A stretch of DNA of 64,000 nt. Origin: Dehalococcoidia bacterium. Its GTDB lineage: Bacteria > Chloroflexota > Dehalococcoidia > Lucifugimonadales > UBA1123. Location: positions 1,580,753 through 1,644,752 of the forward strand of contig OZ220693.1 in the NCBI GenBank assembly GCA_965116415.1, in the 5' to 3' direction. A program made the translations under genes and the position numbers. The notes under the pieces were generated by a model, which was given only the letters and a program-made list of their open reading frames with translations, made no database searches and was not told where the DNA came from. Shown piece by piece: positions 1 through 64,000 of this stretch (the first letter of the stretch is position 1; every line of letters begins with the position of its first letter).

Positions 1-1385
1 GATCATCTGTCGTTAGTGGCACACCTTATGCGCAGGGCCGGGTTCGGAGCCACCCGGGACGAACTTGAACGTCGTCTCGCCGCGGGCTACGAAGCGACGG
101 TCGAGGACCTGTTACACCCAGAGTCGTACGAACCGCTCGACTTCTACGACTTCCTTCGCTACCTGCCCCTGCAGTGGAAGCCGGACACCCTGAACGGCAT
201 GGGACAGTCCGGATGGGTGTGGCGCATGATCAACACGAAGGCGCCGCTCCAGGAGAAGATGTGCCTGTTCTGGCACCAGATATTCGCCACCGGAGTCTCG
301 AAGGTCGATCACTACGACGAGGTCGTGGACATGATCGACGTCTTCAGAGAGAAGGGACTCGGTAAGTACCGCGAACTGCTGCTGGACATTGCACGCAATC
401 CCGCGATGCTGTACTGGCTCGACAACCACGAGAACCACGCCACAGCGGTCAACGAGAACTGGGGTCGCGAGCTTCTCGAGCTGTTCACCATGGGCGTCGG
501 CAACTACACCGAGGAAGACGTGTACGAGTGTTCCCGCGCCTTCACAGGCTGGACGATCAGCCCGAAGCTGCCCAGGTATCACATGGGACGGTGGGACTGG
601 CACTTCGAGTACCGTCCCGACGACCACGACGAGGGCGAGAAGACTTTCCTCGGCCATACTGGAAACTTCAACGGTGAGGACATCATCGACATCGCGCTTG
701 CACAGCCCGCGACGGCGAGGTTCATCGCACGTCATCTTTACGGCTTCTTCGTTGCTGACGAGGTGCAGGTACCAGCGTGGCAGGTGACGCCTCCGCGCGA
801 TCCTGAGGCCATCGAGGTCATCGCCAATGCGCTGACCGAATCAGACTTCGATATGCGCCATACGCTGCGGGTGCTGTTCAACTCCGACTTCTTCAAGGAG
901 ACCCGCTTCACGAAGGTCAAGAACCCGACTGAGGTCGTCGTCAGCGCGCTCAGGATGGTCGGCGGCGCTGAGCTCCCAAGCCTGGACGTGTACGACTACT
1001 GCAACCAGATCACGTACATGGGGCAGGACCTGCTCAATCCGCCAAGCGTGGAGGGATGGCACTACGGCGCAGAGTGGATCAACAGCAGCTCGCTGATGAA
1101 GCGCGCCAACTTCGTTGCCGACATTGTCGGCGAGACCGACCCGGTGTCCGCGACATCATCGAGCGGGTTAGAGCGTCCGGCGCGTCGCCGGAATCGGCTG
1201 TGGACGCCTGTATCGACCTGCTTGGGCCGGTCGCCCTGAATGACGAGACCCGTTTGGAGCTGATCGAGCACGCCCAGGTCTTCGGCGAGTTCGCCTGGGA
1301 CGAGGAGAACGTAGCCAGATCGGCCAAGCGGGTCGCAGAGCTGCTCCAGCTAATAGTTGCCACTAGGGAGTACCAGTTTGCGTGA
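1..1385 (+). pseudogene. DUF1800-family protein, 5' end cut by the window edge, reading frame broken near 1141-1145
   Basis: ORF 16..1239 is collinear with the intact paralog 27786..29189 up to MKRANFVAD. The conserved C-terminus (IIERVRASGASPESAVD...LLQLIVATREYQFA) continues in another frame (ORF 1056..1385). Comparison with 28900-28990 suggests loss of 1 nt in a CCCGG(G)T run. Codons 1-15 still match the paralog, so the start lies left of the window. Confidence 0.75.
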
Positions 1386-1462
1386 GTGACAGGGTTCACG
1401 GCCCAGCTGATCGATCTCTTCGGCCCCCATGCAAGCTAGCGCTTCCAGAAGGTATCGACATC

Positions 1463-2473
1463 ATGCTCACCAAGAAAATTGGCAGCCGCGTTTACGACTA
1501 TAGCTACGTCATCGGCGACCCGAACGAGACGCTGGAGCCGATAGCCCTCGCCGTCGGTGAAGAGAACGAACTGTTCGCGATCATCAAGGGCATCCTCGAG
1601 CTCTCACCCAATGTCACCCGGCTCTGGCTGGGCGACGGGCCCGGCGACGAGCGGATCGTCAACGTGATCGGCGACGGATACGGTGATGGTCCGGGGCAGT
1701 TCATCTGGCCGACAGGGGTTGCGCTGGACTCGGAGCGCAACGTCTACGTCACCGACGCCTGGACGGATCGCGTGTCCGTGTTCACCGTGGAGGGAGACTT
1801 CATCCGCTCGTTCGGGTCGCCCGGAGACGGCGACGGGCAGTTCAGGAGGCCCTCGGGTATCGCAATCGACGCGAACGACAACGTTCTGGTCGTCGACGCG
1901 CTCAACGACCGGGTTCAGAAGCTGACGCGAGACGGCAGCTTCATCTCGCAGTGGGGCTCCACAGGGTCAGGTGACGGAGAGTTCCTGTCGCCCTGGGGCA
2001 TCACGACCGACGTCTACGGCTATGTGTACGTCGCCGACTACAAGAACCACCGTATTCAGAAGTTCGACGGCGACGGCGGGTTCGTGTTCGCGCTTGGGAG
2101 TCGCGGCAGCGGCGACTACGAGTTCGATCACCCGTCGGACGTGGCAGTCGACCCGGACGGGGACATCTACGTCTGCGACTGGGCGAACAGCCGGGTGCAG
2201 GCGTACGACTCCGACGGGAAGTACATCACCACGTTTATCGGCGACGCCTACGAGCTGTCGAAGTGGCAGACGGATTTCGTGCGGGCCAATCCAGACGTTC
2301 ACAAGGCGCGGAGGCGGGTGTACTCGCTGGATCCCGAGAAGCGCTTCGCGCTGCCGATGGGAGTCGCGTTCGACCCGCACGGGTCGAGGCTGATGGTCGC
2401 AGACACTCAACGTTGGCGAATCCAGATCTACAACAAGGTTCTGGACTACAGCGAGCCGCAGTTCAATATTTGA
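1463..2473 (+). CDS. NHL-repeat six-bladed beta-propeller protein (paralog of 29374..30381)
   Basis: Repeated NHL-type units (GQFxxPxGIAxDxxxNVYVxDxxNxRVQKF). The ATG at 1463 (MLTKKIGSRVYDYSYV) aligns with the paralog start MMLTKIVGERVYDFSHV. Both share the C-terminus QRWRIQIYNK..PQFNI. Confidence 0.85.
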   Translation: MLTKKIGSRVYDYSYVIGDPNETLEPIALAVGEENELFAIIKGILELSPNVTRLWLGDGPGDERIVNVIGDGYGDGPGQFIWPTGVALDSERNVYVTDAWTDRVSVFTVEGDFIRSFGSPGDGDGQFRRPSGIAIDANDNVLVVDALNDRVQKLTRDGSFISQWGSTGSGDGEFLSPWGITTDVYGYVYVADYKNHRIQKFDGDGGFVFALGSRGSGDYEFDHPSDVAVDPDGDIYVCDWANSRVQAYDSDGKYITTFIGDAYELSKWQTDFVRANPDVHKARRRVYSLDPEKRFALPMGVAFDPHGSRLMVADTQRWRIQIYNKVLDYSEPQFNI

Positions 2474-2568
2474 GGGGGGGGGCACGCCGCCCATTCTGCG
2501 AACTCAGGCGCTCGTGACGCTTCAAGACACCACCAGCGGAGTTGGTCCCTTTCACGCGGACTGATGGA

Positions 2569-2590
2569 GGCCATCACACGTGTGATGGCC
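2569..2590. promoter_or_regulatory. Perfect 22-bp palindrome GGCCATCACACGTGTGATGGCC, candidate operator or hairpin
   Basis: Read directly. It lies about 75 bp upstream of the ATG at 2665 and about 96 bp downstream of the NHL gene stop. Confidence 0.4.
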
Positions 2591-2664
2591 TAGTCGGTCC
2601 GTGTAGAGTCTCCGTCGCGTTGCAACGGATTGACATGAGGGTCACACAACGGTATTGTTGTGTT

Positions 2665-3105
2665 ATGGTGCCTGACTTCGACCGATCGGGGCTCCTCCCT
2701 ACAGGAGTGCACTGGGCCAATTGGGAAGAGCTGTTCCAAAGGTTCGGACACAATCCTTGGAGGTTCCGGCTGCTCTTGGGACTCAGGGCTGCCTTGGAGA
2801 GTCTGAAGAATGCCGGCTGTCGGACTGCATACATTGATGGAAGCTTTGTAACTGACAAGGAATTCCCAAATGACTACGACGCCTGCTGGGAAGAGGAAGG
2901 TGTAGACCCACTGAATCTGGACCCTGTTCTCCTTACGTTCGACCCTGGCCGTATCACTCAGAAGGACAAGTACCTGGGAGAGCTGTTCCCTGCAACAGCT
3001 GTGGCAAATCCAGACGGGTTTTCCTTCCTAGAATTCTTCCAGACTGACAGAGACACGGGGAAGCGCAAAGGGATCGTCGCCATAGACCTGGAGCAACTGA
3101 ATTGA
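2665..3105 (+). CDS. Minimal nucleotidyltransferase-fold protein (Pol-beta superfamily, DUF6932-like)
   Basis: N-terminus MVPDFDRSGLLPTGVHWANWEELFQRFG. The motif IDGSFVTDKEFPNDYDAC fits the hG[GS]x9-13DxD NTase signature. The stop overlaps the start of the downstream HTH gene. The 2542 start is rejected as a GC-rich extension. Confidence 0.65.
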   Translation: MVPDFDRSGLLPTGVHWANWEELFQRFGHNPWRFRLLLGLRAALESLKNAGCRTAYIDGSFVTDKEFPNDYDACWEEEGVDPLNLDPVLLTFDPGRITQKDKYLGELFPATAVANPDGFSFLEFFQTDRDTGKRKGIVAIDLEQLN

Positions 3106-3530
3106 TTAAGAACGAACGTCAGTACCGGATAACCAGGGCACAGGCTGAGCGCTTTGAGCGCACACTTTCAGAACTACGAACTCGAGGGCAGAAGAGCAGT
3201 GATGTGCATCCTCTCATCGCCAAGGCTCAGAAAGAGGCGGTAGAGAGCCAGTTGGCAGACCTTAGAAGCGAACTGCGCGAGTATGAGTCACTAAAGGCCG
3301 GTGAGTTCCCGATAGACGATCTCAAGGTTGTATCCGGGCTGCCATCCATGCTCATCAAGGCGCGGATCTCCCGGGGGATGAGCCAGAAAGACCTCGCCGA
3401 GCGAATAGGTCTCAAGGAGCAGCAGATACAGAGATACGAGGCGACCGACTATTCATCTGCCAGCCTATCGCGGATCAGGGAGGTGGTGAGCGGGTTGTAC
3501 GAGAGTTCGGTGCCTCGGGACGAGGGTTGA
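3102..3530 (+). CDS. XRE-family helix-turn-helix protein with N-terminal helical extension (antitoxin-like)
   Basis: The C-terminal motif MSQKDLAERIGLKEQQIQRYEATDYSSASLSRI is HTH_3-like. It overlaps the upstream gene stop by 4 nt (TTGA), implying translational coupling. Confidence 0.75.
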   Translation: MIKNERQYRITRAQAERFERTLSELRTRGQKSSDVHPLIAKAQKEAVESQLADLRSELREYESLKAGEFPIDDLKVVSGLPSMLIKARISRGMSQKDLAERIGLKEQQIQRYEATDYSSASLSRIREVVSGLYESSVPRDEG

Positions 3531-3593
3531 ATGTCTTCAACGTGCTTTTGCCAATTTCGAAGCTAGCTAAGTCTGTCAGCCACACTCAAAGTT

Positions 3594-3650
3594 ACGATTG
3601 GACGGTACTCAACCTTACAATTGGACGCACCTGAACTCGACAATTGGACG
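3594..3650 (+). repeat. Three direct copies of ACRATTGGACG phased at exactly 23 bp (starts 3594, 3617, 3640)
   Basis: Counted from the sequence: ACGATTGGACG, ACAATTGGACG, ACAATTGGACG, separated by non-conserved 12-bp spacers. Confidence 0.85.
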
Positions 3651-3857
3651 ATTTTCAGAGGATCCCAGGAAGTGGCTTGCTGCTAGGCAATCCTGAAGGG
3701 TGTGGGTGTTGCCTAGAGGCTAGGATCACGGCCTTTTCTTTTCCCCTCACCGCAGCCGTTTCCTTAGCTTGGTTTGGGGTCTGCTTAAATTTACCTGCGT
3801 GATACTACTGGCAAATTGGCGGTGGAGGAGTAACACATTCAATTGGGAGAACGCGGT

Positions 3858-4595
3858 ATGAGCTATTTCGGTTACAGCGATGACTTCAATTTCGATGGGC
3901 ACGATCCTCTGTTCACATTTGATCATGGCCTGAGACACGATTACCTGTCTCAGTTGATATCCATTCGTGCGCTACTCTGGCGTCAACACCACGCTGACGC
4001 TCAGCTTCAAGCGCAGATTGAAAGTATGGAGGGGGTTGCCAGAAACTCCAGAGGAGAGGCTAACGACATTGCTGTTGACCGACACATCGAGTTGATACAT
4101 GACTCAATCTATCAGGATGCAGCGCACAGCATGGCAGCTGTCGGTATGGTGGCGCCGCTACTGGAGTCGATCTTCAAGCACGTCTTTGAACAGCTGGGAA
4201 GGAAGAAGCCAGAAGGATGGCTAGCGAAGAAGATAATGACGATGGTTGATGACGAGAGTCTAGATATGAGGGAATACATGCCGAAGGACCTCAATCTGAC
4301 TTTGGAAGCCCTATTTTTGTACCGAAACAAGATGTTTCACCACGGCCTCGAGTGGCCCCAGACTCAGCGTGAGGCGTTTGCGGACCGTCTACCGGACTGG
4401 CCAGAAGGCTGGTTTTTAAGCTCGACTTCAGATGGAGAACCGTGGATGTTCTACATGTCTGGGGAGTTCATCTCCCACTGCCTCGACACAGTTGAGGATG
4501 TCCTCAGAGGTCTCATCAGATTTCAACTAGGTCCTGGACGTGAAATCTGGAAGTACCCTTGGGAAGCACGAGACTCTACCGACACCCTCCAATGA
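3858..4595 (+). CDS. Hypothetical protein with HEPN-like Rx4H motif (LFLYRNKMFHHGLEW)
   Basis: ATG at 3858 is preceded by GGGAGA. The protein looks helical and carries a single RNKMFH motif in its C-terminal half. GC is visibly lower than in the flanks. Confidence 0.5.
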   Translation: MSYFGYSDDFNFDGHDPLFTFDHGLRHDYLSQLISIRALLWRQHHADAQLQAQIESMEGVARNSRGEANDIAVDRHIELIHDSIYQDAAHSMAAVGMVAPLLESIFKHVFEQLGRKKPEGWLAKKIMTMVDDESLDMREYMPKDLNLTLEALFLYRNKMFHHGLEWPQTQREAFADRLPDWPEGWFLSSTSDGEPWMFYMSGEFISHCLDTVEDVLRGLIRFQLGPGREIWKYPWEARDSTDTLQ

Positions 4596-4825
4596 ATGGT
4601 AGAAAGTCCGCAGACCCGTGGTAGTCGACACTCAATGACGATCGACGAGATTGGTCCGACAATCGCACATCTCTCAAAGAATCGGCAGACAACCCATTTG
4701 GTCTCGTTAAATCACCTTGCGGGGCGGGCTGGGTGAGAATCAATAATGCCCTTTCAGAGTCACGAGCAAAGTAGAATAAATCGAGTGAACGTGACTGGCA
4801 TGAGTGTCTGGCCGAGTGCAACCTT

Positions 4826-4905
4826 GCAATTGGACGCATATGAACGTTACGATTGGACGGTATATTACTCGACAATTGGACGCATAGCAGCCCGACAATC
4901 GGACG
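4826..4905 (+). repeat. Four direct copies of the same 11-bp motif phased at 23 bp (starts 4826, 4849, 4872, 4895), ending at the ATPase ATG
   Basis: GCAATTGGACG, ACGATTGGACG, ACAATTGGACG, ACAATCGGACG. The flanks of individual units match units of the 3594 cluster but in a different order. Confidence 0.85.
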
Positions 4906-6285
4906 ATGCCAGAACCTACCATCTACCCCAGGTATATCGAGTCGCGACTTGCTGAGGCGCTGGAAGACTCGCCGGTTGTTCTGATTCACGGACCTCGTCA
5001 GTGTGGCAAGACCACTCTCGCACAGACTGTGTGCGCGCCCTCCCAACTGACTTGGGGAGGAGAAGCCATTACTTGGCGAGAAACCCCTTTAAGCTTCCTG
5101 TCAAGCTCCACTCGGGATTACGAGTACGTAAGCTTCGACGATGACAACCTCAGGGCAGGGGCGCAGACTGATCCCATGGGGTTTGTGTATGACCTGCCTG
5201 AGCGCGTCATTCTGGACGAGGTCCAGCGAGTTCCTGAACTGTTCACTGCACTGAAGCTGGAGGTAGACCGCCGCCGGATGCCGGGCCGGTTCGTGCTGAC
5301 CGGATCATCCAACATATTGCTCATCCCGAAACTGGCCGACTCTCTAGCAGGCCGGATGGAAGTCGTACGTCTCCACCCTCTTGGACAGGACGAAATACAG
5401 GGGAGCTTCCCCAGGCCAGAGCCTCTGATTGTCGCTTCTGATCCTCGCTCAGGGTTTATCGATGCTCTGTTCAGTGGGAGATTCCGAACAAGCCACTCAG
5501 AGCGGCTCGGCAAACAACTTTACGAGCGCATTGTGGCTGGCGGGTTTCCTCCAGCCATAGCCCGACAAACGGGTCGCCGACGTGCCTCATGGTACCGAGA
5601 CTACGCCAAGGCCCACGTTCAGCGAGACGTTCAGGATCTAGCACGAATCAAGGGACTGGACGTTCTGCCTGACCTGCTCAATGCTACTGCATCTCAGACG
5701 GCGAGGCTATACAACCTCACTGACCTCTCTTCACCGTTCCAGCAGTCGCGGCAGACTATCGGGGACTACGTGACTCTTCTTGAGAGGGTGTTTCTGATCG
5801 AGCGACTGAGACCGTGGTACAACAACAGACTCAACCGACTGGTGAAGACACCGAAACTGCACATTGGAGACACCGGACTCGGCTGCGCTGTGCTGGGACT
5901 GGACGAACGTGGGCTGGCTGCCAACCGCGAAGTGCTGGGCCAGATGCTTGAGACCTTCGTGTACCAGGAGCTGCGACGGCAGGCTAGCTGGAATCCCAAT
6001 CCCGTCTCGTTCTTCCACTATCGGGACAAGGACCAGATCGAGGTGGACATCGTAGTCGAACGGGGGCCGAATGCTGTTGCCGGCGTGGAGGTGAAAGCTG
6101 GAGCTACGGTGAGACCTTCGGACTTCAGAGGGCTGCGTAGGCTGAAGAAGGTCGTTGGAGATCGATTTACTGCGGGAGTTGTTCTGTACGATGGCGAGAC
6201 CGCAGTGAGCTTCGGTGATGGGCTTTACGCCATTCCCATCCGCCAGATATGGGAGACGCCTTTCGCAACCGGCGTGGAGCGTTAG
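4906..6285 (+). CDS. AAA+ ATPase of the AAA_14/DUF4143 type
   Basis: Walker A GPRQCGKTTL and Walker B VILDEVQRVPELF. The C-terminal region is typical of DUF4143 ATPases (FHYRDKDQIEVDIVVE). Confidence 0.85.
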   Translation: MPEPTIYPRYIESRLAEALEDSPVVLIHGPRQCGKTTLAQTVCAPSQLTWGGEAITWRETPLSFLSSSTRDYEYVSFDDDNLRAGAQTDPMGFVYDLPERVILDEVQRVPELFTALKLEVDRRRMPGRFVLTGSSNILLIPKLADSLAGRMEVVRLHPLGQDEIQGSFPRPEPLIVASDPRSGFIDALFSGRFRTSHSERLGKQLYERIVAGGFPPAIARQTGRRRASWYRDYAKAHVQRDVQDLARIKGLDVLPDLLNATASQTARLYNLTDLSSPFQQSRQTIGDYVTLLERVFLIERLRPWYNNRLNRLVKTPKLHIGDTGLGCAVLGLDERGLAANREVLGQMLETFVYQELRRQASWNPNPVSFFHYRDKDQIEVDIVVERGPNAVAGVEVKAGATVRPSDFRGLRRLKKVVGDRFTAGVVLYDGETAVSFGDGLYAIPIRQIWETPFATGVER

Positions 6286-7172
6286 AGGCCAGTAGCTGTG
6301 TCGCGGGGGTCTTCGAGTTCTTCGGGGGTGATGATCACGGAGCGGGCTTCTATGGCGCCGTTCTCGGCGGCGGGGCCTGCTGCTCTGACCTGCATTCCGA
6401 CCTCAAGGTCGGTGAAGGCTCCCTCGCGTGTTTCGAGGATGACGGAGTCGTCGTCTATGGTTATCGGGAGTGAGCCCTGCTGGGTTTCGAGAGTGAATCC
6501 GGAGTCGGTTGCGCCTGTGACGGCGCCGAAGAGGCCGCCGCGTCCACCGGGAGCTCCCTGCCCGCCGCCAAGCCTTCCCAGTCCGGCGCCTCGGAAGCCT
6601 GTCTGACCCTCGGGAATGATGGTTATGGCCCTCGCGATGGTCTTTCCATCCTGGCGTTCGCTGACTACCATGACCTGGGTGTCGTCGGTCAGGGCCGTTG
6701 GTTCGAGGGCCGACGTGATTCTGATGATGGTGTCCGCTCCGACGTTTACTGAGACTGAGGCGAGGTCTGTCGCAACTGTGATGGTATTCTCTCCGATGCT
6801 CTCGATGGAGCCTGCTACCTGGCTGCCTCCGGGTCCGCCGGGGCCGTCGCCGAACTGTGATCTGATCCTCTGGAACGCCTGGCGGGCCTCCTCTTCGGTC
6901 AGTTGGCCGCTCTGAAGTCGCTGTCTTAGCTCCTGGATCTCTTCCTGGGTCATCGGCGCCTGCTCGCTGTCCGCGCCAGCACCCTGGGTTGTCTGTGCCT
7001 GGGTGACGACTGGCGGTGAGGTGGGCTGTGGCTCAGCCTGGGAGCGCGTGGGGGTTGGGAACTGGGACATATCGGCGACCTGGGCGGTGGTGGGGCTGGC
7101 TTCCTGTTCAGAGGAGCTGCACGCGACGGCTAGGAGGAGAAGGATGGCCAACCCTGTGAAGATGACCAGCAT
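6282..7172 (-). CDS. Secreted lipoprotein, low-complexity, function unknown
   Basis: Start chosen at MLVIFTGLAILLLLAVAC (lipobox LAVAC). It has Pro/Gln/Gly-rich linkers and is the last gene of the HlyD-permease operon on the minus strand. Confidence 0.6.
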   Translation of the reverse strand: MLVIFTGLAILLLLAVACSSSEQEASPTTAQVADMSQFPTPTRSQAEPQPTSPPVVTQAQTTQGAGADSEQAPMTQEEIQELRQRLQSGQLTEEEARQAFQRIRSQFGDGPGGPGGSQVAGSIESIGENTITVATDLASVSVNVGADTIIRITSALEPTALTDDTQVMVVSERQDGKTIARAITIIPEGQTGFRGAGLGRLGGGQGAPGGRGGLFGAVTGATDSGFTLETQQGSLPITIDDDSVILETREGAFTDLEVGMQVRAAGPAAENGAIEARSVIITPEELEDPRDTATGL

Positions 7173-7301
7173 TGTCTTCAATTGATTCTCGCTTTCTGTG
7201 GATTCCCGCTTTCGGAGACCTTTGCATGACATCGTCGTTCCGGCGGAGCCCGGAACCCAGAGGTGTGTGGTAAGTACCCGGTAGCTTGGACGAATGACCT
7301 T

Positions 7302-7340
7302 TTCACCCTCACCCTAGCCCTCTCCCTCAGGGAGAGGGGA
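7302..7340 (+). repeat. REP-like element, family A (TTCACCCTCACCC-N-CCCTCTCCC loop GGGAGAGGG)
   Basis: Stem CCCTCTCCC 7318-7326 pairs with GGGAGAGGG 7330-7338. Same consensus as the other family A copies listed. Confidence 0.85.
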
Positions 7341-7372
7341 TTTTGGAAGGATTTGCACTCGCTGGACTTGCG

Positions 7373-8584
7373 TCATTCGTATCTCAGGGCGTCTATTGGG
7401 TGGAGGCCGGAGGCTCTGGCGGCTGGGTAGATGCCGAAGAACAGGCCGATTCCGGCGGATACGGCCAGTGCGAGGATGGCGAACTCGAGGCTGAAGCTTG
7501 TCGTGAAGGTCTGGTTGCCCAGTGAGCGTCCGTCTACAAGGTTGGTCATTGCGAAGCCGAGGGCCGCTCCGAGGAGGCCGCCTCCGATGCTCAGGACCGT
7601 CGCCTCTGCCACGAACTGGAAGAGGATGTCACTGCGCTTCGCGCCCATCGTCTTGCGGATGCCGATCTCGCGGGTGCGCTCGGTGACAGACACGAGCATG
7701 ATGTTCATTATGCCGATACCGCCCACGAGCAGGGAGATGCCTGCGATCACGCCGAGGAAGACGACGAGCGTGTTCGTGGTCTCTTCAAGGGTCTCAATAG
7801 TGCTCTGCTGGCTGATGACTGTGAAGTCGTCCTCGCCGGTTATGCGGTGGCGCAGTCTGAGCACACCACTGGCCTCCTCGATGCTGCGGTCGACATCGTC
7901 GACGCTCCTGACCTGGACGTTGATGAGGCTTACGGAGACGTCGCCGGCAGAGGTGCGGTCTCCACTGAGCCGGTAGTAGGCTGTGGTGATGGGTATCAAC
8001 ACCTGGGTGTCGAACGTTCCGAATCCGGTTCCGCCCTGGCTAGCGAGCAGCCCTATCACCCTGAACCTACGTCCGTTTACTCGGACGTAGTCGCCTACCG
8101 GGTCACGGTTCTGGAAGAGCTGTTCTGCTACGTTGGCGCCCAGAACGATGACCTCGTCGCGGTTGTCGACGTGGGCAAACCTGATGAACATGCCACTGGC
8201 AAGGTCCAGGCTCCGTGCGCCGAGGTACTCGGGGGTCACGCCGACCACCTGGGCCGTGGTGTTCTCGCGGCCTGCGGCGAGGGTCGCAAAGCTGCGGATT
8301 TCAGGTGCGGCGGCAAGTATGGTCGGGGCGTAGACTGGGTCGACCAGAGCGTTGGCGTCGCCGAGCGTAAGCTGCGCATCGTCCCCCTCAGGCTGTACGA
8401 ACAGGAGGTTGGTGCCCAGACCCTGGATGATCCCCGTGATCTGCTGGGTTGCGCCGCGACCGATCGACATGAGCGTGATCACGGCGGTCACACCTATGAC
8501 GATACCCAGCAGCGCGAGGCCGGCGCGGAGCTTGTTGGCCTCTAGTGAGGCGATGGCTGTCCTTATGGTCTGTAGTGGTGACAT
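7373..8584 (-). CDS. ABC transporter permease, MacB/FtsX family
   Basis: N-terminal TM, a large periplasmic domain and a C-terminal FtsX-like 3-TM block (ERTREIGIRKTMGA motif). Confidence 0.85.
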   Translation of the reverse strand: MSPLQTIRTAIASLEANKLRAGLALLGIVIGVTAVITLMSIGRGATQQITGIIQGLGTNLLFVQPEGDDAQLTLGDANALVDPVYAPTILAAAPEIRSFATLAAGRENTTAQVVGVTPEYLGARSLDLASGMFIRFAHVDNRDEVIVLGANVAEQLFQNRDPVGDYVRVNGRRFRVIGLLASQGGTGFGTFDTQVLIPITTAYYRLSGDRTSAGDVSVSLINVQVRSVDDVDRSIEEASGVLRLRHRITGEDDFTVISQQSTIETLEETTNTLVVFLGVIAGISLLVGGIGIMNIMLVSVTERTREIGIRKTMGAKRSDILFQFVAEATVLSIGGGLLGAALGFAMTNLVDGRSLGNQTFTTSFSLEFAILALAVSAGIGLFFGIYPAARASGLHPIDALRYE

Positions 8585-8605
8585 TGGCAGATTAGGGCTG
8601 GCCGA

Positions 8606-10933
8606 TCAGTTTCTCGGCGGTCCGCCGCCTCGACCGCCGAATCCTCCGACGGCTCGGAACGTCGCTCCGATCCCTCCGAACTGGCTGGTGCTGCTGCCGA
8701 CCACCTCCATGCTGACGAACTCGCCCTCGGCGAGGCCGTCCTCGACCACGACCCAGAAGTCGTCGCTTATGCCGAGCGCAACCTGCCTGTCTACGATGCT
8801 GTCGCCGTTTACCACTCTCACGATCGGGGACTGCACAGAGCCGTAGAGCGCCTGGAGCGGTATCAGCAGCGAGTCGGTCTGTTCGCGTATGACCACCTGG
8901 GCCGTGGCGCTCAGGCCCTCGGGAAGCTGGTTGCCAGGGGCGGACTCCACCAGGATTGTCACCGGGTAGGTCACTACGCCCTGCTGAGAGGCGCCGACGC
9001 TGGCGATGGACGATACGGTGCCGGGCAGTGTCTGCGTTCCGAGTGCCTCCAGGCTGACTGCGGCACGCGCTCCCACCTGCAGGAACAGGACGTCGATCTC
9101 GTCGACCGAGCCGCTGACCTCGACGACGGTCGGGTCGGCTATCTCGATAGCCTGCGTGTTGGCGTTGACCTGCTCGCCGGACTCGATGTCTACAGCAACG
9201 ACAATGCCGTTGAACGGCGCGCGAAGCGTGGCGCTTTCGAGATCGGCGATGGCGGTCTCAAGAGTCGCCTGAGCCGCCACGACCTCGGCTCCTCTGAGTT
9301 CGATATCCAGTTGGTCTACGGTGTTGTACTCAGCCAGCGTTGCCTCGGCGTCTGCCAGTGACTCCATCGCAAGGTTCACCGCAGCCTGCTTCACGAGCAG
9401 GTCGACCGGGTCGGGGTCTTCTAACAGGGATGCGAGGGCTTCCTCGGCATCTGCGAGTCTCGCCTCGGCGAGCTCGATCTCGCGGTCGGCGAGGCCAATG
9501 TCCAGCTCTGCGGGCTGCGTGAGGTCAGCCAGTGCGGTCTGGGCATCGAGCAGGTCCGCTTCGGCGGTCACAATAGCTGCCTGTGCCGACTCGATCTCCA
9601 GCGGGTCCATCTCCTCTTCGATCTCGGCGAGGTAGTCGTCGAGGTCCTGTTGGCGAAGCTCGAGGGTGTCTTCGGCGTTGCTGAGGGCGACGGTTGCGTC
9701 CCAGATCTTCTCTGCCTCCTCAGCCTGCACAGTCTCGAGGTTGTCGGTCAGCTCCGTTACGGCCTCGTAGGCATTGTCGAACTCAGCGGTTACGCAGTAG
9801 CGATTGGGGCCGGCATCTTCGGACTCACAATCGACGACTATCTCTCCGAGGTAGAGCACCACCCAGGACATGACGATAAGCTCGTCCCAAGGAGTTTCTG
9901 GATCGTCGCGCAGTTCGCCCCTGAAGAACTGCTGCTGTATTTCCTCAGTGCGAGGCCCCTCGAAGACGTCCTGCAAGTCGATGCCGTTCGCGGCAAAGAT
10001 CGTTCCGGGTGATTCTCCGGCCATCGGAGTTACGTTCATGCCGAGCCACTTCTCGAAGAGGTCGTTGTAGTCGGCCTGGGCAGTGTCGAGGTCTTCTGCG
10101 ACCGGTTGAGTCCTGTCCTCGGCGTTGCGCTCAGCAGCCTCGAGGTCGAGCCTTTCGGTGACCACGGTCTCCTCGGCTGACTCGATGTCCGCCTGAAGTT
10201 CAGCGATGTGGTCGTCGATCTCCTCGCTGTCGGGGTTGAGAAGAGTGTCGAGGGCGTCTTTCGCGTCCTGCAATGCCACGCGAGCCGCCGTGATGTCGGC
10301 CTGAGCCCTCACGACATCTTCGTTTGTCGGAACGGCGAGGGTGGCCTTGTTCTCAATTGCAGTCTCGAGATCGGCCTGTGCATTCAGGATGTCCAACCTG
10401 GCCTGCGCCAGTTGGTCGGCGGCAGCGATTCCGAGATCGGCAAGCTCCTCCTGGGCATTCTGCAGCGCCAGGCGTGCGTCCGCCACGTCAGACGCGGCCT
10501 GGGCGATCTGTACAGCCGTGTACGGATTCCTGGCGTCTTCTAGGGCGTCGTCAGCGGCGCGCACGTCGACTCGGGCCTGGGCGATGGCCTTCTCAAGGTT
10601 CGCAATGGTCTCGGCGTCCAGGACTGCGAGCGGGTCACCGGCAGAAACGGTGTCGCCTTCGGATACGATGACTTCCGAAACGGTCCCCTGCTGGCCGAAC
10701 GTGAGTGTCTCGCGAGTGGTGTACGTGAGCGTTCCGGTCACGCTGACATCGTTGACGAGATCGCCGCGTGTGACCGGGACGAGCTGTGTCTGCCCCTCTT
10801 CTTCCTCGGCGCTGGAATCCGCCCAGATGCCGTAGCCATAGTAGCCGCCTGCGGCTACCGCGACCAGAATGACCACGCCGACCCATAACTTCCACGACGT
10901 GAGGCTTTCCAAGACTTTCGAGAGTGCGGTCAT
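8606..10933 (-). CDS. HlyD/MFP-family periplasmic adaptor with greatly extended coiled coil
   Basis: N-terminal TM, barrel-sandwich motifs (GDTVSAGDPLAVLD) and a long Ala/Glu/Asp/Leu-rich heptad region. It is 775 aa, against the 350-450 aa usual for this family. Confidence 0.8.
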   Translation of the reverse strand: MTALSKVLESLTSWKLWVGVVILVAVAAGGYYGYGIWADSSAEEEEGQTQLVPVTRGDLVNDVSVTGTLTYTTRETLTFGQQGTVSEVIVSEGDTVSAGDPLAVLDAETIANLEKAIAQARVDVRAADDALEDARNPYTAVQIAQAASDVADARLALQNAQEELADLGIAAADQLAQARLDILNAQADLETAIENKATLAVPTNEDVVRAQADITAARVALQDAKDALDTLLNPDSEEIDDHIAELQADIESAEETVVTERLDLEAAERNAEDRTQPVAEDLDTAQADYNDLFEKWLGMNVTPMAGESPGTIFAANGIDLQDVFEGPRTEEIQQQFFRGELRDDPETPWDELIVMSWVVLYLGEIVVDCESEDAGPNRYCVTAEFDNAYEAVTELTDNLETVQAEEAEKIWDATVALSNAEDTLELRQQDLDDYLAEIEEEMDPLEIESAQAAIVTAEADLLDAQTALADLTQPAELDIGLADREIELAEARLADAEEALASLLEDPDPVDLLVKQAAVNLAMESLADAEATLAEYNTVDQLDIELRGAEVVAAQATLETAIADLESATLRAPFNGIVVAVDIESGEQVNANTQAIEIADPTVVEVSGSVDEIDVLFLQVGARAAVSLEALGTQTLPGTVSSIASVGASQQGVVTYPVTILVESAPGNQLPEGLSATAQVVIREQTDSLLIPLQALYGSVQSPIVRVVNGDSIVDRQVALGISDDFWVVVEDGLAEGEFVSMEVVGSSTSQFGGIGATFRAVGGFGGRGGGPPRN

Positions 10934-11038
10934 TCCGATTCCTTGTGTCCAGTTAGCTCTTGATGCACAAATAAGGTAACGGTCTGTCTATGGAAAGGTT
11001 AGGTGTGGTTTATCCATGACTGCTGGGGGGGCGGCATA

Positions 11039-11076
11039 TTCACCCTCACCCCAACCCTCTCCCTGAGGGAGAGGGA
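11039..11076 (+). repeat. REP-like element, family A
   Basis: TTCACCCTCACCCCAACCCTCTCCCTGAGGGAGAGGG. Confidence 0.85.
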
Positions 11077-11105
11077 GTTGGTTGAATGTCTTTTGCAGAG
11101 GTCCG

Positions 11106-12047
11106 CTAGGTCAGGAATACGGGCTGGGTCCAGGCCTGGTGGCCGTTGGAGGAGGTGACGTGGGCGCGGACGTAGCCCTCGTCACCGGTGGGGTGATAGG
11201 TGACTTCGGCGCCGACCTGCTCATCGTAGACAGTGCCGTCTCTGCCGATGAATTTCGTCAGGTAGAGGGAGTAGGGTCTTTGCCGGATCTTCAGGGAGAC
11301 TTCGGCGGGTGACGACTTCAGCTCGGCAAGGAATACGCCTGTGGACGAGTAGAACCTGCCGGCTGCCATCGCCTCGACGAGTGCGTCGGTCTCGAGAGCT
11401 TCGGATTCGACCATCACCCAGCCGCGTCCGGGATTGTCCTTGTCGGGAGCGAAGTCGTGGTAGTGGTGGGAGTCGTCCGACGCGACTCCGAAGATCGGCA
11501 TTCCCGCGCTCAGGACGTTGTCCCAGATTTCAGTTGGGCTGAGAAAGCCGGGCACTGGAATGGGAAAGTTGTTGCAGTCGTTGGCGGCGTTGAAGACCTC
11601 CATGAGGCTGGCGCCGCGCGTCTTCAGGATCGGCTCGTGGTCAAACGCCCACTTCCAGCTTGGATGGTTGATGCAGGAGATGCCGCCCGCATCGCGGACT
11701 GCGTCTATGTTCGCCTGGAGAGTCTCGGCCACGTCGTCGCCGTAGATGGGTTCGACGAGGCGGTCGATTCCGATTGCGCCGACGTGCACAGGGATGACGT
11801 CGCTGTGGTCTGTCGGAATCGTGACCTCTTCGCCCGGAATCATCAGAGGCACATCAGCACCGCTGTGCCCGTCGCCGTAGTCTAGGAGGATGAGGTGGTT
11901 GTGTTCCGAGAGTACGAGAAAGTCGTAGCCGTGGTCCTTATACCATGCGGCCACGAACTCCGGCTCGGCGTCGCCGTCGGACTCAGTCGTGTGAGTGTGA
12001 AGGTTGCCCCTGAACCAGGTCTGCTCTGCCACTTGAAGCGCCTCCAT
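11106..12047 (-). CDS. PHP-domain metal-dependent phosphoesterase (CehA/McbA-like)
   Basis: Motifs NLHTHTTESDGD and LSEHNH, with a C-terminal beta-rich domain. Confidence 0.75.
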   Translation of the reverse strand: MEALQVAEQTWFRGNLHTHTTESDGDAEPEFVAAWYKDHGYDFLVLSEHNHLILLDYGDGHSGADVPLMIPGEEVTIPTDHSDVIPVHVGAIGIDRLVEPIYGDDVAETLQANIDAVRDAGGISCINHPSWKWAFDHEPILKTRGASLMEVFNAANDCNNFPIPVPGFLSPTEIWDNVLSAGMPIFGVASDDSHHYHDFAPDKDNPGRGWVMVESEALETDALVEAMAAGRFYSSTGVFLAELKSSPAEVSLKIRQRPYSLYLTKFIGRDGTVYDEQVGAEVTYHPTGDEGYVRAHVTSSNGHQAWTQPVFLT

Positions 12048-12133
12048 GCTGAGAAGTTATCTCCCAGCATGGTAAGGACGCGGATGGCGATGTGTCTAAC
12101 CGCGTTTAAGCGCTCTTAACTCCTGGCTGGCGT

Positions 12134-12643
12134 TCAGGAATCCCCAGCGGCAGAGGCCTGGCGCTGTCTGCTCTCCCGGTGTTTGATGAACGCCATGGCC
12201 TGGCGGACGCCCATGCGGCCGATTGGGCCTGAGGCGTACATGGAGCCGAAGACGACTCCGCGGCTTACGAGGAACTCCATGGGCTGGAGGTAGCGTCCGT
12301 GGGTCTTGTCCTCGGTCCACCACGGGGCGAGGGCGGCCACGGTCTCTTCAGTGACACCGTAGGCAATCGGGAAGGTGAGCCCCTCTTCCTCAGCCATTTT
12401 CGCGGCTGTATCGCGGTCCTCGACGGTCGCGCCGATTACGGTCAATCCCATCTCGTCGAGTTCTTCGAGGCTTCTCTGGTAGGTGGCCAACTGCCGCCTG
12501 CAGTACGGTCACCACTCGCCCCTGTAGAACAGCAGCGCGAGGTAGCGGCTGGGGACCTCACTGGGCAGCGTCATGGTCGAGCCGTCTATGAGGTCGAGTT
12601 TGATCTTGGGGAAGCGGTCTCCCTGTACCAGCTTTTCGGTCAT
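12134..12643 (-). CDS. Peroxiredoxin/redoxin-fold selenoprotein (UxxC), in-frame UGA at 12509-12511
   Basis: ATG at 12643 follows AGGAGG. Translation: MTEKLVQGDRFPKIKLDLIDGSTMTLPSEVPSRYLALLFYRGEW-UGA-PYCRRQLATYQRS, running in frame into ORF 12134..12490. The UGA occupies the first Cys of the WCPxC redox motif. Confidence 0.8.
12490..12504 (-). other. Candidate SECIS-like hairpin ACUGC-AGGCG-GCAGU just downstream of the UGA
   Basis: 5-bp stem and a GG-containing loop, starting 5 nt after the UGA. It is short, so only suggestive. Confidence 0.35.
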
Positions 12644-12731
12644 GGTGGTCCTCCTTTGTGATCTTTCGGGAAGTTTAACCTATTCTGGGTACAGGGGTGA
12701 GGGCCCGATACAGGGACTGCACGGGGGCGGT

Positions 12732-12759
12732 GTAGGGGCGGTTCGCGAACCGCCCCTAC
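12732..12759. repeat. Perfect 28-nt palindrome GTAGGGGCGGTTCGCGAACCGCCCCTAC (REP family D)
   Basis: Read directly, between the SBP gene stop and the Prx-like gene start. A related imperfect copy lies at 43128-43154. Confidence 0.8.
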
Positions 12760-12777
12760 AGGCCTGACGTGTGTCCA

Positions 12778-13839
12778 TCATCTCAGGGGTGGGGCGTAGA
12801 TCTGGCCGCCTTTGGGGCAGTCGGTGCAGGGGGCTCCTGACCAGAGGGCGTTTCTGCCGCCCTCTCTTGGGAGGCCGATTCCGGCAGAGCCGAGGTGGCG
12901 TTCGTAGATCTCGCCGTAGTTGCCGACCTGGGATATGACGGTCTGGGCTACGGTGGTCTCCAGTCCCAGGTCGGACTGCCCCCAAGCTCCCTCGGCGCCG
13001 AGCAGGCGCTTTACCTTCACGTTGTTGCCAGAGGCGAGCTCGGCGACGTTGCCGGAGTTGACGCCCAGCGCCTCGCCCTGGATCAGGATGGCCATTACGG
13101 TCTTCACGATGTCGAACCACTGGCTGTCGCCGTGCGGGACGAGAGGAGTGAGCGGCTCCTCAGAGATGATCTCAGGCAGAATCACGTGCTCACTGGGATC
13201 GGGCAGACTGGTCCTGAGAGCCGCCAGCGTGGAGCGGTCGGTCGTGAGGACGTCACAGGTCGCGTTGGTGTAGGCATCGAGTCCGAGGTCGAAGTTCTCG
13301 AAGATGACCGGAGAGTACTCCATCTGGTTCTGTCGGAAGTAGTCCTCCATGTTCAGCTCGCTGGTGGTACCTGACACCGTGCACACCGAGGCTCCACCAA
13401 GTTCGCTTGCGCTCGACACTCCCAGGCGTGTTGGCACCAGGAAGCCCTGGCCGTCGTAGAACATCGTCGGGACGAAGTCGCCCCAAGCGGCGTCCCGCGA
13501 GCTGGTCCACGTGGTCACAAACACGAGCAGGTCGACCTCGCCGGCCTGCATGACGGGGCCGCGCTCCGCTGCGTCGATGGTGCGAAGCTCGACGGCGTTG
13601 GCATCGCCCAGCACGGCAGCCGCCACGGCGCGGCAGAGGTCGATGTCGAATCCGAGGTGGTTGCCGTTCTCATCCAGGAAGCCGAATCCAGGAGTGTCGT
13701 CCAGGGTCGCGCAGACCACCTTGCCGCGGTCTTCTACCAGCGCGAGTCTCGACTCTCCGGTACCATCGTCAGCCTGTGTGCAGGCTACGGCGAATATCGC
13801 CGTGAGCAGGGCAACGGATATAATGGTTAGTGAACGCAT
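12778..13839 (-). CDS. Amino-acid ABC transporter substrate-binding lipoprotein (AapJ/BztA-like), orphan
   Basis: Start at MRSLTIISVALLTAIFAVAC (lipobox). Carries the motif GFDIDLCRAVAAAVLGD. No permease or ATPase gene is adjacent. Confidence 0.8.
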   Translation of the reverse strand: MRSLTIISVALLTAIFAVACTQADDGTGESRLALVEDRGKVVCATLDDTPGFGFLDENGNHLGFDIDLCRAVAAAVLGDANAVELRTIDAAERGPVMQAGEVDLLVFVTTWTSSRDAAWGDFVPTMFYDGQGFLVPTRLGVSSASELGGASVCTVSGTTSELNMEDYFRQNQMEYSPVIFENFDLGLDAYTNATCDVLTTDRSTLAALRTSLPDPSEHVILPEIISEEPLTPLVPHGDSQWFDIVKTVMAILIQGEALGVNSGNVAELASGNNVKVKRLLGAEGAWGQSDLGLETTVAQTVISQVGNYGEIYERHLGSAGIGLPREGGRNALWSGAPCTDCPKGGQIYAPPLR

Positions 13840-13996
13840 TGAACAACCCCTCCCATCCAAAATGCCAGTGTCTACTACCTGTATGCTGTGCAATACCCAA
13901 GCAGTAGCACAAGTACCATTGTAATCCCTTGCTCGGTAGACATTGTCCGTTAGTCGCACAACTTTTGCGATGTCACAGAAGAATTATGGAGTAGCT

Positions 13997-14629
13997 ATGA
14001 ACTTCGACTTCGAAAGTCACCTTGGCGCCTCTGAGCGTTCCGTATCGCTGATTGAGCGCGACGGAAAGCCCGCCAGCGCCGTCACTATCTCACGAAGACT
14101 CACTACGACCGTCGAGGACCTGTGGGACGCCGTTACCAGCGGTGATCGTATCCCGCGCTGGGCCATGCCGATTAGTGGCGACCTCGAACTCGGCGGTCGC
14201 TACCAGCTGGAGGCCAACGCGGGAGGCGAAATCACGGAGTGCGTGCGGCTGTCGCACTACTCGGTAACGTGGGAGTTCGCCGGTGACCTTAGCTGGGTGG
14301 ATATACGCGTCGTGGACGAAGGAGCGGGATGCTTGCGGCTATCGGTAACGCATACGGCACACCTGTCGCCACACTGGGACGAGTACGGCCCGGGCGCGGT
14401 CGGTGTCGGATGGGAGTCGGCTCTGGCCGGTCTGGCCCTCCATCTTGAGTTCCCGAATGAACCAAAGCCCGACGAGATGGAGTTCGTCACCTCTCCGGAA
14501 GGCAAGGCGTTCATCACAGGCAGCAGCGAGGCGTGGGGCGAGGCGGCTGTCGCAGCCGGGACAGACCCAGACGCTGCGAGCGCGGCAGTGCGCAGCACGA
14601 CCGCGTTCTACACGGGGGAGTCTGCCTAG
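13997..14629 (+). CDS. SRPBCC-superfamily protein (AHSA1-like)
   Basis: Motifs LWDAVTSGDRIPRWAMP, WEFAGD and VGWESALAGLALHL. Start at MNFDFESH. Confidence 0.7.
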   Translation: MNFDFESHLGASERSVSLIERDGKPASAVTISRRLTTTVEDLWDAVTSGDRIPRWAMPISGDLELGGRYQLEANAGGEITECVRLSHYSVTWEFAGDLSWVDIRVVDEGAGCLRLSVTHTAHLSPHWDEYGPGAVGVGWESALAGLALHLEFPNEPKPDEMEFVTSPEGKAFITGSSEAWGEAAVAAGTDPDAASAAVRSTTAFYTGESA

Positions 14630-14688
14630 CTTCCTAGCGCGAGTGCATCGGAATGTTCTAATGCGTCGTCCCCCCAGGGGCCAAATTC

Positions 14689-14931
14689 GTGAAGACTGAT
14701 CCGAAACCAAGCGTAATTCTCATCGGAGGGACATCGCACGTCGGCAAGAGCATCTTCGACTACCTGGTGGAGCTGACCACCGAGGCAGATGTCCGCGCCC
14801 TCGCACCGGACTTCAGCACGCTTGGGCGGGTGGACACGCGAGGCATCATGGTAACCAACCGGGCAGATAGCTCCGACGTTCTTCCACTACCCATGCTAGA
14901 ATGGTCGTCATCCAGCGAAATGTCTGTGTAG
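14689..14931 (+). pseudogene. Chimeric remnant: P-loop N-terminal scrap fused to an internal PhzF fragment
   Basis: ILIGGTSHVGKS fits Walker A GxxxxGKS. From GKSIFDYLVELT onward, nt 14743-14873 repeat nt 19015-19143 of the intact PhzF gene. The junction is at the shared GKS codons. Confidence 0.6.
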
Positions 14932-14963
14932 ACGCGAAAGTTCACAATTAACCTTATGAATGA

Positions 14964-16490
14964 GTGAAAGGCATGGCCAAGGACTCTGAAACGCGACGGC
15001 TGAGATACAAACAGGTGGGCATGCTCATGCGTGCCTACCGCCATGCTTACACCCGAGAGGGCACAAACAGGAGGCTCTCACAGAGCGGTCTGCTGGACCT
15101 CATGGGCCAGGTGGATCCAGAGTACCTGGACAGACACGACCACTCGACGGTCGCCAGGTGGGAGTCCGGCGCCAGGCGTCCCACCAGGGAGAGGCTGGTG
15201 GTGTTCGGACAGGCACTGGACCTGGCCCCCGCCGAGATCGACGGTCTGTTGCGCCTGGCCGGCCTGGATACGGACTTTGCGACGCCGGAGACCGCCTATG
15301 AGCATTATGAGCAGGCCGACGCTGACGAAGAGCCAGTGTTGGCAAATGTGGCTGAACGCTCGGCACTAGAGGAGGACGAAGCGGCTCCCGATGCCTTTCG
15401 CGGCCGCCATGCGTTGCGTTATGCCTTGTCCCGGTTTGTGTTGCCCAGTTTGTGCATCTCTCTTGCCGGATACTTTATAGCGACACTTGGCTGGAACTCA
15501 TCAGTCACACTGGCCCTGTATGCGGTAGTCGCGCTGTCCGCACTGCTTGCACTGGGATTCTGGCGATTGCGACGGTCGGACGACCTGGCGGACCTGCTCT
15601 TCGTTACGGTGTTCTTCCTGCTGAGCATACACGTGTTGAATGCGCCGCTGACCCGGATGGACATATACGGACTGTACAACCTCGGCGGCCTTGCGGGCAC
15701 CTCGATACCCTTCACACTGAGCCTGATCATGAACCTGCTCGTGGCCACTGTAGCAGGGCTGATGTTCGTTCTTCTCCGAAGATGGCAGTACTCCGATCCC
15801 TCAGCAAGGAGGAGCGTATACAGCCGGGCCGCCTGGATTGTGCTTCCACCGATCGCCTTCGTTTACGCCTTTATCCTGGCGTTTGCCAATGTCGGCATAT
15901 GGATACTAGGTCTGGTGCTGCTGGTCCCGCTGGCGGGTGCGTTCATCACTCTGGTGGTACTTCGCGACAGGGAAGTCAGCATAGGTGAGTGGGACCGGAA
16001 GTTCCTGCTCTGCACCACGGTGGCGGTCGTGATAGTCCTGTCAGTCATTGGCCTTGCCACGATTCTGTTGGCATGGATGCAGCCGATCCAGTACCCAGAG
16101 GGCCAAGGCCTATTCTACCCGCAGGACCTGGATTTCGACACCCTCGGGTACTCCGCCAGTGAGCACGGAAAGCGCTCCATGATGGCCGTTATCTGGATCT
16201 TATTGGCCACATTCGCGTACATGGTCATCGTTATTGCGGGCAAGCTGATCGTCACGATCTACCGGTTGGATGGTGGAGACTCATCCCTGGCTGCATCGGC
16301 CGCGGCTGTGGCGACGGGAAATGGCACCATCCTACAGCGGACCAGAAGGCGCTCTCGTCTCGACTTGCACCATTGGGCCGGCCTCCTGTCAGTCCCTGGA
16401 ATACTCAGGCTACGCGGCGGTCGCATTCGTTCTCCGTCCGGTTGGGTTCGGCGTAGTAGGTTCCGACGGCGCAGGACTGTTGGGGCCTGA
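14964..16490 (+). CDS. Membrane protein with N-terminal XRE-like HTH domain and polytopic C-terminal region
   Basis: HSTVARWESGARRPTRERLVVFGQALDL is followed by about 8 hydrophobic segments. The Arg-rich tail may be run-on. Confidence 0.6.
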   Translation: MKGMAKDSETRRLRYKQVGMLMRAYRHAYTREGTNRRLSQSGLLDLMGQVDPEYLDRHDHSTVARWESGARRPTRERLVVFGQALDLAPAEIDGLLRLAGLDTDFATPETAYEHYEQADADEEPVLANVAERSALEEDEAAPDAFRGRHALRYALSRFVLPSLCISLAGYFIATLGWNSSVTLALYAVVALSALLALGFWRLRRSDDLADLLFVTVFFLLSIHVLNAPLTRMDIYGLYNLGGLAGTSIPFTLSLIMNLLVATVAGLMFVLLRRWQYSDPSARRSVYSRAAWIVLPPIAFVYAFILAFANVGIWILGLVLLVPLAGAFITLVVLRDREVSIGEWDRKFLLCTTVAVVIVLSVIGLATILLAWMQPIQYPEGQGLFYPQDLDFDTLGYSASEHGKRSMMAVIWILLATFAYMVIVIAGKLIVTIYRLDGGDSSLAASAAAVATGNGTILQRTRRRSRLDLHHWAGLLSVPGILRLRGGRIRSPSGWVRRSRFRRRRTVGA

Positions 16491-16622
16491 TGCCGAACCA
16501 CGCGACTCTGTGGACGCGCTCACCGTGGCAGACAGATACCTGTTTGTTGCGAATCGACGAGCGGCCCCACCATGGACATCGCGTATCCCCGACCGAGGAC
16601 CGCACTTCAGGTTAACGCTCTC

Positions 16623-17771
16623 ATGAAACGCTCACTGCGCAGAGTGGGACTCTGGATACTCCGCTGTTCGGTGGTGACTCTAGCGCTGCTGATACTGTTC
16701 ATCTTGGTCACCCCGCAGGGGCGCACCGGGTTTAATACCGTGCTGTTCGTCATGCAGGTGCTGGATCTACCGATCAAACCCCAGTCCTGGGTCACCGGAG
16801 AGCCTCTCCGTCACCAGGTGGAACACGGCTTGGGTGGCGCCCACGTTGCTGAGGTGTACCGCCCGTCGGGAGATGGAACCCGGGCCGCGGTGCTCCTGTC
16901 CGTGGGCGCCACCACTGAGGGACTGGATAATCCGGCCGTCGTCATGCTCGGCGACGCCATGGCCCGGGCGGGCTACGTGACGATGCTGCACTGGTCCCCA
17001 GCGATGGGACTCGAGTCGAATATGGATCCGTCGGAGGTGGCAGCACTTGTCGAGGCGTTCGTGTACCTGGAGGGACTCGAATACGTTGACCCGGAGCGAG
17101 TTGGCATCGGCGGTTTCTGCGTCGGGGCCTCCCTGGCGCTGGTCGCAGCAGCCGATCCCAAGATCCGCGACCGCGTGGACTTCGTCAACGCCTTTGGCCC
17201 GTTCTACGATGCCGGGGCACTGCTACAGCAGGCCGTATCCCGAACGGTTGTATACGATGGAGAGACCACTCCGTGGCAGCCTGACACACGCACACTGCAA
17301 TTCCTGGCAACCGAGCTGATCGAGAACCTGGACGATCCATCGGATGTGCAGATGTTGACGCGCCACTACCTGGACGACCAGCCTTCCAGTACGATTGAGC
17401 CAGACAGGCTTTCCTCGCAGGGGAAGATCGTGGCACGTCTGCTGGATGGAGTACAGCCGCATGAGGCCGAGGCGCTCTACGAGATGCTGCCCCCTTCCCT
17501 TCACGAAGATCTCGCCATGATCTCACCGTCCACTCACGTCCAGGGCCTCAGAGCTCGACTGCTGGTCATGCACGACCGATACGATGAGTACATACCAGCC
17601 GCAGAGTCCCGCCGTCTTTTGGAGGCGACCGAGGACCGGCTAGACGTCTACTACACGGAGTTCATTGCGTTCGATCACCTGCTGCCCGACGATGACGGTA
17701 TCCTCTCACAGCTGAGAGAAGCATACGTTACGTACCGCCACATGTATTCCATCCTTCGCATAGCAGTCTGA
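16623..17771 (+). CDS. Alpha/beta hydrolase, dienelactone-hydrolase-like, with N-terminal TM anchor
   Basis: Start at MKRSLRRVGLWIL. The nucleophile elbow GIGGFCVGAS (GxCxG) is as in dienelactone hydrolases. Confidence 0.65.
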   Translation: MKRSLRRVGLWILRCSVVTLALLILFILVTPQGRTGFNTVLFVMQVLDLPIKPQSWVTGEPLRHQVEHGLGGAHVAEVYRPSGDGTRAAVLLSVGATTEGLDNPAVVMLGDAMARAGYVTMLHWSPAMGLESNMDPSEVAALVEAFVYLEGLEYVDPERVGIGGFCVGASLALVAAADPKIRDRVDFVNAFGPFYDAGALLQQAVSRTVVYDGETTPWQPDTRTLQFLATELIENLDDPSDVQMLTRHYLDDQPSSTIEPDRLSSQGKIVARLLDGVQPHEAEALYEMLPPSLHEDLAMISPSTHVQGLRARLLVMHDRYDEYIPAAESRRLLEATEDRLDVYYTEFIAFDHLLPDDDGILSQLREAYVTYRHMYSILRIAV

Positions 17772-17819
17772 CAAGAGTCTCTGCTCGTCCTTGAGGGTCA
17801 AAAGTCAAAGGCTATCATT

Positions 17820-18018
17820 CTTGAGTTCCCGAATGAACCAAAGCCCGACGAGATGGAGTTCGTCACCTCTCTGGAAGGCAAGGCGTTCATCTCAGGCAGC
17901 AGCGAGGCGTGGGGCGAGGCGGCTGTCGCAGCCGGGACAGACCCCGATGCTGCGAGCGCGGCAGTGCGCAGTACGACCGCGTTCTACACAGGGGAGTCTG
18001 CCGGGCCTTCCTGACGCG
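17820..18018 (+). pseudogene. Duplicated 3' fragment of the SRPBCC gene (copy of 14444-14640)
   Basis: About 195 bp, near-identical by eye with a handful of substitutions. There is no upstream coding part. Confidence 0.85.
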
Positions 18019-18041
18019 AAGGCGAAGTGAGAACCGGCAAG

Positions 18042-18467
18042 TCAGTCGCCCCCATACTCCTGCCACGGGTCGTAGGAGCCGACGCTCCAGAGCTGACCCT
18101 CGGGGTCGCGGACTGCGAAGAGGCTTCCGCCGTATGACTGCTCCTCGAGAGCCATGACGATGTTGGCTCCGGATGCCTTGACACGCTCGTACGAGGCTTC
18201 GATGTCTTCGACGACGATGTAGGCGCTCTGGGTGAGGTCTCCGGTCGGCGTGGATGCGATGACTGAGCCGCCGTCGTCTCGCTCCGAACCGAGCATGATC
18301 ATGCCGCTACCAAGCGTAAGCTGGGCGTGGGCGACTCCGCCTGCGCCGTCAGGAACGACGAGGTGGCTCTCGAATCCGAGAACATCGCAGAGCCATTCGA
18401 TGGCGGCGTGGGCGTCTCGGTAGCGCACACCGGGGATGATGTTTGATTTCGTGCTCGATTGGGCCAA
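18042..18467 (-). CDS. VOC/glyoxalase-bleomycin-resistance family protein
   Basis: IPGVRYRDAHAAIEWLCDVLGF...AHAQL...ALEEQSYGGSLFAVRDPEGQLW. Confidence 0.85.
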   Translation of the reverse strand: MAQSSTKSNIIPGVRYRDAHAAIEWLCDVLGFESHLVVPDGAGGVAHAQLTLGSGMIMLGSERDDGGSVIASTPTGDLTQSAYIVVEDIEASYERVKASGANIVMALEEQSYGGSLFAVRDPEGQLWSVGSYDPWQEYGGD

Positions 18468-18564
18468 GGCAGTCCTCCTGTAGAATTACACTCGCAGATC
18501 GTTTCGGATGATGTAAAGGCTGACCGAGATATTCTCGTCTATAGTTAGCGAACCGATTTCAGAG

Positions 18565-19380
18565 TTGACGACCATTCCGAGGAGACGTGAATTGAGCCAG
18601 CAAATCTACCAGGTCGATGCCTTTACAACGACGCCCTTCGCCGGCAATCCCGCCGTCGTGTGCGTGCTGCCTGAGTCGGCGTCCGAGCGCTGGATGCAGG
18701 ACGTCGCCCGCGAGATGAACCTGTCGGAAACGGCGTTCCTGGTAGGTGGCGATGACGGCTACCAGCTACGCTGGTTCACGCCATTGGTGGAAGTGGACCT
18801 GTGCGGTCATGCCACACTCGCCAGCGCGCACGTGCTGTGGGAGACGGGCGATGCGGATCCCGGAGAGACCATCCGGTTTCACACCAAGAGCGGGTTGCTG
18901 TCGGCGACGCGAGACGGTGATTGGATCGAACTGGACTTTCCAGCGACTCCTGTTGCCGCCTGCGACCCTCCTTCCGAGCTTCTTGATGGACTCGGTGTGT
19001 CGCCTGTATTCGTGGGTAAGAGCATCTTCGACTACCTGGTGGAGCTGACCAACGAGGCAGAGGTACGTGCCCTCGCACCGGACTTCAGCACGCTTGGGCG
19101 GGTGGATACGCGGGGAGTCATGGTAACCAGCCGATCCGACAGCCCAGAGCGCGACTTCGTGTCACGCTTCTTCGCGCCCGGCACGGGGGTCGACGAAGAC
19201 CCTGTGACCGGCTCTGCCCACTGCGCGCTTGGTCCGTACTGGCAGGAGCGACTTGGCAAGTCGGAGTTTGCGGCGCGACAGGTGTCGGCACGCGGAGGCG
19301 AGTTGCGTGTCAGTGTGGACGGCGACCGCGTTCGCATCGCGGGTCAAGCCGTGACGGTGATGAGGGCTACGTTGGTGTAA
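18565..19380 (+). CDS. PhzF-family isomerase
   Basis: Motifs QVDAFTTTPFAGNPAVV, NLSETAF, RWFTP, DLCGHATLA and PVTGSAHCAL. The exact start is uncertain. Confidence 0.85.
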   Translation: MTTIPRRRELSQQIYQVDAFTTTPFAGNPAVVCVLPESASERWMQDVAREMNLSETAFLVGGDDGYQLRWFTPLVEVDLCGHATLASAHVLWETGDADPGETIRFHTKSGLLSATRDGDWIELDFPATPVAACDPPSELLDGLGVSPVFVGKSIFDYLVELTNEAEVRALAPDFSTLGRVDTRGVMVTSRSDSPERDFVSRFFAPGTGVDEDPVTGSAHCALGPYWQERLGKSEFAARQVSARGGELRVSVDGDRVRIAGQAVTVMRATLV

Positions 19381-19553
19381 GGAGTACTCTCAACTGGCGC
19401 GTGACTACACTGTGATAAGATGGCAGTGAGTAACTGAGGTGAGTCAGGCCTTGCGGTCAATCGTGAACAACGATCTTATTGGGATCGTCGTAGGGATGTA
19501 CATCTGCCCACTTTTGGGGAGGACCTAGCTACTCGATCCACCAGAATCCTTTG

Positions 19554-19583
19554 AGAGCCTCCCCGAAACGGGAGGCTCTTTTG
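19554..19583 (+). terminator. Rho-independent-type terminator hairpin
   Basis: AGAGCCTCCC-CGAAAC-GGGAGGCTCT (10-bp perfect stem) followed by TTT, about 170 bp downstream of phzF-like. Confidence 0.55.
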
Positions 19584-19646
19584 GTTAGTGGGGAAACGGG
19601 CGCATAAGAGGGCGCATTTGGTCCAATTGGAGTCGGGAGAGTAACA

Positions 19647-20387
19647 ATGCGGGAGCAGTTCGTGGACGAGACATTCTGGGAGAAGATGTACACGTTCCTT
19701 TTCTCCGAGCGAAAGTTCAATGACGCCGAACAGGAGATAAGCAGCGTTCTCGATCTCACGGCCATCGAGAGTGGTGACGTTCTGGACCTGGCGTGCGGTC
19801 CGGGCCGTCATGCGACCGTACTTGCTAAGAGAGGATTCAATGTGACCGGCGTAGACCTTACGCCGTTTCTGCTGCGACAGGCAAAGGAACTGGCCAGAAA
19901 GGAGAGTATCACCATCGAATGGGTGCAGGAGGACATGCGGAGTTTCGAGCGCCCTGAGGCCTTCGATCTAGCTATCAACCTATTCACTTCGTTCGGGTAC
20001 TTCGAGGACAGCCGGGACGACATTAGGGTCCTGCGCAACGTGTATCAGAGTCTCCGAGAAGGTGGCGCGCTGGTCATGGAAATGGCCGGAAAGGAGTGCC
20101 TGGCAAGTGTCTTCGCGCCAACCGGGTCACAGAAGTTACCAGATGGCCAGGTACTTGTGGAACGTCGGCAAGTGATAAACGACTGGTCCCGAATCAGGAA
20201 CGAATGGATCGTCATAGAGGGCAACACGGCTACCACGTTCGAGTTCGAGGTTACGGTTTACTCCGGCCAGGAGTTAAAGGGCCGGTTGTTCGAGGCGGGA
20301 TTCAGCGAAGTAGCGCTGTTTGGCGGCTACGACGGCAGCGAGTACGGTCTGAACGCCCGCAGGCTTGTCGCCGTCGCTCGTAAGTGA
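19647..20387 (+). CDS. Class I SAM-dependent methyltransferase
   Basis: Motif I VLDLACGPGRHA; GGGAGA lies upstream of the ATG. Confidence 0.85.
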   Translation: MREQFVDETFWEKMYTFLFSERKFNDAEQEISSVLDLTAIESGDVLDLACGPGRHATVLAKRGFNVTGVDLTPFLLRQAKELARKESITIEWVQEDMRSFERPEAFDLAINLFTSFGYFEDSRDDIRVLRNVYQSLREGGALVMEMAGKECLASVFAPTGSQKLPDGQVLVERRQVINDWSRIRNEWIVIEGNTATTFEFEVTVYSGQELKGRLFEAGFSEVALFGGYDGSEYGLNARRLVAVARK

Positions 20388-20404
20388 AATAGACATAGAA
20401 CCAC

Positions 20405-21058
20405 ATGACCCAACCCGATTACTGGAGTGTGGGCACGCAGATAGTCCAGTACGAGATGTGGGGGGAGCGGATTGTTCTCGCACGGCCTGTCACGGTCGCG
20501 GAGGATAGCTCAACCCACTTGGCGCTTTACTCTCACCCGAAGACCCCGACAGCATCTCGCGTCATCGAGAATCGCTACTCCCTCGAAGTGTCCGAACGTA
20601 TCGACATATACATGCAGATGCTGGACTCGGATGACGTGGAAGAGTTCAGGAAGCGGACGTCGCCGAATAACCATGTCCTGACGCTGACACCTCCGAATTC
20701 GTGGCATTCGGTGTGGCTGTTCTGGGACTCCGAGTGGCGGTTCGAGAACTGGTACGTCAACTTACAGGCCCCGATTCGTCGGCTGCGTCGTGGAGTACAG
20801 GTCCATGACTACGCTCTCGACATCATTGTCCGTCCCGACATGACGTGGTCGTGGAAGGATGAGGACGAGTACGAGGAGCTGATCGCACGGGGTTTCTTTA
20901 CCCTGGAGCACGAGTCGTCGATTCGGGCTGAAGCCGATCGGATGATCGCGACGATTGAGCGTTGCGGAGTTCCTTTCAGTGATGGCTGGGAGAATTGGCG
21001 TGCAGACCAGCACTGGCCCGTCCCGCGACTTCCTGAAGAGTGGGCTCAACTGGTGTAA
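20405..21058 (+). CDS. DUF402-domain protein (FomD-like nucleoside-phosphatase family)
   Basis: WYVNLQAPIRR...HDYALDIIVRPD...WKDEDEY pattern. Confidence 0.7.
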   Translation: MTQPDYWSVGTQIVQYEMWGERIVLARPVTVAEDSSTHLALYSHPKTPTASRVIENRYSLEVSERIDIYMQMLDSDDVEEFRKRTSPNNHVLTLTPPNSWHSVWLFWDSEWRFENWYVNLQAPIRRLRRGVQVHDYALDIIVRPDMTWSWKDEDEYEELIARGFFTLEHESSIRAEADRMIATIERCGVPFSDGWENWRADQHWPVPRLPEEWAQLV

Positions 21059-21147
21059 GTGCGAGTCGCCCTCATACGCTGCGTTGGGACTCTCTAGGCG
21101 AGCGCCACAATCTAGTGATGGTCTGCATACCACCATTCGACAGGCTT

Positions 21148-21171
21148 CCTTCGACAAGCTCAGGACGAACG
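21148..21171 (+). repeat. REP-like element, family B (CCTTCGACAAGCTCAGGACGAACG)
   Basis: The same 24-mer occurs at 53907-53930 and, with one change, at 22958-22983. Confidence 0.85.
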
Positions 21172-21203
21172 AATGTGACCATCAGAACTGAGTGATCTAT
21201 ACA

Positions 21204-22724
21204 CTAGGGCAGCGAGTCTTGCGCCTGTTCGGCGAAGTGGGATTTGAGGTGTGGGTAGAGACTTCGGTAGCGGACGTAGGCCTCGGAGTACGCGGTGGTG
21301 GTCTCCGGGTCTGGTTCGATGCGGTCGAGCGGTCTGATCCATGCTTGGCACGCTTCTTTGACCGACGGGAACGTGCCGGAGCCTACTGCGGCGAGCACGG
21401 CGGCTCCGTAGGGGGCGCCGCCTGACGGGCCGACCGTGACCACGGGCACGCCGAGAACGTCGGCCTGCATCTGACGCCAGAATGCGCTGCGCGCGCCTCC
21501 TCCGACTGCCACGGCCTCGGTTGCATCGACCCCGAGGTCCCTCATCAACTCGAGCGAGTCTCGCAGAGCGAAGACCACTCCCTCCATTACGGCGCGCACG
21601 AGGTGTCCCCGGTGATGTCCAGTGTGCATCCCGACGAAGGCGCCGCGGGCATTCGAGTCGGCGTGAGGCGTGCGTTCTCCGGTCAGATATGGGAGGAACG
21701 TCAGGCCGTCCGCTCCCGGTGGGACGCTGTCGGCCTCGGTCGTCAGCTCATCGTAGGTGGACGGCGTCATGTTGGGTCCGGACAGTGCGCGTCTGAACCA
21801 GTCGAAGGCCGCGCCCGCGGACAGGACGACTCCCATCAGGTACCAGGTGTCGTCGACAGCGTGGTTGAACGAGTGTATGCGCATTCCCGGGTCGACACTG
21901 GCCTGTTCAATCGGCGCAACCACCGCGCCGGAGGTGCCGATGGAGGTCTGCAATGCGCCCTCCCCTACTACGCCCGAGCCGACCGCGGCTGCGGCGTTGT
22001 CCGCGCCTCCGCCGACTACAGGTGTGCCCGGCTTCAGACCCAGTGCCTCCGCTGCAGACGTGGTGAGTCCTCCAGTGACGCTGGCGGAGCCTCGCACTGG
22101 CGCGAGAATTGAGGGGTCGAGCTGGAGCGCGGTCACCATCTCGTCAGACCAGCATCTCCGTTGTACGTCGAACAGCAGGGTTCCGGCGGCGTCGGAAGGC
22201 TCAGTCGCCTTTTCGCCGGTCATGAGCAGTCGCACGTAGTCCTTGGGGAGAAGGACTGTCCGGGTCTGGTCGAATGTCTGGGGCTCCTCATCGCGCACCC
22301 ATAGGAGCTTTGGAGCCGTGAAGCCCTCGAGGGCGGGATTGCCCACAAGTCGTCGCAGGCCGTCCGTGCCGACCGTGTCGGTTATGGAGCGACACTGTGC
22401 TGTGGTGCGGACATCGTTCCAGAGTATCGCGGGCCTAAGCACGCGGTCCGACTCGTCGAGCAGCGTGGAACTGTGCATCTGCCCTGAGAGTCCGATCGAG
22501 TCGACTTCACGAACGCCTGCCTGATCGCACGCGGCCCTGACAGCGTTGATAGTGCCCTGCCACCAGTCGGAAGGGTACTGTTCTGCCCAGCCCGGTCCTG
22601 GGACCGATACCTCGAGGGGCGATTCAGTCTCGCCGACGACGGTTCCATGATCATCCACGACAAGCGCCTTGACCGCGGTGGTGCCGATGTCTATTCCGAG
22701 GTAGTGGTGTGGCATGGTGGTCAT
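21204..22724 (-). CDS. xylB: Xylulokinase (FGGY carbohydrate kinase)
   Basis: YLGIDIGTTAVKALVVD, GLSGQMHS, GGGADNAAAAVG and VAVGGGARS motifs. Length 506 aa. Confidence 0.85.
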   Translation of the reverse strand: MTTMPHHYLGIDIGTTAVKALVVDDHGTVVGETESPLEVSVPGPGWAEQYPSDWWQGTINAVRAACDQAGVREVDSIGLSGQMHSSTLLDESDRVLRPAILWNDVRTTAQCRSITDTVGTDGLRRLVGNPALEGFTAPKLLWVRDEEPQTFDQTRTVLLPKDYVRLLMTGEKATEPSDAAGTLLFDVQRRCWSDEMVTALQLDPSILAPVRGSASVTGGLTTSAAEALGLKPGTPVVGGGADNAAAAVGSGVVGEGALQTSIGTSGAVVAPIEQASVDPGMRIHSFNHAVDDTWYLMGVVLSAGAAFDWFRRALSGPNMTPSTYDELTTEADSVPPGADGLTFLPYLTGERTPHADSNARGAFVGMHTGHHRGHLVRAVMEGVVFALRDSLELMRDLGVDATEAVAVGGGARSAFWRQMQADVLGVPVVTVGPSGGAPYGAAVLAAVGSGTFPSVKEACQAWIRPLDRIEPDPETTTAYSEAYVRYRSLYPHLKSHFAEQAQDSLP

Positions 22725-22920
22725 CCCCTGATACCAGCAGTTAACTCAGCAAAGCTAGATGGACAGAGTGGCTGCAATTCCGAAGTGGTCTGACAGTCAT
22801 GCGATATAATACACTTACCTTTTGACAATGTCAGAGCATGAGCACGATGGGAAGTCGTTCTCAATTCCCTTCACAAGATCGGCTTCAGGAGCTTCTCGTT
22901 ATCTACGAATCTAGCTAAAT

Positions 22921-22984
22921 ACGTTCGTGGTGAGCCTGTCGAACCATGAACGGGCAGCCCTTCGACAAGCTCAGGGCGAACGGC
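22921..22984. repeat. Family B element in palindromic form (two inverted half-sites)
   Basis: CGTTCGTGGTGAGCCTGTCGAACC at 22922-22945 is the imperfect reverse complement of CCCTTCGACAAGCTCAGGGCGAACGG at 22958-22983. Confidence 0.75.
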
Positions 22985-23029
22985 ATCGGGCGATTGATCG
23001 AAAGATCCTGGATCGGCTTAGAGGATCGC

Positions 23030-24253
23030 ATGCAAGAGTATGAAGTCACCGGAATAGACCCCAGAACGCTAGGTCGCCGAATCCAGGAAGCGCGTAAGGC
23101 GAGGGGGCTCACCCAGCAGGATGTTGCGGAAGCGCTTTCCCTGGCGCGAACGACGGTTACGGCCCTGGAGAAGGGTGAGCGCCGGGTCCGTCCTGACGAG
23201 ATAATAAGTATGGCTGGTCTCTTCGGCAGGTCGGTGAGTGATCTAGTCGGCTCCAGAGAACCGATGTCGGACTTTGCCGTTCAGTTTCGCACTGCCATAG
23301 GCGCAGTTGGGTCGCATCAGGCTCAAGAGGATATGGCTCAGGCTGTCCAGGAGTTCCAGAGACTGTGTGAAGATTATCTGTACCTTGAGAACCTGAATAG
23401 GTCGGCTCTCCATCAGAACTACATCTCAGAGTATCCGATTAACGTCGCCTCACCTGAAGATGCGGCAGAAGACGTGGCGTCGGCAGAACGCAACAGATTA
23501 GGCCTTGGAGACGGACCGGTCCTGAACCTAAGAGAAGTGCTTGAGAACGACGTCGCCACGCGCGTCTTCTCCATGAAGCTGCCGTCGCGAGTCGCTGGAA
23601 TCTTCTCCTACAGCCAGGAGCTTGGGGGCTGCATCGCAGTAAACGCTCAACACCCGGAGGAACGACGCCGGTGGTCGATGGCCCACGAATATGGGCACTT
23701 CCTGACTAGCCGCTTCCAATCGGAGATTTCGATACTGGGTGCGTACAGGCGTGTTCCGGCAAAGGAGAGATTCGCGGACTCTTTCGCTGGCTGCTTCCTC
23801 ATGCCAGCGGCGGGTCTGAGACGCAGATTCAATGAGATTTCTCGCGCAGCGGCTGGTGAGATGACCGTGGCGGACGTATGCCGAATCGCCCACTACTACT
23901 TCGTATCGATCGAGGCGGTTACCCTACGCCTGGAGGAGTTGAGACTCCTTCCGGGAGGGACATGGGACAGGCTCAAGGACAGAGGATTCAGGGTACGAGA
24001 GGCCCAGGAACAGTTGGGACTGTCGCCCCGCAGCGACAGCGATCAGTTACTCCCGTTACGCTACCAATTCCTAGCTATCCGTTCTTATGAGGAGGGCCAG
24101 CTCACTGAGGGAGAGCTTGCTCGGCTTCTGAGGACTGACCGAGTATCGGCCAGACGGACTGTACAGAGGCTGACCCACACGCCACACCTTCGCGATGAAG
24201 GAGACCTTCAATCGCTGTCCATAGACCTCGCCGGCAGCCTACTTGGGCAGTGA
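23030..24253 (+). CDS. Fused XRE-HTH / ImmA-IrrE (COG2856, DUF955) zinc metallopeptidase
   Basis: HTH LTQQDVAEALSLARTTVTALEKGER, then HExxH as SMAHEYGHF. The start is taken at MQEYEV (23030) because 22946-23029 is REP sequence. Confidence 0.85.
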   Translation: MQEYEVTGIDPRTLGRRIQEARKARGLTQQDVAEALSLARTTVTALEKGERRVRPDEIISMAGLFGRSVSDLVGSREPMSDFAVQFRTAIGAVGSHQAQEDMAQAVQEFQRLCEDYLYLENLNRSALHQNYISEYPINVASPEDAAEDVASAERNRLGLGDGPVLNLREVLENDVATRVFSMKLPSRVAGIFSYSQELGGCIAVNAQHPEERRRWSMAHEYGHFLTSRFQSEISILGAYRRVPAKERFADSFAGCFLMPAAGLRRRFNEISRAAAGEMTVADVCRIAHYYFVSIEAVTLRLEELRLLPGGTWDRLKDRGFRVREAQEQLGLSPRSDSDQLLPLRYQFLAIRSYEEGQLTEGELARLLRTDRVSARRTVQRLTHTPHLRDEGDLQSLSIDLAGSLLGQ

Positions 24254-24274
24254 TCTCAGGGTAAACAGGCAGCC

Positions 24275-24832
24275 GTGACGAACTCCGCTGAGTGTCTCCT
24301 ATTGGATGCCAGTTGTCTCCTCAACCTGTATGCAACCGGGAGTCTCCGAGAGATCGCCGCTGCAACCGATACACGGTTCCAGGTAGCCCAGTATGTGCTC
24401 GAACACGAAGCTATCTACACATGGGTACCCAACGCCCAAAGTGGACATGACGAGCCAGTGCCCGTAGACGTATCTCCTCTGATTGCTGAGGGTTTGATCC
24501 ACGTCATCGATCTTAAAGACTTAGCGGAACAGGCCACATTCGTCGAACTGGCTACCCTGGTTGACGATGGCGAGGCTGTGACCGGCGCGCTCGCCTTCCA
24601 TCGCGGCTGCTCTGTCGCAACTGATGATCGCAAGGCCCGTCGAGTATTTGGAGAACGCATTCCGTCAGTGCAATTGGTTTCAACTCTGGAACTGCTGAGA
24701 CTGTGGGCCGACGATGGACAAGTTACAGACATCAACCTGCGCATGGCCATGATCGCAATGCGTTCGGGGGCCAGCTATATCCCCAGCAGAAGGGACCCTC
24801 TCTTTGAGTGGTGGGCAGAGATCACAAGATAA
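24275..24832 (+). CDS. PIN-like domain protein (putative toxin nuclease)
   Basis: Acidic positions LLLDASCL, DDGEA and VATDDRKA are spaced as in PIN domains. It lies 21 nt downstream of the ImmA gene. Confidence 0.65.
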   Translation: MTNSAECLLLDASCLLNLYATGSLREIAAATDTRFQVAQYVLEHEAIYTWVPNAQSGHDEPVPVDVSPLIAEGLIHVIDLKDLAEQATFVELATLVDDGEAVTGALAFHRGCSVATDDRKARRVFGERIPSVQLVSTLELLRLWADDGQVTDINLRMAMIAMRSGASYIPSRRDPLFEWWAEITR

Positions 24833-24913
24833 TCAGCCCTCTTTCTGAGGATGAGGGGCATCTAATCGCGAGATGTCGCACGTACTAGACTGTAGTCGGC
24901 ACCGGGCTGGAGC

Positions 24914-25001
24914 CTGTGTCGGTTTGGTAGGCAGTGTTTTCACCCTCACCCCAACCCTCTCCCCCGGATTAAGTCCGGGGCAGGCTCTGAGGGAGAGGGG
25001 G
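24914..25001 (+). repeat. REP/MITE-like element, family A, with a nested extra hairpin CCCCGGA-TTAAG-TCCGGGG
   Basis: CTGTGTCGGTTTGGTAGGCAGTGTTTTCACCCTCACCCCAACCCTCTCCC...GGGAGAGGGGG. The left arm matches the copies at 27552 and 48485. Confidence 0.8.
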
Positions 25002-25084
25002 ATATGCGAAGATCTTTATCCCCTTGACAGTGGGGAGTGCCTTGGCTACTGTTCAATACAGGGTAGTCACCTCAGGAGGATGGC

Positions 25085-25258
25085 ATGAAGAGGGCGTACG
25101 AGCTTCTGAAGAAGTTTTCGGCCAGCAAGATTGCGGGCGGACTAGCCGTCTTCGCCTTCGTGTACATGATCCGGGGGACCGGCGCCGGCGGCGTCTGCCC
25201 GTTCTGCGGCGGCAGCGGCTTCCATCCCTGGGAGTGGGGAGGCTTCGGCGGCATCTAG
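25085..25258 (+). CDS. Small protein (57 aa) with one hydrophobic segment, a CPFC motif and a Gly/Trp-rich tail
   Basis: Not in the ORF track (under 60 aa). AGGAGG lies 5 nt before the ATG. Translation: MKRAYELLKKFSASKIAGGLAVFAFVYMIRGTGAGGVCPFCGGSGFHPWEWGGFGGI. Confidence 0.5.
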   Translation: MKRAYELLKKFSASKIAGGLAVFAFVYMIRGTGAGGVCPFCGGSGFHPWEWGGFGGI

Positions 25259-25277
25259 CCCGTCCCCCAGCTTCCGC

Positions 25278-25937
25278 CTAGCCCCTTGCGGCCCTCACCT
25301 TTTCGAGCATCACGGGCGGCAACGGAAACACCCAGCCCCTGTTCGTGATAATCTCACGCGTCAAAGCAGCGGGGACCGCCACGATAATCTCCGGCTCGAT
25401 GGAGAACCTTCCGTCGAACCCTCCTAACGCGCTCCTCGCATGGATCCCGGCAAATCCTCCTGCGTCGACGCCGTTCTCAGCGTAGTCGCTTCGCGGCCCC
25501 CCGAAGACCGAGTGCCACCTGAACGAGAAGCCGTTCGTGACAGCGGGTGCGGCACTGCTGGCCCCGCCACCGGGCGAGACCACCATGCCCAGCGCCTTCA
25601 CGGTGTACAGAACGTCGTTTAGGTCGCCCTCGCCGCCGCAGCTCAGCGTCCAGTGGAGCCTGCGGATCAGCACGTCGGCCGCATCCTGCGCCCCCTGTTG
25701 ACCATGCTCAATGCGCTCTCCGTCGTCGTTCATCGGAAGTGTCCCGCCGGTCGTGCCGGACAGGTAGACGAGGCCGCTCTCATGGACGACGGCTCCCGCT
25801 ATTCCCGCGCCCTCCAGCGACACGACATCCTCATCGAAGCTGCCGAGTTCAATGCCGATCTCCCGAATCCTGTCGTAGACGTCGAAGTCACGTCGCAGCT
25901 CGTCGGGTAGTAGGGCTTCGTCGTAGTGCTTGCTCAT
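25278..25937 (-). CDS. RidA/YjgF-like domain protein (tentative)
   Basis: LVYLSGTTGG...QGAQDAADVLIRRL...DVLYTVKALGMV resembles the RidA pattern. AGGAGG lies upstream. At 219 aa it is longer than canonical RidA. Confidence 0.45.
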   Translation of the reverse strand: MSKHYDEALLPDELRRDFDVYDRIREIGIELGSFDEDVVSLEGAGIAGAVVHESGLVYLSGTTGGTLPMNDDGERIEHGQQGAQDAADVLIRRLHWTLSCGGEGDLNDVLYTVKALGMVVSPGGGASSAAPAVTNGFSFRWHSVFGGPRSDYAENGVDAGGFAGIHARSALGGFDGRFSIEPEIIVAVPAALTREIITNRGWVFPLPPVMLEKVRAARG

Positions 25938-25968
25938 GTTTGATTCCTCCTAAAGTTAGGTCTGACAT

Positions 25969-26850
25969 TCAGTTCACGCGCACGTACTTGTCCACGCTCT
26001 GGGCTATTGTAAGTCCGAGATAGATGTCGCCCTGGGAGTCGACCCATAGGCCGTGGGCGTGGCGGTGCAGATTCCAGCGCGCCAGCACCTCGCCGTTGCC
26101 GTCCCGGATGGCGACGCGAGAGGGATTTCCGTCGGCCGCCTGCTCACAGATGTAGAAGAGGCCGTCCGGGCCCTGAGAAATGTCGTTCGGCCCACCCATG
26201 CCGGTCCACTCGGTGATGAACTCGCCTTCGCTGTCGAATATCTGGATGCGGCGATTGGCGCGGTCGCAGACGTAGACCTTCTCGTCTGCATCCACCATCA
26301 GGCTGTGCGGCAGGTGGAACTCACCCGGCTCTGAGCTCCCCGGCGTACCCCAGGACTTGATTAGATCGCCCCCGCCGGTGAACTTGTGAATCCGGCTGTT
26401 TCGATAGCCGTCGGAGACGTAGATGTTGCCGGAGGGGCCCTTCACCATCTCTGTGGGATAGTTGAAAGGCCCGGCGGCGCGGGGGACCATGTCACCGGGT
26501 CCCTCACAGCCGGTGTCGGAGTGAACGCCCCGATCTCCCAGCACCATCAGAGGGCGGCCCTCCAGGGTGTATGACATCGCTACGGAGTCGTCACGATCAG
26601 TCAGGTAAATGACATCGTCGCTGATGCTCATGCCGTGCGGCGAATTGATATTGCCGTGTCCCCAGGCGTCCAGGTAGTTGCCCTCCCTGTCGAAGACGAC
26701 TACGGGCGGGTCGGTCCGCTGGAAGACGTAGAGCCTGTCCTGCGAGTCGGTAGCGACGGTGCTGACTACGTCGAACGCCTCGCCGTCGGGGAGCTTGGGG
26801 AAATCCTGGGCAAGTTCGAAAGTGAGGGTATCTGTGCCAACAGAAGTCAT
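25969..26850 (-). CDS. NHL-repeat beta-propeller, peptidyl-alpha-hydroxyglycine-lyase-like
   Basis: Repeats such as NIYVSDGYRNSRIHKF and KVYVCDRANRRIQIFD, plus GEFHLPHSL. Confidence 0.8.
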   Translation of the reverse strand: MTSVGTDTLTFELAQDFPKLPDGEAFDVVSTVATDSQDRLYVFQRTDPPVVVFDREGNYLDAWGHGNINSPHGMSISDDVIYLTDRDDSVAMSYTLEGRPLMVLGDRGVHSDTGCEGPGDMVPRAAGPFNYPTEMVKGPSGNIYVSDGYRNSRIHKFTGGGDLIKSWGTPGSSEPGEFHLPHSLMVDADEKVYVCDRANRRIQIFDSEGEFITEWTGMGGPNDISQGPDGLFYICEQAADGNPSRVAIRDGNGEVLARWNLHRHAHGLWVDSQGDIYLGLTIAQSVDKYVRVN

Positions 26851-27019
26851 GAGTCATCTCCCCCAGAGTCAGCCAATCAGATGGCAAGTACGGAACGACG
26901 TAGAGTGTAGCACCGTAGGGAAGACTAGGCTATTCGTTGGCGCAACGGGGCGCATTCACTCCAAGACCTTGAGTGCAGTAGGATAGGGTCATCTGTGCAG
27001 GGGCTATCCTTGCGGCACA

Positions 27020-27547
27020 ATGGAGACCTACATGACGACTGACATTCCTCACGAGGTACATGGTGACGAACTTCCAAAGCGGGTGACGCGACGCACGGTC
27101 GCGGTTGACTGCGAGCACGTCGAGAAGATGCTGCACAAGGGGACTCGCGAACAGTTCGTGATCTACTGCGACGAGCCGGAGAGGATGGGCGGAGAGGACG
27201 CCTATCCCCCACCGCTGACCTACATCACCTCCGGCATCGGGTTTTGACTGCTTACCCAGTTGAAGCGGTACGCTACAATGAGAAAACTCCCGATCACCAA
27301 GGCCCGAGTCCACGTCGAGATGGACTACTACCTGTCTGGCTCAGTGCTTGCCGGAACCGTCACCAGCGGGGTTACAGAGGTGCGCTCCGAGTTCGAGGTG
27401 ACCTCCGACGCTCCTGAGGAAGAGGTAGCCTACGTCATCCGGCTCGCGAAGCAGGGCTGCTTCGCCGAGAGGCTTGTCGAGACCGCCGTGCCCATCAAGA
27501 GCACGCTCAAGCTCAACGGCAAAGAGGCGACAAGCCGCCTGGAGTGA
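27020..27547 (+). CDS. OsmC-family selenoprotein, in-frame UGA at 27245-27247
   Basis: ORFs 27020..27247 and 27260..27547 are in the same frame. The joined reading is AYPPPLTYITSGIGF-UGA-LLTQLKRYA. That is the position of the first conserved OsmC/Ohr Cys, and the second conserved Cys is present (AKQGCFAERL). Confidence 0.75.
27250..27273 (+). other. Candidate SECIS-like stem-loop after the OsmC UGA
   Basis: Hand-folded pairs: G50-C73, C51-G72, U53-A70, A54-U69, C55-G68, C56-G67, C57-G65, with loop AGUUGAA. Imperfect and close to the UGA. Confidence 0.3.
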
Positions 27548-27551
27548 GTGC

Positions 27552-27665
27552 GAGACTGTGTCAGCTTGGTAGGTGAACACTTCACCCTCACCCTAGCCCT
27601 CTCCCGTCAAGGGAGAGGGGATTCTCGATCCTGCAAGGCGGCGCATACTAAACTGGCACAGTCTC
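27552..27665 (+). repeat. MITE-like element, about 110 bp, family A core with terminal inverted repeats
   Basis: The left end GAGACTGTGTCAGCTTGG is matched by the right end CTAAACTGGCACAGTCTC. The core is TTCACCCTCACCCTAGCCCTCTCCCGTCAAGGGAGAGGGG. Confidence 0.8.
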
Positions 27666-27785
27666 AGTGAGTGCTCTCGTGGTGCGTGATGGTGTGGTCA
27701 CGGGGTATAATCCGGTTGATGGCCGTTTTGACTTTGGGCAGCTACGGGTCGGGCGGACATTTCTTACTATCACGTACCGGGAGAC

Positions 27786-29189
27786 ATGCACATGTCCAGC
27801 AACGAACTATCACATATGGCGCACCTCATGCGGAGGGCCGGATTTGGGGCCACGAGGGATGAGCTCGAGCGTCGCGTCGCCGCGGGGTACGAGGCGACCG
27901 TCGAGGACCTGCTCCATCCGGAGAACCAGGAGCCGGTGGACATCTACCAGTTCCTGCGCTACTACCACTTCCAGTGGAAGCCCGGCACCCTGGGGGGCAT
28001 CGGGCAGTCCGGGTGGGTTTGGCGCATGATCAACACGAAGGCGCCGCTCCAGGAGAAGATGTGCCTGTTCTGGCACCAGATCTTCGCGACAGGCGTCTCG
28101 AAGGTCGATCACTACGACGAGATTACCGACATGATCGACATCTTCCGGGAGAAGGGACTGGGGAAGTACAGGGACCTGCTGCTGGACGTCTCCAGGAATC
28201 CAGCGATGCTGTACTGGCTGGACAACCACGAGAACCACGCCACGGCGATCAACGAGAACTGGGGCCGCGAGCTTCTCGAGCTGTTCACGATGGGAGTCGG
28301 CAACTACACGGAAGAGGACGTGTACGAGTGCTCCCGCGCCTTCACAGGCTGGACGATGACGCCCAAGCTGCCGAGGTTCCACATGGGACGCTGGGACTGG
28401 TACTTCGAGTACCGGCCTGACGACCACGACGAGGGTGAGAAGAACTTCCTGGGCCACACCGGCAACTTCAACGGCGAGGACATCATAGACATCGTGCTCG
28501 CCCATCCTGCCACGGCGAGGTTCATCGCGCGGCACCTGTACAACTTCTTCGTCGCCGACGAGGTACAGGTACCGGCATGGGAGCATACGCCGCCACGGGA
28601 TCCAGAGGCCATAGAGATCATCGCCAACGCGCTCACAGAATCGGACTTCGACATACGCCATACGCTGCGCGTGCTGTTCAACTCCGACTTCTTCAAGGAT
28701 GCCCAGTTCACCAAGGTCAAGAACCCGACCGAGGTGGTCATCGGCACGATGAGAATGGTCGGCGGCGGCGAGCTAGCCGGTCCCGAGATATTCGAGTACT
28801 CCAACCACATCACCTACATGGGACAGGAGCTGCTCAATCCGCCGAGCGTGGAGGGATGGCACTCTGGTGTGGAGTGGATCAACAGCGGCTCGCTGATGAA
28901 GCGCGCCAACTTCGTAGCCGACAGGGTCAGCGAGTTAGACCGCCCAGGAGTCAGCGCGATCATCGAGCGAGTGAAGTCCTCAGGCGCGTCGCCGGAGTCG
29001 GCCGTCGACACGTGCCTCGACCTTCTCGGGCCGGTCGTCGTCAAGGACGAGACCCGCGACGAGCTGATAGAGCACGCGTCGGCGCACGGCGATCTCGTCT
29101 GGGATGAGAACAATGAGGCGAAATCGGCACGGCGCGTGGCGGAGCTGCTTCAGCTTATCGTGGCCACTAGGGAGTACCAGTTCGCGTAA
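27786..29189 (+). CDS. DUF1800-family protein (intact paralog)
   Basis: AHLMRRAGFGAT, FWHQIFATG, NENWGRELLELFTMGVGNYTEEDV and GWT motifs; ends REYQFA. Confidence 0.85.
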   Translation: MHMSSNELSHMAHLMRRAGFGATRDELERRVAAGYEATVEDLLHPENQEPVDIYQFLRYYHFQWKPGTLGGIGQSGWVWRMINTKAPLQEKMCLFWHQIFATGVSKVDHYDEITDMIDIFREKGLGKYRDLLLDVSRNPAMLYWLDNHENHATAINENWGRELLELFTMGVGNYTEEDVYECSRAFTGWTMTPKLPRFHMGRWDWYFEYRPDDHDEGEKNFLGHTGNFNGEDIIDIVLAHPATARFIARHLYNFFVADEVQVPAWEHTPPRDPEAIEIIANALTESDFDIRHTLRVLFNSDFFKDAQFTKVKNPTEVVIGTMRMVGGGELAGPEIFEYSNHITYMGQELLNPPSVEGWHSGVEWINSGSLMKRANFVADRVSELDRPGVSAIIERVKSSGASPESAVDTCLDLLGPVVVKDETRDELIEHASAHGDLVWDENNEAKSARRVAELLQLIVATREYQFA

Positions 29190-29220
29190 TCTGCCTGGCT
29201 GTCGTTCTGGCCACATTATG

Positions 29221-29283
29221 CCCCCTCTCCCTTGAGGGAGAGGATTGGGGTCGTGGATGCGCCGTGGCGTGTGAGGGTGAAAA
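29221..29283 (-). repeat. REP-like element, family A, reverse orientation with an enlarged spacer
   Basis: CCCCCTCTCCCTTGAGGGAGAGG...GTGAGGGTGAAAAG. It lies in the DUF1800-NHL intergenic region, which is absent from the 1386-1462 counterpart. Confidence 0.8.
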
Positions 29284-29324
29284 GCCCTTCGTAGGAACCT
29301 ACCAGGAATCATCCGCCACCCTCT

Positions 29325-29350
29325 GGATTCCCGCTTTCGCGGGAATGACG
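29325..29350. repeat. REP-like element, family C (GGATTCCCGCTTTCGCGGGAATGACG)
   Basis: 8-bp stem ATTCCCGC/GCGGGAAT. A degenerate half copy lies at 7198-7216. Confidence 0.75.
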
Positions 29351-29373
29351 AATTAACCCAAGGAATCTGCAAA

Positions 29374-30381
29374 ATGATGCTAACGAAGATAGTTGGAGAA
29401 CGAGTCTACGACTTCAGCCACGTGGTGGGCGGTCGCGACCAGGTTATGGGGCCGCTGGCGCTGGCGTTCGGCCGGGACAACGAGATGTATGCCGTCGTGT
29501 CTGCCCTTGGCGGCGGACGCGGAATAACGAAGTACACGGTCGGGCTCTACCCGGGCGAGGAAGAGCTGGTCCAGCGCATCGGGGAGTCCGGCGAAGGTCC
29601 GGGACAGCTGATGTGGACCTCTGGCATCGCGCTCGACTCGGACTACAACATCTACGTCACAGATGCCATGACCGATCGGATATCTGTGTTCTCGGAGGGC
29701 GGCGACTTCATCCGCTCATTCGGTTCATCTGGAGACGGCGAGGGCCAGTTCGGAAGGCCGTCGGGCATCACAGTCGACCAGGACGACAACCTGCTGGTCG
29801 TCGACACCCTCAACCACCGGGTGCAGAAGCTCGACCGCGATGGCCGCTACCTGTCCGAGTGGGGCAGCGAAGGGTCGGCTCCCGGCCAGTTCAGGTCTCC
29901 CTGGGGCATCACTACGGACGCCGACGGCTGCATCTACGTCGCCGATCACCTGAACCATCGCATCCAGAAGTTCGACGCGGATGCCGGCTTCATGTTCGAG
30001 CTCGGCAGTCACGGCTCGGGCGACTACGAGTTCGATCACCCGTCGGATGTCGCCATAGACCCGGACGGGGACATCTACGTGTGCGACTGGGCCAACCACA
30101 GGGTCCAGGCATACACCGCCGACGGTGAATACGTCACGACGTTCATCGGCGACGCTCAGGAGCTGTCGAAGTGGCAGTTGGAGTACGTCCGCTCCAACCC
30201 AGACGTGTACAAGGCGCGACGCCGGGTCTACACGCTGGAGCCGGAATGGCGCTTCGCCCTGCCGTCAGCGGTCGCGTTCGACAGTCGCAACTCGAGGCTG
30301 ATGGTGGCCGACACCCAACGCTGGCGCATCCAGATCTACAACAAGCTCCACGACTACGCCGACCCGCAGTTTAATATTTGA
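29374..30381 (+). CDS. NHL-repeat six-bladed beta-propeller protein (paralog of 1463..2473)
   Basis: Same repeat architecture and C-terminus as the first copy. Confidence 0.85.
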   Translation: MMLTKIVGERVYDFSHVVGGRDQVMGPLALAFGRDNEMYAVVSALGGGRGITKYTVGLYPGEEELVQRIGESGEGPGQLMWTSGIALDSDYNIYVTDAMTDRISVFSEGGDFIRSFGSSGDGEGQFGRPSGITVDQDDNLLVVDTLNHRVQKLDRDGRYLSEWGSEGSAPGQFRSPWGITTDADGCIYVADHLNHRIQKFDADAGFMFELGSHGSGDYEFDHPSDVAIDPDGDIYVCDWANHRVQAYTADGEYVTTFIGDAQELSKWQLEYVRSNPDVYKARRRVYTLEPEWRFALPSAVAFDSRNSRLMVADTQRWRIQIYNKLHDYADPQFNI

Positions 30382-30401
30382 GGGGTGTGTATCCAGATGG
30401 T

Positions 30402-33400
30402 CTAGTACCTCACTGATCGGAGGATGTGCCGGTCAGTATTCAGGCCTGTGACACCGATGAATCCCATGTATCCGTTAAACGGGGTAAATGCCTCGATGGC
30501 ATGGTCTAAGACCAACGTCCTCTCCATGGCTGCCTCAGCATTCGACAGATAGACATTTACCCGCCCACCTTCGCTGAACTCTATCTCTGCATCAAAGGTC
30601 CCTGAATTCCTAAGTGGCACTTTTAGATTTCTGGTCGCCAGATGAGCAATGTCCAACTCTTCACTGCCTGCACCCAACTCTGTAAGTGAAACGAAATTGC
30701 TCGAAGGGTCGTCAACTGGGAAGTACCAATCGGGAGGCTGCCCTGCTGAGTTCTTGCCAGTGTCGAAGGCGACAAGGAATCCATCGAGAGGACGGGACGC
30801 CCAAGTTCCTCCGCTGTCCAGACTTGGGTCGATACTGTCGAATTCGGGCAAGGTTCTAAGAAGCACGAACCCTAAACCATCAGCTCCATTTCCACCGCCG
30901 ATTTCAAATGAGAAATCTACTCGCAACCCGCTCGTGCTGACGGGTTGCCGATTCAACAGAATACCTAGCTGGATCTTGCGTGCAGGGGTAAGCTCAACTA
31001 CTTCCTCAGATTGCATGTGGCTGGCAGAACCGAAGAGAAGCCAGCGGTCAGCGTCTAGTGGACCACTAAAGTCCTCGTCGACTAACTGACTTGATCCTCC
31101 TTGCTGGGTCGGAGTTGGAGACGCAACAGGCTGATTCGGTGTGCCCACAGGGATGCTTACAGAGTCTACGAACCAACCTTGCTGGTCAGTCACTGATCCG
31201 GCCTTTGGCTGACGCCAACACGGGTCGTAAGCTTGCTCGCACAACCAGCCACGGACCTGTATGGGGAACTTGCCTGCCTGCTTCGGTGTGATACGCAGCA
31301 CCAGGGTCCTGTCATCAGACTGAGACCACGAGGGATCGTCAGACTCCACCAGCAGGTAGTCTGCCGGGAACCGCTCGTTGTCCACCCTGTGGTAGATCAT
31401 CGCGTCCGGCTGGTGGAACGTGACGTTCGACAGCCCAGAGGTGTAGTCGATCTTGTCCACATCGGCGACTCCTGAGGAGTGCGCGTCAGTAGAGCCGCCG
31501 GGGTCGGTAATTGCAGGGAACGACACTGATATGCCGCCGTGCTCACCCGCCTCTTTAACGTCGTACATGCGGACGGTGAGAGTGAAACTCTCGCCCGGCT
31601 CGATTGTCGCCGCGGAGGTCTGCCATTCGAGCCTGAACGGCGCCTCCGCAGTATTAGTCGGAGGAACGACTTTTGGCTGCGGCTCAGGTGGCGGAGTAAC
31701 AGTATCGGTTCCTGGTTCTCGGGTCGTTCCGAATAGTTGGTCTGTGATTTGCTCAGTGCACTTTGGGAGGTCATCCGTGCATAGACGAGCCCATACCTGC
31801 GGTTCATTCCACCTGGTCTCCTCATCAGGGCCGGAAATCCCTGACTCGCCCCACTTGCCCCTGTATGCTACCCACGGCGTATCTTCATCAATGAAGTACA
31901 GGTTGTAGCCGCAGTCACGAGCATCGGGTGAAGTCTCGTGGCAGAGTTGTGTGCCCTCAGACAGTTCGGGCGGGAGGAGTTTACTGCCCATGTCCGATAT
32001 TACGTCCCCGACAATAGAGACTGTCCACCTGTTGTTTTCGACACCCTCGCACATGGTGGTTATCCAGGGCGACTCCTGGATTGTCAGAGGCGTCAGGACT
32101 TGCGTCTGGTTGTCTAAATGAGGAAAGAGGGCAGGCAGCAACGATGCTCCCTGGCCCGCCGAGCTCTGATCGCACACGTTCCACGTGTTGTAGGTCGACG
32201 AATCATCGCTGGGACCGAAGTAGTTGGCGTGCTTGCCCAGTGCTACGTACGCTACGGGGTGGCCATCTTGAGTTTCAGTGTTCGGATAGGATCTGTTCTC
32301 GCTCCAGCCATGCTGGGAGTACGCCACCCTGTCCGGCGGTATGCTCTGTCCGAGAACCGTCGCTGCATCGTCCGCTGCAAACTCAAGCTGTATGAGTTCC
32401 CAGTCCGCCTCGTGCGGAAGGCACATCTCAACATCCGTCACTAAGCTGCATACTGCCTGCTGCTCTGGATTCAGTTCGTCGTAGTGATAGAAGAGGTAGT
32501 ACTGCAGATACAGCCTGCCTTCAACGCCGTCGATGTCTCCGCCATCACGGATGGTCCAGTACACCGTCGATGGATGGAGTGTAGAGTCCTCTATGTTGTC
32601 GGGGACGTCCAGGTAATGGTTTTCGTCGTAGGTGTCGCTGGCAAGTTCATCCAGGCCGGCAATGTCTCCACGTGGGACGATCGTCGCGTCGTTGCCATCC
32701 ATTACGCGGGCCTTGGTCACGAACCCCTCAACGCCCCTGGGCAGGAACCGCTCGTCATGGTGCATACGCAAAACAGGAGCGTACATTTGCGCTAGGTCGC
32801 AGGCCGCCTGCAAGTCCGCGTCGGAGTCCCTCTGTGTGCATCTGTCTTTCTGGTGGAGCGAGAGAAACTCAGTCATATCGTTTGGCGGCTGTACGGACAG
32901 TAATTCTCCGGCTAACCTGTGAACTTCAGGGGCAAGCCAGGCGGCCAGCCGGTGGCCCCCAAATGCCGGTTGAAGAAACATCGACTCATGAAGAGGTACA
33001 CCCACTCGCAGTACGCATTCGGCGTTCTCCCAAGCGTAATCGTCGATGTCTCTGGCGACACTAAAATCGTTGCTCTCGTCAATGTCCAGACTGGCGCTGC
33101 TCGACTCCAGTCTTTTCGCAACACCACTATCGGGGTCATCGGTAACGAACTCCACGTACATGCTGTCCGTGACAGAGTGGTTGGTGACGTAGGCACTTAT
33201 GGTGTCGTCGTACGGTTCTTCCGTCGAACCTATGTGACAGTGCTCGATCTTCGCATCGTCAGAGGTGTAGCTGAGAGTGAGGACATTCCTGACGATGGTC
33301 GAGAACCAGCTCAGATCCGACACCTCGACCCTGATCTCGCTCCTGGACTCATCTACCTCTCCCTCCAGCACTTCCCAGCCCTCCAGGTCTTCGTCCCAGT

Positions 33401-33836
33401 GCAGCGCCAGAACGTCTTCCGCGGTGGTCCCGACCTGCGGCTCGTACGGGATGTGTAGGGTGACGGGCATTGCGAGCTCGGCCTGACCGATTGAGATGTC
33501 GAATACCTTGCCAAGCTGCACACCGGTGGGTACATCCGCCTGGGGCGATTCCACTACAGAGATGGATGCTGTGACAGACTCTTCGACAGCGCCGGCCGGG
33601 ATCTCAATGCGGGCGCCACTCTCATGTTCGAGCGTGCCGGACTCTCCGACGGGAATACTCAGGGAGACTGGCTTCGGATCAGCAGTCGGGACATCTTTCT
33701 TCACCACAGGCCGTATCGGCAATCGAGGGGGCTCCTGTGAGGGCTGTCCTGAGGTCGCGTTCAGCAGCAGGTAGGCTCCAATGGCAACCGTGATGACTAT
33801 CACTACGACTGTGACGATCTGCGGAAGGTTGTTCAT
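30402..33836 (-). CDS. Large membrane-anchored surface protein with Vps62-like central region and C-terminal L-type-lectin-like domain
   Basis: N-terminal TM IVTVVVIVITVAIGAYLL. Central region YLQYYLFYHYDE...PHEADWELIQLEF. C-terminal GGNGADGLGFVLL and GFLVAFDTGKNS resemble legume-lectin motifs. Confidence 0.6.
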   Translation of the reverse strand: MNNLPQIVTVVVIVITVAIGAYLLLNATSGQPSQEPPRLPIRPVVKKDVPTADPKPVSLSIPVGESGTLEHESGARIEIPAGAVEESVTASISVVESPQADVPTGVQLGKVFDISIGQAELAMPVTLHIPYEPQVGTTAEDVLALHWDEDLEGWEVLEGEVDESRSEIRVEVSDLSWFSTIVRNVLTLSYTSDDAKIEHCHIGSTEEPYDDTISAYVTNHSVTDSMYVEFVTDDPDSGVAKRLESSSASLDIDESNDFSVARDIDDYAWENAECVLRVGVPLHESMFLQPAFGGHRLAAWLAPEVHRLAGELLSVQPPNDMTEFLSLHQKDRCTQRDSDADLQAACDLAQMYAPVLRMHHDERFLPRGVEGFVTKARVMDGNDATIVPRGDIAGLDELASDTYDENHYLDVPDNIEDSTLHPSTVYWTIRDGGDIDGVEGRLYLQYYLFYHYDELNPEQQAVCSLVTDVEMCLPHEADWELIQLEFAADDAATVLGQSIPPDRVAYSQHGWSENRSYPNTETQDGHPVAYVALGKHANYFGPSDDSSTYNTWNVCDQSSAGQGASLLPALFPHLDNQTQVLTPLTIQESPWITTMCEGVENNRWTVSIVGDVISDMGSKLLPPELSEGTQLCHETSPDARDCGYNLYFIDEDTPWVAYRGKWGESGISGPDEETRWNEPQVWARLCTDDLPKCTEQITDQLFGTTREPGTDTVTPPPEPQPKVVPPTNTAEAPFRLEWQTSAATIEPGESFTLTVRMYDVKEAGEHGGISVSFPAITDPGGSTDAHSSGVADVDKIDYTSGLSNVTFHQPDAMIYHRVDNERFPADYLLVESDDPSWSQSDDRTLVLRITPKQAGKFPIQVRGWLCEQAYDPCWRQPKAGSVTDQQGWFVDSVSIPVGTPNQPVASPTPTQQGGSSQLVDEDFSGPLDADRWLLFGSASHMQSEEVVELTPARKIQLGILLNRQPVSTSGLRVDFSFEIGGGNGADGLGFVLLRTLPEFDSIDPSLDSGGTWASRPLDGFLVAFDTGKNSAGQPPDWYFPVDDPSSNFVSLTELGAGSEELDIAHLATRNLKVPLRNSGTFDAEIEFSEGGRVNVYLSNAEAAMERTLVLDHAIEAFTPFNGYMGFIGVTGLNTDRHILRSVRY

Positions 33837-34210
33837 GTTCGAGCTCGTTCCCCTGTTCGGTGTCTGATTGATGACATGCTCACCAAGTCATCGGCCATCC
33901 GGGTTCAAATGTCATCGTAGGTAGCACCAAGGATCCTTGGTTCTAGATCTCACGAGTGACAGCGCCACTCCAGCTGCCAAGTTGACGGGCGCACTATTTG
34001 AATATCAGAACCGGGCACCGATGTCTGTGACAGTGGTGTCACACTCTGGCTTGCAGTCGTGACTTTGGGAGGTTAGCTCGACCCTCGGCGGCCGAATTCG
34101 ACAGCCAAGACTCCATGCTGATGGGGCCGACACGCGGCGCTGGCGCGTCGGGGTCTACGGCGGGGTACGGGACTGGAGAGGGACGCGGTTCAACATCTAA
34201 GGGGGCGGAA

Positions 34211-34768
34211 TCACCCCTTGGCTTTCATTAGCCAGGTCTGGTCTCTGGCTGGGCTTGCGAGCCAGGTCTCTACGTCGGACTGGCGCTCGTTGGGGACTTC
34301 GACTCCCAGGCCGTCGGCGAGGCGGGTCATGAAGTTGAACGTGCAGGTGATTAGCACGACCGACAGGATCTGCTCGTCGGTCAGACCGTGCTCCCTGAGC
34401 CTTAAGACGTCGGACTCTTCCATGGCGGCTGGCTCGCGCGTGAGCTTGGTGGCGAAGTCCAGCATGGCCCTCGTCACCGGGTCCAGGTCGGCGTTCCTGT
34501 AGTCGTGCATGACGTGGCTCGCCAACTCGGTATCGTCCGAGACGTTACGGAGAAACTCCCCGTGGGCCATCGTTCAAAATCGGCACTCGTTCTGAACGGA
34601 CACCGCGGTCGCAATCGCCTCTTCCTGCGTTCGAGTGAGCGCAGACGATCCGAACGTTATGGCGTTGTTCAGGTCGTTGACGGCCTTCATCGCGCTGGGG
34701 TTGATCGACATGACGTTGATGACATTCGCCCAGTGCAGCCGTTCGTCAGCTTCGCGTATCCATGACAT
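34211..34768 (-). CDS. AhpD/carboxymuconolactone-decarboxylase-like selenoprotein (CxxU), in-frame UGA at 34574-34576
   Basis: ORFs 34574..34768 and 34211..34570 are in frame. The joined reading is VSVQNECRF-UGA-TMAHGEF, which reproduces the family motif CxxCxxxH with the second Cys replaced by UGA. Confidence 0.8.
34547..34563 (-). other. Candidate SECIS-like hairpin ACGGGG-AGUUU-CUCCGU
   Basis: 6-bp stem including one G-U pair, starting 10 nt after the UGA. Confidence 0.35.
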
Positions 34769-34910
34769 GATGGGCCCCTCGCTATTCTCCGGTTGGGTGG
34801 GTCAGGTGATGATCGTTTGTTGGGGACACTATACACAAGAAGGCTGATGTCGCCGGTGAAAGGGGGAGGGTTAGAGTGGGAGTAGAAAGGTGGTACAGTG
34901 TCTTTGCTGA

Positions 34911-35915
34911 ATGACCTCCGTGAGCAAGGAGATGGACATGGCGGGCGCACAGACTGAACGCGGCTTCTACCGCAACTACTTCCGCGAGATCGACGTCCTC
35001 CACAGCCTGCAGTCCACGCCTGAGGAGCGCGACTGGCTGCTGACCACCCCGAAGGACAACGTTGAGCCGTCCGACATCGTGCTGTATCTCGGCTGCAACG
35101 TCATGCGCACCACCCATCTCGTGCGCACAGTCATGGACGTCTTCAGGCTTCTGGACGTGGATTTCACCGCCGTCGGCGGCGCGGCCTACTGCTGCGGCAT
35201 CCAGCACCACCAGCGCGGCGACGTAGCGTCGGCCCACTCCTTCGCCCAGACCACCGCCTCCAACTTCCGCAAGTTCCAGCCGGAGCAGGTGGTGATGTGG
35301 TGTCCATCGTGCATCTTCTTCTACGACGACATCATGGACATGCGCGAGGACTTCGCCTTCCAGCACGTCACCGAGTACCTGGTCCAGAATCTCGATAAAT
35401 TGGCGCTCCGGCCCCAGCCCGAGACCACGGTCGCTCTCCACTACCACACCGGACGCCCGCAGTCCGACGCCGAAGCCCGGAGCGCCCTGACCCTTCTCCG
35501 CGCGCTTCCTGGCGTTAGCGTCGTAGACATCGGCTGCGACGAGCGCTTTGGCCGCCACTGCACCCCCGCCGTCCGCCAGCAGCTAGGCCCCGAGACGTGG
35601 GACGAAATGTCAGGCCAGTGGGTCCAGAATGCGGTGGACGCCGGAGCCGACACCTACGCCACGCTCTACCACGGCTGCCAGCGTCACATGTGCAGCCTCG
35701 AAGCCGAGTACCCCGTCCGGGTCGAGCACTACCTCACCCTCGTGGGTCGCGCCCTCGGCATCGAGTACGAAGACCTCTACAAGAAGCACACCCTCCTCGG
35801 CAACACCGACGCCATCCTGGCCGAGACCGCCCCATGCGCCGTAGCCAACAACATCCCCATAGAGGAGGCGAGGGAGGTCATCGGCCGTGCGTTCCCGGCG
35901 CGGGAGGGGGCGTAG
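34911..35915 (+). CDS. CCG-domain (HdrB/GlpC-like) cysteine-rich Fe-S oxidoreductase subunit
   Basis: Motifs LYLGCNV, AYCCG, MWCPSC and TLYHGCQRH. The start may be 34911 or 34932. Confidence 0.7.
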   Translation: MTSVSKEMDMAGAQTERGFYRNYFREIDVLHSLQSTPEERDWLLTTPKDNVEPSDIVLYLGCNVMRTTHLVRTVMDVFRLLDVDFTAVGGAAYCCGIQHHQRGDVASAHSFAQTTASNFRKFQPEQVVMWCPSCIFFYDDIMDMREDFAFQHVTEYLVQNLDKLALRPQPETTVALHYHTGRPQSDAEARSALTLLRALPGVSVVDIGCDERFGRHCTPAVRQQLGPETWDEMSGQWVQNAVDAGADTYATLYHGCQRHMCSLEAEYPVRVEHYLTLVGRALGIEYEDLYKKHTLLGNTDAILAETAPCAVANNIPIEEAREVIGRAFPAREGA

Positions 35916-35956
35916 GGGGTAGCAGACTTAGGCCCCTTCCTGCGGGGAGCACCCAC

Positions 35957-37141
35957 ATGCCACTGTTCTCCACCCGGCCCACGGCCCTCTCCGTGATCGC
36001 GCTAGCGGTCCTGTTCGCTGTCGGCTGCTCATCGGGACCGCCTTCGCCGGCGCCCGCTTCCGCTCTTGCACCGTCCCCAGAGGCGCCGCCAACGCAGACA
36101 CCTGTTCCCACTCTCACACCCGTTCCAGCGACCGTCGAGTCTCTTTCACAGCCGTCTGCAGTGGCAGTGGTCTTCCCGGATGACGAAGGGCCGCATGATA
36201 CGCCCATCGAATGGTGGTACTTCAACGGGATGCTGCGGGACGAGGACGGCGGCGAGTACAGCTACCACTTCGTCACTTTTCAGTCGGAAGGGAGTAGTGG
36301 CGGTATACCTCACCTGTTGCAGGCGACACTGGGGGACCACAGGAGCGGTAAGCACTACCACGCGGAAACACCGGCGCTGGCGCCGGTGCTGCCCGAAGCT
36401 GCCGGGGTGGACATCGCCACCGGCAACTGGCTCATGCGCGGCGGACCTGACGGCTACGACATGCGCTTCCAGCTCAGCGGACCGAATGGTCCGGTTGGCC
36501 TGGAACTGAGCGCGGTGTCCCGGCGCGAGCCTGTGCTGCACGGTGGCAGCGGCCTGGTGGAAATGGGGCCGGAGGCAGGTTCAACGTACTACTACTCCCG
36601 TACTCGTCTCGCCGTATCCGGTTGGATAGAAGACACCGGAGGGCGTCGCGAGGTGACCGGTCCGGGATGGATGGACCACCAGTGGGGCGACGTCACCCGA
36701 AGAGACATCGGGTGGGACTGGTCCAGCATTCAGCTGGATGACGGCTCGGACCTGATGGTTGCTGTTATATGGCACCCGGACGGGCGCCGACGCCTGGCCG
36801 GACACGGCACCTACCTGGAGCCCGACGGTGACGTGACCCACTACCACGAGGATGATATTTCGATCACCCCGCTGGGAGCCTGGGTGAGCCCGGAAACCGG
36901 CATCGAATACCCATCGGGCTGGCGGGTGGAGGTCGCACCGCTGGGACTGGAGCTGGAGTTGACGCCTTACGTGGAACAGGCCGAGTTCACCAGTGGCTTC
37001 ATAAAGGTCTCCTACTGGGAGGGAGCGGTCTCAGTGACAGGGCAACGCGGGGGCCAGTCTGTGACGGGCTGGGGCTTCGTGGAACTGGTGGGCTACGACC
37101 CGAAGCAACTGGAAGCTACGCCCAGACCGCAACAGCAGTAG
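35957..37141 (+). CDS. AttH/CrtC-like lipocalin-fold lipoprotein
   Basis: Start at MPLFSTRPTALSVIALAVLFAVGC (lipobox). Motifs DEGPHDTPIEWWYFNG, YYYSRTRL and GPGWMDHQWGD. The 35597 start is rejected. Confidence 0.7.
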   Translation: MPLFSTRPTALSVIALAVLFAVGCSSGPPSPAPASALAPSPEAPPTQTPVPTLTPVPATVESLSQPSAVAVVFPDDEGPHDTPIEWWYFNGMLRDEDGGEYSYHFVTFQSEGSSGGIPHLLQATLGDHRSGKHYHAETPALAPVLPEAAGVDIATGNWLMRGGPDGYDMRFQLSGPNGPVGLELSAVSRREPVLHGGSGLVEMGPEAGSTYYYSRTRLAVSGWIEDTGGRREVTGPGWMDHQWGDVTRRDIGWDWSSIQLDDGSDLMVAVIWHPDGRRRLAGHGTYLEPDGDVTHYHEDDISITPLGAWVSPETGIEYPSGWRVEVAPLGLELELTPYVEQAEFTSGFIKVSYWEGAVSVTGQRGGQSVTGWGFVELVGYDPKQLEATPRPQQQ

Positions 37142-37149
37142 TACCAGGA

Positions 37150-37362
37150 CTAGGCGCAATCCTCAGTCGTGCTTTGTTTACTGAGCATGGACTCCACCTG
37201 CTTCGCTTCAGATTCGCTCACGATTCGGAAGATGGTGTACTGGGGAGCATCTTTGGCCCGGCCCCGTATCGCCTTGCGACCATTTTTCAGGGTTACCACA
37301 CCGGGTTCCACAATCTCGCACATCCTGCGCAGCGGTAAGCAGTAAGCAGTTAGTCCTTCCAA
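37150..37362 (-). CDS. Small hypothetical protein (start uncertain, possibly 37323)
   Basis: Open frame immediately downstream of 37350..37922 in a lower-GC block. No recognisable motif. Confidence 0.3.
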   Translation of the reverse strand: MEGLTAYCLPLRRMCEIVEPGVVTLKNGRKAIRGRAKDAPQYTIFRIVSESEAKQVESMLSKQSTTEDCA

Positions 37363-37922
37363 GGGATACCTCCGTTGATCTGTTGGTTTTGGCCTTCATC
37401 CTCTAACAGGCCGTGAGAACCATTTCCATTTTGCAGGGCATGGTTTTCCCCTCCGCGCCGGGCTGTAGTTAGAGCAACGATGTCATCGTCCAGGTACTCT
37501 TTAATCAACTCAACAGCCTGGCTAATGGCCTGGTCCAGGTTGTTTCGGGCGGTTTCTGGTTCGGCATGGTTGACCTGGAACCCCAGCCACTGCTCCCACC
37601 GTTCCCTGTCATCCCGTATTATCAATTGGACATCTTTCCAGTCCTGGGCCAGCTTCAGTAACCGATGCAGCACCCAGTCCCACTGACTGGGACTGTTCAC
37701 ATAGCACAGGACATAAGCCGTTCCACCGGTGGTCTCCCACCAGTCTGGCAACTCAGGGTGACCTTCACAGGAGGAGAGGGTTTCTACCAGGTCGGTCTGG
37801 TTCAATGTCCACACCAGCTCCCTGATCCCTGGTTCCAACTGCTCGTAGTCCATGAACCAGGGGTGCATCGCCTGGGCGCCAGGGAAAGTCTTAAGGAGAA
37901 CCGCTCGTTTGAACCACCACAT
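37350..37922 (-). CDS. Hypothetical protein
   Basis: 190-aa ORF with Trp-rich, non-repetitive composition (SSCEGHPELPDWWETTGGTAYVLCYV). Lower GC than the flanks. Confidence 0.5.
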   Translation of the reverse strand: MWWFKRAVLLKTFPGAQAMHPWFMDYEQLEPGIRELVWTLNQTDLVETLSSCEGHPELPDWWETTGGTAYVLCYVNSPSQWDWVLHRLLKLAQDWKDVQLIIRDDRERWEQWLGFQVNHAEPETARNNLDQAISQAVELIKEYLDDDIVALTTARRGGENHALQNGNGSHGLLEDEGQNQQINGGIPWKD

Positions 37923-38313
37923 ACTGCCTCCTCACGAACCCTTGATTCAGGTCACAATAGACCTGCGACATATTGATAGTTACTCTCATTAGATGGATCT
38001 CAATCGCTCATCCGCTCGTTCGTTTAACGACAGGATATGCAACGGCGATCGATCTCTATATGCTGGTCTGCAGGCGCGATTATTTTGATAGTTTATATCA
38101 ATACTGTTCAGGTGTGGGAGATTAGCACCTTTCTCGCGGGGCTGTCAATTCGGCGCGCGGTTATGGGTCTCCGCCAGTGACCACAGACCTGTTCTCACAG
38201 AGCACCGCTCCTGTACTCTACTGCCAAAAGTTCAGGTCGAGGGAGAATTGAGATCAGGTCACGGGCCATGTCTCCTGGAGAATTAGCCCTCGCCGCTCCC
38301 AGGGAGCCTGACT

Positions 38314-39038
38314 ATGAGAATCACCCTCGCCGATGCGTGCGTGTTTGCGCTCTTGATAGGGTTGCTGAACGCCTGCGACGGTGGCCAGCAGACGACATCT
38401 ACAGCGTCAACCCCACTCACCGCCACTCAGCTTTTGCCCGATGGGTCCGTCGTCGTACGGGGCGAGGTGTGGGCCGATAACTGGTTCGCCTTCTATCTCG
38501 GCGAGCGCCTGATTGTCGAGGACTCGACGCCGATTACTACAGAGCGGTCGTTCAATGCGGAGACGTTCGTCTTTGAGGGCGAGTACCCTATGCAGATGAA
38601 TTTTGTCGCCAAGGACTTCAAGGAGAACGACACAGGCCTGGAGTACATAGGCCGTCGCAATCAGCAGATGGGCGATGGAGGTCTCATTGCGCAGTTCACG
38701 GACACTGCAACGGGTGGCACAATCGCGGTCACAGACTCCAACTGGAGATGCCTGGTCATCCACGCGGCGCCACTCAATCGCTCTGGTGCAGACGAGTCCA
38801 ATCCAGAGGCCGGCGTCAGCCCTTGCCAATTCCGTGCGATGGATGAGCCCGAAGGCTGGCGTATGCCGGACTACGACGACAGCGAATGGGGTCAGCAGTG
38901 GAGTACAGTGAAAGCGATGTGCGCCCGAAGGACGGTTACGACCGAATTGACTGGAGCAGCGAGGCGCAACTAATCTGGGCCGCCGACCTCGAGAGGGACA
39001 ACACCCTGCTATGCCGCCTCTCAGTGGAGCGACCCTGA
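38314..39038 (+). pseudogene. Lipoprotein of unknown function with probable frameshift near 38890-38900
   Basis: Lipobox LLNAC. After DDSEWG the annotated frame turns Arg/Thr-rich. The +1 frame reads VEYSESDVRPKDGYDRIDWSSEAQLIWAADLERDNTLLCRLSVERP up to the TGA at 39036-39038. Confidence 0.45.
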
Positions 39039-39070
39039 AGGCACGCATACACTTCGCTCAGGTAATCTCC

Positions 39071-39166
39071 CACCCTTCTCGTGCGCACAGTTATGAACGT
39101 CTTCAACTGGTGAACGTGGAGGTCATCGGGCGCGTGTTCCCGGCGCGGGAGGGGGCGTAGGGGGTA
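39071..39166 (+). pseudogene. Remnant of an HdrB-like paralog with a clean internal deletion
   Basis: 39071-39119 matches 35111-35160. 39119-39166 matches about 35873-35920, including the stop and GGGGCGTAGGGGGT. About 0.7 kb between the two matches is missing. Confidence 0.75.
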
Positions 39167-39274
39167 TAAAGGTCTTAGTCAGTGACTTTGCTGAACGCGG
39201 TTGCCAGCCTGGGGGGGACTTGCTGAAGTTGGGCGACGGGCGCCGTGGGTTCGTGCGTGACTCTTCGTGAACCT

Positions 39275-40570
39275 CTAAGTTGCTTCTGCCATTTCCACCA
39301 CAGCGTCCTCCACTCTCAGTACGGCAAGCTGGACCTGCCTAAGGTCATGGACAACGGCGGCAATCGAGTCAATATCAGTGTTCCCTATAGCCGTATCAAG
39401 TTCATTGAACTTCGCACCAAAATCTCGGAGGGCTAGAACAATCTCGTGGAGTCTCACTCCTAGCGAGTATCTCCTATTTAGGTGAAATTCCCTGCTTAGT
39501 GTCGATAAGGCTCTCATCTTCTCATCGATTTGCTCAAACCTCAGCTTGAGAGCCTCACGAATTGAACGTAGATCTGCGAGAGGAATATTGGGGCCGATCG
39601 GCTCAATTATCTGAAGTGTCTCGTTGACGAACTGCTTGATTCCTATCGACCCGAGCTTGGAGACAAACTCCCGCCGCAAGGGCCCTACCACGTCGTCGGG
39701 AAGGCTGGTGATCCTGCGAATCTGGAATAATCTGTTGGCGTCAACTTCTCCGAACAGTTCAAATTCGATGCCAATCAGCTGCTTCGCCGGAAAACGCATC
39801 ACATCCCGCTTGGTTTCACCTGGCTGAAGAGTGCCTATTTCTGTCCTGTATCGCCCCGCAGCTTCTATGACGACGGAGTTGAACCACACGTCTGGCCAGT
39901 CCGCACGATCCGGTGCGGTGTTATGAACCGTAAGCGTGACCTCTGCGTTCCCATCTGTACCCTCATCCGGCATCCTCACTGTCTTCTCCAAGACCAAGCA
40001 GGACTGTAATATCCGCCACAGATCGGATGTCGGAGTAGGAGCCTCCTGAACCTCTACACCGCGCTCGGGATGGTCGAACTCGTCCATGGGGTCTTCTTCC
40101 TCCACACTACTGGAATCTCCTTCCAACTCATTACTCATCGTCTCGATTTCCAAGGCCTCATCGCAGCTCAGAGCCGTGAGGATACGTCTCATTTGCTCTG
40201 CTGCCCTTCTCGCACGTGCCAAAGAAATGTTGTCTAGGTGTGCCCAGTCATTCCGTATGGCTGTCAACCGCCGGAGTTCCTCAGATGTCCTTACCGTGTC
40301 CCTAAAAGCATCTGAAAACACGTTGGAGTTTCGGCCAATGATGCGCATGAAGTGAGGAGCGTCCAAAAGGAGGTGCCGATCACGAGCTGGGTCTCTTTCG
40401 AAGTGTGGCTTCAGAGCTTCCAGTTGGGCTTCCGTTAAGGATCTCTCCACTCCATTCTGCCACCAGTCATCCCCATGTTCGCCGACCAAGCGTTCGTAAA
40501 TCGCTCTCCTGACTCCTGTTATGTAGAGAACATGGCATCGCGTGAAGAACATATAGACATCCAAGTTCAA
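39275..40570 (-). CDS. Swt1-like HEPN domain protein with an uncharacterised C-terminal two-thirds
   Basis: N-terminal GDDWWQNGV...LTAIRNDWAHL (RNxxAH fits Rx4H). It continues with an acidic linker, a beta-rich middle and a helical C-terminus. Lower GC. Confidence 0.6.
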   Translation of the reverse strand: MNLDVYMFFTRCHVLYITGVRRAIYERLVGEHGDDWWQNGVERSLTEAQLEALKPHFERDPARDRHLLLDAPHFMRIIGRNSNVFSDAFRDTVRTSEELRRLTAIRNDWAHLDNISLARARRAAEQMRRILTALSCDEALEIETMSNELEGDSSSVEEEDPMDEFDHPERGVEVQEAPTPTSDLWRILQSCLVLEKTVRMPDEGTDGNAEVTLTVHNTAPDRADWPDVWFNSVVIEAAGRYRTEIGTLQPGETKRDVMRFPAKQLIGIEFELFGEVDANRLFQIRRITSLPDDVVGPLRREFVSKLGSIGIKQFVNETLQIIEPIGPNIPLADLRSIREALKLRFEQIDEKMRALSTLSREFHLNRRYSLGVRLHEIVLALRDFGAKFNELDTAIGNTDIDSIAAVVHDLRQVQLAVLRVEDAVVEMAEAT

Positions 40571-40773
40571 GGAGACACCTCTTGCTAGCTGGTCACACTA
40601 ATTTGGTGCTGGGCCATAGTGTATACCTACTTCAGGATCGCTCAACCGTGGTTGCCGGCTCTCCAACAGCTTAAGGGATGTAACGGCTAAGAAGAACTCG
40701 GCCAAATGCCACAGTTCCCCATCTCTATGTCACTGGGACTTGCGCATGACGGCCTGAAATATTGGCTGTCAGT

Positions 40774-41643
40774 TCATCCGTCGCTCTCCTGTGTGGCTCG
40801 CCACAGGTAGCTCGCAAACGAAGCGCAGACACCAAGCATAAACACTGCCTCGTCTCGTCCCGAGGGTGAAGCCGAGTGGTCCAACAAGGCGTGGCGGATT
40901 CCCTCCTCATCCGATGTGTATCCGTAGAGTTTACTGAAAGCATCCTTTAGCGCCGGATGAATGTGCTTTCTTTCTTCGAGCGACTTCAAAGCTGGTGCTA
41001 ATGTACTGGCTGATTCTGGAGCCAGCGTACGCGCTACGGATTCAACAGAGTGAATGCTCTCTCTAATTGACCCTGGCCAGTCGCCTTGATTTATCAGCTC
41101 TGTCGCTTTCCGGAGATGTGTTCTCGCTCCATCAAGGCCCGTCTCACTTAACGTGTGCATAGCGTCCGTGATTGCTTCACCTTCCTGCCAAGTGGCCATG
41201 GGGAAAATGGTAGGAGGCCCATTCGTGTCCACGCAGTAAGCCAACTGACAGTATTCAAATAGGGCTTTTACTTCGACGGTGAATTCAGATGGGCATTTTG
41301 GATGACGCATGATGATCTGTAGTACATCGAATACCTTGTTGAATTCTAAGTCCTCTAGTATTTGATACCTGTAGATGCCAAGGAATTCATCTATTGTGCC
41401 TCTGAATTCCTCTAGTGGTATCTCTAGAAACTCCCGATGCAGTTCCGCTGCTATTGCCCTCCAATTAACTCCTAAGTGGCCACCTCCAGAGGATCTACGT
41501 AAATATATATACAGCAAATCCCATAGCCTGTGACGAGCATCAGAACTAAGTTCTTCAAGTGCTAGCGGACCAGGTAGACCCTCGTAGCCTTGGGCTTGCG
41601 AGAATGTGAGGTTTCTGGGATCAAGTCTCTCGTTATCTTGCAC
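40774..41643 (-). CDS. AbiJ-like protein (AbiJ N-terminal domain 4 plus HEPN-like C-terminus)
   Basis: N-terminal LTFSQAQGYEGLPGPLALEELSSDARHRLWDLLY. C-terminal SIRESIHSVESVAR...LYGYTSDEEGIRHAL. Confidence 0.55.
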   Translation of the reverse strand: MQDNERLDPRNLTFSQAQGYEGLPGPLALEELSSDARHRLWDLLYIYLRRSSGGGHLGVNWRAIAAELHREFLEIPLEEFRGTIDEFLGIYRYQILEDLEFNKVFDVLQIIMRHPKCPSEFTVEVKALFEYCQLAYCVDTNGPPTIFPMATWQEGEAITDAMHTLSETGLDGARTHLRKATELINQGDWPGSIRESIHSVESVARTLAPESASTLAPALKSLEERKHIHPALKDAFSKLYGYTSDEEGIRHALLDHSASPSGRDEAVFMLGVCASFASYLWRATQESDG

Positions 41644-41763
41644 GTATATTCTCCGGATCGATTCTCATTGCATTAGGCCTTCACGGCTCGGGTCGAGACT
41701 CCCGCCAGTTCTGCAACAAGCCTTGTCTGTAGCAGAACCCAGATGCGCACCGCAGTGGTGGTC

Positions 41764-43017
41764 TCAGCCGACCACCTTCCTGAACGCCGTCGCCAGCCTC
41801 GGCCCCACCTCTCTGAGCTGCTCGACGGTTGCGCTGCTGAAGGCTAGGCGGAGGTACCTGTCGCGGGCCTTCTCGGAGTCGTGGAAGAACGACGAACCGG
41901 ACGCAAGCATGAGTCCCACTTCGGCGGCCGCGGCTCTCACCTCGGACGCGGGCGCGCCGATGCACTCCAGCCACAGGAAGAACCCTCCCTCGGGACGGGT
42001 GAACCTGACGTATTGGCCGCAGTGCTCTTCGATGGAGTCGCACAGCGTCCGGCACTTGAGCGCGTACAGCTCGCGCATCTCCTCAACGTGGGGCTCGAGG
42101 TGGCCGGCGTCCACGTAGCGCGCCATCGCCATGAGCAGCAGGGGGCTGCCACCCATGTCCTGCCTGACCTTGGGCAGCGCCCTTATGAACTCGTGCCTCG
42201 CCTGCACCCAGCCGATTCGCAGGCCGGTGGCGGCGACCTTGCTGAAGGTGCCGATGCGCATTACGCCGTAGCCTTCGGACAGTGCGTACATCGAGGGAGG
42301 AGGCGAGTCGTCGAAGTGGAGCTCGCTGTAGGTGCCGTCCTCGACGACCAGGACGCGGTGGCGGGCGCACAGCTCGAGCAACGCCCTGCGGCGGGCCTCG
42401 GACATCGTGACGCCTGTCGGATTGTGGTAGTCGGGGATCGTGTAGAGCATCTTGACCGTCTTGCCGGCGGCCTCAGCCTCGGCGATGGCAGCCGCAACGG
42501 CCTCCAGCGAGATGCCGTCTTCGTCGACGGGGACCTCGGCGATCTCGGCCTGGCAGGCCCGGATCGTCTGGACGAAGCCGCTGAAGCTCGGGCCCTCTGA
42601 TATGACCACGTCGCCCGCGCGGACGAACGTCCTGGCGATGTTGTCCATCGCCGCGGAGCCGCCGTTGTGAACGATGAAGTTGCCAGCGTCGAGGTCGAGG
42701 CCGTCGATGCGGCTCTGGCGGTCGGCCAGCGCCTCTCGCAGGCCATCGAATCCCATCCAGCCGCCGTAGACCATGGCGTCGTCCGCTTCTTCGTCGAGGA
42801 CGGCGTTCAGCGCGTTCCTGAGATCCTCGACAGGGATAGTGGGCGCGTCGGGAATGCCGCCTCCCAGCGGGATGAGGTCGGGGTGCTCAGACGGCAGCGT
42901 CCATGTCCACTCTCCTTCAGCGTCGTCTCCAACACCCGCCATGAGCGCCGCCTCTGACGCGAGCTCGCCGAGTCGCACATCCTGCCAGGCTGCGCGCGAT
43001 ATTTCCCTCTGGTCCAT
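41764..43017 (-). CDS. PLP-dependent aminotransferase, class I/II
   Basis: Motifs YHNPTG and GTFSKVAATGLRIGW (PLP lysine context), with LRLAFS near the C-terminus. Confidence 0.85.
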   Translation of the reverse strand: MDQREISRAAWQDVRLGELASEAALMAGVGDDAEGEWTWTLPSEHPDLIPLGGGIPDAPTIPVEDLRNALNAVLDEEADDAMVYGGWMGFDGLREALADRQSRIDGLDLDAGNFIVHNGGSAAMDNIARTFVRAGDVVISEGPSFSGFVQTIRACQAEIAEVPVDEDGISLEAVAAAIAEAEAAGKTVKMLYTIPDYHNPTGVTMSEARRRALLELCARHRVLVVEDGTYSELHFDDSPPPSMYALSEGYGVMRIGTFSKVAATGLRIGWVQARHEFIRALPKVRQDMGGSPLLLMAMARYVDAGHLEPHVEEMRELYALKCRTLCDSIEEHCGQYVRFTRPEGGFFLWLECIGAPASEVRAAAAEVGLMLASGSSFFHDSEKARDRYLRLAFSSATVEQLREVGPRLATAFRKVVG

Positions 43018-43127
43018 GTTTACCTCACCGTCGGCGGCTCTGTGACCGCAGTTAACTCTCTAGTCTGGAAATTGTAACGGAACCCGGCTCAGGGTCTACA
43101 GCGGTACGGCTGGTCAGAGGCCCTAAC

Positions 43128-43154
43128 GTAGGGGCGTCCCTTGTGGGCGCCCTG
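43128..43154. repeat. REP family D-like imperfect palindrome GTAGGGGCGTCCCTTGTGGGCGCCCTG
   Basis: Shares the GTAGGGGCG arm with 12732-12759. Intergenic. Confidence 0.6.
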
Positions 43155-43198
43155 GGCATGATGACCAACATGGGACAGCCACTCGCCGGGGCGAGCCC

Positions 43199-43603
43199 CT
43201 ACCCGATCTGGAAGAAGGGGTTCCATGCGACCTCCCACAGGTGGCCGTCGGGGTCGGTAAAGTAGCCGGAGTACCCTCCCCAGAAGACGTCCTCGGCAGG
43301 CTTTACCAGGGTCGCACCGGCGTCCACTGCCACCTGGAGCAGCTCGTCCACATCGCTCCTGGTACGCACGTTGTGGGCCAGGGTCACGCCGGAGAATCCG
43401 GTGCCGTCCGAGGGTATGCCGACATCTTCGGCGAGGGCGGCTCGTGGGTAGAGCGCGAGCCACGTGCCGCTGGTCTCGAAGAAGGCGATCGACTCGGTAT
43501 CCTCGTCGTCACGCAGAGGCAGTCCGAGGCCGTCGCGGTAGAACTGTATTGCGCGGGGGAGGTCGGTTACTCCGAGGGTAATGATGCTGATTCGTGGTTC
43601 CAT
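43199..43603 (-). CDS. VOC/glyoxalase family protein
   Basis: ISIITLGVTDLPRAIQFYRDGLG...GYSGYFTDPDGHLWEVAWNP. Confidence 0.85.
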   Translation of the reverse strand: MEPRISIITLGVTDLPRAIQFYRDGLGLPLRDDEDTESIAFFETSGTWLALYPRAALAEDVGIPSDGTGFSGVTLAHNVRTRSDVDELLQVAVDAGATLVKPAEDVFWGGYSGYFTDPDGHLWEVAWNPFFQIG

Positions 43604-43708
43604 GGCGCTTCTCTCTTATTCATAAGTGGTCTGGGAAACAGGATAGACGAGAATGCTTATAGGCTGTCATCACTGTCTCTCAGAATGACAGGGATTGGTA
43701 TTCGTGCC

Positions 43709-43748
43709 TTTCACCCTCACCCCAACCCTCTCCCTGAGGGAGAGGGGG
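43709..43748 (+). repeat. REP-like element, family A
   Basis: TTCACCCTCACCCCAACCCTCTCCCTGAGGGAGAGGGGG. Confidence 0.85.
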
Positions 43749-43844
43749 CCGCCGGCTGGAGTCAGGCAATATACCGTGATCTGATCCAGGGGTATAGAAT
43801 TCGGTTGCCCCTTGAATCCAAGACTATTAGTAGAGGAGCGTGCA

Positions 43845-44828
43845 ATGGTTGGTGACTCACAGTGGACTCCTGAGCTGAGCCGGCGCTGGGACGAGGGGAT
43901 AGTACGTTACCCTGACCCGGCGGTGGAGGTGCTGGACCCGCGCTTCGGCGCATACCGGGTCGGGAATACCGCCGTGGAGCGCCTGTTTACCGGGACGCGA
44001 TGGGCGGAAGGGCCGGTGTGGTTCGGCGACTTCAGGTCGCTGGTCTTCAGCGACATTCCCAACAACCGTATGCTGCGCTACTGCGAGGTGACCGGCGAGG
44101 TCACGCTGTTTCGTCAGCCCTCCAACTACACCAACGGCAACACGCGAGACCGGCAGGGTCGGCTGATTAGCTGCGAGCACCTGACGCGACGGGTCACCCG
44201 CACCGAGCACGACGGGACGATCACCGTGTTGCTGGACAGCTTCGACGGCAGGCGACTGAACGGCCCGAACGACGTGGTCGTCCACTCCGACGGCGCCGTC
44301 TGGTTCACCGACCCGGGCTATGGGATCCTGGTGGCATACGAGGGAGCGAAGGCCGAGGCCGAGCTGCCCACGCACGTCTACCGGCTGGATACAGAGACAG
44401 GTGAAGTCACGGTGGTGGCTGACGACCTGGTGAAGCCCAACGGGCTGGCCTTCTCACCTGACGAGTCGCGGCTGTACATCACGGACACCGGCAGGTCCCA
44501 CGACCCGAACGGGCCGGGGCACATCCGGGTCTTCGACGTGGCGGACGGCCGGGAGCTGCGTGGCGGAGATGTCTTCGCGGACATGGCCCCCGGATTCGCC
44601 GACGGCATACGGACCGACCGCGACGGCAACGTGTGGTCGAGCGTGGGCTGGGCCGGACAGGGTACTGACGGCGTCCACTGCCTGACGCCTGATGGCGACC
44701 TGATCGGCCGGATCGTCCTTCCTGAACCCTGCGCGAACCTGTGCTTCGGGGGCCTCAAGGGGAACCGCCTGTTCATGACGTCCAGCCAGTCCCTCTACTC
44801 GCTCTACGTGGAGGCCGTGGGGAACTAA
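43845..44828 (+). CDS. SMP-30/gluconolactonase/LRE-family protein
   Basis: Motifs EGPVW, LVFSDIPNNRMLRY, NGNTRD, NDVVVHSDGAVWFTDP, PNGLAFSPDE and ADGIRTD. GAGGAG lies before the ATG at 43845. Confidence 0.85.
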   Translation: MVGDSQWTPELSRRWDEGIVRYPDPAVEVLDPRFGAYRVGNTAVERLFTGTRWAEGPVWFGDFRSLVFSDIPNNRMLRYCEVTGEVTLFRQPSNYTNGNTRDRQGRLISCEHLTRRVTRTEHDGTITVLLDSFDGRRLNGPNDVVVHSDGAVWFTDPGYGILVAYEGAKAEAELPTHVYRLDTETGEVTVVADDLVKPNGLAFSPDESRLYITDTGRSHDPNGPGHIRVFDVADGRELRGGDVFADMAPGFADGIRTDRDGNVWSSVGWAGQGTDGVHCLTPDGDLIGRIVLPEPCANLCFGGLKGNRLFMTSSQSLYSLYVEAVGN

Positions 44829-44912
44829 ATCCTCTTCCCAAACCGGGGACTCGTGTGCCGTGAAGACAGTACTTCCAGATACCCCAGCAGGTACCGAGGT
44901 GATGTTTCCCGG

Positions 44913-45833
44913 TTAAGTCGTCTCCCAGGTAATCAGCACCTCCCGGAGTGACCGTCTCCATCGCGGACGATATCCGGCCTGCCCACTGACGAACAGCTTG
45001 TCGAAGTTGTCCTCAAGAATGCCGGAGGCCCGCTCCCTGTCCTCGGTCCGGAACCACGAGCCTCCCAAAGCCCATGCCAGGGCGTCTTCACGGCTCGCGT
45101 GGCTTGTATCCTCCCACCAGGGGCCATCCGGCAACACAAGCAGATCGGGCAGGACATCCATCTCCCACAGCACCGACATGAGCTGACGATAGCCGGGCAG
45201 TGGCTCCTGCGGCTCACCGTACACCAGCTCGAACAGCGGACCGGCGCTGCAGGCCGGTGGTTCGCTCCATAAGGTAACCATCACTCTTCGGCGAGCCGAC
45301 GCCTGCAGTTTCTCCACGAATGGGACGATGTCCCGTACGAAGTAGGTGACACAGCCCGCGAACACCACGTCGCCCTCGATGCCGTTTGCGACCATCCACT
45401 CGGCCTGTATGCGACTGGCGTTGCCTATGCCAGCCTCCCTGCGGCTGGCGTCGAACTCAGCGCCCATTCCTGGTGAGGGCTCCACAACGACGACCTCCCG
45501 GCAGCTCTGCGCAAGGGGTAGGGATACCCTGCCGGCCCCGCCTCCCACGTCGATGAAGACGTCATCAGGCCGCAGGTACGAGACGATCACCTGCAGGCTG
45601 GCGTCTAGTTCACGACAAGGGTCCATCCGAAACCACCTGGCCATTGCGCCCCAGGAATCGCTCGAAGGTTGAGGTCCAAAGAGACGAGCGTGCTGATCGT
45701 CAACCGCGTCATGATGGTGGGCGAAGTCCCTGGCGGCGGACATTCGGTTGGGTCCTATAGCTGTTCCAGGTGGATGTTGAAGTGAACTCAGTTCATCGAT
45801 TCTCATAATTGATGTCTCTTTTAATATGTGCAA
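44913..45833 (-). CDS. SAM-dependent methyltransferase (class I)
   Basis: Motif I FIDVGGGAGRVS. The exact start is uncertain. Confidence 0.65.
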   Translation of the reverse strand: MHILKETSIMRIDELSSLQHPPGTAIGPNRMSAARDFAHHHDAVDDQHARLFGPQPSSDSWGAMARWFRMDPCRELDASLQVIVSYLRPDDVFIDVGGGAGRVSLPLAQSCREVVVVEPSPGMGAEFDASRREAGIGNASRIQAEWMVANGIEGDVVFAGCVTYFVRDIVPFVEKLQASARRRVMVTLWSEPPACSAGPLFELVYGEPQEPLPGYRQLMSVLWEMDVLPDLLVLPDGPWWEDTSHASREDALAWALGGSWFRTEDRERASGILEDNFDKLFVSGQAGYRPRWRRSLREVLITWETT

Positions 45834-46006
45834 TTTATTGTATATAGTATAATATATCTATTGCATGGATTGGAAAAGGGGCTGCATGACTTTCACCAGC
45901 GCAAATTCGCGCTGTCGAAGCTCCCGATGCACGGTACAGCGCATCTTAGTAACGACTAGCAGACTACCGAAGACATACGGATACGGCAACGGAGGCACAG
46001 AATCTA

Positions 46007-46441
46007 ATGCACATTCTCAAGAAGGTCATCGGCATCTTTCTCGTACTTGCCGGGTTTGCGGTTGCAGTCCACCTGGTTGTCGAGCCGCTCTATTACACTT
46101 CTACCGATGCCGACCCATCCAGCCCACTGTGGCAGGCTTTTCATCCGGTCGTGATTGCGGCGATCGTGTTCACGCTAATATTCAGCTATGCGAGAAAGCG
46201 CGATGTCGAACATGGCTGGGACGGCGCAGTGGTGAGCCGGGAGTTCCTGTCAGCCAATGTCGTCTTCTACGCCAGTCTGGTCGTGGGGATCCTGTACTTC
46301 TGGAACTGGTTCAACGACATCAGCCCAGCGTTCACGGCCATTGGCGGTGATGTCATCACGGTAACGTGGACGATCGTTGGCGTCGCACTTCCGCCCCTGG
46401 CAGCTGCAATGGGCGTCTCCTTGATGAAGTCTCGCTACTAG
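46007..46441 (+). CDS. Small integral membrane protein (about 4 TM), unknown function
   Basis: Four hydrophobic segments. An AT-rich divergent intergenic region lies upstream. Confidence 0.55.
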   Translation: MHILKKVIGIFLVLAGFAVAVHLVVEPLYYTSTDADPSSPLWQAFHPVVIAAIVFTLIFSYARKRDVEHGWDGAVVSREFLSANVVFYASLVVGILYFWNWFNDISPAFTAIGGDVITVTWTIVGVALPPLAAAMGVSLMKSRY

Positions 46442-46711
46442 CCCGCACGCACACGGGGTCTGCTCACTCCCATTCTGGAATATTCGCGAATCATACTGCC
46501 GCGCCGGCAGGCTATTCCTGGATGAAAACGGTCGTGCCGGACGGCCATCGCTTACGCCATAGTTGGTCAGCCGGTACATCGGCCCATCTCCCCTGCCAGG
46601 CCTGAGCGCTCCCTTCGAGGTCACTCATCATGAGTATTCCTCGGCGTAACTGCACATTCACCACTCTCTCCTTTATAGTGTTGCCTGCACGAATAGAGGG
46701 AGAGAGATTAG

Positions 46712-48415
46712 ATGGACTGGAGTGTTCTGCCTTTCATCACGGAAACGCAAGAACTGTTCACTCTGGCGGCCCGGGGAGACGAGATCCATGAGTCGCTGCT
46801 GGCGTTGGGCCTGCTGATCATCGTTGCAAAGCTGGCGGAGGGTGTCTTCCGACGGCTGCATCTGAGCTCCATCCTGGCGTACGCGCTGACAGGCGTCCTA
46901 CTGGGTCCGGCGCTAAATGCCCTGGGACTGTGGTCGATCCATCCCACAGGACACATCGATCTCCTGCTGACCCTGGGTGTGTTCGTCTTCTTCTTCCTGA
47001 TAGGCCTTGACGAGATCGATATTCCCAGCTTCGTGGCCAGCCTCAGGGGCCACTACTTCCTTGCCGCAGTTGTGTCCGTCCTCTTCTCGCTGGGCATTGC
47101 CATGCTGGTGACCACCGACTTCGTTCACGACTTCGGATTCGGTCTGAGCTTCAACCACTCGCTTGCGCTGGCGGGGATCCTGTCCATGAGCAGCCTCGGC
47201 ATAGTGGCCAAGGTGCTGGCCGACGAGGGAAAACTGCGGAACCCGATAGGGCTCCAGATCTTTACCGTGGTGGTGATCGCAGAGCTGATCACGCTGCTTG
47301 TCATCGGGTTCAGCATCGGCGATTACGTCTACGAGGTGTCGCTAACAGGGGTACTGGTGCTGGTCGCCAAGATCGGTGGGTTCGCTGCAGTCTGCTGGCT
47401 TCTGTCCTCCCGCGTACTCCCCCGGGTGGTCTCCGTACTTCAGAGGCTGATCAGGGTGCCGCAGCTCTCCCTGGGCCTGCTGCTGGGCTCGCTGTTCCTG
47501 ATGGTGGACGCGGCGGAGCTCATGGGACTGCACGGCACGCTGGGAGCCCTTCTCATGGGCGCGGCGCTGTCCAGTCTGCCCTACCAGACCCGACAGGAGG
47601 TTACGCCGGGACTGCGCGGCACCGCCGAGGGCCTGTTCGTGCCGCTATTCTTCGCGTCGGCTGGACTTCACTTTAGCTTCACCTTCGTGGAACTGCCTCT
47701 TTCGACCATGGCCGTCCTGGCGTTGATACCACTGGCAGGCAACTTCGTTGGCGCGTTTGTGGGCGCCTACGTGTCCAGGCTCACCGTGCCCTACGCGGTT
47801 GCCTCCGGCCTGATGGGAAAGGGCGTGGCCGAGATAGCCCTCCTGCTGGTCCTCTGGGAATCCGGGGCCGTCAGTGAGCCCCTGTTCTCATTCCTGGTGC
47901 TGGTGATGTTCGGCTACATCCTGCTGATGCCCACGGTGATCAGCTTCACGGTGAACTATGCCAGCAGACGTCTGACACCGGACACCCGGATACACGATGT
48001 CCCAAACGGTGTCATTCGATTCCCTCTGAACGAAGTCAGGGTGGATGACATCATGGACCCCGGTCGACCCCACCCCGATCCATCCCTCTCGGTTAGCGAC
48101 TTCACCGAGCAGTGGACCGTCCCACGCCAGCATGACTACGTACTGGTGAATGGCGACGATGAGGTCGGAATCGTCTCCCTGGGAATGCTGCGGTATCTGC
48201 CCGAGGACGCATGGCCCACGACCAGGCTGCGAGATGTCGTGCGAAGCGGCACGCCTGTCGCCCGGCCCGATGAATATGTCGAAGACGTGCTGCAGCGAAT
48301 GACGGAGAACCATCTCTCTGCCATCCCGGTAGTCGACAGCGAGTCCGGGAAGTTCCTGGGCTCTCTGACCAGCGACGACATCGTCGACCTGGTGGTCGAC
48401 AGAGGACGACTGTAA
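46712..48415 (+). CDS. Cation/proton antiporter (CPA-type Na+/H+ exchanger family) with C-terminal CBS pair
   Basis: About 11-12 TM segments, followed by VDDIMDP... and HLSAIPVVDSESGKFLGSLTSDDIVDLV. Confidence 0.85.
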   Translation: MDWSVLPFITETQELFTLAARGDEIHESLLALGLLIIVAKLAEGVFRRLHLSSILAYALTGVLLGPALNALGLWSIHPTGHIDLLLTLGVFVFFFLIGLDEIDIPSFVASLRGHYFLAAVVSVLFSLGIAMLVTTDFVHDFGFGLSFNHSLALAGILSMSSLGIVAKVLADEGKLRNPIGLQIFTVVVIAELITLLVIGFSIGDYVYEVSLTGVLVLVAKIGGFAAVCWLLSSRVLPRVVSVLQRLIRVPQLSLGLLLGSLFLMVDAAELMGLHGTLGALLMGAALSSLPYQTRQEVTPGLRGTAEGLFVPLFFASAGLHFSFTFVELPLSTMAVLALIPLAGNFVGAFVGAYVSRLTVPYAVASGLMGKGVAEIALLLVLWESGAVSEPLFSFLVLVMFGYILLMPTVISFTVNYASRRLTPDTRIHDVPNGVIRFPLNEVRVDDIMDPGRPHPDPSLSVSDFTEQWTVPRQHDYVLVNGDDEVGIVSLGMLRYLPEDAWPTTRLRDVVRSGTPVARPDEYVEDVLQRMTENHLSAIPVVDSESGKFLGSLTSDDIVDLVVDRGRL

Positions 48416-48484
48416 CCGGGCAAGGGCGGCGTCCTCGAACCATACGATTGCGAGGCGCTCTACCATCATTCCGGAAGGTGCGAG

Positions 48485-48593
48485 GAGACTGTGTCAGTTT
48501 GGTAGGCGGTGTTTTCACCCTCACCCCAGCCCTCTCCCTGAGGGAGAGGGGACCGCAGATTCCGTAGAGAGTCACCTACCAGATTGACACAGC
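48485..48593 (+). repeat. MITE-like element, about 110 bp, family A core with terminal inverted repeats
   Basis: The left end GAGACTGTGTCAGTTTGGTAGG is matched by the right end CCTACCAGATTGACACAGC. The core is TTCACCCTCACCCCAGCCCTCTCCCTGAGGGAGAGGGG. Confidence 0.85.
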
Positions 48594-48994
48594 TTCAGGT
48601 GCGATTGCTGACTTGCACAGGTCTCCGCGTCAGATGTAAAGTCCCTTCTCGGCCAATGCTGGATCGAGTTGTGCAAGTCTCGCATGTAGTTTTGTGTAGC
48701 TCTTTGTATCCCTGAAACCGGTACAGACAGAAAGACCTACCTATCGAGTCATACCTCCGAAACTCAAGCTCGATTTGTGTACAAACGAACCTATGAAAGA
48801 GGCCTGGGTGGTCGTAAGGTGATTGCAGTGATTCCACCTTGAGCACCAGCTATGATAGGGGAAACCCATCTAATATAATTCCATTTGAGGGCAGGAACAG
48901 TAAAGACGTTGCACATGGTGTCATTGAAGTAAGGGGCAGTGGAGTCAGGAAGTGGGCGATACATTGCAACTGAAGGTGAACATCGAGGGAAGCA

Positions 48995-49738
48995 ATGGAC
49001 TACAGAGATAGTGGACAACCCTTTCCCACAAGGGCGGGCGGTCCGAACCTCTTTCAGCGTGCCGGCAACCACTTCCAGTCCACGACGGTTTCAGCACTGA
49101 TTGGTCTTCTGCCCATAATCATTCCCATCGCAGTCATCGTGTATGTCGTGAACCTGGTCGACTCCATGGTCATACCGACGCTCACCATGGCGGTGAGGGA
49201 AATATCAGGTGAGAGACTGACACTCCCACAGATCTGGGGCCTTGGACTCGCGGTGGCGCTATTGGTGTGCTACCTGGTAGGGCTGACGGCTTCGTTCACG
49301 GTCGGCCGACGCCTTATTCGCTCTGCCATGAGTGTCATGAAATGGATACCGGTGGTCCGCACCATTGTACGAGTGACCGAGCAGGCCACCACGGTAGTGA
49401 CCGCGCAGTTCAGTTTCAGCCGAGTGGTGTTCCTCGAGTGGCCGAGGGAGGGTATGGTGGCAATGGGGTTCGTGACGGCAAGGGTCGAAAAGCTCGACAC
49501 GGAAGAGTCCCTGGCTATCGTCTACATCCCGACCGCTCCGAACCCGACATCAGGCAACATGGCCCTCGTTGCTGAGGACGATCTGTTTGAAACAGACATG
49601 TCGGTAGAGGATGCGATGAAGCTGGTGTTCTCAGGCGGCATCGCCACGCCGGATGCGATCTCGCTGGCCCGGATGCCTATTGAGTATCGTGTGCGGTCCG
49701 ATTACACGGGTCGATTCGACAAAGACTCACCGGACTGA
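48995..49738 (+). CDS. DUF502-domain membrane protein
   Basis: TM pair followed by VVFLEWPREGMVAMGFV and VYIPTAPNPTSGNMALV. Confidence 0.8.
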   Translation: MDYRDSGQPFPTRAGGPNLFQRAGNHFQSTTVSALIGLLPIIIPIAVIVYVVNLVDSMVIPTLTMAVREISGERLTLPQIWGLGLAVALLVCYLVGLTASFTVGRRLIRSAMSVMKWIPVVRTIVRVTEQATTVVTAQFSFSRVVFLEWPREGMVAMGFVTARVEKLDTEESLAIVYIPTAPNPTSGNMALVAEDDLFETDMSVEDAMKLVFSGGIATPDAISLARMPIEYRVRSDYTGRFDKDSPD

Positions 49739-49980
49739 AGGACGGGCGTTCCAGCAAACGTAAAGGCCACACCGACCGTCAGCATCGCCGCCATGAGGGA
49801 CTTCTACCCTCGCGCGGTGTGGTGACGCTTCCCGAGGCCGCGCAGATGTTGACCGATCTGTATAGTAACCCCTCGGTCGATTCTGCAGTTCCAGCATTGG
49901 CGCGCCCTGGTGAATCTATGTCAGGTAGGGCGCTTGCTTCAGGTGGTAGAGTTGATGACAACTCTCGCCTGAGGTGGTGC

Positions 49981-50616
49981 ATGCGTATTCTGAAATCGGT
50001 CGTCTGGGGACATCTCCGAAAAGTGATGGCCGAGGGGCTGATCATAGTCGTGCCGCTGGCCATCACCTTCTGGGTGCTTCGCCTGGTGTTCAACCTGATG
50101 GACGGGTTTCTGGGGCCCCTGATCGAAGACACGATCGGGCGCGACCTTCCTGGGATAGGCATTGCGGCGATGTTGCTGCTCGTCTACGTCGCCGGGCAAC
50201 TGTGGGAGCTTAGTCGCCTGAGCAGAAGGATGATCGAGGCCATTCAGAAGTGGGTACTGTCAATTCCCATCGTGGGCGCCGTATATAGCCCTGCCAGGCA
50301 GCTCATAGACTCCTTCTCAGGGACCTCCGACACAGGTTTCAAGCGTGTTGTACTGATCGAATACCCGAAAGCCGGCACGTGGATGATAGGCTTCCTGACG
50401 GCAACCACTATGACCAAGGATGGAGAGATGGGAGTCATCTACGTACCCACGGCGCCGACGCCCAACTCAGGCTGGGTTGGCGTCGTGCCGATCGACGGGG
50501 TGTACGACGTCGACATGAGCGTCCAGCAGGCCATGAGCATGGTGTTGTCGGGCGGTATAGTTACCCCTGATGAGATTTCCATGACCGATGTAAGCCCCTC
50601 ACCGTTGTCTGACTAA
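49981..50616 (+). CDS. DUF502-domain membrane protein (tandem paralog)
   Basis: Start at MRILKSVVWGHL. Motifs VVLIEYPKAGTWMIGFL and IYVPTAPTPNSGWVGVV. Confidence 0.8.
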   Translation: MRILKSVVWGHLRKVMAEGLIIVVPLAITFWVLRLVFNLMDGFLGPLIEDTIGRDLPGIGIAAMLLLVYVAGQLWELSRLSRRMIEAIQKWVLSIPIVGAVYSPARQLIDSFSGTSDTGFKRVVLIEYPKAGTWMIGFLTATTMTKDGEMGVIYVPTAPTPNSGWVGVVPIDGVYDVDMSVQQAMSMVLSGGIVTPDEISMTDVSPSPLSD

Positions 50617-50696
50617 CCAGCGAGGTCCAGGCATCGCGCAAGGTGAACTTGACCAGGGACTCACCCGAAGGCAACGAGTCTACCCAGCCCGACCCC

Positions 50697-50850
50697 CTAG
50701 CTAGGGTACTTGCCGAACATGATGAAGCCGTTGCTGTCGGGGATGTTGCATCCGGCGAGGGCGGTTTCGGCCTTGACTGTCACCTGCCGTGCGCCCGCTG
50801 TCCCCCGGAGCTCTCCACATCTTCCGTGCCATGCTGGCGACGGGCTGGTG
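50697..50850 (-). pseudogene. 3'-terminal fragment of a thiolase-like paralog
   Basis: Encodes ...LRGTAGARQVTVKAETALAGCNIPDSNGFIMFGKYPS, matching the C-terminus of 53963..55258. It carries the same internal deletion junction as the 51351 fragment. Confidence 0.8.
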
Positions 50851-50875
50851 ACGTACTTATTATCGATAAGCGCGT

Positions 50876-50916
50876 TTAGCGATAACAAGACTCCTCGCTA
50901 TTCTCGTTATCGCTAA
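50876..50916. other. 11-bp perfect inverted repeat TTAGCGATAAC ... GTTATCGCTAA (19-nt spacer), plus palindrome TTATCGATAA at 50859-50868
   Basis: Read directly. It lies at the junction between the thiolase fragment and the 3' side of the YgiT-type gene. Confidence 0.5.
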
Positions 50917-50988
50917 CAGCGAGCGACTTGTCATCTTCGCCCAGTCACGGGCGTTCACCGCATGAGCAGATGGTTCTCTACCGGATGC

Positions 50989-51222
50989 TCACGACACAAA
51001 CTCGTACACCTGCATGGAGACTGACCTCGTTGGCTCAGCTTCACCACGAAGCATCATCCGGACCTTTTCGGCTGTCTCACGGCTGAATGACTGCTCTCCA
51101 CACCGCGAACACACCGTGCACGGTACGCCCTCCACCAAATAGTGACGACCGTTGACATTGAAGACCTCCTCAGCAAGCTCTTCACGGCTGTCGTCAGCGC
51201 CGCAGACCGCACAGACGAACAT
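50989..51222 (-). CDS. YgiT-type zinc-finger protein (MqsA N-terminal-domain-like), orphan
   Basis: The CAVCG...CTVCSRCGE four-Cys pattern and 77-aa size are typical of the family. No toxin partner is seen. Confidence 0.7.
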   Translation of the reverse strand: MFVCAVCGADDSREELAEEVFNVNGRHYLVEGVPCTVCSRCGEQSFSRETAEKVRMMLRGEAEPTRSVSMQVYEFVS

Positions 51223-51350
51223 GTCTACCTCCTGACAGAATGGTCAATCCATTCATCCAGACTCGAGGATAGTGCCAAAATACCGCCATTCACAGACGCA
51301 GTAATGGGCAACCTCTCATAGCTCAACAGAGTTCCACACCACCCCACCCC

Positions 51351-51800
51351 CTAACTCGGGTACTTGCCGAACATGATGAAGCCGTTGCCGTCGGGGGTGT
51401 TGCAGCGTGCTAGAGCGGTCTCGGCCTTCACCGTTACCTGGCGGGCGCTTCTGTGCCGCGGAGCCCTCCCACATCTTCCGCGCCATGCTGGCGACCGCCT
51501 CCTGGTGCTCGGCCAGGGCACCGTGGAACTCCTGCCCCTGCTGTTCTACTGTGCGTGGCTGAGGATGTAGACTGGCTTCTGTCTCAGGTCCCTGGCACGC
51601 TCAGCGGTGGTGAAGATGAAGGCAGCACAGGTGTTGACCGGTCTGTCGCAGTCGTAGATTACCAGCGGCTCCTCGATCACGAGCCCATTCAGGTAGTCCT
51701 CGAGCGCAAGCTAGTAGGGCTCGTGCAAAGCGTAGAAGCCCCATGGCGTCATCAGGCCGTTTCGGCGCAGGTTAATGCAGAGAGGCACCCAGTCCGCGTT
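51351..51800 (-). pseudogene. Decayed fragment of a thiolase-like paralog with an internal deletion
   Basis: Collinear with 53963 to about 54650, except that about 0.2 kb (about 54082-54300 in the intact copy) is missing. In-frame stops are present. Confidence 0.8.
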
Positions 51801-52167
51801 TAGAAAACCCTGCTGATGGATCACTCAGAACATGGGAGTGACGAACCCCCTGGGATCTGATATGGGGAGAAACCCCGCGACCGGTTTCGAGGTCCCGCCG
51901 CTGGTTCGTTATGTGCATATTATGCAAAGTTGAACCTAGGAAGGTCATCGTATGCTAGCGCAAGCCATCCATTACTGGTCGATTGAAGCTGGAGGCAACT
52001 CACAGGCCGCCGCAGTACGTAGTTGACTTATGGTAGCATTAGGCCTCTGTTAAAGTTCCAGTCTGCTCCTCGCTACCACTTGGCCGTTTTCGCAGCTAGA
52101 CCGCCTCTGAAATCCTCCAAATGCCGAAAGATTGCCGACACTCATTTGAAGACATGGGGTTCTGGAC

Positions 52168-52518
52168 ATGCGCGACACCCTAAATCTGTACTTTTGGTTC
52201 AATGGAAGAATCATCCGATGGACCTATTGGTGGCGCGCCATTCCAGTCCTTCTCATTCTACTCGTAGCCTACGGGATGATGGTGGAGGGCATAGCCCCTC
52301 TGGGAGCTGCCGCGATCCTGCTGGCCAGCGGATGGGTCTACTGTGCCCTAACCATCAAGCGACTTCACGACAGGGGAAAGTCTGCTTGGTGGACTCTGAC
52401 CCTGTTCATTCTCTTAATTATCGGGGTGGGCTGGCTGAGTTGGGAATGTTCGAAGAAGGGATCCTACAGCAGAAACCGCTACGGCCTGTCGCCGGAGTAC
52501 CTACGGGATAATGAGTGA
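52168..52518 (+). CDS. DUF805-family inner membrane protein
   Basis: GRIIRWTYWW, TIKRLHDRGKSAWW and NRYG motifs. Confidence 0.8.
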   Translation: MRDTLNLYFWFNGRIIRWTYWWRAIPVLLILLVAYGMMVEGIAPLGAAAILLASGWVYCALTIKRLHDRGKSAWWTLTLFILLIIGVGWLSWECSKKGSYSRNRYGLSPEYLRDNE

Positions 52519-52746
52519 TTGAAAAGGGCCTTCGGATCGAGTCGCAACAAGACAGCCGCCATCGCCTTCATAGTACTCTGCTTGGTCGTGATCGCCAGTG
52601 TGCTCCTTCTCTTCGGCGACTCGCCTCAGATGTATGACAATAGCCTGACCTACCTTGTGGGGAAGGGAGATAGCGGGGGAACCGAATTATCGGACATGAT
52701 ATGGAAGAGCTACACGTATACCTTGACGAAAAGTATGCTGATCTAG
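52519..52746 (+). CDS. Small hypothetical membrane protein (weak)
   Basis: TTG start abutting the DUF805 stop, with one hydrophobic segment. Its end overlaps the next gene. Confidence 0.3.
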   Translation: MKRAFGSSRNKTAAIAFIVLCLVVIASVLLLFGDSPQMYDNSLTYLVGKGDSGGTELSDMIWKSYTYTLTKSMLI

Positions 52747-53465
52747 GCACCATCCATGACCTGCAAGTGACATCATTGACTGGAGTATTACTGGTATCCA
52801 GCCAGTTGGTTCCTTTCAGGCATAAGTACTTCGACTTGTTGAACGACCTTTTCCCCTCTCCACCAAAACGGCTGCCGAATTTCATTGAGGTTCATGCGAG
52901 TAAACTGTTTCCCGATGAACCAAATGACGAGGTTCGCTACGAGTTCATGCAGAATTTAGTCTCGATAATAAATGAAATGCAATTACCTGTTGTGAGAGTA
53001 GGCTATCGCCGAAATAGTGACGCGCAGGAGCTGTATGAATCTGCGGGATTGTGGAGAAACTATCAAGAGTTTGAGAAAAAAGCTCTGTTGAGCCTCTGCT
53101 TCTCAGGGTTCCAGAGTACACTTGATTCGTCTGAAGCACTCGTTTTCTATCACATGGAGACGGACAATTCAGATCTGCAATACCATACATTCCAGAGAAG
53201 TACCACCAACACTCAGTGGGTTGGTAGATTCTTGTTTCCAGAGAGCATGTCCGTTGACCCAGACAAAACTGGAGACGTGTCGTTTTACGCGAAAGGTTCT
53301 CCTTACGGGGTGTTGCCGGATTGTCTCGGATACCTGCTTCATCTGAGATGGAGAAATGATCAAGGTGATTATCTCAAGCCCTACGGATTGCGAATGGCAG
53401 AAATCTTCAATGAAATCAATGCGGAGCTAATTCAAGAGCAGGTTGTGGACATTCAGTCATCCTAA
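52701..53465 (+). CDS. Hypothetical protein, possibly DUF3800-like
   Basis: The N-terminal VYLDEKY resembles the DUF3800 YxDESG start, and LPDCLGYLLH near the C-terminus resembles its second motif. GC is clearly low. Confidence 0.4.
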   Translation: MEELHVYLDEKYADLGTIHDLQVTSLTGVLLVSSQLVPFRHKYFDLLNDLFPSPPKRLPNFIEVHASKLFPDEPNDEVRYEFMQNLVSIINEMQLPVVRVGYRRNSDAQELYESAGLWRNYQEFEKKALLSLCFSGFQSTLDSSEALVFYHMETDNSDLQYHTFQRSTTNTQWVGRFLFPESMSVDPDKTGDVSFYAKGSPYGVLPDCLGYLLHLRWRNDQGDYLKPYGLRMAEIFNEINAELIQEQVVDIQSS

Positions 53466-53906
53466 TGCATCTTGCCAAAGAGATACGTAAGAGAGGCGTG
53501 TGCTCCCAATGGATGCACCAGCGTGTGAACCCCTACAGAAAGCAAGGCACCTTCAGAAAACAGAGGGAGCACACTTATCATAGAGACGTTACCCATGCAT
53601 CATTACAGACGTTATAGTTGCAGTTCTCTTAGTTCGCTGATTTCTCCCTTCAACCCGTGGATCTCGGATCGCTTGGCTAAGAAACATGATGCCCCAGTTC
53701 ACACTACAGAATGAGTCTCTGAAGATTATCTGGTCACTCATTTAGTTCTCTAGCGTTCCGAACTCCTTCTCCCACCTGAACCCTGAATTAGTGCCTCCAC
53801 AAACCCAGCCGCGGGCAGCACCTCACAACCCACCCAAGAGCAACCAGCCCCACACCTAGTACCGTTTCGAGGTGGTTTTGCCATTTTGGCTTGACTGGCG
53901 AACCGT

Positions 53907-53930
53907 CCTTCGACAAGCTCAGGACGAACG
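53907..53930 (+). repeat. REP-like element, family B
   Basis: CCTTCGACAAGCTCAGGACGAACG, identical to 21148-21171. Confidence 0.85.
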
Positions 53931-53962
53931 ATCCTAGTCACCAGAATTAAGTGGAACCGGGA

Positions 53963-55258
53963 CTAGCTCGGGTGCTTGCTGAACATGATGAAGCCGTTGC
54001 TGTCGGGGGTGTTGCAGCCGGCGAGCGCGGTCTCGGCCTTCACTGTCACCTGGCGTGCTCCGGCTGTTCCCCGGAGCTGCTGGATGCTGTCGGCGTAGAG
54101 GACGGCGCGGTTGCGGCCTGTTCCGTTGTTGCCTCCGCTGGAGAGGAACGGGTGCGGACCCTCGACCCTGATGTCTTCGGCGTAGAAGTCATGTGCCTCG
54201 CCCCATCCGACGCCGTGCCACTGGAAGCCCTCCAGGAACTGCTGCGTGAACGTGAGGTAGCCGTCGTACGGGTTGAAGATATCGACGTCGCCAGGACCCA
54301 ACCCTGAGCCCTCCCACATCTTCCGCGCCATGCTGGCGACCGCCTCCTGGTGCTCGTCCAGGGTCGCCATGGAGCTCCTGCCCCTGCCGTTCTGCTGCGC
54401 GTGGTTGAGGACGTAGACCGGCTTCTGTCTCAGGTCCCTGGCGCGCTCTGCGGTGGTGAAGATGAACGCCGCGCAGGTGTTGACCGGCCTGTCGCAGTCG
54501 TAGATGATCAGCGGCTCCTCGATCACGCGACCGTTCAGGTAGTCCTCGATCGTGAGCTGATAGGGCTCGTGCAACGCGTAGAATCCCCAGGGAGTCTTCA
54601 GGCCGTTCCTGCGCAGGTTTATGCAGAGAGGCGCCAGCCCGTCGTGGGTCTTGCCGTACTTCTGGCAGTACTGGAGGAAGACCACCAGGTTGTTGAACAT
54701 CGCGCCGCTCTGGTATCCCCACGGAAGCGTGAAGGCGCTGTTTCCATGGGCCTCTTCGCTGACGTTCTGTGGGTTGTTGTGCCCGTACCGACCTGAGAGG
54801 TTGACCATCGGGTACCACACCAGGGCGGTCTCGCACAGACCATCGCCGACCGCCTGGGCGGCCAGGCCCATCATCGGGCCGATATAGGGCGCGTCGGACT
54901 TGAGGTACTTGACGTTCTTGAGACCAAGCTCCCGCTGTATCCACTCCGCCGACGTGTAGGTGAGGCCGTCTTCGGTGTCGAAGGGAGGATCGAAGTAGGG
55001 ACGAGGCGCCCAGGTCTGCTCGGCACGGGTCTCCGGGCTGGTGATTAGCCCGTCGATGTCGTCCAGCGACAGGCCCGCGTCGGCAATTGCGCTGAGACAA
55101 GCCTCCTTGGTCAGCCCGCCGCAGCTCCTGTCCAGGGACACGCCGTCCCAGCGACGGTCCATGTGGGACTGTCCCCAGCCCACCACGGCGACCTTGCCCC
55201 GGTGCTCCCAGACTCCCATGCCTTCCTGGTCTCTCATCCAACCTGTGTTGCTTGGCAT
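53963..55258 (-). CDS. Thiolase-like protein (SCP-x / DUF35-associated type)
   Basis: 431 aa with a thiolase-fold pattern. It is co-oriented with and adjacent to a DUF35 OB-fold gene, the usual partner. Confidence 0.8.
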   Translation of the reverse strand: MPSNTGWMRDQEGMGVWEHRGKVAVVGWGQSHMDRRWDGVSLDRSCGGLTKEACLSAIADAGLSLDDIDGLITSPETRAEQTWAPRPYFDPPFDTEDGLTYTSAEWIQRELGLKNVKYLKSDAPYIGPMMGLAAQAVGDGLCETALVWYPMVNLSGRYGHNNPQNVSEEAHGNSAFTLPWGYQSGAMFNNLVVFLQYCQKYGKTHDGLAPLCINLRRNGLKTPWGFYALHEPYQLTIEDYLNGRVIEEPLIIYDCDRPVNTCAAFIFTTAERARDLRQKPVYVLNHAQQNGRGRSSMATLDEHQEAVASMARKMWEGSGLGPGDVDIFNPYDGYLTFTQQFLEGFQWHGVGWGEAHDFYAEDIRVEGPHPFLSSGGNNGTGRNRAVLYADSIQQLRGTAGARQVTVKAETALAGCNTPDSNGFIMFSKHPS

Positions 55259-55352
55259 TTCGGCTCCCTTTGTGCTCTAGTTGATTGGCTTGATCCCCAT
55301 TCCCTCAAAGGAGAGGTGGTTGGTTGGGGAAGAAGGGGTTGGTTGTCGAGGT

Positions 55353-55394
55353 TTTCACCCTCACCCCAGCCCTCTCCCGTCAAGGGAGAGGGGG
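55353..55394 (+). repeat. REP-like element, family A
   Basis: TTTCACCCTCACCCCAGCCCTCTCCCGTCAAGGGAGAGGGGG, between the thiolase and DUF35 genes. Confidence 0.85.
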
Positions 55395-55428
55395 TCTGTT
55401 GGTTGGAGAGGAGACTGTTGAAGGTGGG

Positions 55429-55857
55429 CTAGGTGACCACCTGCCACTCGTGGACCAGCTGGCCGGTGCTCGTCTCTTCGAAGATCAGTTCCACCTGCGC
55501 TCCGACGGGGACCTCGCCCGGCGGTGTGCCCGGAAGGTTCGACAGGAAGTTGATGCCCGGGTCTTCGTCCAGGGTTATCACAGCGAAGTTGATGGGCTGC
55601 GCGGAGCGAAACCCCCTGATGCGGGAGTCGCGTATCACCATGTACACGTCGATGTGCCCCTTGCCCTCCACCTCTCTCCACTCGAAGGTGCCGGACTCTC
55701 CGCACTTGTCACAACGTGGGGTTGGGGGGTATTGCAGCCTCTCGCACATGGTGCACATCTGCAGCACCAGCCGCCGCTCGTTACAGGCGTCCCAGAAGGG
55801 CTTGGTCAGCTCGTTGGGGACGGGTGCGGGTCTCTCCAGGCCTGGGATCAATGACAT
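55429..55857 (-). CDS. DUF35 Zn-ribbon/OB-fold protein
   Basis: FWDACNERRLVLQMCTMCERLQYPPTPRCDKCG. The start at MSLIPG follows GAGGTGA. Confidence 0.85.
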   Translation of the reverse strand: MSLIPGLERPAPVPNELTKPFWDACNERRLVLQMCTMCERLQYPPTPRCDKCGESGTFEWREVEGKGHIDVYMVIRDSRIRGFRSAQPINFAVITLDEDPGINFLSNLPGTPPGEVPVGAQVELIFEETSTGQLVHEWQVVT

Positions 55858-55902
55858 GGTTCTCACCTCAGTCTTTGTCTGAGAAGATGGCTCCTCACGC
55901 CT

Positions 55903-55996
55903 CCTCTCCCTTGATGGGAGAGGATTGAGGTGAGGGTGGCCCGCCGCGGCGGGTAATCCCCCTCATCCTAACCTTCTCCCGCCAGGGGAGAAGGGA
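55903..55996. repeat. Two family A REP copies: reverse at 55903-55938, degenerate forward at 55958-55996
   Basis: CCTCTCCCTTGATGGGAGAGGATTGAGGTGAGGGTG and CCCCCTCATCCTAACCTTCTCCCGCCAGGGGAGAAGGGA. Confidence 0.75.
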
Positions 55997-56046
55997 CTTT
56001 TCAGGTGCCCTCTCGCATGAATTCTCTCGTACCGCTTAATGTCTTG

Positions 56047-58539
56047 TTATCGCTCTCCGCCGACCGACGGGTCTGCCCACTGGACTACCCCGCGCGCTCC
56101 GAGGTCTTCGATCTGCTGGTCGTCGTAGCCGATCTCCCTTAGCAGGGGCTTCGTGTGCTGGCCGATCTGCGTGGAGGTCCGGTAGATCCCCGGAGTCATG
56201 GAGAACTCGACGAGTCCGCCGTAGCGCCGGTACCTGCCGATATATGGGTGCTCCACCTCGACGCTCAGGTCGTTCGCCCTGGCGTGGGGATGGTCTGCGT
56301 AGAAGTCTCCCTCGACAGCCTCGTCTGCGCGGACGCAGCCGACGTCTGCCTTGGTCAGCAACTCCTCCCACTCGTCAGCGGTGCGCCCTGCGAGGATCGC
56401 CGAGATCTCGGCAACGAGGGCTTCGTCGTTTGCCTGTCGTGCCTCTGGTGTGGAGAATCGGCTGTCGGCCTGCAGGTCTTCCCGCTGGACGCTCCGGCAG
56501 AACTTCTCCCACTCGTCCTGGAACAGGCAGGCCAGGAACACCCACCCTTCGCTGCAGCGGTAGAGGCGATACAGGGCGTGAAGGCCGTGGACGTCTTCGT
56601 CGGGCATGGCGATGGGAGGGCGGTCTGCGTAGTCGAAGTACTCGTCGGCGTTGGTCCAGGCATTGGCGGTGAGCATGTTTAGCTGGACGGTCTGGCCCTT
56701 GCCGGTTATGTCCCTCGACCGGAGGGCCAGGACGATACCCGTGGCGATGGCGGGTGAGGTGTTCTGGTCCGGCCCCCAGTTGGACTTCATGATCCAGCGT
56801 GTCGCCTCAACGGTCTCCTCGATGTCCATGACTCGTTCGGGAGGCGGAGGCATGCCCCGGCCCATCTGTCGCATTGCGCCACCGATGATCGCGCCGGGAA
56901 TGGGATGGGCTCCCGGCCTGCGCGCGTGTTCCCCGTGTTCTCCATAGGCCGCCATCCAGACGTGGATGATACGGGGGTTGATCTTCCGGCATGTCTCCCA
57001 ATCGACTCCGAGACGCTCGGGCACTCCGAGCCTGAAGTTGTGAGAGAGAACGTCGGCCTTCGCGATGAGCTTATGGATGATCTCCTTGCCCTCGTCTGTC
57101 TGAAGGTCGATCTGAATACACTCCTTGCCGGCGTAGGTCCGCGGGTCGGCCACGGTCTGCTCCGTGGAACGCCGTCCCGCGTCCAGCCGCCTGTCGGTGG
57201 CGTCGACCTTGATGACCCGCGCCCCGAGGTCCGCAAGGAGCGCGGCGCCGTAGGGCCCGGCCTGGATCGTCGCGAGGTCCAGCACCGTCACTCCTGACAG
57301 CGGGTGGGCTGGTACTTTTGTGTTATTAACAGCCCAATGTGAATCGTCGACTATGCCTGTCTCCTGCCGCAGGCGCCGCAGTACTTCGGCACTGAGCAGC
57401 ACGCCTTTAGTGTGCTGTCCCACGTCGGGGGCCGGTCCGCTTGGTTCTCCAGGCGTTTCACTCAAGTCAGCGATGGGGGCAAGGGTGCGCAGGGGCCCAA
57501 CCCTGGGGTCATCGATCGTTACCACCAGAGAGTTATCGACCACTGCGGGATGGTCCATCGCCTCGACGCTATCGCGGTAGGGCTCGGCGGCGATGTTGCT
57601 GTCCTCTATGTATATCTCCATCCATTCGTCGGCGGTCTTCTCCGCCTGCTTCTTCAGAATCTCGCGGCGCAGGACCTCCCGGTCCTCCAGGCTGACGGCG
57701 GGAACTCTATTGAACCGCTCGTCCTCAAGCAGGTGCCCAAGTCCAATGGCCTTGAGGTGCCCCCGGATGTGCGGGACACGCTGGTTGGCGTGCTGGAGCC
57801 ATGCGCCGTCCTTTGTCCGCACCGGAACGTACCCGATCGAGGAGTGGCCCCGGCTGCCACCGGGCCTGCCGGGAAACCGCTCCGGGTCCCTCCGTCGGAG
57901 CTGCAGGTTCACCAGTCCGCCGTCGCCGACGTTGTTGTCGTGAGGAGAGGCCAGGTTCTGGACTATGCTCGTCTGTACCCACTGCCCGCGTCCGCACTGG
58001 TCGCGCACACGTAGCGCGCCTATGATTCCGCGTACTGCGGCCTGGCTGGTATGCCAGCTTCCGGTGTACACCGCCGAGTACACGGGACCTTCCCGGTTGG
58101 GCTGTCCCTGCAGGTTGAGCATCCGGCCTGCCTTGGCTGCGACAAGTCCCTCGTACCCTTTTACGCGGCGGAGCGGGCCCTTCTGCCCGAAGCCTGTGAT
58201 GGAGCAGTAGACCAAGCCAGGGTTGAGCTTCGACAGGTCGTCATACGCCAGTCCCCAGCCGGCCATGTCTCCGGGACGAAACGACTCGACCAGCACGTCG
58301 GCCTCGCCTGCGAGCCGGATGGCCTGCTCTCGGCCTTCCTCGGTGTCGAGGTCGAGCACGATGCCCTTCTTGCCACGGTTCCACGAAATCCAGGCGGGCT
58401 GAAATCGGAAGGGGTCTCCGCCGGGAGGCTCAACCTTGATCACCTCGGCGCCGTAGTCGGCCATCACCAGGGTGCAGAGGGCCCCCGGCATTCCCAACGA
58501 GAAGTCCAGGACGGTTAGGCCGGTACACAGTGCTGCCAC
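56047..58539 (-). CDS. Tandem-fused family III CoA-transferase (two CaiB/BaiF-like modules in one 830-aa protein)
   Basis: Module 1 starts LTVLDFSLGMPGALCTLVMADYGAEVIKVEPPGGD. Module 2 starts VTVLDLATIQAGPYGAALLADLGARVIKVD, near residue 415. Confidence 0.85.
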   Translation of the reverse strand: MAALCTGLTVLDFSLGMPGALCTLVMADYGAEVIKVEPPGGDPFRFQPAWISWNRGKKGIVLDLDTEEGREQAIRLAGEADVLVESFRPGDMAGWGLAYDDLSKLNPGLVYCSITGFGQKGPLRRVKGYEGLVAAKAGRMLNLQGQPNREGPVYSAVYTGSWHTSQAAVRGIIGALRVRDQCGRGQWVQTSIVQNLASPHDNNVGDGGLVNLQLRRRDPERFPGRPGGSRGHSSIGYVPVRTKDGAWLQHANQRVPHIRGHLKAIGLGHLLEDERFNRVPAVSLEDREVLRREILKKQAEKTADEWMEIYIEDSNIAAEPYRDSVEAMDHPAVVDNSLVVTIDDPRVGPLRTLAPIADLSETPGEPSGPAPDVGQHTKGVLLSAEVLRRLRQETGIVDDSHWAVNNTKVPAHPLSGVTVLDLATIQAGPYGAALLADLGARVIKVDATDRRLDAGRRSTEQTVADPRTYAGKECIQIDLQTDEGKEIIHKLIAKADVLSHNFRLGVPERLGVDWETCRKINPRIIHVWMAAYGEHGEHARRPGAHPIPGAIIGGAMRQMGRGMPPPPERVMDIEETVEATRWIMKSNWGPDQNTSPAIATGIVLALRSRDITGKGQTVQLNMLTANAWTNADEYFDYADRPPIAMPDEDVHGLHALYRLYRCSEGWVFLACLFQDEWEKFCRSVQREDLQADSRFSTPEARQANDEALVAEISAILAGRTADEWEELLTKADVGCVRADEAVEGDFYADHPHARANDLSVEVEHPYIGRYRRYGGLVEFSMTPGIYRTSTQIGQHTKPLLREIGYDDQQIEDLGARGVVQWADPSVGGER

Positions 58540-58702
58540 GGTTCACCTCCTCAGCCCAGGCTGGCTTAGGAGTCCGAGTATGCAACTGCTGAAGTTGCGC
58601 GTCAACCTCCTACACGAAGGCAGAAGAACACAACAGCAGTGGATCAGGACTCTATGAGCCCCTCTTGAGGCATGGTCCGGGGCAGGCTCTAGCCCTCTCC
58701 CT

Positions 58703-58728
58703 GACTCGACTTTGTACAAAGAGTAGTC
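58703..58728. promoter_or_regulatory. Imperfect 26-bp palindrome with perfect 12-bp core CTTTGTACAAAG, upstream of the CoA-transferase operon
   Basis: GACTCGACTTTGTACAAAGAGTAGTC, about 165-190 bp upstream of the 58539 start. Confidence 0.3.
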
Positions 58729-58972
58729 AAAGTAAAGAGGGCAGGGTAAGCGTAACCGTCCCGTAGTCGGTGTGGAAAGAAGAGAGCAGGGAGTCTTGGT
58801 AGAGTTTGGGTTACAACAACAGACCCAGACCAATCCGCCGCGGCGGACGCCAATGCCCAGAGTAAGAATCGCACTTCCACAGGTCAAGCTCTCCAGACAC
58901 GCGACCGGCAGCCTGCACATACTGCGGCAGCGTGTACCCCGGCCTACGCCGGGGCAGGATCTCCGTGGCTGT

Positions 58973-59182
58973 ATGACGTACAGGGAGTTGACAAGAATGC
59001 TCAGAAGGCTTGGATGCGCTTTTCACCGCTAGGCCGGAGGTTCGCACGAAATCTGGATCAACCCGGCCAATAATCAGGAGACCACCGTTCCAAGGCACGG
59101 CAGTCGAGATCCGGCCACGGGGACGATCCACGGGATTCGGCGAGACCTGGGCATCAACCGACAGGACTTTGACCGGGCATAG
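58973..59182 (+). pseudogene. HicA-family toxin gene interrupted by an in-frame TAG at 59030-59032
   Basis: MTYRELTRMLRRLGCAFHR-TAG-AGGSHEIWINPANNQETTVPRHGSRDPATGTIHGIRRDLGINRQDFDRA. In family members the TAG position is usually Gln (CAG). Confidence 0.7.
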
Positions 59183-59483
59183 CAGCTATGGGCATTGTGG
59201 GACAAATGATTTCCAAAGAGTGAGAGATGGCAGAACAAGCGCCGCCTGCAATCGGAAAGGGAGCCATTCCAAACGACAGATTCAATCAGTGGTGTGAGGA
59301 GCTTCTCGCAACGTACACCCGCAGCAATCAACAAGCTGTCGCAAGACATCTCGAAAGCCTGCGTAATTCCCTCCGATCGCAAGGCAACCACGTGTGTCCT
59401 CAGATCGTCCACCTCCTGAACACACCAATTCGCCTTACAGCTCCACAGCGAACTCAATAGTGAGGGTGCTCACTTGAGACACT

Positions 59484-59864
59484 CTACAGCAACCATTGTC
59501 CAATGACGTGTCTATGTCCCCATGGCTTCCAGTTCAAGTCCAACCGGCGGCGGTCGCCGAGTATCTCACGCGCGCGGTGACCATCGACACGAGATCCACT
59601 TCGGGACCTCGCTGAGTTTCTCCCGTCGTCAGGCGACCAGAACCTCGTTTCTCTCCAACCAGAACCCATGAAGGACATAGGGAGGATTCCAATCGCCTCA
59701 CGAAACCTCCCGGCGACCACATCGTCTACGATACCGTATAGCCGCTCGATCTCACCCTCTGCCGACTCATCGCACGCATCGCAGCCACAGTCTGGAAAAG
59801 ACTCGATGTACCATCGCCCAAATCGTACACGCAGCCCGGGAAAGGTCGAGAACACCACCACCAT
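59484..59864 (-). CDS. Hypothetical protein with FPDCGCDACDE motif
   Basis: 126-aa ORF with a non-repetitive sequence. Confidence 0.45.
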   Translation of the reverse strand: MVVVFSTFPGLRVRFGRWYIESFPDCGCDACDESAEGEIERLYGIVDDVVAGRFREAIGILPMSFMGSGWRETRFWSPDDGRNSARSRSGSRVDGHRAREILGDRRRLDLNWKPWGHRHVIGQWLL

Positions 59865-60353
59865 AGGAGCAGCGTCAAGGGCAACTGCAGCTTAGCAGAG
59901 TCGTTGCCGAGTAGACCCGGCAACGACAGGACGAAGGTCAAGCTGAGAGTTCCTGATTGCGTCAAGCCTGGCGGGCCTGAGCGTGCTGTGCTGCGAACTT
60001 TTCGAAGGGGCGCATCGCAGAGCAGGCAGCGCCAACTGGTTAGTTGACACAATCCTTTTCGCGCCAAATCCAAAAGCTCAGTCGCAAGCCCCGGAGGTAT
60101 TTGGCCGCTGTGACGGTTGTCATAAAGTGATTGTGCCGAAGTTCCTTCAGCCCAACGGTCCCCACGGCCTGGCAGGCCTGTCCATCTCAGGCGGAATCAC
60201 GCCTGTTAGTTCGTTGCCCGATCGGTCCAGAGTCCGTATGTTGGACAGGGTAACAGTCTAGGTGATTCCCCTCGTTAAAGCCTGACCTGACGATGGGCGC
60301 TGCCATCTCCGAGAAGTGGATGTAGCTGTGTGTAGAGAGGACGGACCAGACAC

Positions 60354-62762
60354 TCATGGCTTCGTCTGTGCCGGTGTCCATCCCTTCTCCATGCGGTAGC
60401 CCACGCGGGGCTCGGTATGGATGTACCTGGGATTCTTCGCGTCGTCACCCAGCTTGCGGCGCAGGTTCTTTACGGCTGCACGTATTATCTGGCTGTCCCC
60501 AAGGTACGTCTCATCCCAGACCCGTTGGATGATCTGGCTGTGCGTCAACACACGTCCAGCATTGGTGGCAAGCTCGAATAGCAGCTTATATTCGGTCCTC
60601 GATAACTGCACCGGACTCCCGGATACAGTCACGCTGCGGTCTGCAAAGTTGGCCGTCAAGTCTCCCAGTTGGTAGACATGGCGAGACGCGGGTGTAGTCT
60701 CCGCTCCCCGCCTCCGCAGGGATGCCGCGATTCTCGCCAGCAGTTCGGTCGAAGAGAAGGGCTTCACTATGTAGTCGTCGGCTCCCATGTTCAGAGCCTT
60801 CAATACGCTCTCCTCCCTGTCGTTCGCGGACAGGAAGATGATCGGAACCTGGGACACGTCGCGGATGCGGTTCATCATCTCGAATCCGCTGGTCCCGGGC
60901 ATCATCAGGTCCAACAGAACGAGATGGGGCTGCTCCATCTCCAACAGATGCATCATCTCATCCGGGTTGCCGGTCCCAAACACCGTGTACCCGTGGTCCG
61001 AGAGTATGTTTCTGATGAGCCACAGCGCCTGGGGTTCGTCATCCACCGCGAGAACCCTCCATTCATTCGGGCCAACTAAAGGATCAGCGGCTGGCTCTCG
61101 AGGGACATCGGCGGCCACGGGAACCGTGAAGGTGACACGTGTGCCTCGTCCTTCACCACCACTCTCGGCCCAGATGCGCCCCCCATGTGCCTCGACTATT
61201 CCCTTGCAGATCGCAAGCCCCAGGCCTTCGCCTGCCACATTCTGCTTTCTGCCGTCGTGACCTATCCGGGAGAACTTCCTGAACAGTTTGCTCAGCTGAT
61301 CTTCGGGTATCCCGTGGCCCTCGTCTTCCACGGAGACGGTGACGTGGAATTCGTCACGCGATACGGTTACCAGGATTGTCGAAGCGTCAGGCGAGTATTT
61401 GGATGCATTGGACAGCAGGTTGTCCAGCACCTGGGTAATACGCTGCCTATCCGCCTGGATATGGGGCAGGGCCGGGACGAGTTCTACCTCGACGCGGTTC
61501 CTTGCCCCGCGGCGAATGAACGCGGTCCTCGCTTCGTCGACCAGGGTCTCCACATCTGTGGGTTCAAGACTCACTGACAGCGCTCCGGCCTCTATCTGCG
61601 TCATGTCAAGGAGGTTGTTGACGAGATCGCGCAGGCGATCAGACTGCTCGTCTATCATTCGAAAGTACTGGAGGAACTCAGAAATGCTGACACGACTGGA
61701 GCTGTCCAACACGATACCAGTGCAGCCCTTGATCATTGTCAGAGGGGTTCGTAGCTCATGGCTCACCATTGCCAGGAACTCGTTGCGCAGGCGCTGCAAC
61801 TCCTCCAAAGGCGTCATGTCTTGGATAACGGCGATGGCGGATACTATCTTCCCGTCGTCCGAGTAGATCGGCGTCGCATTGACCAGGGTGGTCACCCTCC
61901 GCCCGTCCGGTAGGTTCACCAGGATCTCCTCGGCCCGCACGACCTCACCGCGATCCAGCGCTCTCGCCAGCGGACGCTCGTGGCTTTCGTATCTCTTCCC
62001 GTCCGTCCGCCGGTAGATCGCCACCTCGTGGTATCGCACGAGTGTGGAACCGGTCTCCGGAGACATACCCAGGATGCGCTCCGCCTCCCGATTCACCGAC
62101 GCGAAGGTCCTGGTCGAGGCGTCAACCACCATGACGCCCACAGGTGACGACTCCACCAGAGCTGCCAGCCGCCGCCTCTCGGTCTCCATTTCATCCCTGG
62201 TCCGCTGCTCTTCCTGGTACTTGAGGGCGTTGCCTATGGCGATCGCAGCCTGTGAAGCGAACATGACCAGTGTCTCCTGGTCTTCTTCCGAAAACTCTTC
62301 GGCGTCCTCCTTTTCAGTGAGGTAGATGTTGCCGACAGGTTCGCCCAGGTGTCGGATCGGCACTCCGAGGAAGGTCTTCATCGGCGGATGGTTCTCAGGG
62401 AAGCCGACAGAGTGGGAGTGCCGGGCGAGGTCCGGGAGTCGCAGCGGCCCCTGAATCTCGTTCAGGTAGCCGAGGATCCCCAAGCCCCTGGGTGGTTCTC
62501 CCAACATCTGGCGCTGTTCAGGGGTAATGCCGGAAGTGATGAACTCTCGAATACGCCCCGAGTCGTCGAACACCCCGACTGCACCATATTGGGCATCAGT
62601 CAGTGAGCGGGCTCCGTCCACGACCTCCTGAAGCACCGTGTTGAGGTCCCAACTCTCGGTAATGCGGCGGCTGACCTCGCTCATCATGGCGAGCCGCTCA
62701 CGCAGCCTGTCGACCTCTCGCATTTCCGATTCGTCCATCCCCAATGACCGCCTCCTGCCCAT
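60354..62762 (-). CDS. Single-polypeptide two-component system: GAF-PAS-HisKA-HATPase-receiver-OmpR/PhoB winged helix
   Basis: H-box SHELRTPLT; ATPase boxes DEGHGIP and GEGLGLAICK; receiver VLAVDDEP...LVLLDLMMPG; wHTH LSRTEYKLLFELA...RVGYRM. The start is taken at MGRRRS and is uncertain. Confidence 0.85.
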   Translation of the reverse strand: MGRRRSLGMDESEMREVDRLRERLAMMSEVSRRITESWDLNTVLQEVVDGARSLTDAQYGAVGVFDDSGRIREFITSGITPEQRQMLGEPPRGLGILGYLNEIQGPLRLPDLARHSHSVGFPENHPPMKTFLGVPIRHLGEPVGNIYLTEKEDAEEFSEEDQETLVMFASQAAIAIGNALKYQEEQRTRDEMETERRRLAALVESSPVGVMVVDASTRTFASVNREAERILGMSPETGSTLVRYHEVAIYRRTDGKRYESHERPLARALDRGEVVRAEEILVNLPDGRRVTTLVNATPIYSDDGKIVSAIAVIQDMTPLEELQRLRNEFLAMVSHELRTPLTMIKGCTGIVLDSSSRVSISEFLQYFRMIDEQSDRLRDLVNNLLDMTQIEAGALSVSLEPTDVETLVDEARTAFIRRGARNRVEVELVPALPHIQADRQRITQVLDNLLSNASKYSPDASTILVTVSRDEFHVTVSVEDEGHGIPEDQLSKLFRKFSRIGHDGRKQNVAGEGLGLAICKGIVEAHGGRIWAESGGEGRGTRVTFTVPVAADVPREPAADPLVGPNEWRVLAVDDEPQALWLIRNILSDHGYTVFGTGNPDEMMHLLEMEQPHLVLLDLMMPGTSGFEMMNRIRDVSQVPIIFLSANDREESVLKALNMGADDYIVKPFSSTELLARIAASLRRRGAETTPASRHVYQLGDLTANFADRSVTVSGSPVQLSRTEYKLLFELATNAGRVLTHSQIIQRVWDETYLGDSQIIRAAVKNLRRKLGDDAKNPRYIHTEPRVGYRMEKGWTPAQTKP

Positions 62763-64000
62763 GTTGATGCATCCCGCAGGCTGTGATGACGCGGGACTGA
62801 GGTGCCCAGAATCGTACCACAGCCGTCGGATCAGGAGCGCCTTCACAAATTTTGCACGGGTTCTGTCACACAAGAAGGGCTGTTCTTCACGGCTATTTCA
62901 CACGGCCTCTCTATGATGGAGAGTGTCACGGATCATAGGAGGTGTGAAATGGTCAGGCGAGTGATGACGGTTTCCCTGGTGATGAACTGCGCCTGTGGCC
63001 GTCTTCTCTGCAGGAGGCACGGCGCAGGCGGGCAGATCGAACCACAATTCGGTGAAGTAACTGATTGCCCGGCGCCGGGCCGGGGGCCGGTCGAGTGTCC
63101 CGACGGACCCCCAGTGGAGTATCGACTCCGGTCCGTGGAGATAGACACACCGACCGGGGCAGCGACAGCCGCGAATGAGGGAGTCGCTCGCTACCACATG
63201 CCGATGCCATTCTCGTACATGGGCATGAGCGGTGTCGGTCGGACACAGCGCCGTAGTCGGTCCGTGCAAAGGGAACCAGTCAATAGTACAGCATCAGCAG
63301 GCGTACGATGATGTGCGGTTCGAGGTGGTTGCTTATTCCAATTCCTTCCACGGTTCTCAGGATTGGCGAGATGATCCACCTTGGAGAACCACCGGTAGAC
63401 CGGGCCGTCGCTGATCTGCATGTTGGGAAACTGGTTAGCGTGAGCAGGTCAGATGTTTGCCCCGAAGGAACTGGATATCCGAAAGCGTAGCGCATCCAGG
63501 ATCGTTCTCACCTCACTGAATTCATTGAGTCTGTTATCTGTCCTATCCGCGTGACAGCTGGGAATCTCCCTCACTACCCCCACTGTGCCTGGCTGTAACG
63601 CAGGAAGGCCCGTACACATGGGCATGTTTGGGAAGGACACCCGGGGATTGGTGTCCTTCCTCCGTGACAGTGAAACGATGTAGCCATTTGCGAGAGAGGA
63701 CTCAATTGCTTAAACGGACTGGCCAGTGGATTCTCTACTCATAGCTGGAGCCTTTGGTCTGGGAGTGGCCTTTGTTGGCTTTGGACTCGCGCTTAGAACG
63801 TGTTGATAGGCGGGTACATGGCAATGCGGTCGAAGGCAGACTTCGTTCATGCGACCGGGTTCGGGATGGTGGCGGCAGGGGCAGCCCTCGCGGTTGAGAT
63901 CACGGTGATCGCGTTGGTGTTCGGCTAAGTATCGGGCAGCGATGAAAGCTCGCCCAATCGCAGTGCGGTGCAGGCGGCGTCATTCACGGCTATGTCGATC

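Follow-up and report, generated by a model that had tools for sequence, protein, structure and literature searches.

The AhpD-Like Family and Its Relatives

The AhpD-like protein family (COG2128), whose members carry a CXXU motif, was described with 27 sequences as a new Sargasso Sea selenoprotein family (Zhang, Fomenko & Gladyshev, 2005; PMC1088965). AhpD-like 1 (COG2128, CxxU) was later the fourth most abundant GOS family, with 299 Sec sequences and 902 Cys homologues (Zhang & Gladyshev, 2008; PMC2398784), and the AhpD-like family is listed in a 2026 review (PMC13188914) and serves as the worked browsing example of BSepDB (PMC13326102). Functional data come from Cys-containing relatives. Loss of DR1765 (PDB 6k40) makes D. 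radiodurans sensitive to H2O2, with complementation requiring the CxxC cysteines, and AhpD serves as the reductant of AhpC in Mycobacterium and of OsmC/Ohr in Corynebacterium (PMC8945050). The relay set of AhpD consists of Glu118, Cys130, Cys133, and His137 in M. tuberculosis AhpD and of Glu36, Cys48, Cys51, and His55 in PA0269 (PMC3141380).

The gene considered here lies on the minus strand (34211..34768) of a 64,000-nucleotide stretch of DNA from a Dehalococcoidia bacterium, the whole of which was analysed and is referred to below as the window. It is a member of the already described AhpD-like (COG2128/TIGR01926, CxxU) selenoprotein family, since every defining feature that was tested is present and none is unusual. 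It shares with the published members the same TIGR01926 family, Sec in the second position of the motif, one Sec per protein, and a predicted SECIS hairpin directly 3' with a G in the apical loop. No tested feature differs, the source being Dehalococcoidia here and anonymous marine reads in the original reports. As the AhpD-like CxxU family has been catalogued since 2005, the prediction of this gene is correct without being new.

The nearest characterized homologue of the window protein is DR1765 (PDB 6k40; E = 2e-20). DR1765, 3c1l (Mlr4105), 2pfx, 2prr, and 2oyo have the same domain, can be aligned with the window protein over ~150 residues and carry CxxCxxxH in the same column, whereas they have a Cys where the window gene has UGA, extend by ~20 additional residues at the N-terminus and, in the case of DR1765 and the structural-genomics homologues, are only moderately identical to the window protein. 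AhpD of M. tuberculosis (Rv2429), which reduces the peroxiredoxin AhpC, has an identical relay and redox spacing, but the homology is very distant and only the core model TIGR00778 matches. The M. tuberculosis gene adjoins ahpC and its protein is reduced by lipoylated DlaT/SucB, whereas the window gene has no adjacent ahpC and the Prx-like gene of the window is located ~22 kb away. The middle residue of the motif in the window protein and its orthologues is Phe or Tyr, an aromatic residue as in PA0269 and not a histidine as in M. tuberculosis AhpD (His132).

A likeness also exists to NF041238 (AhpD_rel_CFYUT, the Sargasso "hypothetical protein 1"), which has a CxxU-T motif (CFYUT, compared with CRFUT here) and an AhpD-related fold. 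Membership of this "alkylhydroperoxidase-related (seleno)protein" model was considered and rejected, as the window protein scores 61.4 bits against a cutoff of 175 and matches only positions 175-342 of the 357 in the model.

Gene Layout and Active Site

The minus-strand frame opens with an ATG at 34768 and runs as a 64-codon ORF (34768..34577) into an in-frame TGA (34576..34574), which is followed by ACG (34573..34571) and then by an ATG at 34570 with 118 further codons (a 119-codon ORF, 34570..34211), and it ends in the same frame with a terminal TGA (34213..34211). The original prediction had placed two in-frame ORFs at 34574..34768 and 34211..34570 with TGA-ACG between them, and the sequence and the ORF list reproduce these coordinates exactly. 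As judged from sequence comparison, 34768..34211 is very probably a single, complete gene of 185 codons including one in-frame UGA, encoding a 185-residue AhpD-like protein in which the UGA is read as Sec65. A Shine-Dalgarno-like GAGGGG can be read from the sequence at 34775..34780 (minus strand), 6 nt 5' of the ATG (34768..34766), and the orthologues begin with M-[SAPT]-W-I at the same place as this ATG. The peptide that spans the internal TGA reads AIATAVSVQNECRF before the stop codon and TMAHGEFLRNVS after it, giving C62-x-x-U65-x-x-x-H69.

ORF-TGA-ORF junctions are common in this GC-rich window, and a scan with loose length criteria returned 176 of them. Because the junction and the hairpin are each unremarkable alone, the case rests on homology and on comparison across genomes, and what raises the finding above chance is that homology runs over the junction and that the TGA and the hairpin are conserved in 80 of 80 orthologous loci.

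For profile scoring, the 185-residue product was given a Cys at the TGA position. It matches TIGR01926 ("peroxidase-related enzyme") at 128.1 bits, compared with a curated cutoff of 81.8, and the match extends from residue 9 to residue 158 (profile positions 24-175 of 178) across the TGA, which bears out the earlier naming of an AhpD/CMD-like gene with CxxU in place of CxxC. The AhpD core-domain model TIGR00778 gives 32.5 bits (cutoff 27.8), and the joined protein is also matched by Pfam CMD, a model that covers the whole superfamily. The best matches among solved structures are 3c1l, 2pfx, 2prr, 6k40, and 2oyo, all Cys-containing proteins of the TIGR01926 type, with E values from 2e-25 to 4e-19. 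In these alignments, the TGA column corresponds to the second Cys of CxxC in 3c1l (NHCYYCLTAHG), 2pfx (NKCFYCLVAHG), and 2prr (NQCLYCVVAHG), compared with NECRF-U-TMAHG in the window protein, so that the proposed correspondence of the joined sequence to C-x-x-C-x-x-x-H, with Sec in the second position, agrees with all three. More distant representatives also have CxxC at the TGA column, and the alignment to CMD-domain peroxidase-related proteins that had been suggested as a check therefore places the UGA at the second Cys in solved structures and distant representatives alike.

The active-site set of the window protein comprises Glu50, Cys62-Arg-Phe-Sec65, and His69. The Glu50 codon (34619..34621, minus strand) lies 12 residues before Cys62, at the position of the AhpD proton-relay Glu (Glu118 in M. 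tuberculosis, Glu36 in PA0269), and the Glu-12-Cys-x-x-C/U-x-x-x-His spacing is that of both M. tuberculosis AhpD and PA0269. The Cys62 codon TGC (34583..34585, minus strand) provides the first position of the CxxU motif, and the in-frame TGA (34574..34576, minus strand), the predicted Sec65 codon, provides the second position of this CxxC-type redox motif. The His69 codon CAC (34562..34564, minus strand) completes CxxUxxxH, and its last two bases start the stem of the predicted SECIS. The arrangement of CxxU, His, and Glu points to the AhpD branch. The founding member of Pfam CMD is gamma-carboxymuconolactone decarboxylase (PcaC), and no pca genes, which would provide the protocatechuate-pathway context of PcaC, were found among the window ORFs scanned.

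Conservation of the In-Frame TGA

Orthologous loci were sought in one genome per GTDB species, which yielded more than 566 related stretches, and the best 80 loci were used. Their proteins are 59-90% identical to the window protein, and all 80 loci come from Dehalococcoidia/Chloroflexota MAGs with the exception of L023, which is labelled "uncultured bacterium". The TGA stands at the exact Sec column in 80 of these 80 loci (the best 80 of more than 566) and in 81 of 81 genes when the window gene is included, and the C-x-x-C/U-x-x-x-H motif is likewise kept in all 81. Amino-acid identity across the 81 genes is 64.5% before the TGA and 65.7% after it, so that both halves are equally conserved, and the mismatches at the first, second, and third codon positions amount to 0.28, 0.22, and 0.52 upstream and to 0.27, 0.21, and 0.51 downstream. 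By this substitution pattern, in which change at the third codon position dominates, both halves evolve as coding sequence.

A pseudogene, in which a nonsense mutation changed TGC or TGT to TGA in a CMD-family gene, or an assembly or sequencing error could also produce such a junction, given that TGA is one base away from the Cys codons, that public gene callers give two ORFs, and that rare database homologues have one-base variants (TGG, CGA, or GGA) at the Sec codon. However, an accident of this kind is exceedingly improbable when all 81 independent genomes, at identities down to 59%, have their TGA in this column, when its flanks are equally conserved and both show a coding pattern, when the hairpin is conserved with codon-level constraint, and when the exact two fragments recur in several independent assemblies. 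That the orthologues represent one contaminating sequence is excluded by their 59-90% identity spread.

The same junction might yield two small proteins of 64 and 119 residues, which might assemble, if translation stopped at the UGA and re-initiated at the ATG 3 nt further on (TGA-ACG-ATG). An ATG two codons past the TGA is found in the window gene and in 44 of the 81 orthologues, and gene callers predict exactly the 64- and 119-residue products, but this re-initiation model fails because 32 of the 81 genes, with the CRY-U-ASSHGG and CRY-U-AVAHGG clades as examples, offer no possible start codon (ATG, GTG, or TTG) in the first 12 codons beyond the TGA. The split would furthermore part the two catalytic residues of the CxxC(U)xxxH active site, and a single CMD/TIGR01926 domain spans the junction. 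Two separate products are thus highly improbable, and a single protein with Sec65 is the reading preferred here.

A further alternative retains the single protein and replaces Sec by another residue through selenium-free read-through of the UGA, either under an alternative code (TGA as Trp or Gly) or by near-cognate or suppressor decoding as Trp, Cys, or Arg. Some database entries translate the Sec column as W, but the one such entry that was checked has a real TGG codon. The terminal stops of the 81 genes are TAG in 42, TGA in 27, and TAA in 12; because TGA is an ordinary terminator in 27 of the 81 genes, a reassigned genetic code is excluded, and TGA also ends the window gene itself and bounds many other ORFs of the window. 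The other forms of selenium-free read-through are weighed below with the hairpin and with the selenium use of related genomes.

A Predicted SECIS Hairpin 3' of the TGA

Directly 3' of the TGA, the minus strand contains a bacterial SECIS-type hairpin (ACGGGGA-GUU-UCUCCGU, 34547..34563) with a 7-bp stem and a 3-nt loop (34556..34554). The stem starts 10 nt and the loop 17 nt after the UGA, and the loop begins with G-U. The hairpin had originally been predicted at 34547-34563 with 6 bp; its position stands, whereas the stem comprises 7 pairs when one G.U and the basal A-U are counted (6 in the RNAalifold consensus). Folded as a single sequence, the region is no more stable than its dinucleotide shuffles (z = +0.41 and 0.00), and because single-sequence folding is not significant, the hairpin was judged comparatively.

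For this comparison, 63 nt around the TGA were aligned from the 81 genes. The helix 34563..34547 is paired in 97.9% of 567 cells, compared with 44-62% in controls whose 3' partners are shifted by 1-3 columns, and neither its pairing nor its covariation score is equalled in any of 500 column shuffles. The apical pair is G-C in 53 genes, A-U in 21, and C-G in 2 of the 81-gene alignment; compensatory change occurs at only one of the seven pairs, the other six being invariant or varying on one side, and the sequences are phylogenetically related. RNAalifold predicts the same helix de novo, and its consensus keeps 6 of the pairs.

Since the hairpin lies inside a conserved peptide (H-G-[EGA]-[FL]-L-R), codon choice within it was compared with that in the rest of the same genes. 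Counting residues from the Sec codon (U), the Gly codon at U+5 is GGA or GGG in 81 of 81 genes (background 32%), the Gly codon at U+6 is GGG in 53 of 53 (background 18%), the Leu codon at U+8 is CTC or CTT in 81 of 81 (background 34%), and the Arg codon at U+9 is CGT in 74 of 81 (background 11%). Similarly, the His69 codon is CAC in all 81 genes, compared with 76% CAC elsewhere in these genes, and the first base of the loop is G in all 81. As read from these codon counts, the constraint in the hairpin is selection at the nucleotide level, as expected of an RNA element.

A published model of the bacterial SECIS sets limits of 3-9 nt for the loop, 4-16 bp for the upper stem, 16-37 nt for the distance from the UGA to the loop, and -7.5 kcal/mol or lower for the MFE, and it requires that one of the first two bases of the loop be a G, most often with a G or U after it (PMC13188914). 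The window hairpin has an apical loop of 3 nt (GUU), an upper stem of 7 bp, and a G followed by a U in loop positions 1-2, and its loop lies 17 nt from the UGA. Its MFE of -7.5 kcal/mol is exactly on the threshold (the orthologue median is -9.2). The SECIS prediction that had been proposed as a check thus places the hairpin within all of the published limits, with its energy exactly on the threshold, and by this model the hairpin is a predicted SECIS. No match was obtained when the whole window was scanned with Rfam, including its SECIS and tRNA-Sec models, at gathering thresholds. Like the E. coli fdhF-type SECIS, the hairpin is situated inside the coding region, immediately 3' of the UGA. 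The fdhF element carries a bulged U, whereas the window hairpin is short and perfect and has no bulged U; the binding of SelB to it is predicted.

Database Relatives and Gene Annotation

A protein search returned 474 relatives. Of the 120 best clusters, about 110 consist of C-terminal fragments (~117-129 residues) that start at the Met just after the TGA, which indicates that truncation by gene callers affects the whole clade at one and the same point. Public gene calls divide the window gene in this manner too, giving ORFs of 64 and 119 residues for which no domain match is on record, and several independent assemblies contain exactly these two fragments.

The rare full-length database homologues were considered as possible Cys forms or alternative-code translations, and this was rejected because their DNA contains real one-base variants of TGA (TGG, CGA, and GGA). 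The TGG and CGA variants of the Sec codon are singletons in which the hairpin is intact. At the Sec column, a genuine sister clade (46-51% identity) carries codons for Gly or Ala (GGA, GGG, and GCC), and its hairpin is partly degraded, so that the closest non-Sec relatives carry Gly or Ala, not Cys, at this column. The CxxC representatives are at most 44% identical to the orthologue P0001. Because the nearest non-Sec relatives have Gly or Ala, the classical Sec/Cys pair appears only at 44% identity or less, a slight deviation from the close Sec/Cys pairing that is usual. A replacement of Sec by Gly or Ala in the sister clade would imply a one-Cys mechanism or a non-redox role there.

Probable Selenium Use by the Host

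No selA, selB, selD, or tRNA-Sec gene was found within the 64-kb window, ARAGORN detected no tRNA anywhere in it, and no SelA, SelB, or SelD Pfam domain was found in the likely-real ORFs of at least 300 residues, a set from which overlapping ORFs on the other strand or in another frame and smaller ORFs are left out. A scan of the window for in-frame TGA codons returned two further redox gene candidates. The first is a Prx-like UxxC candidate (12643..12134, minus strand; FYRGEW-U-PYC) that matches Pfam AhpC-TSA at 8.7e-18, and the second is an OsmC-like UxxT candidate (27020..27547, plus strand; GIGF-U-LLTQ) that matches Pfam OsmC at 1.6e-13 and whose U aligns with the conserved catalytic Cys of 3cje. 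The motifs UxxC and UxxT are those published for the Prx-like and OsmC-like selenoprotein families, respectively. In BSepDB, which took only genomes with at least two of SelA, SelB, and SelD, the entry for "Dehalococcoidia bacterium 10f4566d-..." counts 46 selenoproteins and that for UBA1141 counts 49 (PMC13326102). The first of these genomes is also the source of one of the 80 loci (L037), whose orthologue is 67% identical to the window protein and has the same TGA. A literature search for SAR202 together with selenocysteine returned nothing specific. Taken as sequence-based predictions, the AhpD-like gene and the two other candidates mark the genome as a selenium user.

These observations also bear on selenium-free read-through of the UGA by near-cognate or suppressor decoding. 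No sel genes were found among the window ORFs scanned, and Sec insertion is a prediction from sequence, but a conserved hairpin at the canonical spacing, with a SelB-type G-U loop and under selection at the RNA level, lies beside the UGA, the UGA column is a catalytic Cys in homologues, and related genomes are documented Sec users. Selenium-free read-through is accordingly very unlikely, and the insertion of Sec at the UGA is adopted in what follows.

Proposed Decoding, Chemistry, and Partners

With the UGA in the ribosomal A site, the hairpin at 34563..34547 would act as the SECIS and recruit SelB-GTP-Sec-tRNA(Sec) to the ribosome, and Sec65 would be inserted. The terminal TGA of the gene has no SECIS-type element and would lead to normal termination. 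The selenolate of Sec65 would then attack a peroxide or an oxidized partner, as suggested by the characterized Cys homologues, and such a partner may be a peroxidase of the peroxiredoxin or OsmC type in its sulfenic acid or disulfide form. In M. tuberculosis AhpD, the residue that attacks AhpC is Cys133, and Cys130 is the resolving residue. Sec65, the equivalent of this Cys133, is proposed as the attacking residue. Cys62 would resolve to form an intramolecular selenenylsulfide, which a thiol/dithiol or lipoyl donor could re-reduce. All functional support for this scheme comes from the Cys homologues, and the enzymatic role of the window protein is proposed by analogy with them.

The surroundings of the gene give no common partner. 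No conserved neighbour or operon partner is shared by the 80 loci, in an analysis where the clustering of flanking ORFs was noisy owing to spurious GC-rich ORFs. In the window, the neighbours of the AhpD-like gene encode a CCG-domain protein and a 1144-residue protein with no Pfam match, and the divergent CCG-domain gene (34911..35915) adjoins the AhpD-like gene only in the two closest relatives. An assignment to canonical AhpD of the M. tuberculosis type was rejected, since linkage to ahpC is absent and there is no conserved neighbour across the 80 loci.

Three candidate selenoprotein genes lie in the window, encoding an AhpD-like CxxU protein (34.5 kb), an OsmC-like UxxT protein (27.2 kb), and a Prx-like UxxC protein (12.5 kb). 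By analogy with the reduction of AhpC by AhpD in Mycobacterium and of OsmC/Ohr in Corynebacterium, the Sec-containing AhpD-like protein might reduce Sec-peroxidases in an all-selenium relay for peroxide detoxification in these marine or sponge-associated Dehalococcoidia, although this arrangement is unlikely.

Implications

The gene leaves the knowledge of selenoproteins unchanged, since nothing about its family, motif, Sec position, or SECIS type departs from the published descriptions, and it adds one entry to the large selenoproteomes reported for Dehalococcoidia. Once the UGA is read as Sec, the protein regains a complete active site, and the main value of this reading is the correction of an annotation that is systematically split.

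Codon variation at the predicted Sec column

Variation at the predicted selenocysteine (Sec) position of the AhpD-like gene occurs both as isolated codon changes and as a lineage with a different residue. In two singleton metagenome contigs (L082, 173-727, and L083, 581-1132), the TGA codon is replaced by CGA (Arg) or TGG (Trp), and the SECIS hairpin downstream is intact. Each variant codon probably reflects a point mutation or an error of sequencing, and it is solely because of these two contigs that "full-length" close homologues are found in protein databases. A clade sister to the predicted Sec-encoding loci, at 46-51% identity, genuinely encodes Gly or Ala (GGA, GGG, or GCC) at the Sec column within the motif CRY-G/A-ALTHGGF, with Cys absent from this column and the hairpin retained only in part. 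This clade is represented by the metagenome loci L081 (267-830), L084 (63-1391), and L085 (914-1477) and by the database proteins P0059-P0062 and P0121-P0135, and two of its loci, L081 and L085, have a small CMD-family gene immediately upstream of the AhpD-like gene.

Annotation and genomic neighborhood of the AhpD-like gene

The AhpD-like gene (34211..34768) is split into ORFs of 64 and 119 residues in public assemblies (NCBI, ENA, and Logan; gene calls L086 and L087), and no Pfam hit is on record for either ORF. Directly downstream, an ORF of 1144 residues with a hydrophobic N-terminal segment is encoded on the minus strand (30402..33836); it has no Pfam match at E ≤ 1e-5, and L086 and L087, like the window, have this same 1144-residue gene after the AhpD-like gene. 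On the other side, a divergently transcribed gene on the plus strand (34911..35915) encodes a cysteine-rich, HdrB/GlpC-like protein of 334 residues with a CCG domain (Pfam CCG, 1.9e-06). Among the relatives, only L002 and L004, the closest two, have the CCG-domain gene next to the AhpD-like gene, and a functional link between these genes is therefore unlikely.

Defense- or toxin-type domains also occur near the AhpD-like gene, at 39275..41643 on the minus strand (a Swt1-like HEPN domain, 39275..40570, and an AbiJ N-terminal domain 4, 40774..41643, the latter scoring under the Pfam cutoff) and at 22946..24253 on the plus strand (a protein with an HTH and an IrrE/M78 peptidase). Separately, a gene pair of DUF1800 followed by an NHL-repeat beta-propeller is present twice on the plus strand, at 16..1239 and 1382..2473 and again at 27786..29189 and 29374..30381.

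Candidate selenoprotein genes elsewhere in the window

A Prx-like/redoxin gene on the minus strand (12134..12643) is a second candidate selenoprotein gene in the window. Its 169-residue product matches AhpC-TSA (8.7e-18) and Redoxin (1.8e-13) in Pfam, the in-frame TGA (12511..12509) falls within the motif FYRGEW-U-PYC (UxxC), and 16 nt separate the UGA from a predicted stem-loop with the loop AGUUG. An OsmC-like gene on the plus strand (27020..27547; Pfam OsmC, 1.6e-13), with a product of 175 residues, is a candidate third selenoprotein gene. The predicted fold after its UGA has a 9-nt loop lacking G at the first two positions, so a SECIS element in this gene is only tentative. The in-frame TGA (27245..27247) lies within the motif GIGF-U-LLTQ (UxxT), and in an alignment to PDB 3cje the putative Sec falls on the column of the conserved Cys of 3cje, with the second Cys (KQGCFAER) likewise conserved.

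Follow-up and report, generated by a model that had tools for sequence, protein, structure and literature searches.

A probable acquired cassette carrying two independent single-gene defence candidates, a Swt1-type HEPN fusion and a PDC-S32 protein, in a Dehalococcoidia bacterium

The window analysed here is a stretch of 64,000 nt from a Dehalococcoidia bacterium (GCA_965116415.1, contig OZ220693.1, positions 1,580,753-1,644,752, forward strand). It contains a cassette of about 2.5 kb (about 39247-41763) whose gene content consists of two ORFs only, referred to below as protein 1 and protein 2, which are both on the minus strand, co-oriented and separated by 203 bp. An earlier note on this DNA had described them as two adjacent HEPN-type genes in a lower-GC island, lying between gene remnants and a housekeeping aminotransferase, and had proposed that they form a defence pair of uncharacterised architecture. 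The ORF coordinates that it gave, 39275..40570 and 40774..41643, proved to be exact, as did the common orientation and the spacing of about 200 bp. The features of the region are the following:

41764..43017, minus strand: class I/II aminotransferase gene, the insertion target at its 3' end (PF00155, 1.5e-37)
41760..41841, minus strand: genuine 3' end of the aminotransferase gene, left copy of a direct duplication of about 80 nt (nucleotide alignment)
40774..41643, minus strand: protein 2, 289 aa, PADLOC single-gene candidate PDC-S32 (9.8e-54)
41158..41607, minus strand: N-terminal domain of protein 2, residues 13-162, AbiJ_NTD4 type (PF18863, 8.8e-07)
40780..41133, minus strand: C-terminal helical domain of protein 2, residues 171-288, HEPN-like in fold only (AlphaFold model)
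40571..40678, minus strand: conserved leader of about 108 nt, 5' of protein 1 (alignment with L015 and L017)
39275..40570, minus strand: protein 1, 431 aa, with a Swt1-clade HEPN, an acidic linker, a beta-sandwich and a helical bundle (profile, alignment, model)
40127..40570, minus strand: HEPN domain of protein 1, residues 1-148 (PF18731, 2.1e-09, 38.1 bits)
40025..40123, minus strand: disordered acidic linker of protein 1, residues 150-182 (pLDDT below 50)
39704..39997, minus strand: beta-sandwich of protein 1, residues 192-289 (seven strands in the model)
39284..39697, minus strand: C-terminal bundle of long helices of protein 1, residues 292-429 (structure model)
39172..39246, minus strand: displaced and decayed aminotransferase 3' end, right copy of the duplication, which marks the end of the cassette (tblastn, alignments)

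The cassette has a foreign base composition, and the lower-GC island that had been noted holds. Its GC content is 51.5% versus a window mean of 59.4% (sd 2.8% among 2.5-kb windows), and a GC as low as this is found in 0.2% of the 2.5-kb windows. The genes of protein 1 and protein 2 have GC contents of 52.2% and 49.7%, versus 66.9% in the aminotransferase gene, and the GC3 values are 0.58, 0.48 and 0.87, respectively. A somewhat reduced GC was also observed beyond the cassette, to about 37150. The protein 1 gene starts with TTG and the protein 2 gene with GTG. Upstream of the TTG, the conserved leader carries a Shine-Dalgarno-like GAGGTG; the intergenic stretch outside the leader (40679-40773) is not conserved in the alignment with L015 and L017, two related contigs, and is indel-ridden. 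No Rfam family was found across 36.5-44 kb, leader included, the leader did not fold better than its shuffles (z = 0.23), and the promoter and terminator scans stayed at background level. Elsewhere in the window, an ORF at 3843-4595 was considered as a third HEPN protein and discarded, as neither the PDB nor an hhalign comparison with the protein 1 family supported it.

The gene on one side of the cassette is indeed a housekeeping aminotransferase, with 84% protein identity and a dN/dS of 0.17 in the comparison with its L017 orthologue, and the cassette is inserted at its 3' end. The scar, seen in the window as well as in L015, L017 and L018, is the direct duplication of about 80 nt, stop codon included. 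The genuine gene end is 81.7% identical over 82 nt to the displaced copies located downstream of protein 1 in these three contigs. The remnant on the other flank, in turn, matches the functional 3' end in L017 (80.6% over 67 nt) and, by tblastn, the aminotransferase itself (67% over 21 aa); its translation reads TAPVAQLQQVPPRLATAFSKVTD followed by a stop, and the genuine end reads VEQLREVGPRLATAFRKVVG, also followed by a stop. The gene remnant noted on this flank thus corresponds to the decayed last 25 or so codons of the aminotransferase, with the stop. Since this duplicate of the aminotransferase 3' end flanks the cassette, we conclude that the cassette arrived by insertion. Neither the gene list nor the domain searches of both proteins gave an integrase or recombinase within it, and no tRNA genes that could be integration targets were found in the window. 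It seems rather likely, as a part of the whole interpretation presented below, that the cassette is horizontally acquired DNA placed at the aminotransferase 3' end.

Protein 1 begins with an all-helical region in the structure model (residues 1-148), in which residues 18-135 match positions 8-115 of the 115 of PF18731 (HEPN_Swt1), with a score above the Pfam gathering cutoff of 27.5; the same label is precomputed for 25 of 26 relatives. The motif RNDWAH, pointed out in the earlier note, is encoded at 40238-40255, and R106, N107, W109, A110 and H111 (Rx4H, RNxWAH) are invariant in 22 relatives, down to 41% identity; the Swt1-type HEPN proposed for this protein is supported. The call is based on profile and motif because the whole-chain Foldseek top 50 contained no HEPN structure, the matches being dominated by the other domains. 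The acidic linker that follows is poorly conserved among the relatives. In the beta-sandwich, N217, T218, A219, P220 and P226 are invariant in the 22 relatives, that is, an NTAP motif and then an invariant proline, and HNTAP occurs in at least 90% of the relatives; Foldseek gave generic Ig-like, C2 and transglutaminase-barrel matches only (E above 0.003). For the C-terminal bundle, in which a QLAVLRVED motif is conserved among relatives, the matches were generic four-helix bundles only.

The stretch of about 290 aa after the HEPN domain had been called uncharacterised, and it has no match in Pfam, PADLOC, NCBIfam or the PDB; neither the beta-sandwich nor the helical bundle has known relatives in Pfam, PADLOC or the PDB. 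Sequence-profile searches of the PDB with both families produced nothing meaningful, and Foldseek of protein 1 against the PDB and viral structures returned generic beta-sandwich and helix-bundle matches only. PADLOC gave no HEC match for protein 1, and no ATPase domain was detected in it by the Pfam, PADLOC and NCBIfam searches or in the model. The gene is under purifying selection (dN/dS 0.16 versus L017). Altogether, we regard protein 1 as a modestly novel architecture. A working precedent for it is HEC-08, a validated single-protein HEPN defence composed of a DUF3644 HEPN and C-terminal zinc-ribbon-like domains, which is associated with Hma and whose HEPN histidine is needed for defence (bioRxiv 10.1101/2024.01.29.577857). 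In both proteins a single chain combines an N-terminal HEPN with a C-terminal module that is uncharacterised, but they differ in the HEPN family (Swt1 versus DUF3644), and their C-terminal modules are unrelated.

Relatives of protein 1 were compared at 24 loci, those of the related contigs L015-L018 included. Clustering of 18 loci revealed no neighbour shared by the relatives, and the immediate neighbours at five divergent loci had essentially no PADLOC hits. The settings are housekeeping genes, IS elements, an OLD/AAA_15-type ATPase, or a position after an Hma system; that many relatives lie amid housekeeping genes and not in defence islands speaks against a defence reading. Within 6 kb of other relatives, strong matches to DpdJ, viperin, a UG29 reverse transcriptase and an EcoO109I-type restriction enzyme were found. 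The family decays often, by frameshifts, IS insertion and fragmentation. The scan of JGI metagenomes gave 244 pattern matches and 0 confirmed relatives, the phage database contained none, and the HEPN domain by itself, used in a word-indexed search, recovered three truncated fragments only, which are uninformative on HEPN-DUF499 relatives.

The C-terminal module of protein 1 also occurs standalone, after an HTH plus an NYN RNase domain, and after an HTH only, as would be expected if a shared sensor or regulatory module were combined with interchangeable effectors. One relative of the module, P0269, has a lipoprotein-like signal peptide and fits poorly with an intracellular sensor. In another, P0294, a C-terminal HEPN domain is suggested by an RNEAVH motif alone and Pfam does not recognize it, for which reason this assignment is left as tentative.

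The nearest non-syntenic relatives of protein 1 (L013 and L014, 77-78% identity) are located in HmaA/HmaB/HmaC loci, 23 bp behind HmaC; these are also the only protein 1 loci with an operon of a DUF1156 methylase and an SNF2 helicase. The neighbouring HmaC proteins lack a Pfam-detectable HEPN, and in the bacterial Swt1 clade (Ava_2192 type) the HEPN is known in fusion with the DUF499 ATPase of such systems (PMC3710099 Table 1; PMC12839542), a fused form that is present in 1,370 taxa (PMC12839542). Protein 1 could then be a detached accessory HEPN arm of Hma (DUF499, 'BREX-related'), with the window copy being an orphan, inactive or differently used without Hma. We judge this explanation unlikely: Hma is found at 2 of the 24 protein 1 loci, there are no Hma homologues in the 64-kb window, and the window protein 1 is under purifying selection with no Hma nearby. 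Moreover, genes that lie within or next to Hma are typically defence systems in their own right (bioRxiv 10.1101/2024.01.29.577857), and hhalign of protein 1 against the L014 HmaC revealed no hidden similarity (probability 0.3). Protein 1 shares PF18731 and an active-type Rx4H with the Hma/Type-1 'BREX-related' HEPN-DUF499 proteins, but it is free-standing, has an unrelated beta-sandwich and helical bundle in place of the ATPase, and most of its relatives are not near Hma.

With regard to protein 2, the claim of an uncharacterised architecture did not stand. The protein matches end to end both PADLOC models of PDC-S32, PDLC04997 (residues 12-285 on model positions 7-282 of 285) and PDLC04996 (1.5e-44), and being already catalogued its architecture is not a new candidate. 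PDC systems are 145 candidate systems (bioRxiv 10.1101/2024.01.29.577857), of which PDC-S32 is a single-gene 'guilt-by-embedding' candidate (bioRxiv 10.1101/2024.01.29.577857; Payne et al.); our literature search found no paper mentioning PDC-S32. Protein 2 has no structural difference from this family and its relatives, of which there are more than 1,600, likewise occur as single genes, so that an adjoining second HEPN gene is a particularity of the window copy and not a family trait. The gene is under purifying selection (dN/dS 0.29 versus L017). The AbiJ-type N-terminus assigned to it earlier is supported, in the form of a probable AbiJ_NTD4-type domain and of PDC-S32 membership: the match to PF18863 extends over nearly the whole model with 29.9 bits, below the cutoff of 34, and AbiJ_NTD4 is matched by 19 of 34 relatives at E up to 0.01 (best 8e-11). 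In addition, plasmid-borne relatives are annotated in RefSeq as 'AbiJ-NTD4 domain-containing protein'.

The label 'HEPN-type' could be maintained for protein 2 only in part. In its AlphaFold model (pLDDT 78.8, pTM 0.70), the best specific PDB fold matches of the C-terminal domain are HEPN domains (3o10, 1ufb, 1o3u, 2hsb and 8xeh), a likeness that is not significant (target TM-scores 0.52-0.63, probabilities 0.54-0.95, Foldseek E 0.6-3.3), as no match to the PDB reached an E of 0.001. On the other hand, the isolated domain has no match in Pfam, with Abi_C (PF14355) absent at E up to 10, Abi_C was found in none of the 34 relatives, and PADLOC gave no AbiJ match for the protein. The C-terminal YGYTSDEEGIRH that had been singled out is present, at 40891-40926. 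No position-conserved Rx4-6H exists across the 34 relatives, the H256 of the RHALLDH of protein 2 being present in 1 of the 34 sequences; the family invariants are E201, R205 and the adjacent R250-H251 (40891-40896). Among known systems, protein 2 resembles the AbiJ/Abi_C HEPN RNases, of which SadR (Staphylococcus aureus; PMC13590631) and the AbiJ of lactococci (PMC3710099) are examples: these too have a variable N-terminal domain and a C-terminal helical effector and are deployed as single genes. The case of SadR demonstrates that a protein of this kind can cleave ssRNA in an Mg-dependent manner, with a motif that defence cannot do without (PMC13590631). Protein 2 differs from these RNases in having the adjacent invariant R250-H251 instead of Abi_C or a conserved Rx4-6H; AbiJ-NTD4 itself was found on only 3 of 2,815 Abi_C proteins (PMC13590631).

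Another aspect to consider is whether both genes work together. Adjacent, co-oriented and inside one insertion scar, they could form a lineage-specific two-gene system in which infection might, for instance, be sensed by protein 2, which would then activate or license the RNase, protein 1, or in which one would restrain the other in the manner of a toxin-antitoxin pair. In favour of this, the pair is kept in the window and in the four related contigs, with a gap of 203 to about 340 bp, and the dS values of protein 1 and protein 2 are comparable (window versus L017). However, when the 24 loci with protein 1 relatives were compared with 42 loci carrying protein 2 relatives, both families were found together only in L015-L018, the contigs that share the window arrangement. 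In L015, L017 and L018, the same aminotransferase precedes the genes and the same remnant of its 3' end follows them; L016 (3.8 kb) opens with a 50-nt match to the window remnant, breaks off within the protein 1 gene and is too short to show the aminotransferase. Protein 2 is present at none of the 20 other protein 1 loci, nor is protein 1 at any of the 38 other protein 2 loci; in particular, protein 1 was not found in the 16 protein 2 metagenome loci whose downstream sequence extends for 1.5 kb or more. Relatives of protein 2 with 63-65% identity occur singly amid housekeeping genes. Furthermore, an IS interrupts the protein 1 orthologue of L015, where protein 2 is intact, a conserved leader of its own precedes protein 1, spacer lengths differ by more than 130 nt, PADLOC defines PDC-S32 as a single-gene candidate, and the domain searches of both proteins gave no HEPN-cognate antitoxin such as MNT. 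A two-gene system is consequently improbable in our view, and the 'defence pair' of the earlier note fails by the standard that the note had set for refuting it, namely a lack of co-occurrence elsewhere. The distribution of both families is independent; each gene is found elsewhere without the other, which suggests two separate single-gene candidates and not a new paired system.

We think it probable that the locus is an acquired cassette of about 2.5 kb with two independent single-gene candidate genes for abortive infection or RNA-targeting defence, and not a two-component system. Under this explanation, protein 1 would be a Swt1-clade HEPN ribonuclease with a predicted catalytic Rx4H (R106...H111), whose active site may, like that of other HEPN RNases, become complete in the dimer. 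We infer that the enzyme would be kept inactive until its own beta-sandwich/helical-bundle module senses an infection cue, and that once activated it would cleave RNA and lead to cell arrest. More tentatively than for protein 1, the AbiJ_NTD4 domain of protein 2 might act as a presumed sensor, and its four-helix HEPN-like C-terminal domain, with the atypical invariants E201, R205 and R250-H251, as a presumed effector. That neither gene is defensive, both having instead a role in RNA processing, stress response or selfish addiction and being carried by a small mobile fragment, would agree with the many relatives of both that are isolated amid housekeeping genes, with the frequent decay of the protein 1 family and with the candidate status of the defence role of both families, but it has a low probability in view of the HEPN_Swt1 domain of protein 1 with its intact catalytic motif and of a patchy, horizontally mobile distribution and foreign composition that are typical of defence genes, whose known turnover also fits the frequent loss.

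Starting from the explanation by two independent single-gene candidates, a broader proposal can be made, which we regard as possible yet doubtful. The protein 1 family may be a new single-protein HEPN defence whose hitherto undescribed beta-sandwich/helical-bundle module (HNTAP...WP.V.F / QLAVLRVED) would serve as a portable sensor or regulator on varied RNase heads (an N-terminal Swt1-HEPN, HTH-NYN, and possibly a C-terminal Rx4H); in addition, the protein could perhaps supply in trans the HEPN arm that HEPN-less Hma (DUF499) systems are missing.

If the explanation is true, its practical value would be modest but real. A false lead would be removed: the genes would not constitute a new pair, and PDC-S32 has its entry in PADLOC already. 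The scar of about 80 nt would document a 2.5-kb integrase-free defence cassette persisting at a gene end. The position of protein 1 relatives directly after a HEPN-less HmaC would offer a natural experiment on a separately supplied Hma HEPN arm. Finally, the protein 1 family, with a C-terminal module that Pfam, PADLOC and the PDB lack and that nevertheless recurs with other RNase heads, would provide a compact and testable candidate HEPN effector from the Dehalococcoidia, a poorly studied and largely uncultured class.

The two open reading frames that the earlier note had singled out were found exactly where it placed them, with the minus strand assigned to both, in a segment of about 2.5 kb at the 3' end of an aminotransferase gene. 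In coding-strand order, the aminotransferase is followed by protein 2, a 203-bp spacer and protein 1, and the features of the region are:

37350-37922, minus strand: ORF190
38314-38973, plus strand: ORF219, lipobox-like N-terminus (LLNAC), singleton cluster
39172-39246: decayed copy of the aminotransferase 3' end (last ~25 codons, including the stop codon), directly past the protein 1 stop codon
39275-40570, minus strand: protein 1, 431 aa, TTG start
40774-41643, minus strand: protein 2, 289 aa
41764-43017: aminotransferase

Translation returned the motifs described before (RNDWAH in protein 1, YGYTSDEEGIRH in protein 2), and the TTG start has a GAGGTG seven nucleotides upstream that is kept in related contigs. 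The lower-GC island also held: GC content is 51.5% over positions 39247-41763, the window averaging 59.4%, equally low values occur in only 0.2% of 2.5-kb windows, and GC3 values of 0.58 (protein 1) and 0.48 (protein 2) contrast with 0.87 in the adjacent aminotransferase. This cassette is a clear compositional outlier. ORF190 and ORF219 lie in a moderately low-GC stretch between it and the high-GC genes below 37150. ORF190 had no family match save a chance-level PADLOC one (Hhe, 5.5e-4); judging by its 90%-identity cluster, whose 37 members span many Dehalococcoidia MAGs, it is a real conserved gene.

Two further low-GC patches were observed in the window. One, at 50700-54800, has the lowest GC of the window (minimum 51.3% near 51500-54000). 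The other, at 2542-6285 (~52.5-53.5% GC), may represent another small islet of TA or defence genes; a DUF6932 and HTH_3 pair also follows a protein 2 relative, ~430 nt downstream, at locus L062. Their ORFs are:

2542-3105: 187 aa, resembles a DUF6932-type protein by eye, 4-nt overlap with the next ORF
3102-3530: XRE/HTH-like
3843-4595: 250 aa, Rx4H-like motif YRNKMFH
4906-6285: 459 aa, Walker A GPRQCGKTT, AAA ATPase by eye
52701-53465: 254 aa, in the third low-GC patch

The Swt1-type HEPN domain proposed for protein 1 was upheld by HEPN_Swt1 (PF18731), which covers residues 18-135 at 38.1 bits against a curated Pfam cutoff of 27.5. Across 22 aligned members, with identities as low as 41%, R106, N107, W109, A110 and H111 are invariant, giving the Rx4H HEPN signature, and the C-terminal 250 residues are strongly conserved throughout, including NTAP and QLAVLRVED motifs. 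The AlphaFold model (mean pLDDT 78.8) presents a helical N-terminal domain (residues 1-148), a disordered, acidic linker (150-182), a seven-stranded beta-sandwich (192-289) and a C-terminal bundle of long helices (292-429). Against the PDB and a viral structure library the model gave no significant match, only generic Ig-like/C2 sandwiches and four-helix bundles; PDB sequence profiles and NCBIfam gave nothing, and no Pfam model covers the C-terminal parts. As HEPN structures were not among the listed matches of the whole-chain fold search, the HEPN call is based on profile and motif. The family is small (26 clusters at 90% identity among 5.8 billion proteins), and all 12 genome loci found belong to Dehalococcoidia MAGs. 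Protein 1 is a Swt1-clade HEPN on a previously undescribed module, found mainly in Dehalococcoidia and absent from PADLOC, where the HEPN part matches PDC-M34B only weakly.

Decay is frequent in this family. An IS (DDE_Tnp_1) is inserted in the orthologue of contig L015 (10214-10977), isolated C-terminal or N-terminal fragments are present in L010 and L012, and three clusters are truncated (P0147-P0149). Apparent frameshifts in L018 (~9404-9416) and L006 (~9083-9088) come from low-coverage long-read assemblies and could be sequencing errors.

Outside the syntenic group, protein 1 is closest to P0005 and P0007 (77-78% identity). Both follow, at a distance of 23 bp, the last of three genes in a helicase-methylase-ATPase block that PADLOC matched to HmaA (1.5e-13, available C-terminal part), HmaB (4.9e-116) and HmaC (6.2e-73). 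This position fits the literature: in the bacterial Swt1-like clade (Ava_2192) the HEPN is fused to a DUF499 ATPase in R-M-like operons with a SNF2 helicase (PMC3710099, Table 1), and, among "Type-1 BREX-related" systems, 1,370 taxa were found by a 2026 survey to have the DUF499 form with a fused HEPN (PMC12839542). In locus L014, Pfam detects no HEPN in HmaC, which also shows no similarity to protein 1. The free-standing protein 1 homologue there might provide the HEPN in trans, or it might belong to the many independent defence genes found clustered with Hma; embedded genes occur in 62.7% of Hma systems (bioRxiv 10.1101/2024.01.29.577857). That protein 1 itself is an orphaned Hma accessory is suggested by this adjacency and seems unlikely. 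Other relatives adjoin IS elements and an OLD/AAA_15-type ATPase, and within 6 kb of some there are strong matches to DpdJ, viperin, a UG29 reverse transcriptase and an EcoO109I-type restriction enzyme. A small HTH_3-containing gene pair was observed directly upstream of the most divergent relative (29% identity; L011, 3833-4540) and, on the opposite strand ~3.5 kb upstream of the cassette, in L015/L017/L018 (~3970-4770 / 5470-6140); it is absent near the window's cassette.

The earlier note regarded the two genes as a defence pair, a reading it tied to their co-occurrence elsewhere. In a search of 24 loci encoding a protein 1 relative and 42 encoding a protein 2 relative, with both proteins as queries, they were present together only in L015-L018, four contigs with the window's arrangement. 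Protein 2 was found at 0/20 of the other protein 1 loci and protein 1 at 0/38 of the other protein 2 loci, and 16 of the protein 2 loci from metagenomes offer at least 1.5 kb of downstream sequence; by the note's own standard, the pair is not supported. L015, L017 and L018 carry the same aminotransferase upstream (83-84% protein identity), and L016, of only 3.8 kb, lacks the full aminotransferase gene; its first 50 nt match the remnant in the window. Identity to the window copies in L015-L017 is 73-79% for protein 2 and 87-88% for protein 1. At 63-65% identity, protein 2 relatives stand as single genes: one follows dnaK, the other lies amid small unknown genes. Because the distributions are independent, neighbour clustering over 18 loci gave no shared partner of protein 1, and L015 has a protein 1 orthologue split by the IS beside an intact protein 2, the two genes are neighbours in one lineage and not a recurrent system. 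Furthermore, the spacer is conserved over the 108 nt that precede protein 1, and the rest of it varies through more than 130 nt of indels, a pattern suggestive of separate expression signals for protein 1. Cooperation confined to this lineage, where the genes do stand together, appears improbable.

The gene remnants noticed on one side of the two genes turned out to be the decayed aminotransferase copy. It reads TAPVAQLQQVPPRLATAFSKVTD before its stop, the genuine end being VEQLREVGPRLATAFRKVVG, and is also present in L015, L017 and L018; about 80 nt can be aligned between the displaced copies and the genuine 3' ends. Such a duplication is the scar expected of an element that inserts at a gene 3' end and brings a replacement end. 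No integrase was found in the cassette and no tRNA gene nearby; the cassette may be the remainder of a larger element. Between the window and L017 there is no synteny on either side beyond the aminotransferase-to-remnant block. In the same comparison, the three genes have similar dS (0.55, 0.60, 0.42), with dN/dS values of 0.17 (aminotransferase), 0.29 (protein 2) and 0.16 (protein 1); the insertion is therefore older than the split of the two genomes, and selection has kept both cassette genes since. In L015, two extra small genes at 6767-7792 (217 aa; a 96-aa GMC_oxred_C fragment), absent from the window and L017, lie between the aminotransferase and protein 2 orthologues; together with the IS, they suggest that this site keeps accumulating insertions.

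With a profile limited to protein 1 residues 183-431, HMMER was run exhaustively on 1.84 billion representatives and matched 201 proteins at E up to 0.001, 58 of them at E up to 1e-30. The architectures observed were:

HEPN-fused: including the distant P0265 and P0229 (PF18731 at 3e-15 and 3e-12)
Module alone: P0238, P0249, P0246 (about 260-350 aa)
Behind HTH_3 and a NYN RNase domain: P0287
Behind HTH only: P0299, P0318
Followed by a C-terminal segment with an RNEAVH motif, without Pfam match (tentative): P0294
Behind a lipoprotein-like signal peptide (one case): P0269

No PADLOC model was matched via the module in these alternative architectures. As different RNase heads share one module, the data fit a sensor or regulatory domain with exchangeable effectors, a reading for which the signal-peptide variant P0269 is a caution. 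P0246, P0269, P0294 and P0265 share a conserved C-terminal tail of acidic-aromatic type (S/DDEEV.Y.YRGR-like), which is missing from protein 1.

Protein 2 belongs to a large family (more than 1,600 matches) and is matched end to end by the PADLOC PDC-S32 models (9.8e-54, 1.5e-44); it is a new member of an already catalogued candidate family, of which the literature searched makes no mention. Its description as HEPN-type was weakened. As for the AbiJ-type N-terminus, the N-terminal half scored 29.9 bits with AbiJ_NTD4, just under the Pfam cutoff of 34, 19/34 relatives match the model (best 8e-11), and plasmid-borne relatives are annotated "AbiJ-NTD4 domain-containing protein". The C-terminal half, alone, had zero Pfam matches at E up to 10. 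It is modelled as a helical bundle (pLDDT 78.8, pTM 0.70), whose best specific PDB matches are all HEPN domains (sacsin 3o10, TT1696 1ufb, TM0613 1o3u, AF_0298 2hsb, HEPN-MNT 8xeh), with target TM-scores of 0.52-0.63 and Foldseek E-values of 0.6-3.3. Given these non-significant matches and the lack of a positionally conserved Rx4-6H among 34 sequences, a HEPN C-terminus is only a possibility at the fold level. The window's RHALLDH is an accidental Rx4-6H, with H256 in 1/34 sequences. By contrast, SadR and similar validated AbiJ/Abi_C proteins carry a canonical RNEYGDAH motif on which both their RNase activity and defence depend, and AbiJ-NTD4 is carried by only 3/2,815 Abi_C proteins (PMC13590631). 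The invariant residues of the protein 2 family are W189, S196, E201-S202, A204-R205, Y240, Y242, S244, E246, G248, R250-H251 and E265-A266, the R250-H251 dyad being in the loop that leads into the last helix, the expected place of a HEPN motif.

We consider it probable that the two proteins are stand-alone, Abi-type candidates. By likeness to characterised HEPN RNases and to HEC-08, a validated single-protein defence whose HEPN histidine is required (bioRxiv 10.1101/2024.01.29.577857), protein 1 would dimerise to form a composite R/H active site, be controlled by its C-terminal module and, once triggered, degrade RNA. For protein 2, more tentatively, AbiJ_NTD4 might sense and the HEPN-like C-terminal domain might act as effector through an atypical R250-H251 and E201/R205 centre. 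Several protein 1 relatives sit amid transport and metabolic genes; a role of both genes outside defence is nonetheless hardly likely. Under the stand-alone reading, the most useful outcomes are the corrected, non-pair interpretation of the two genes, the link with Hma and the portable C-terminal module.
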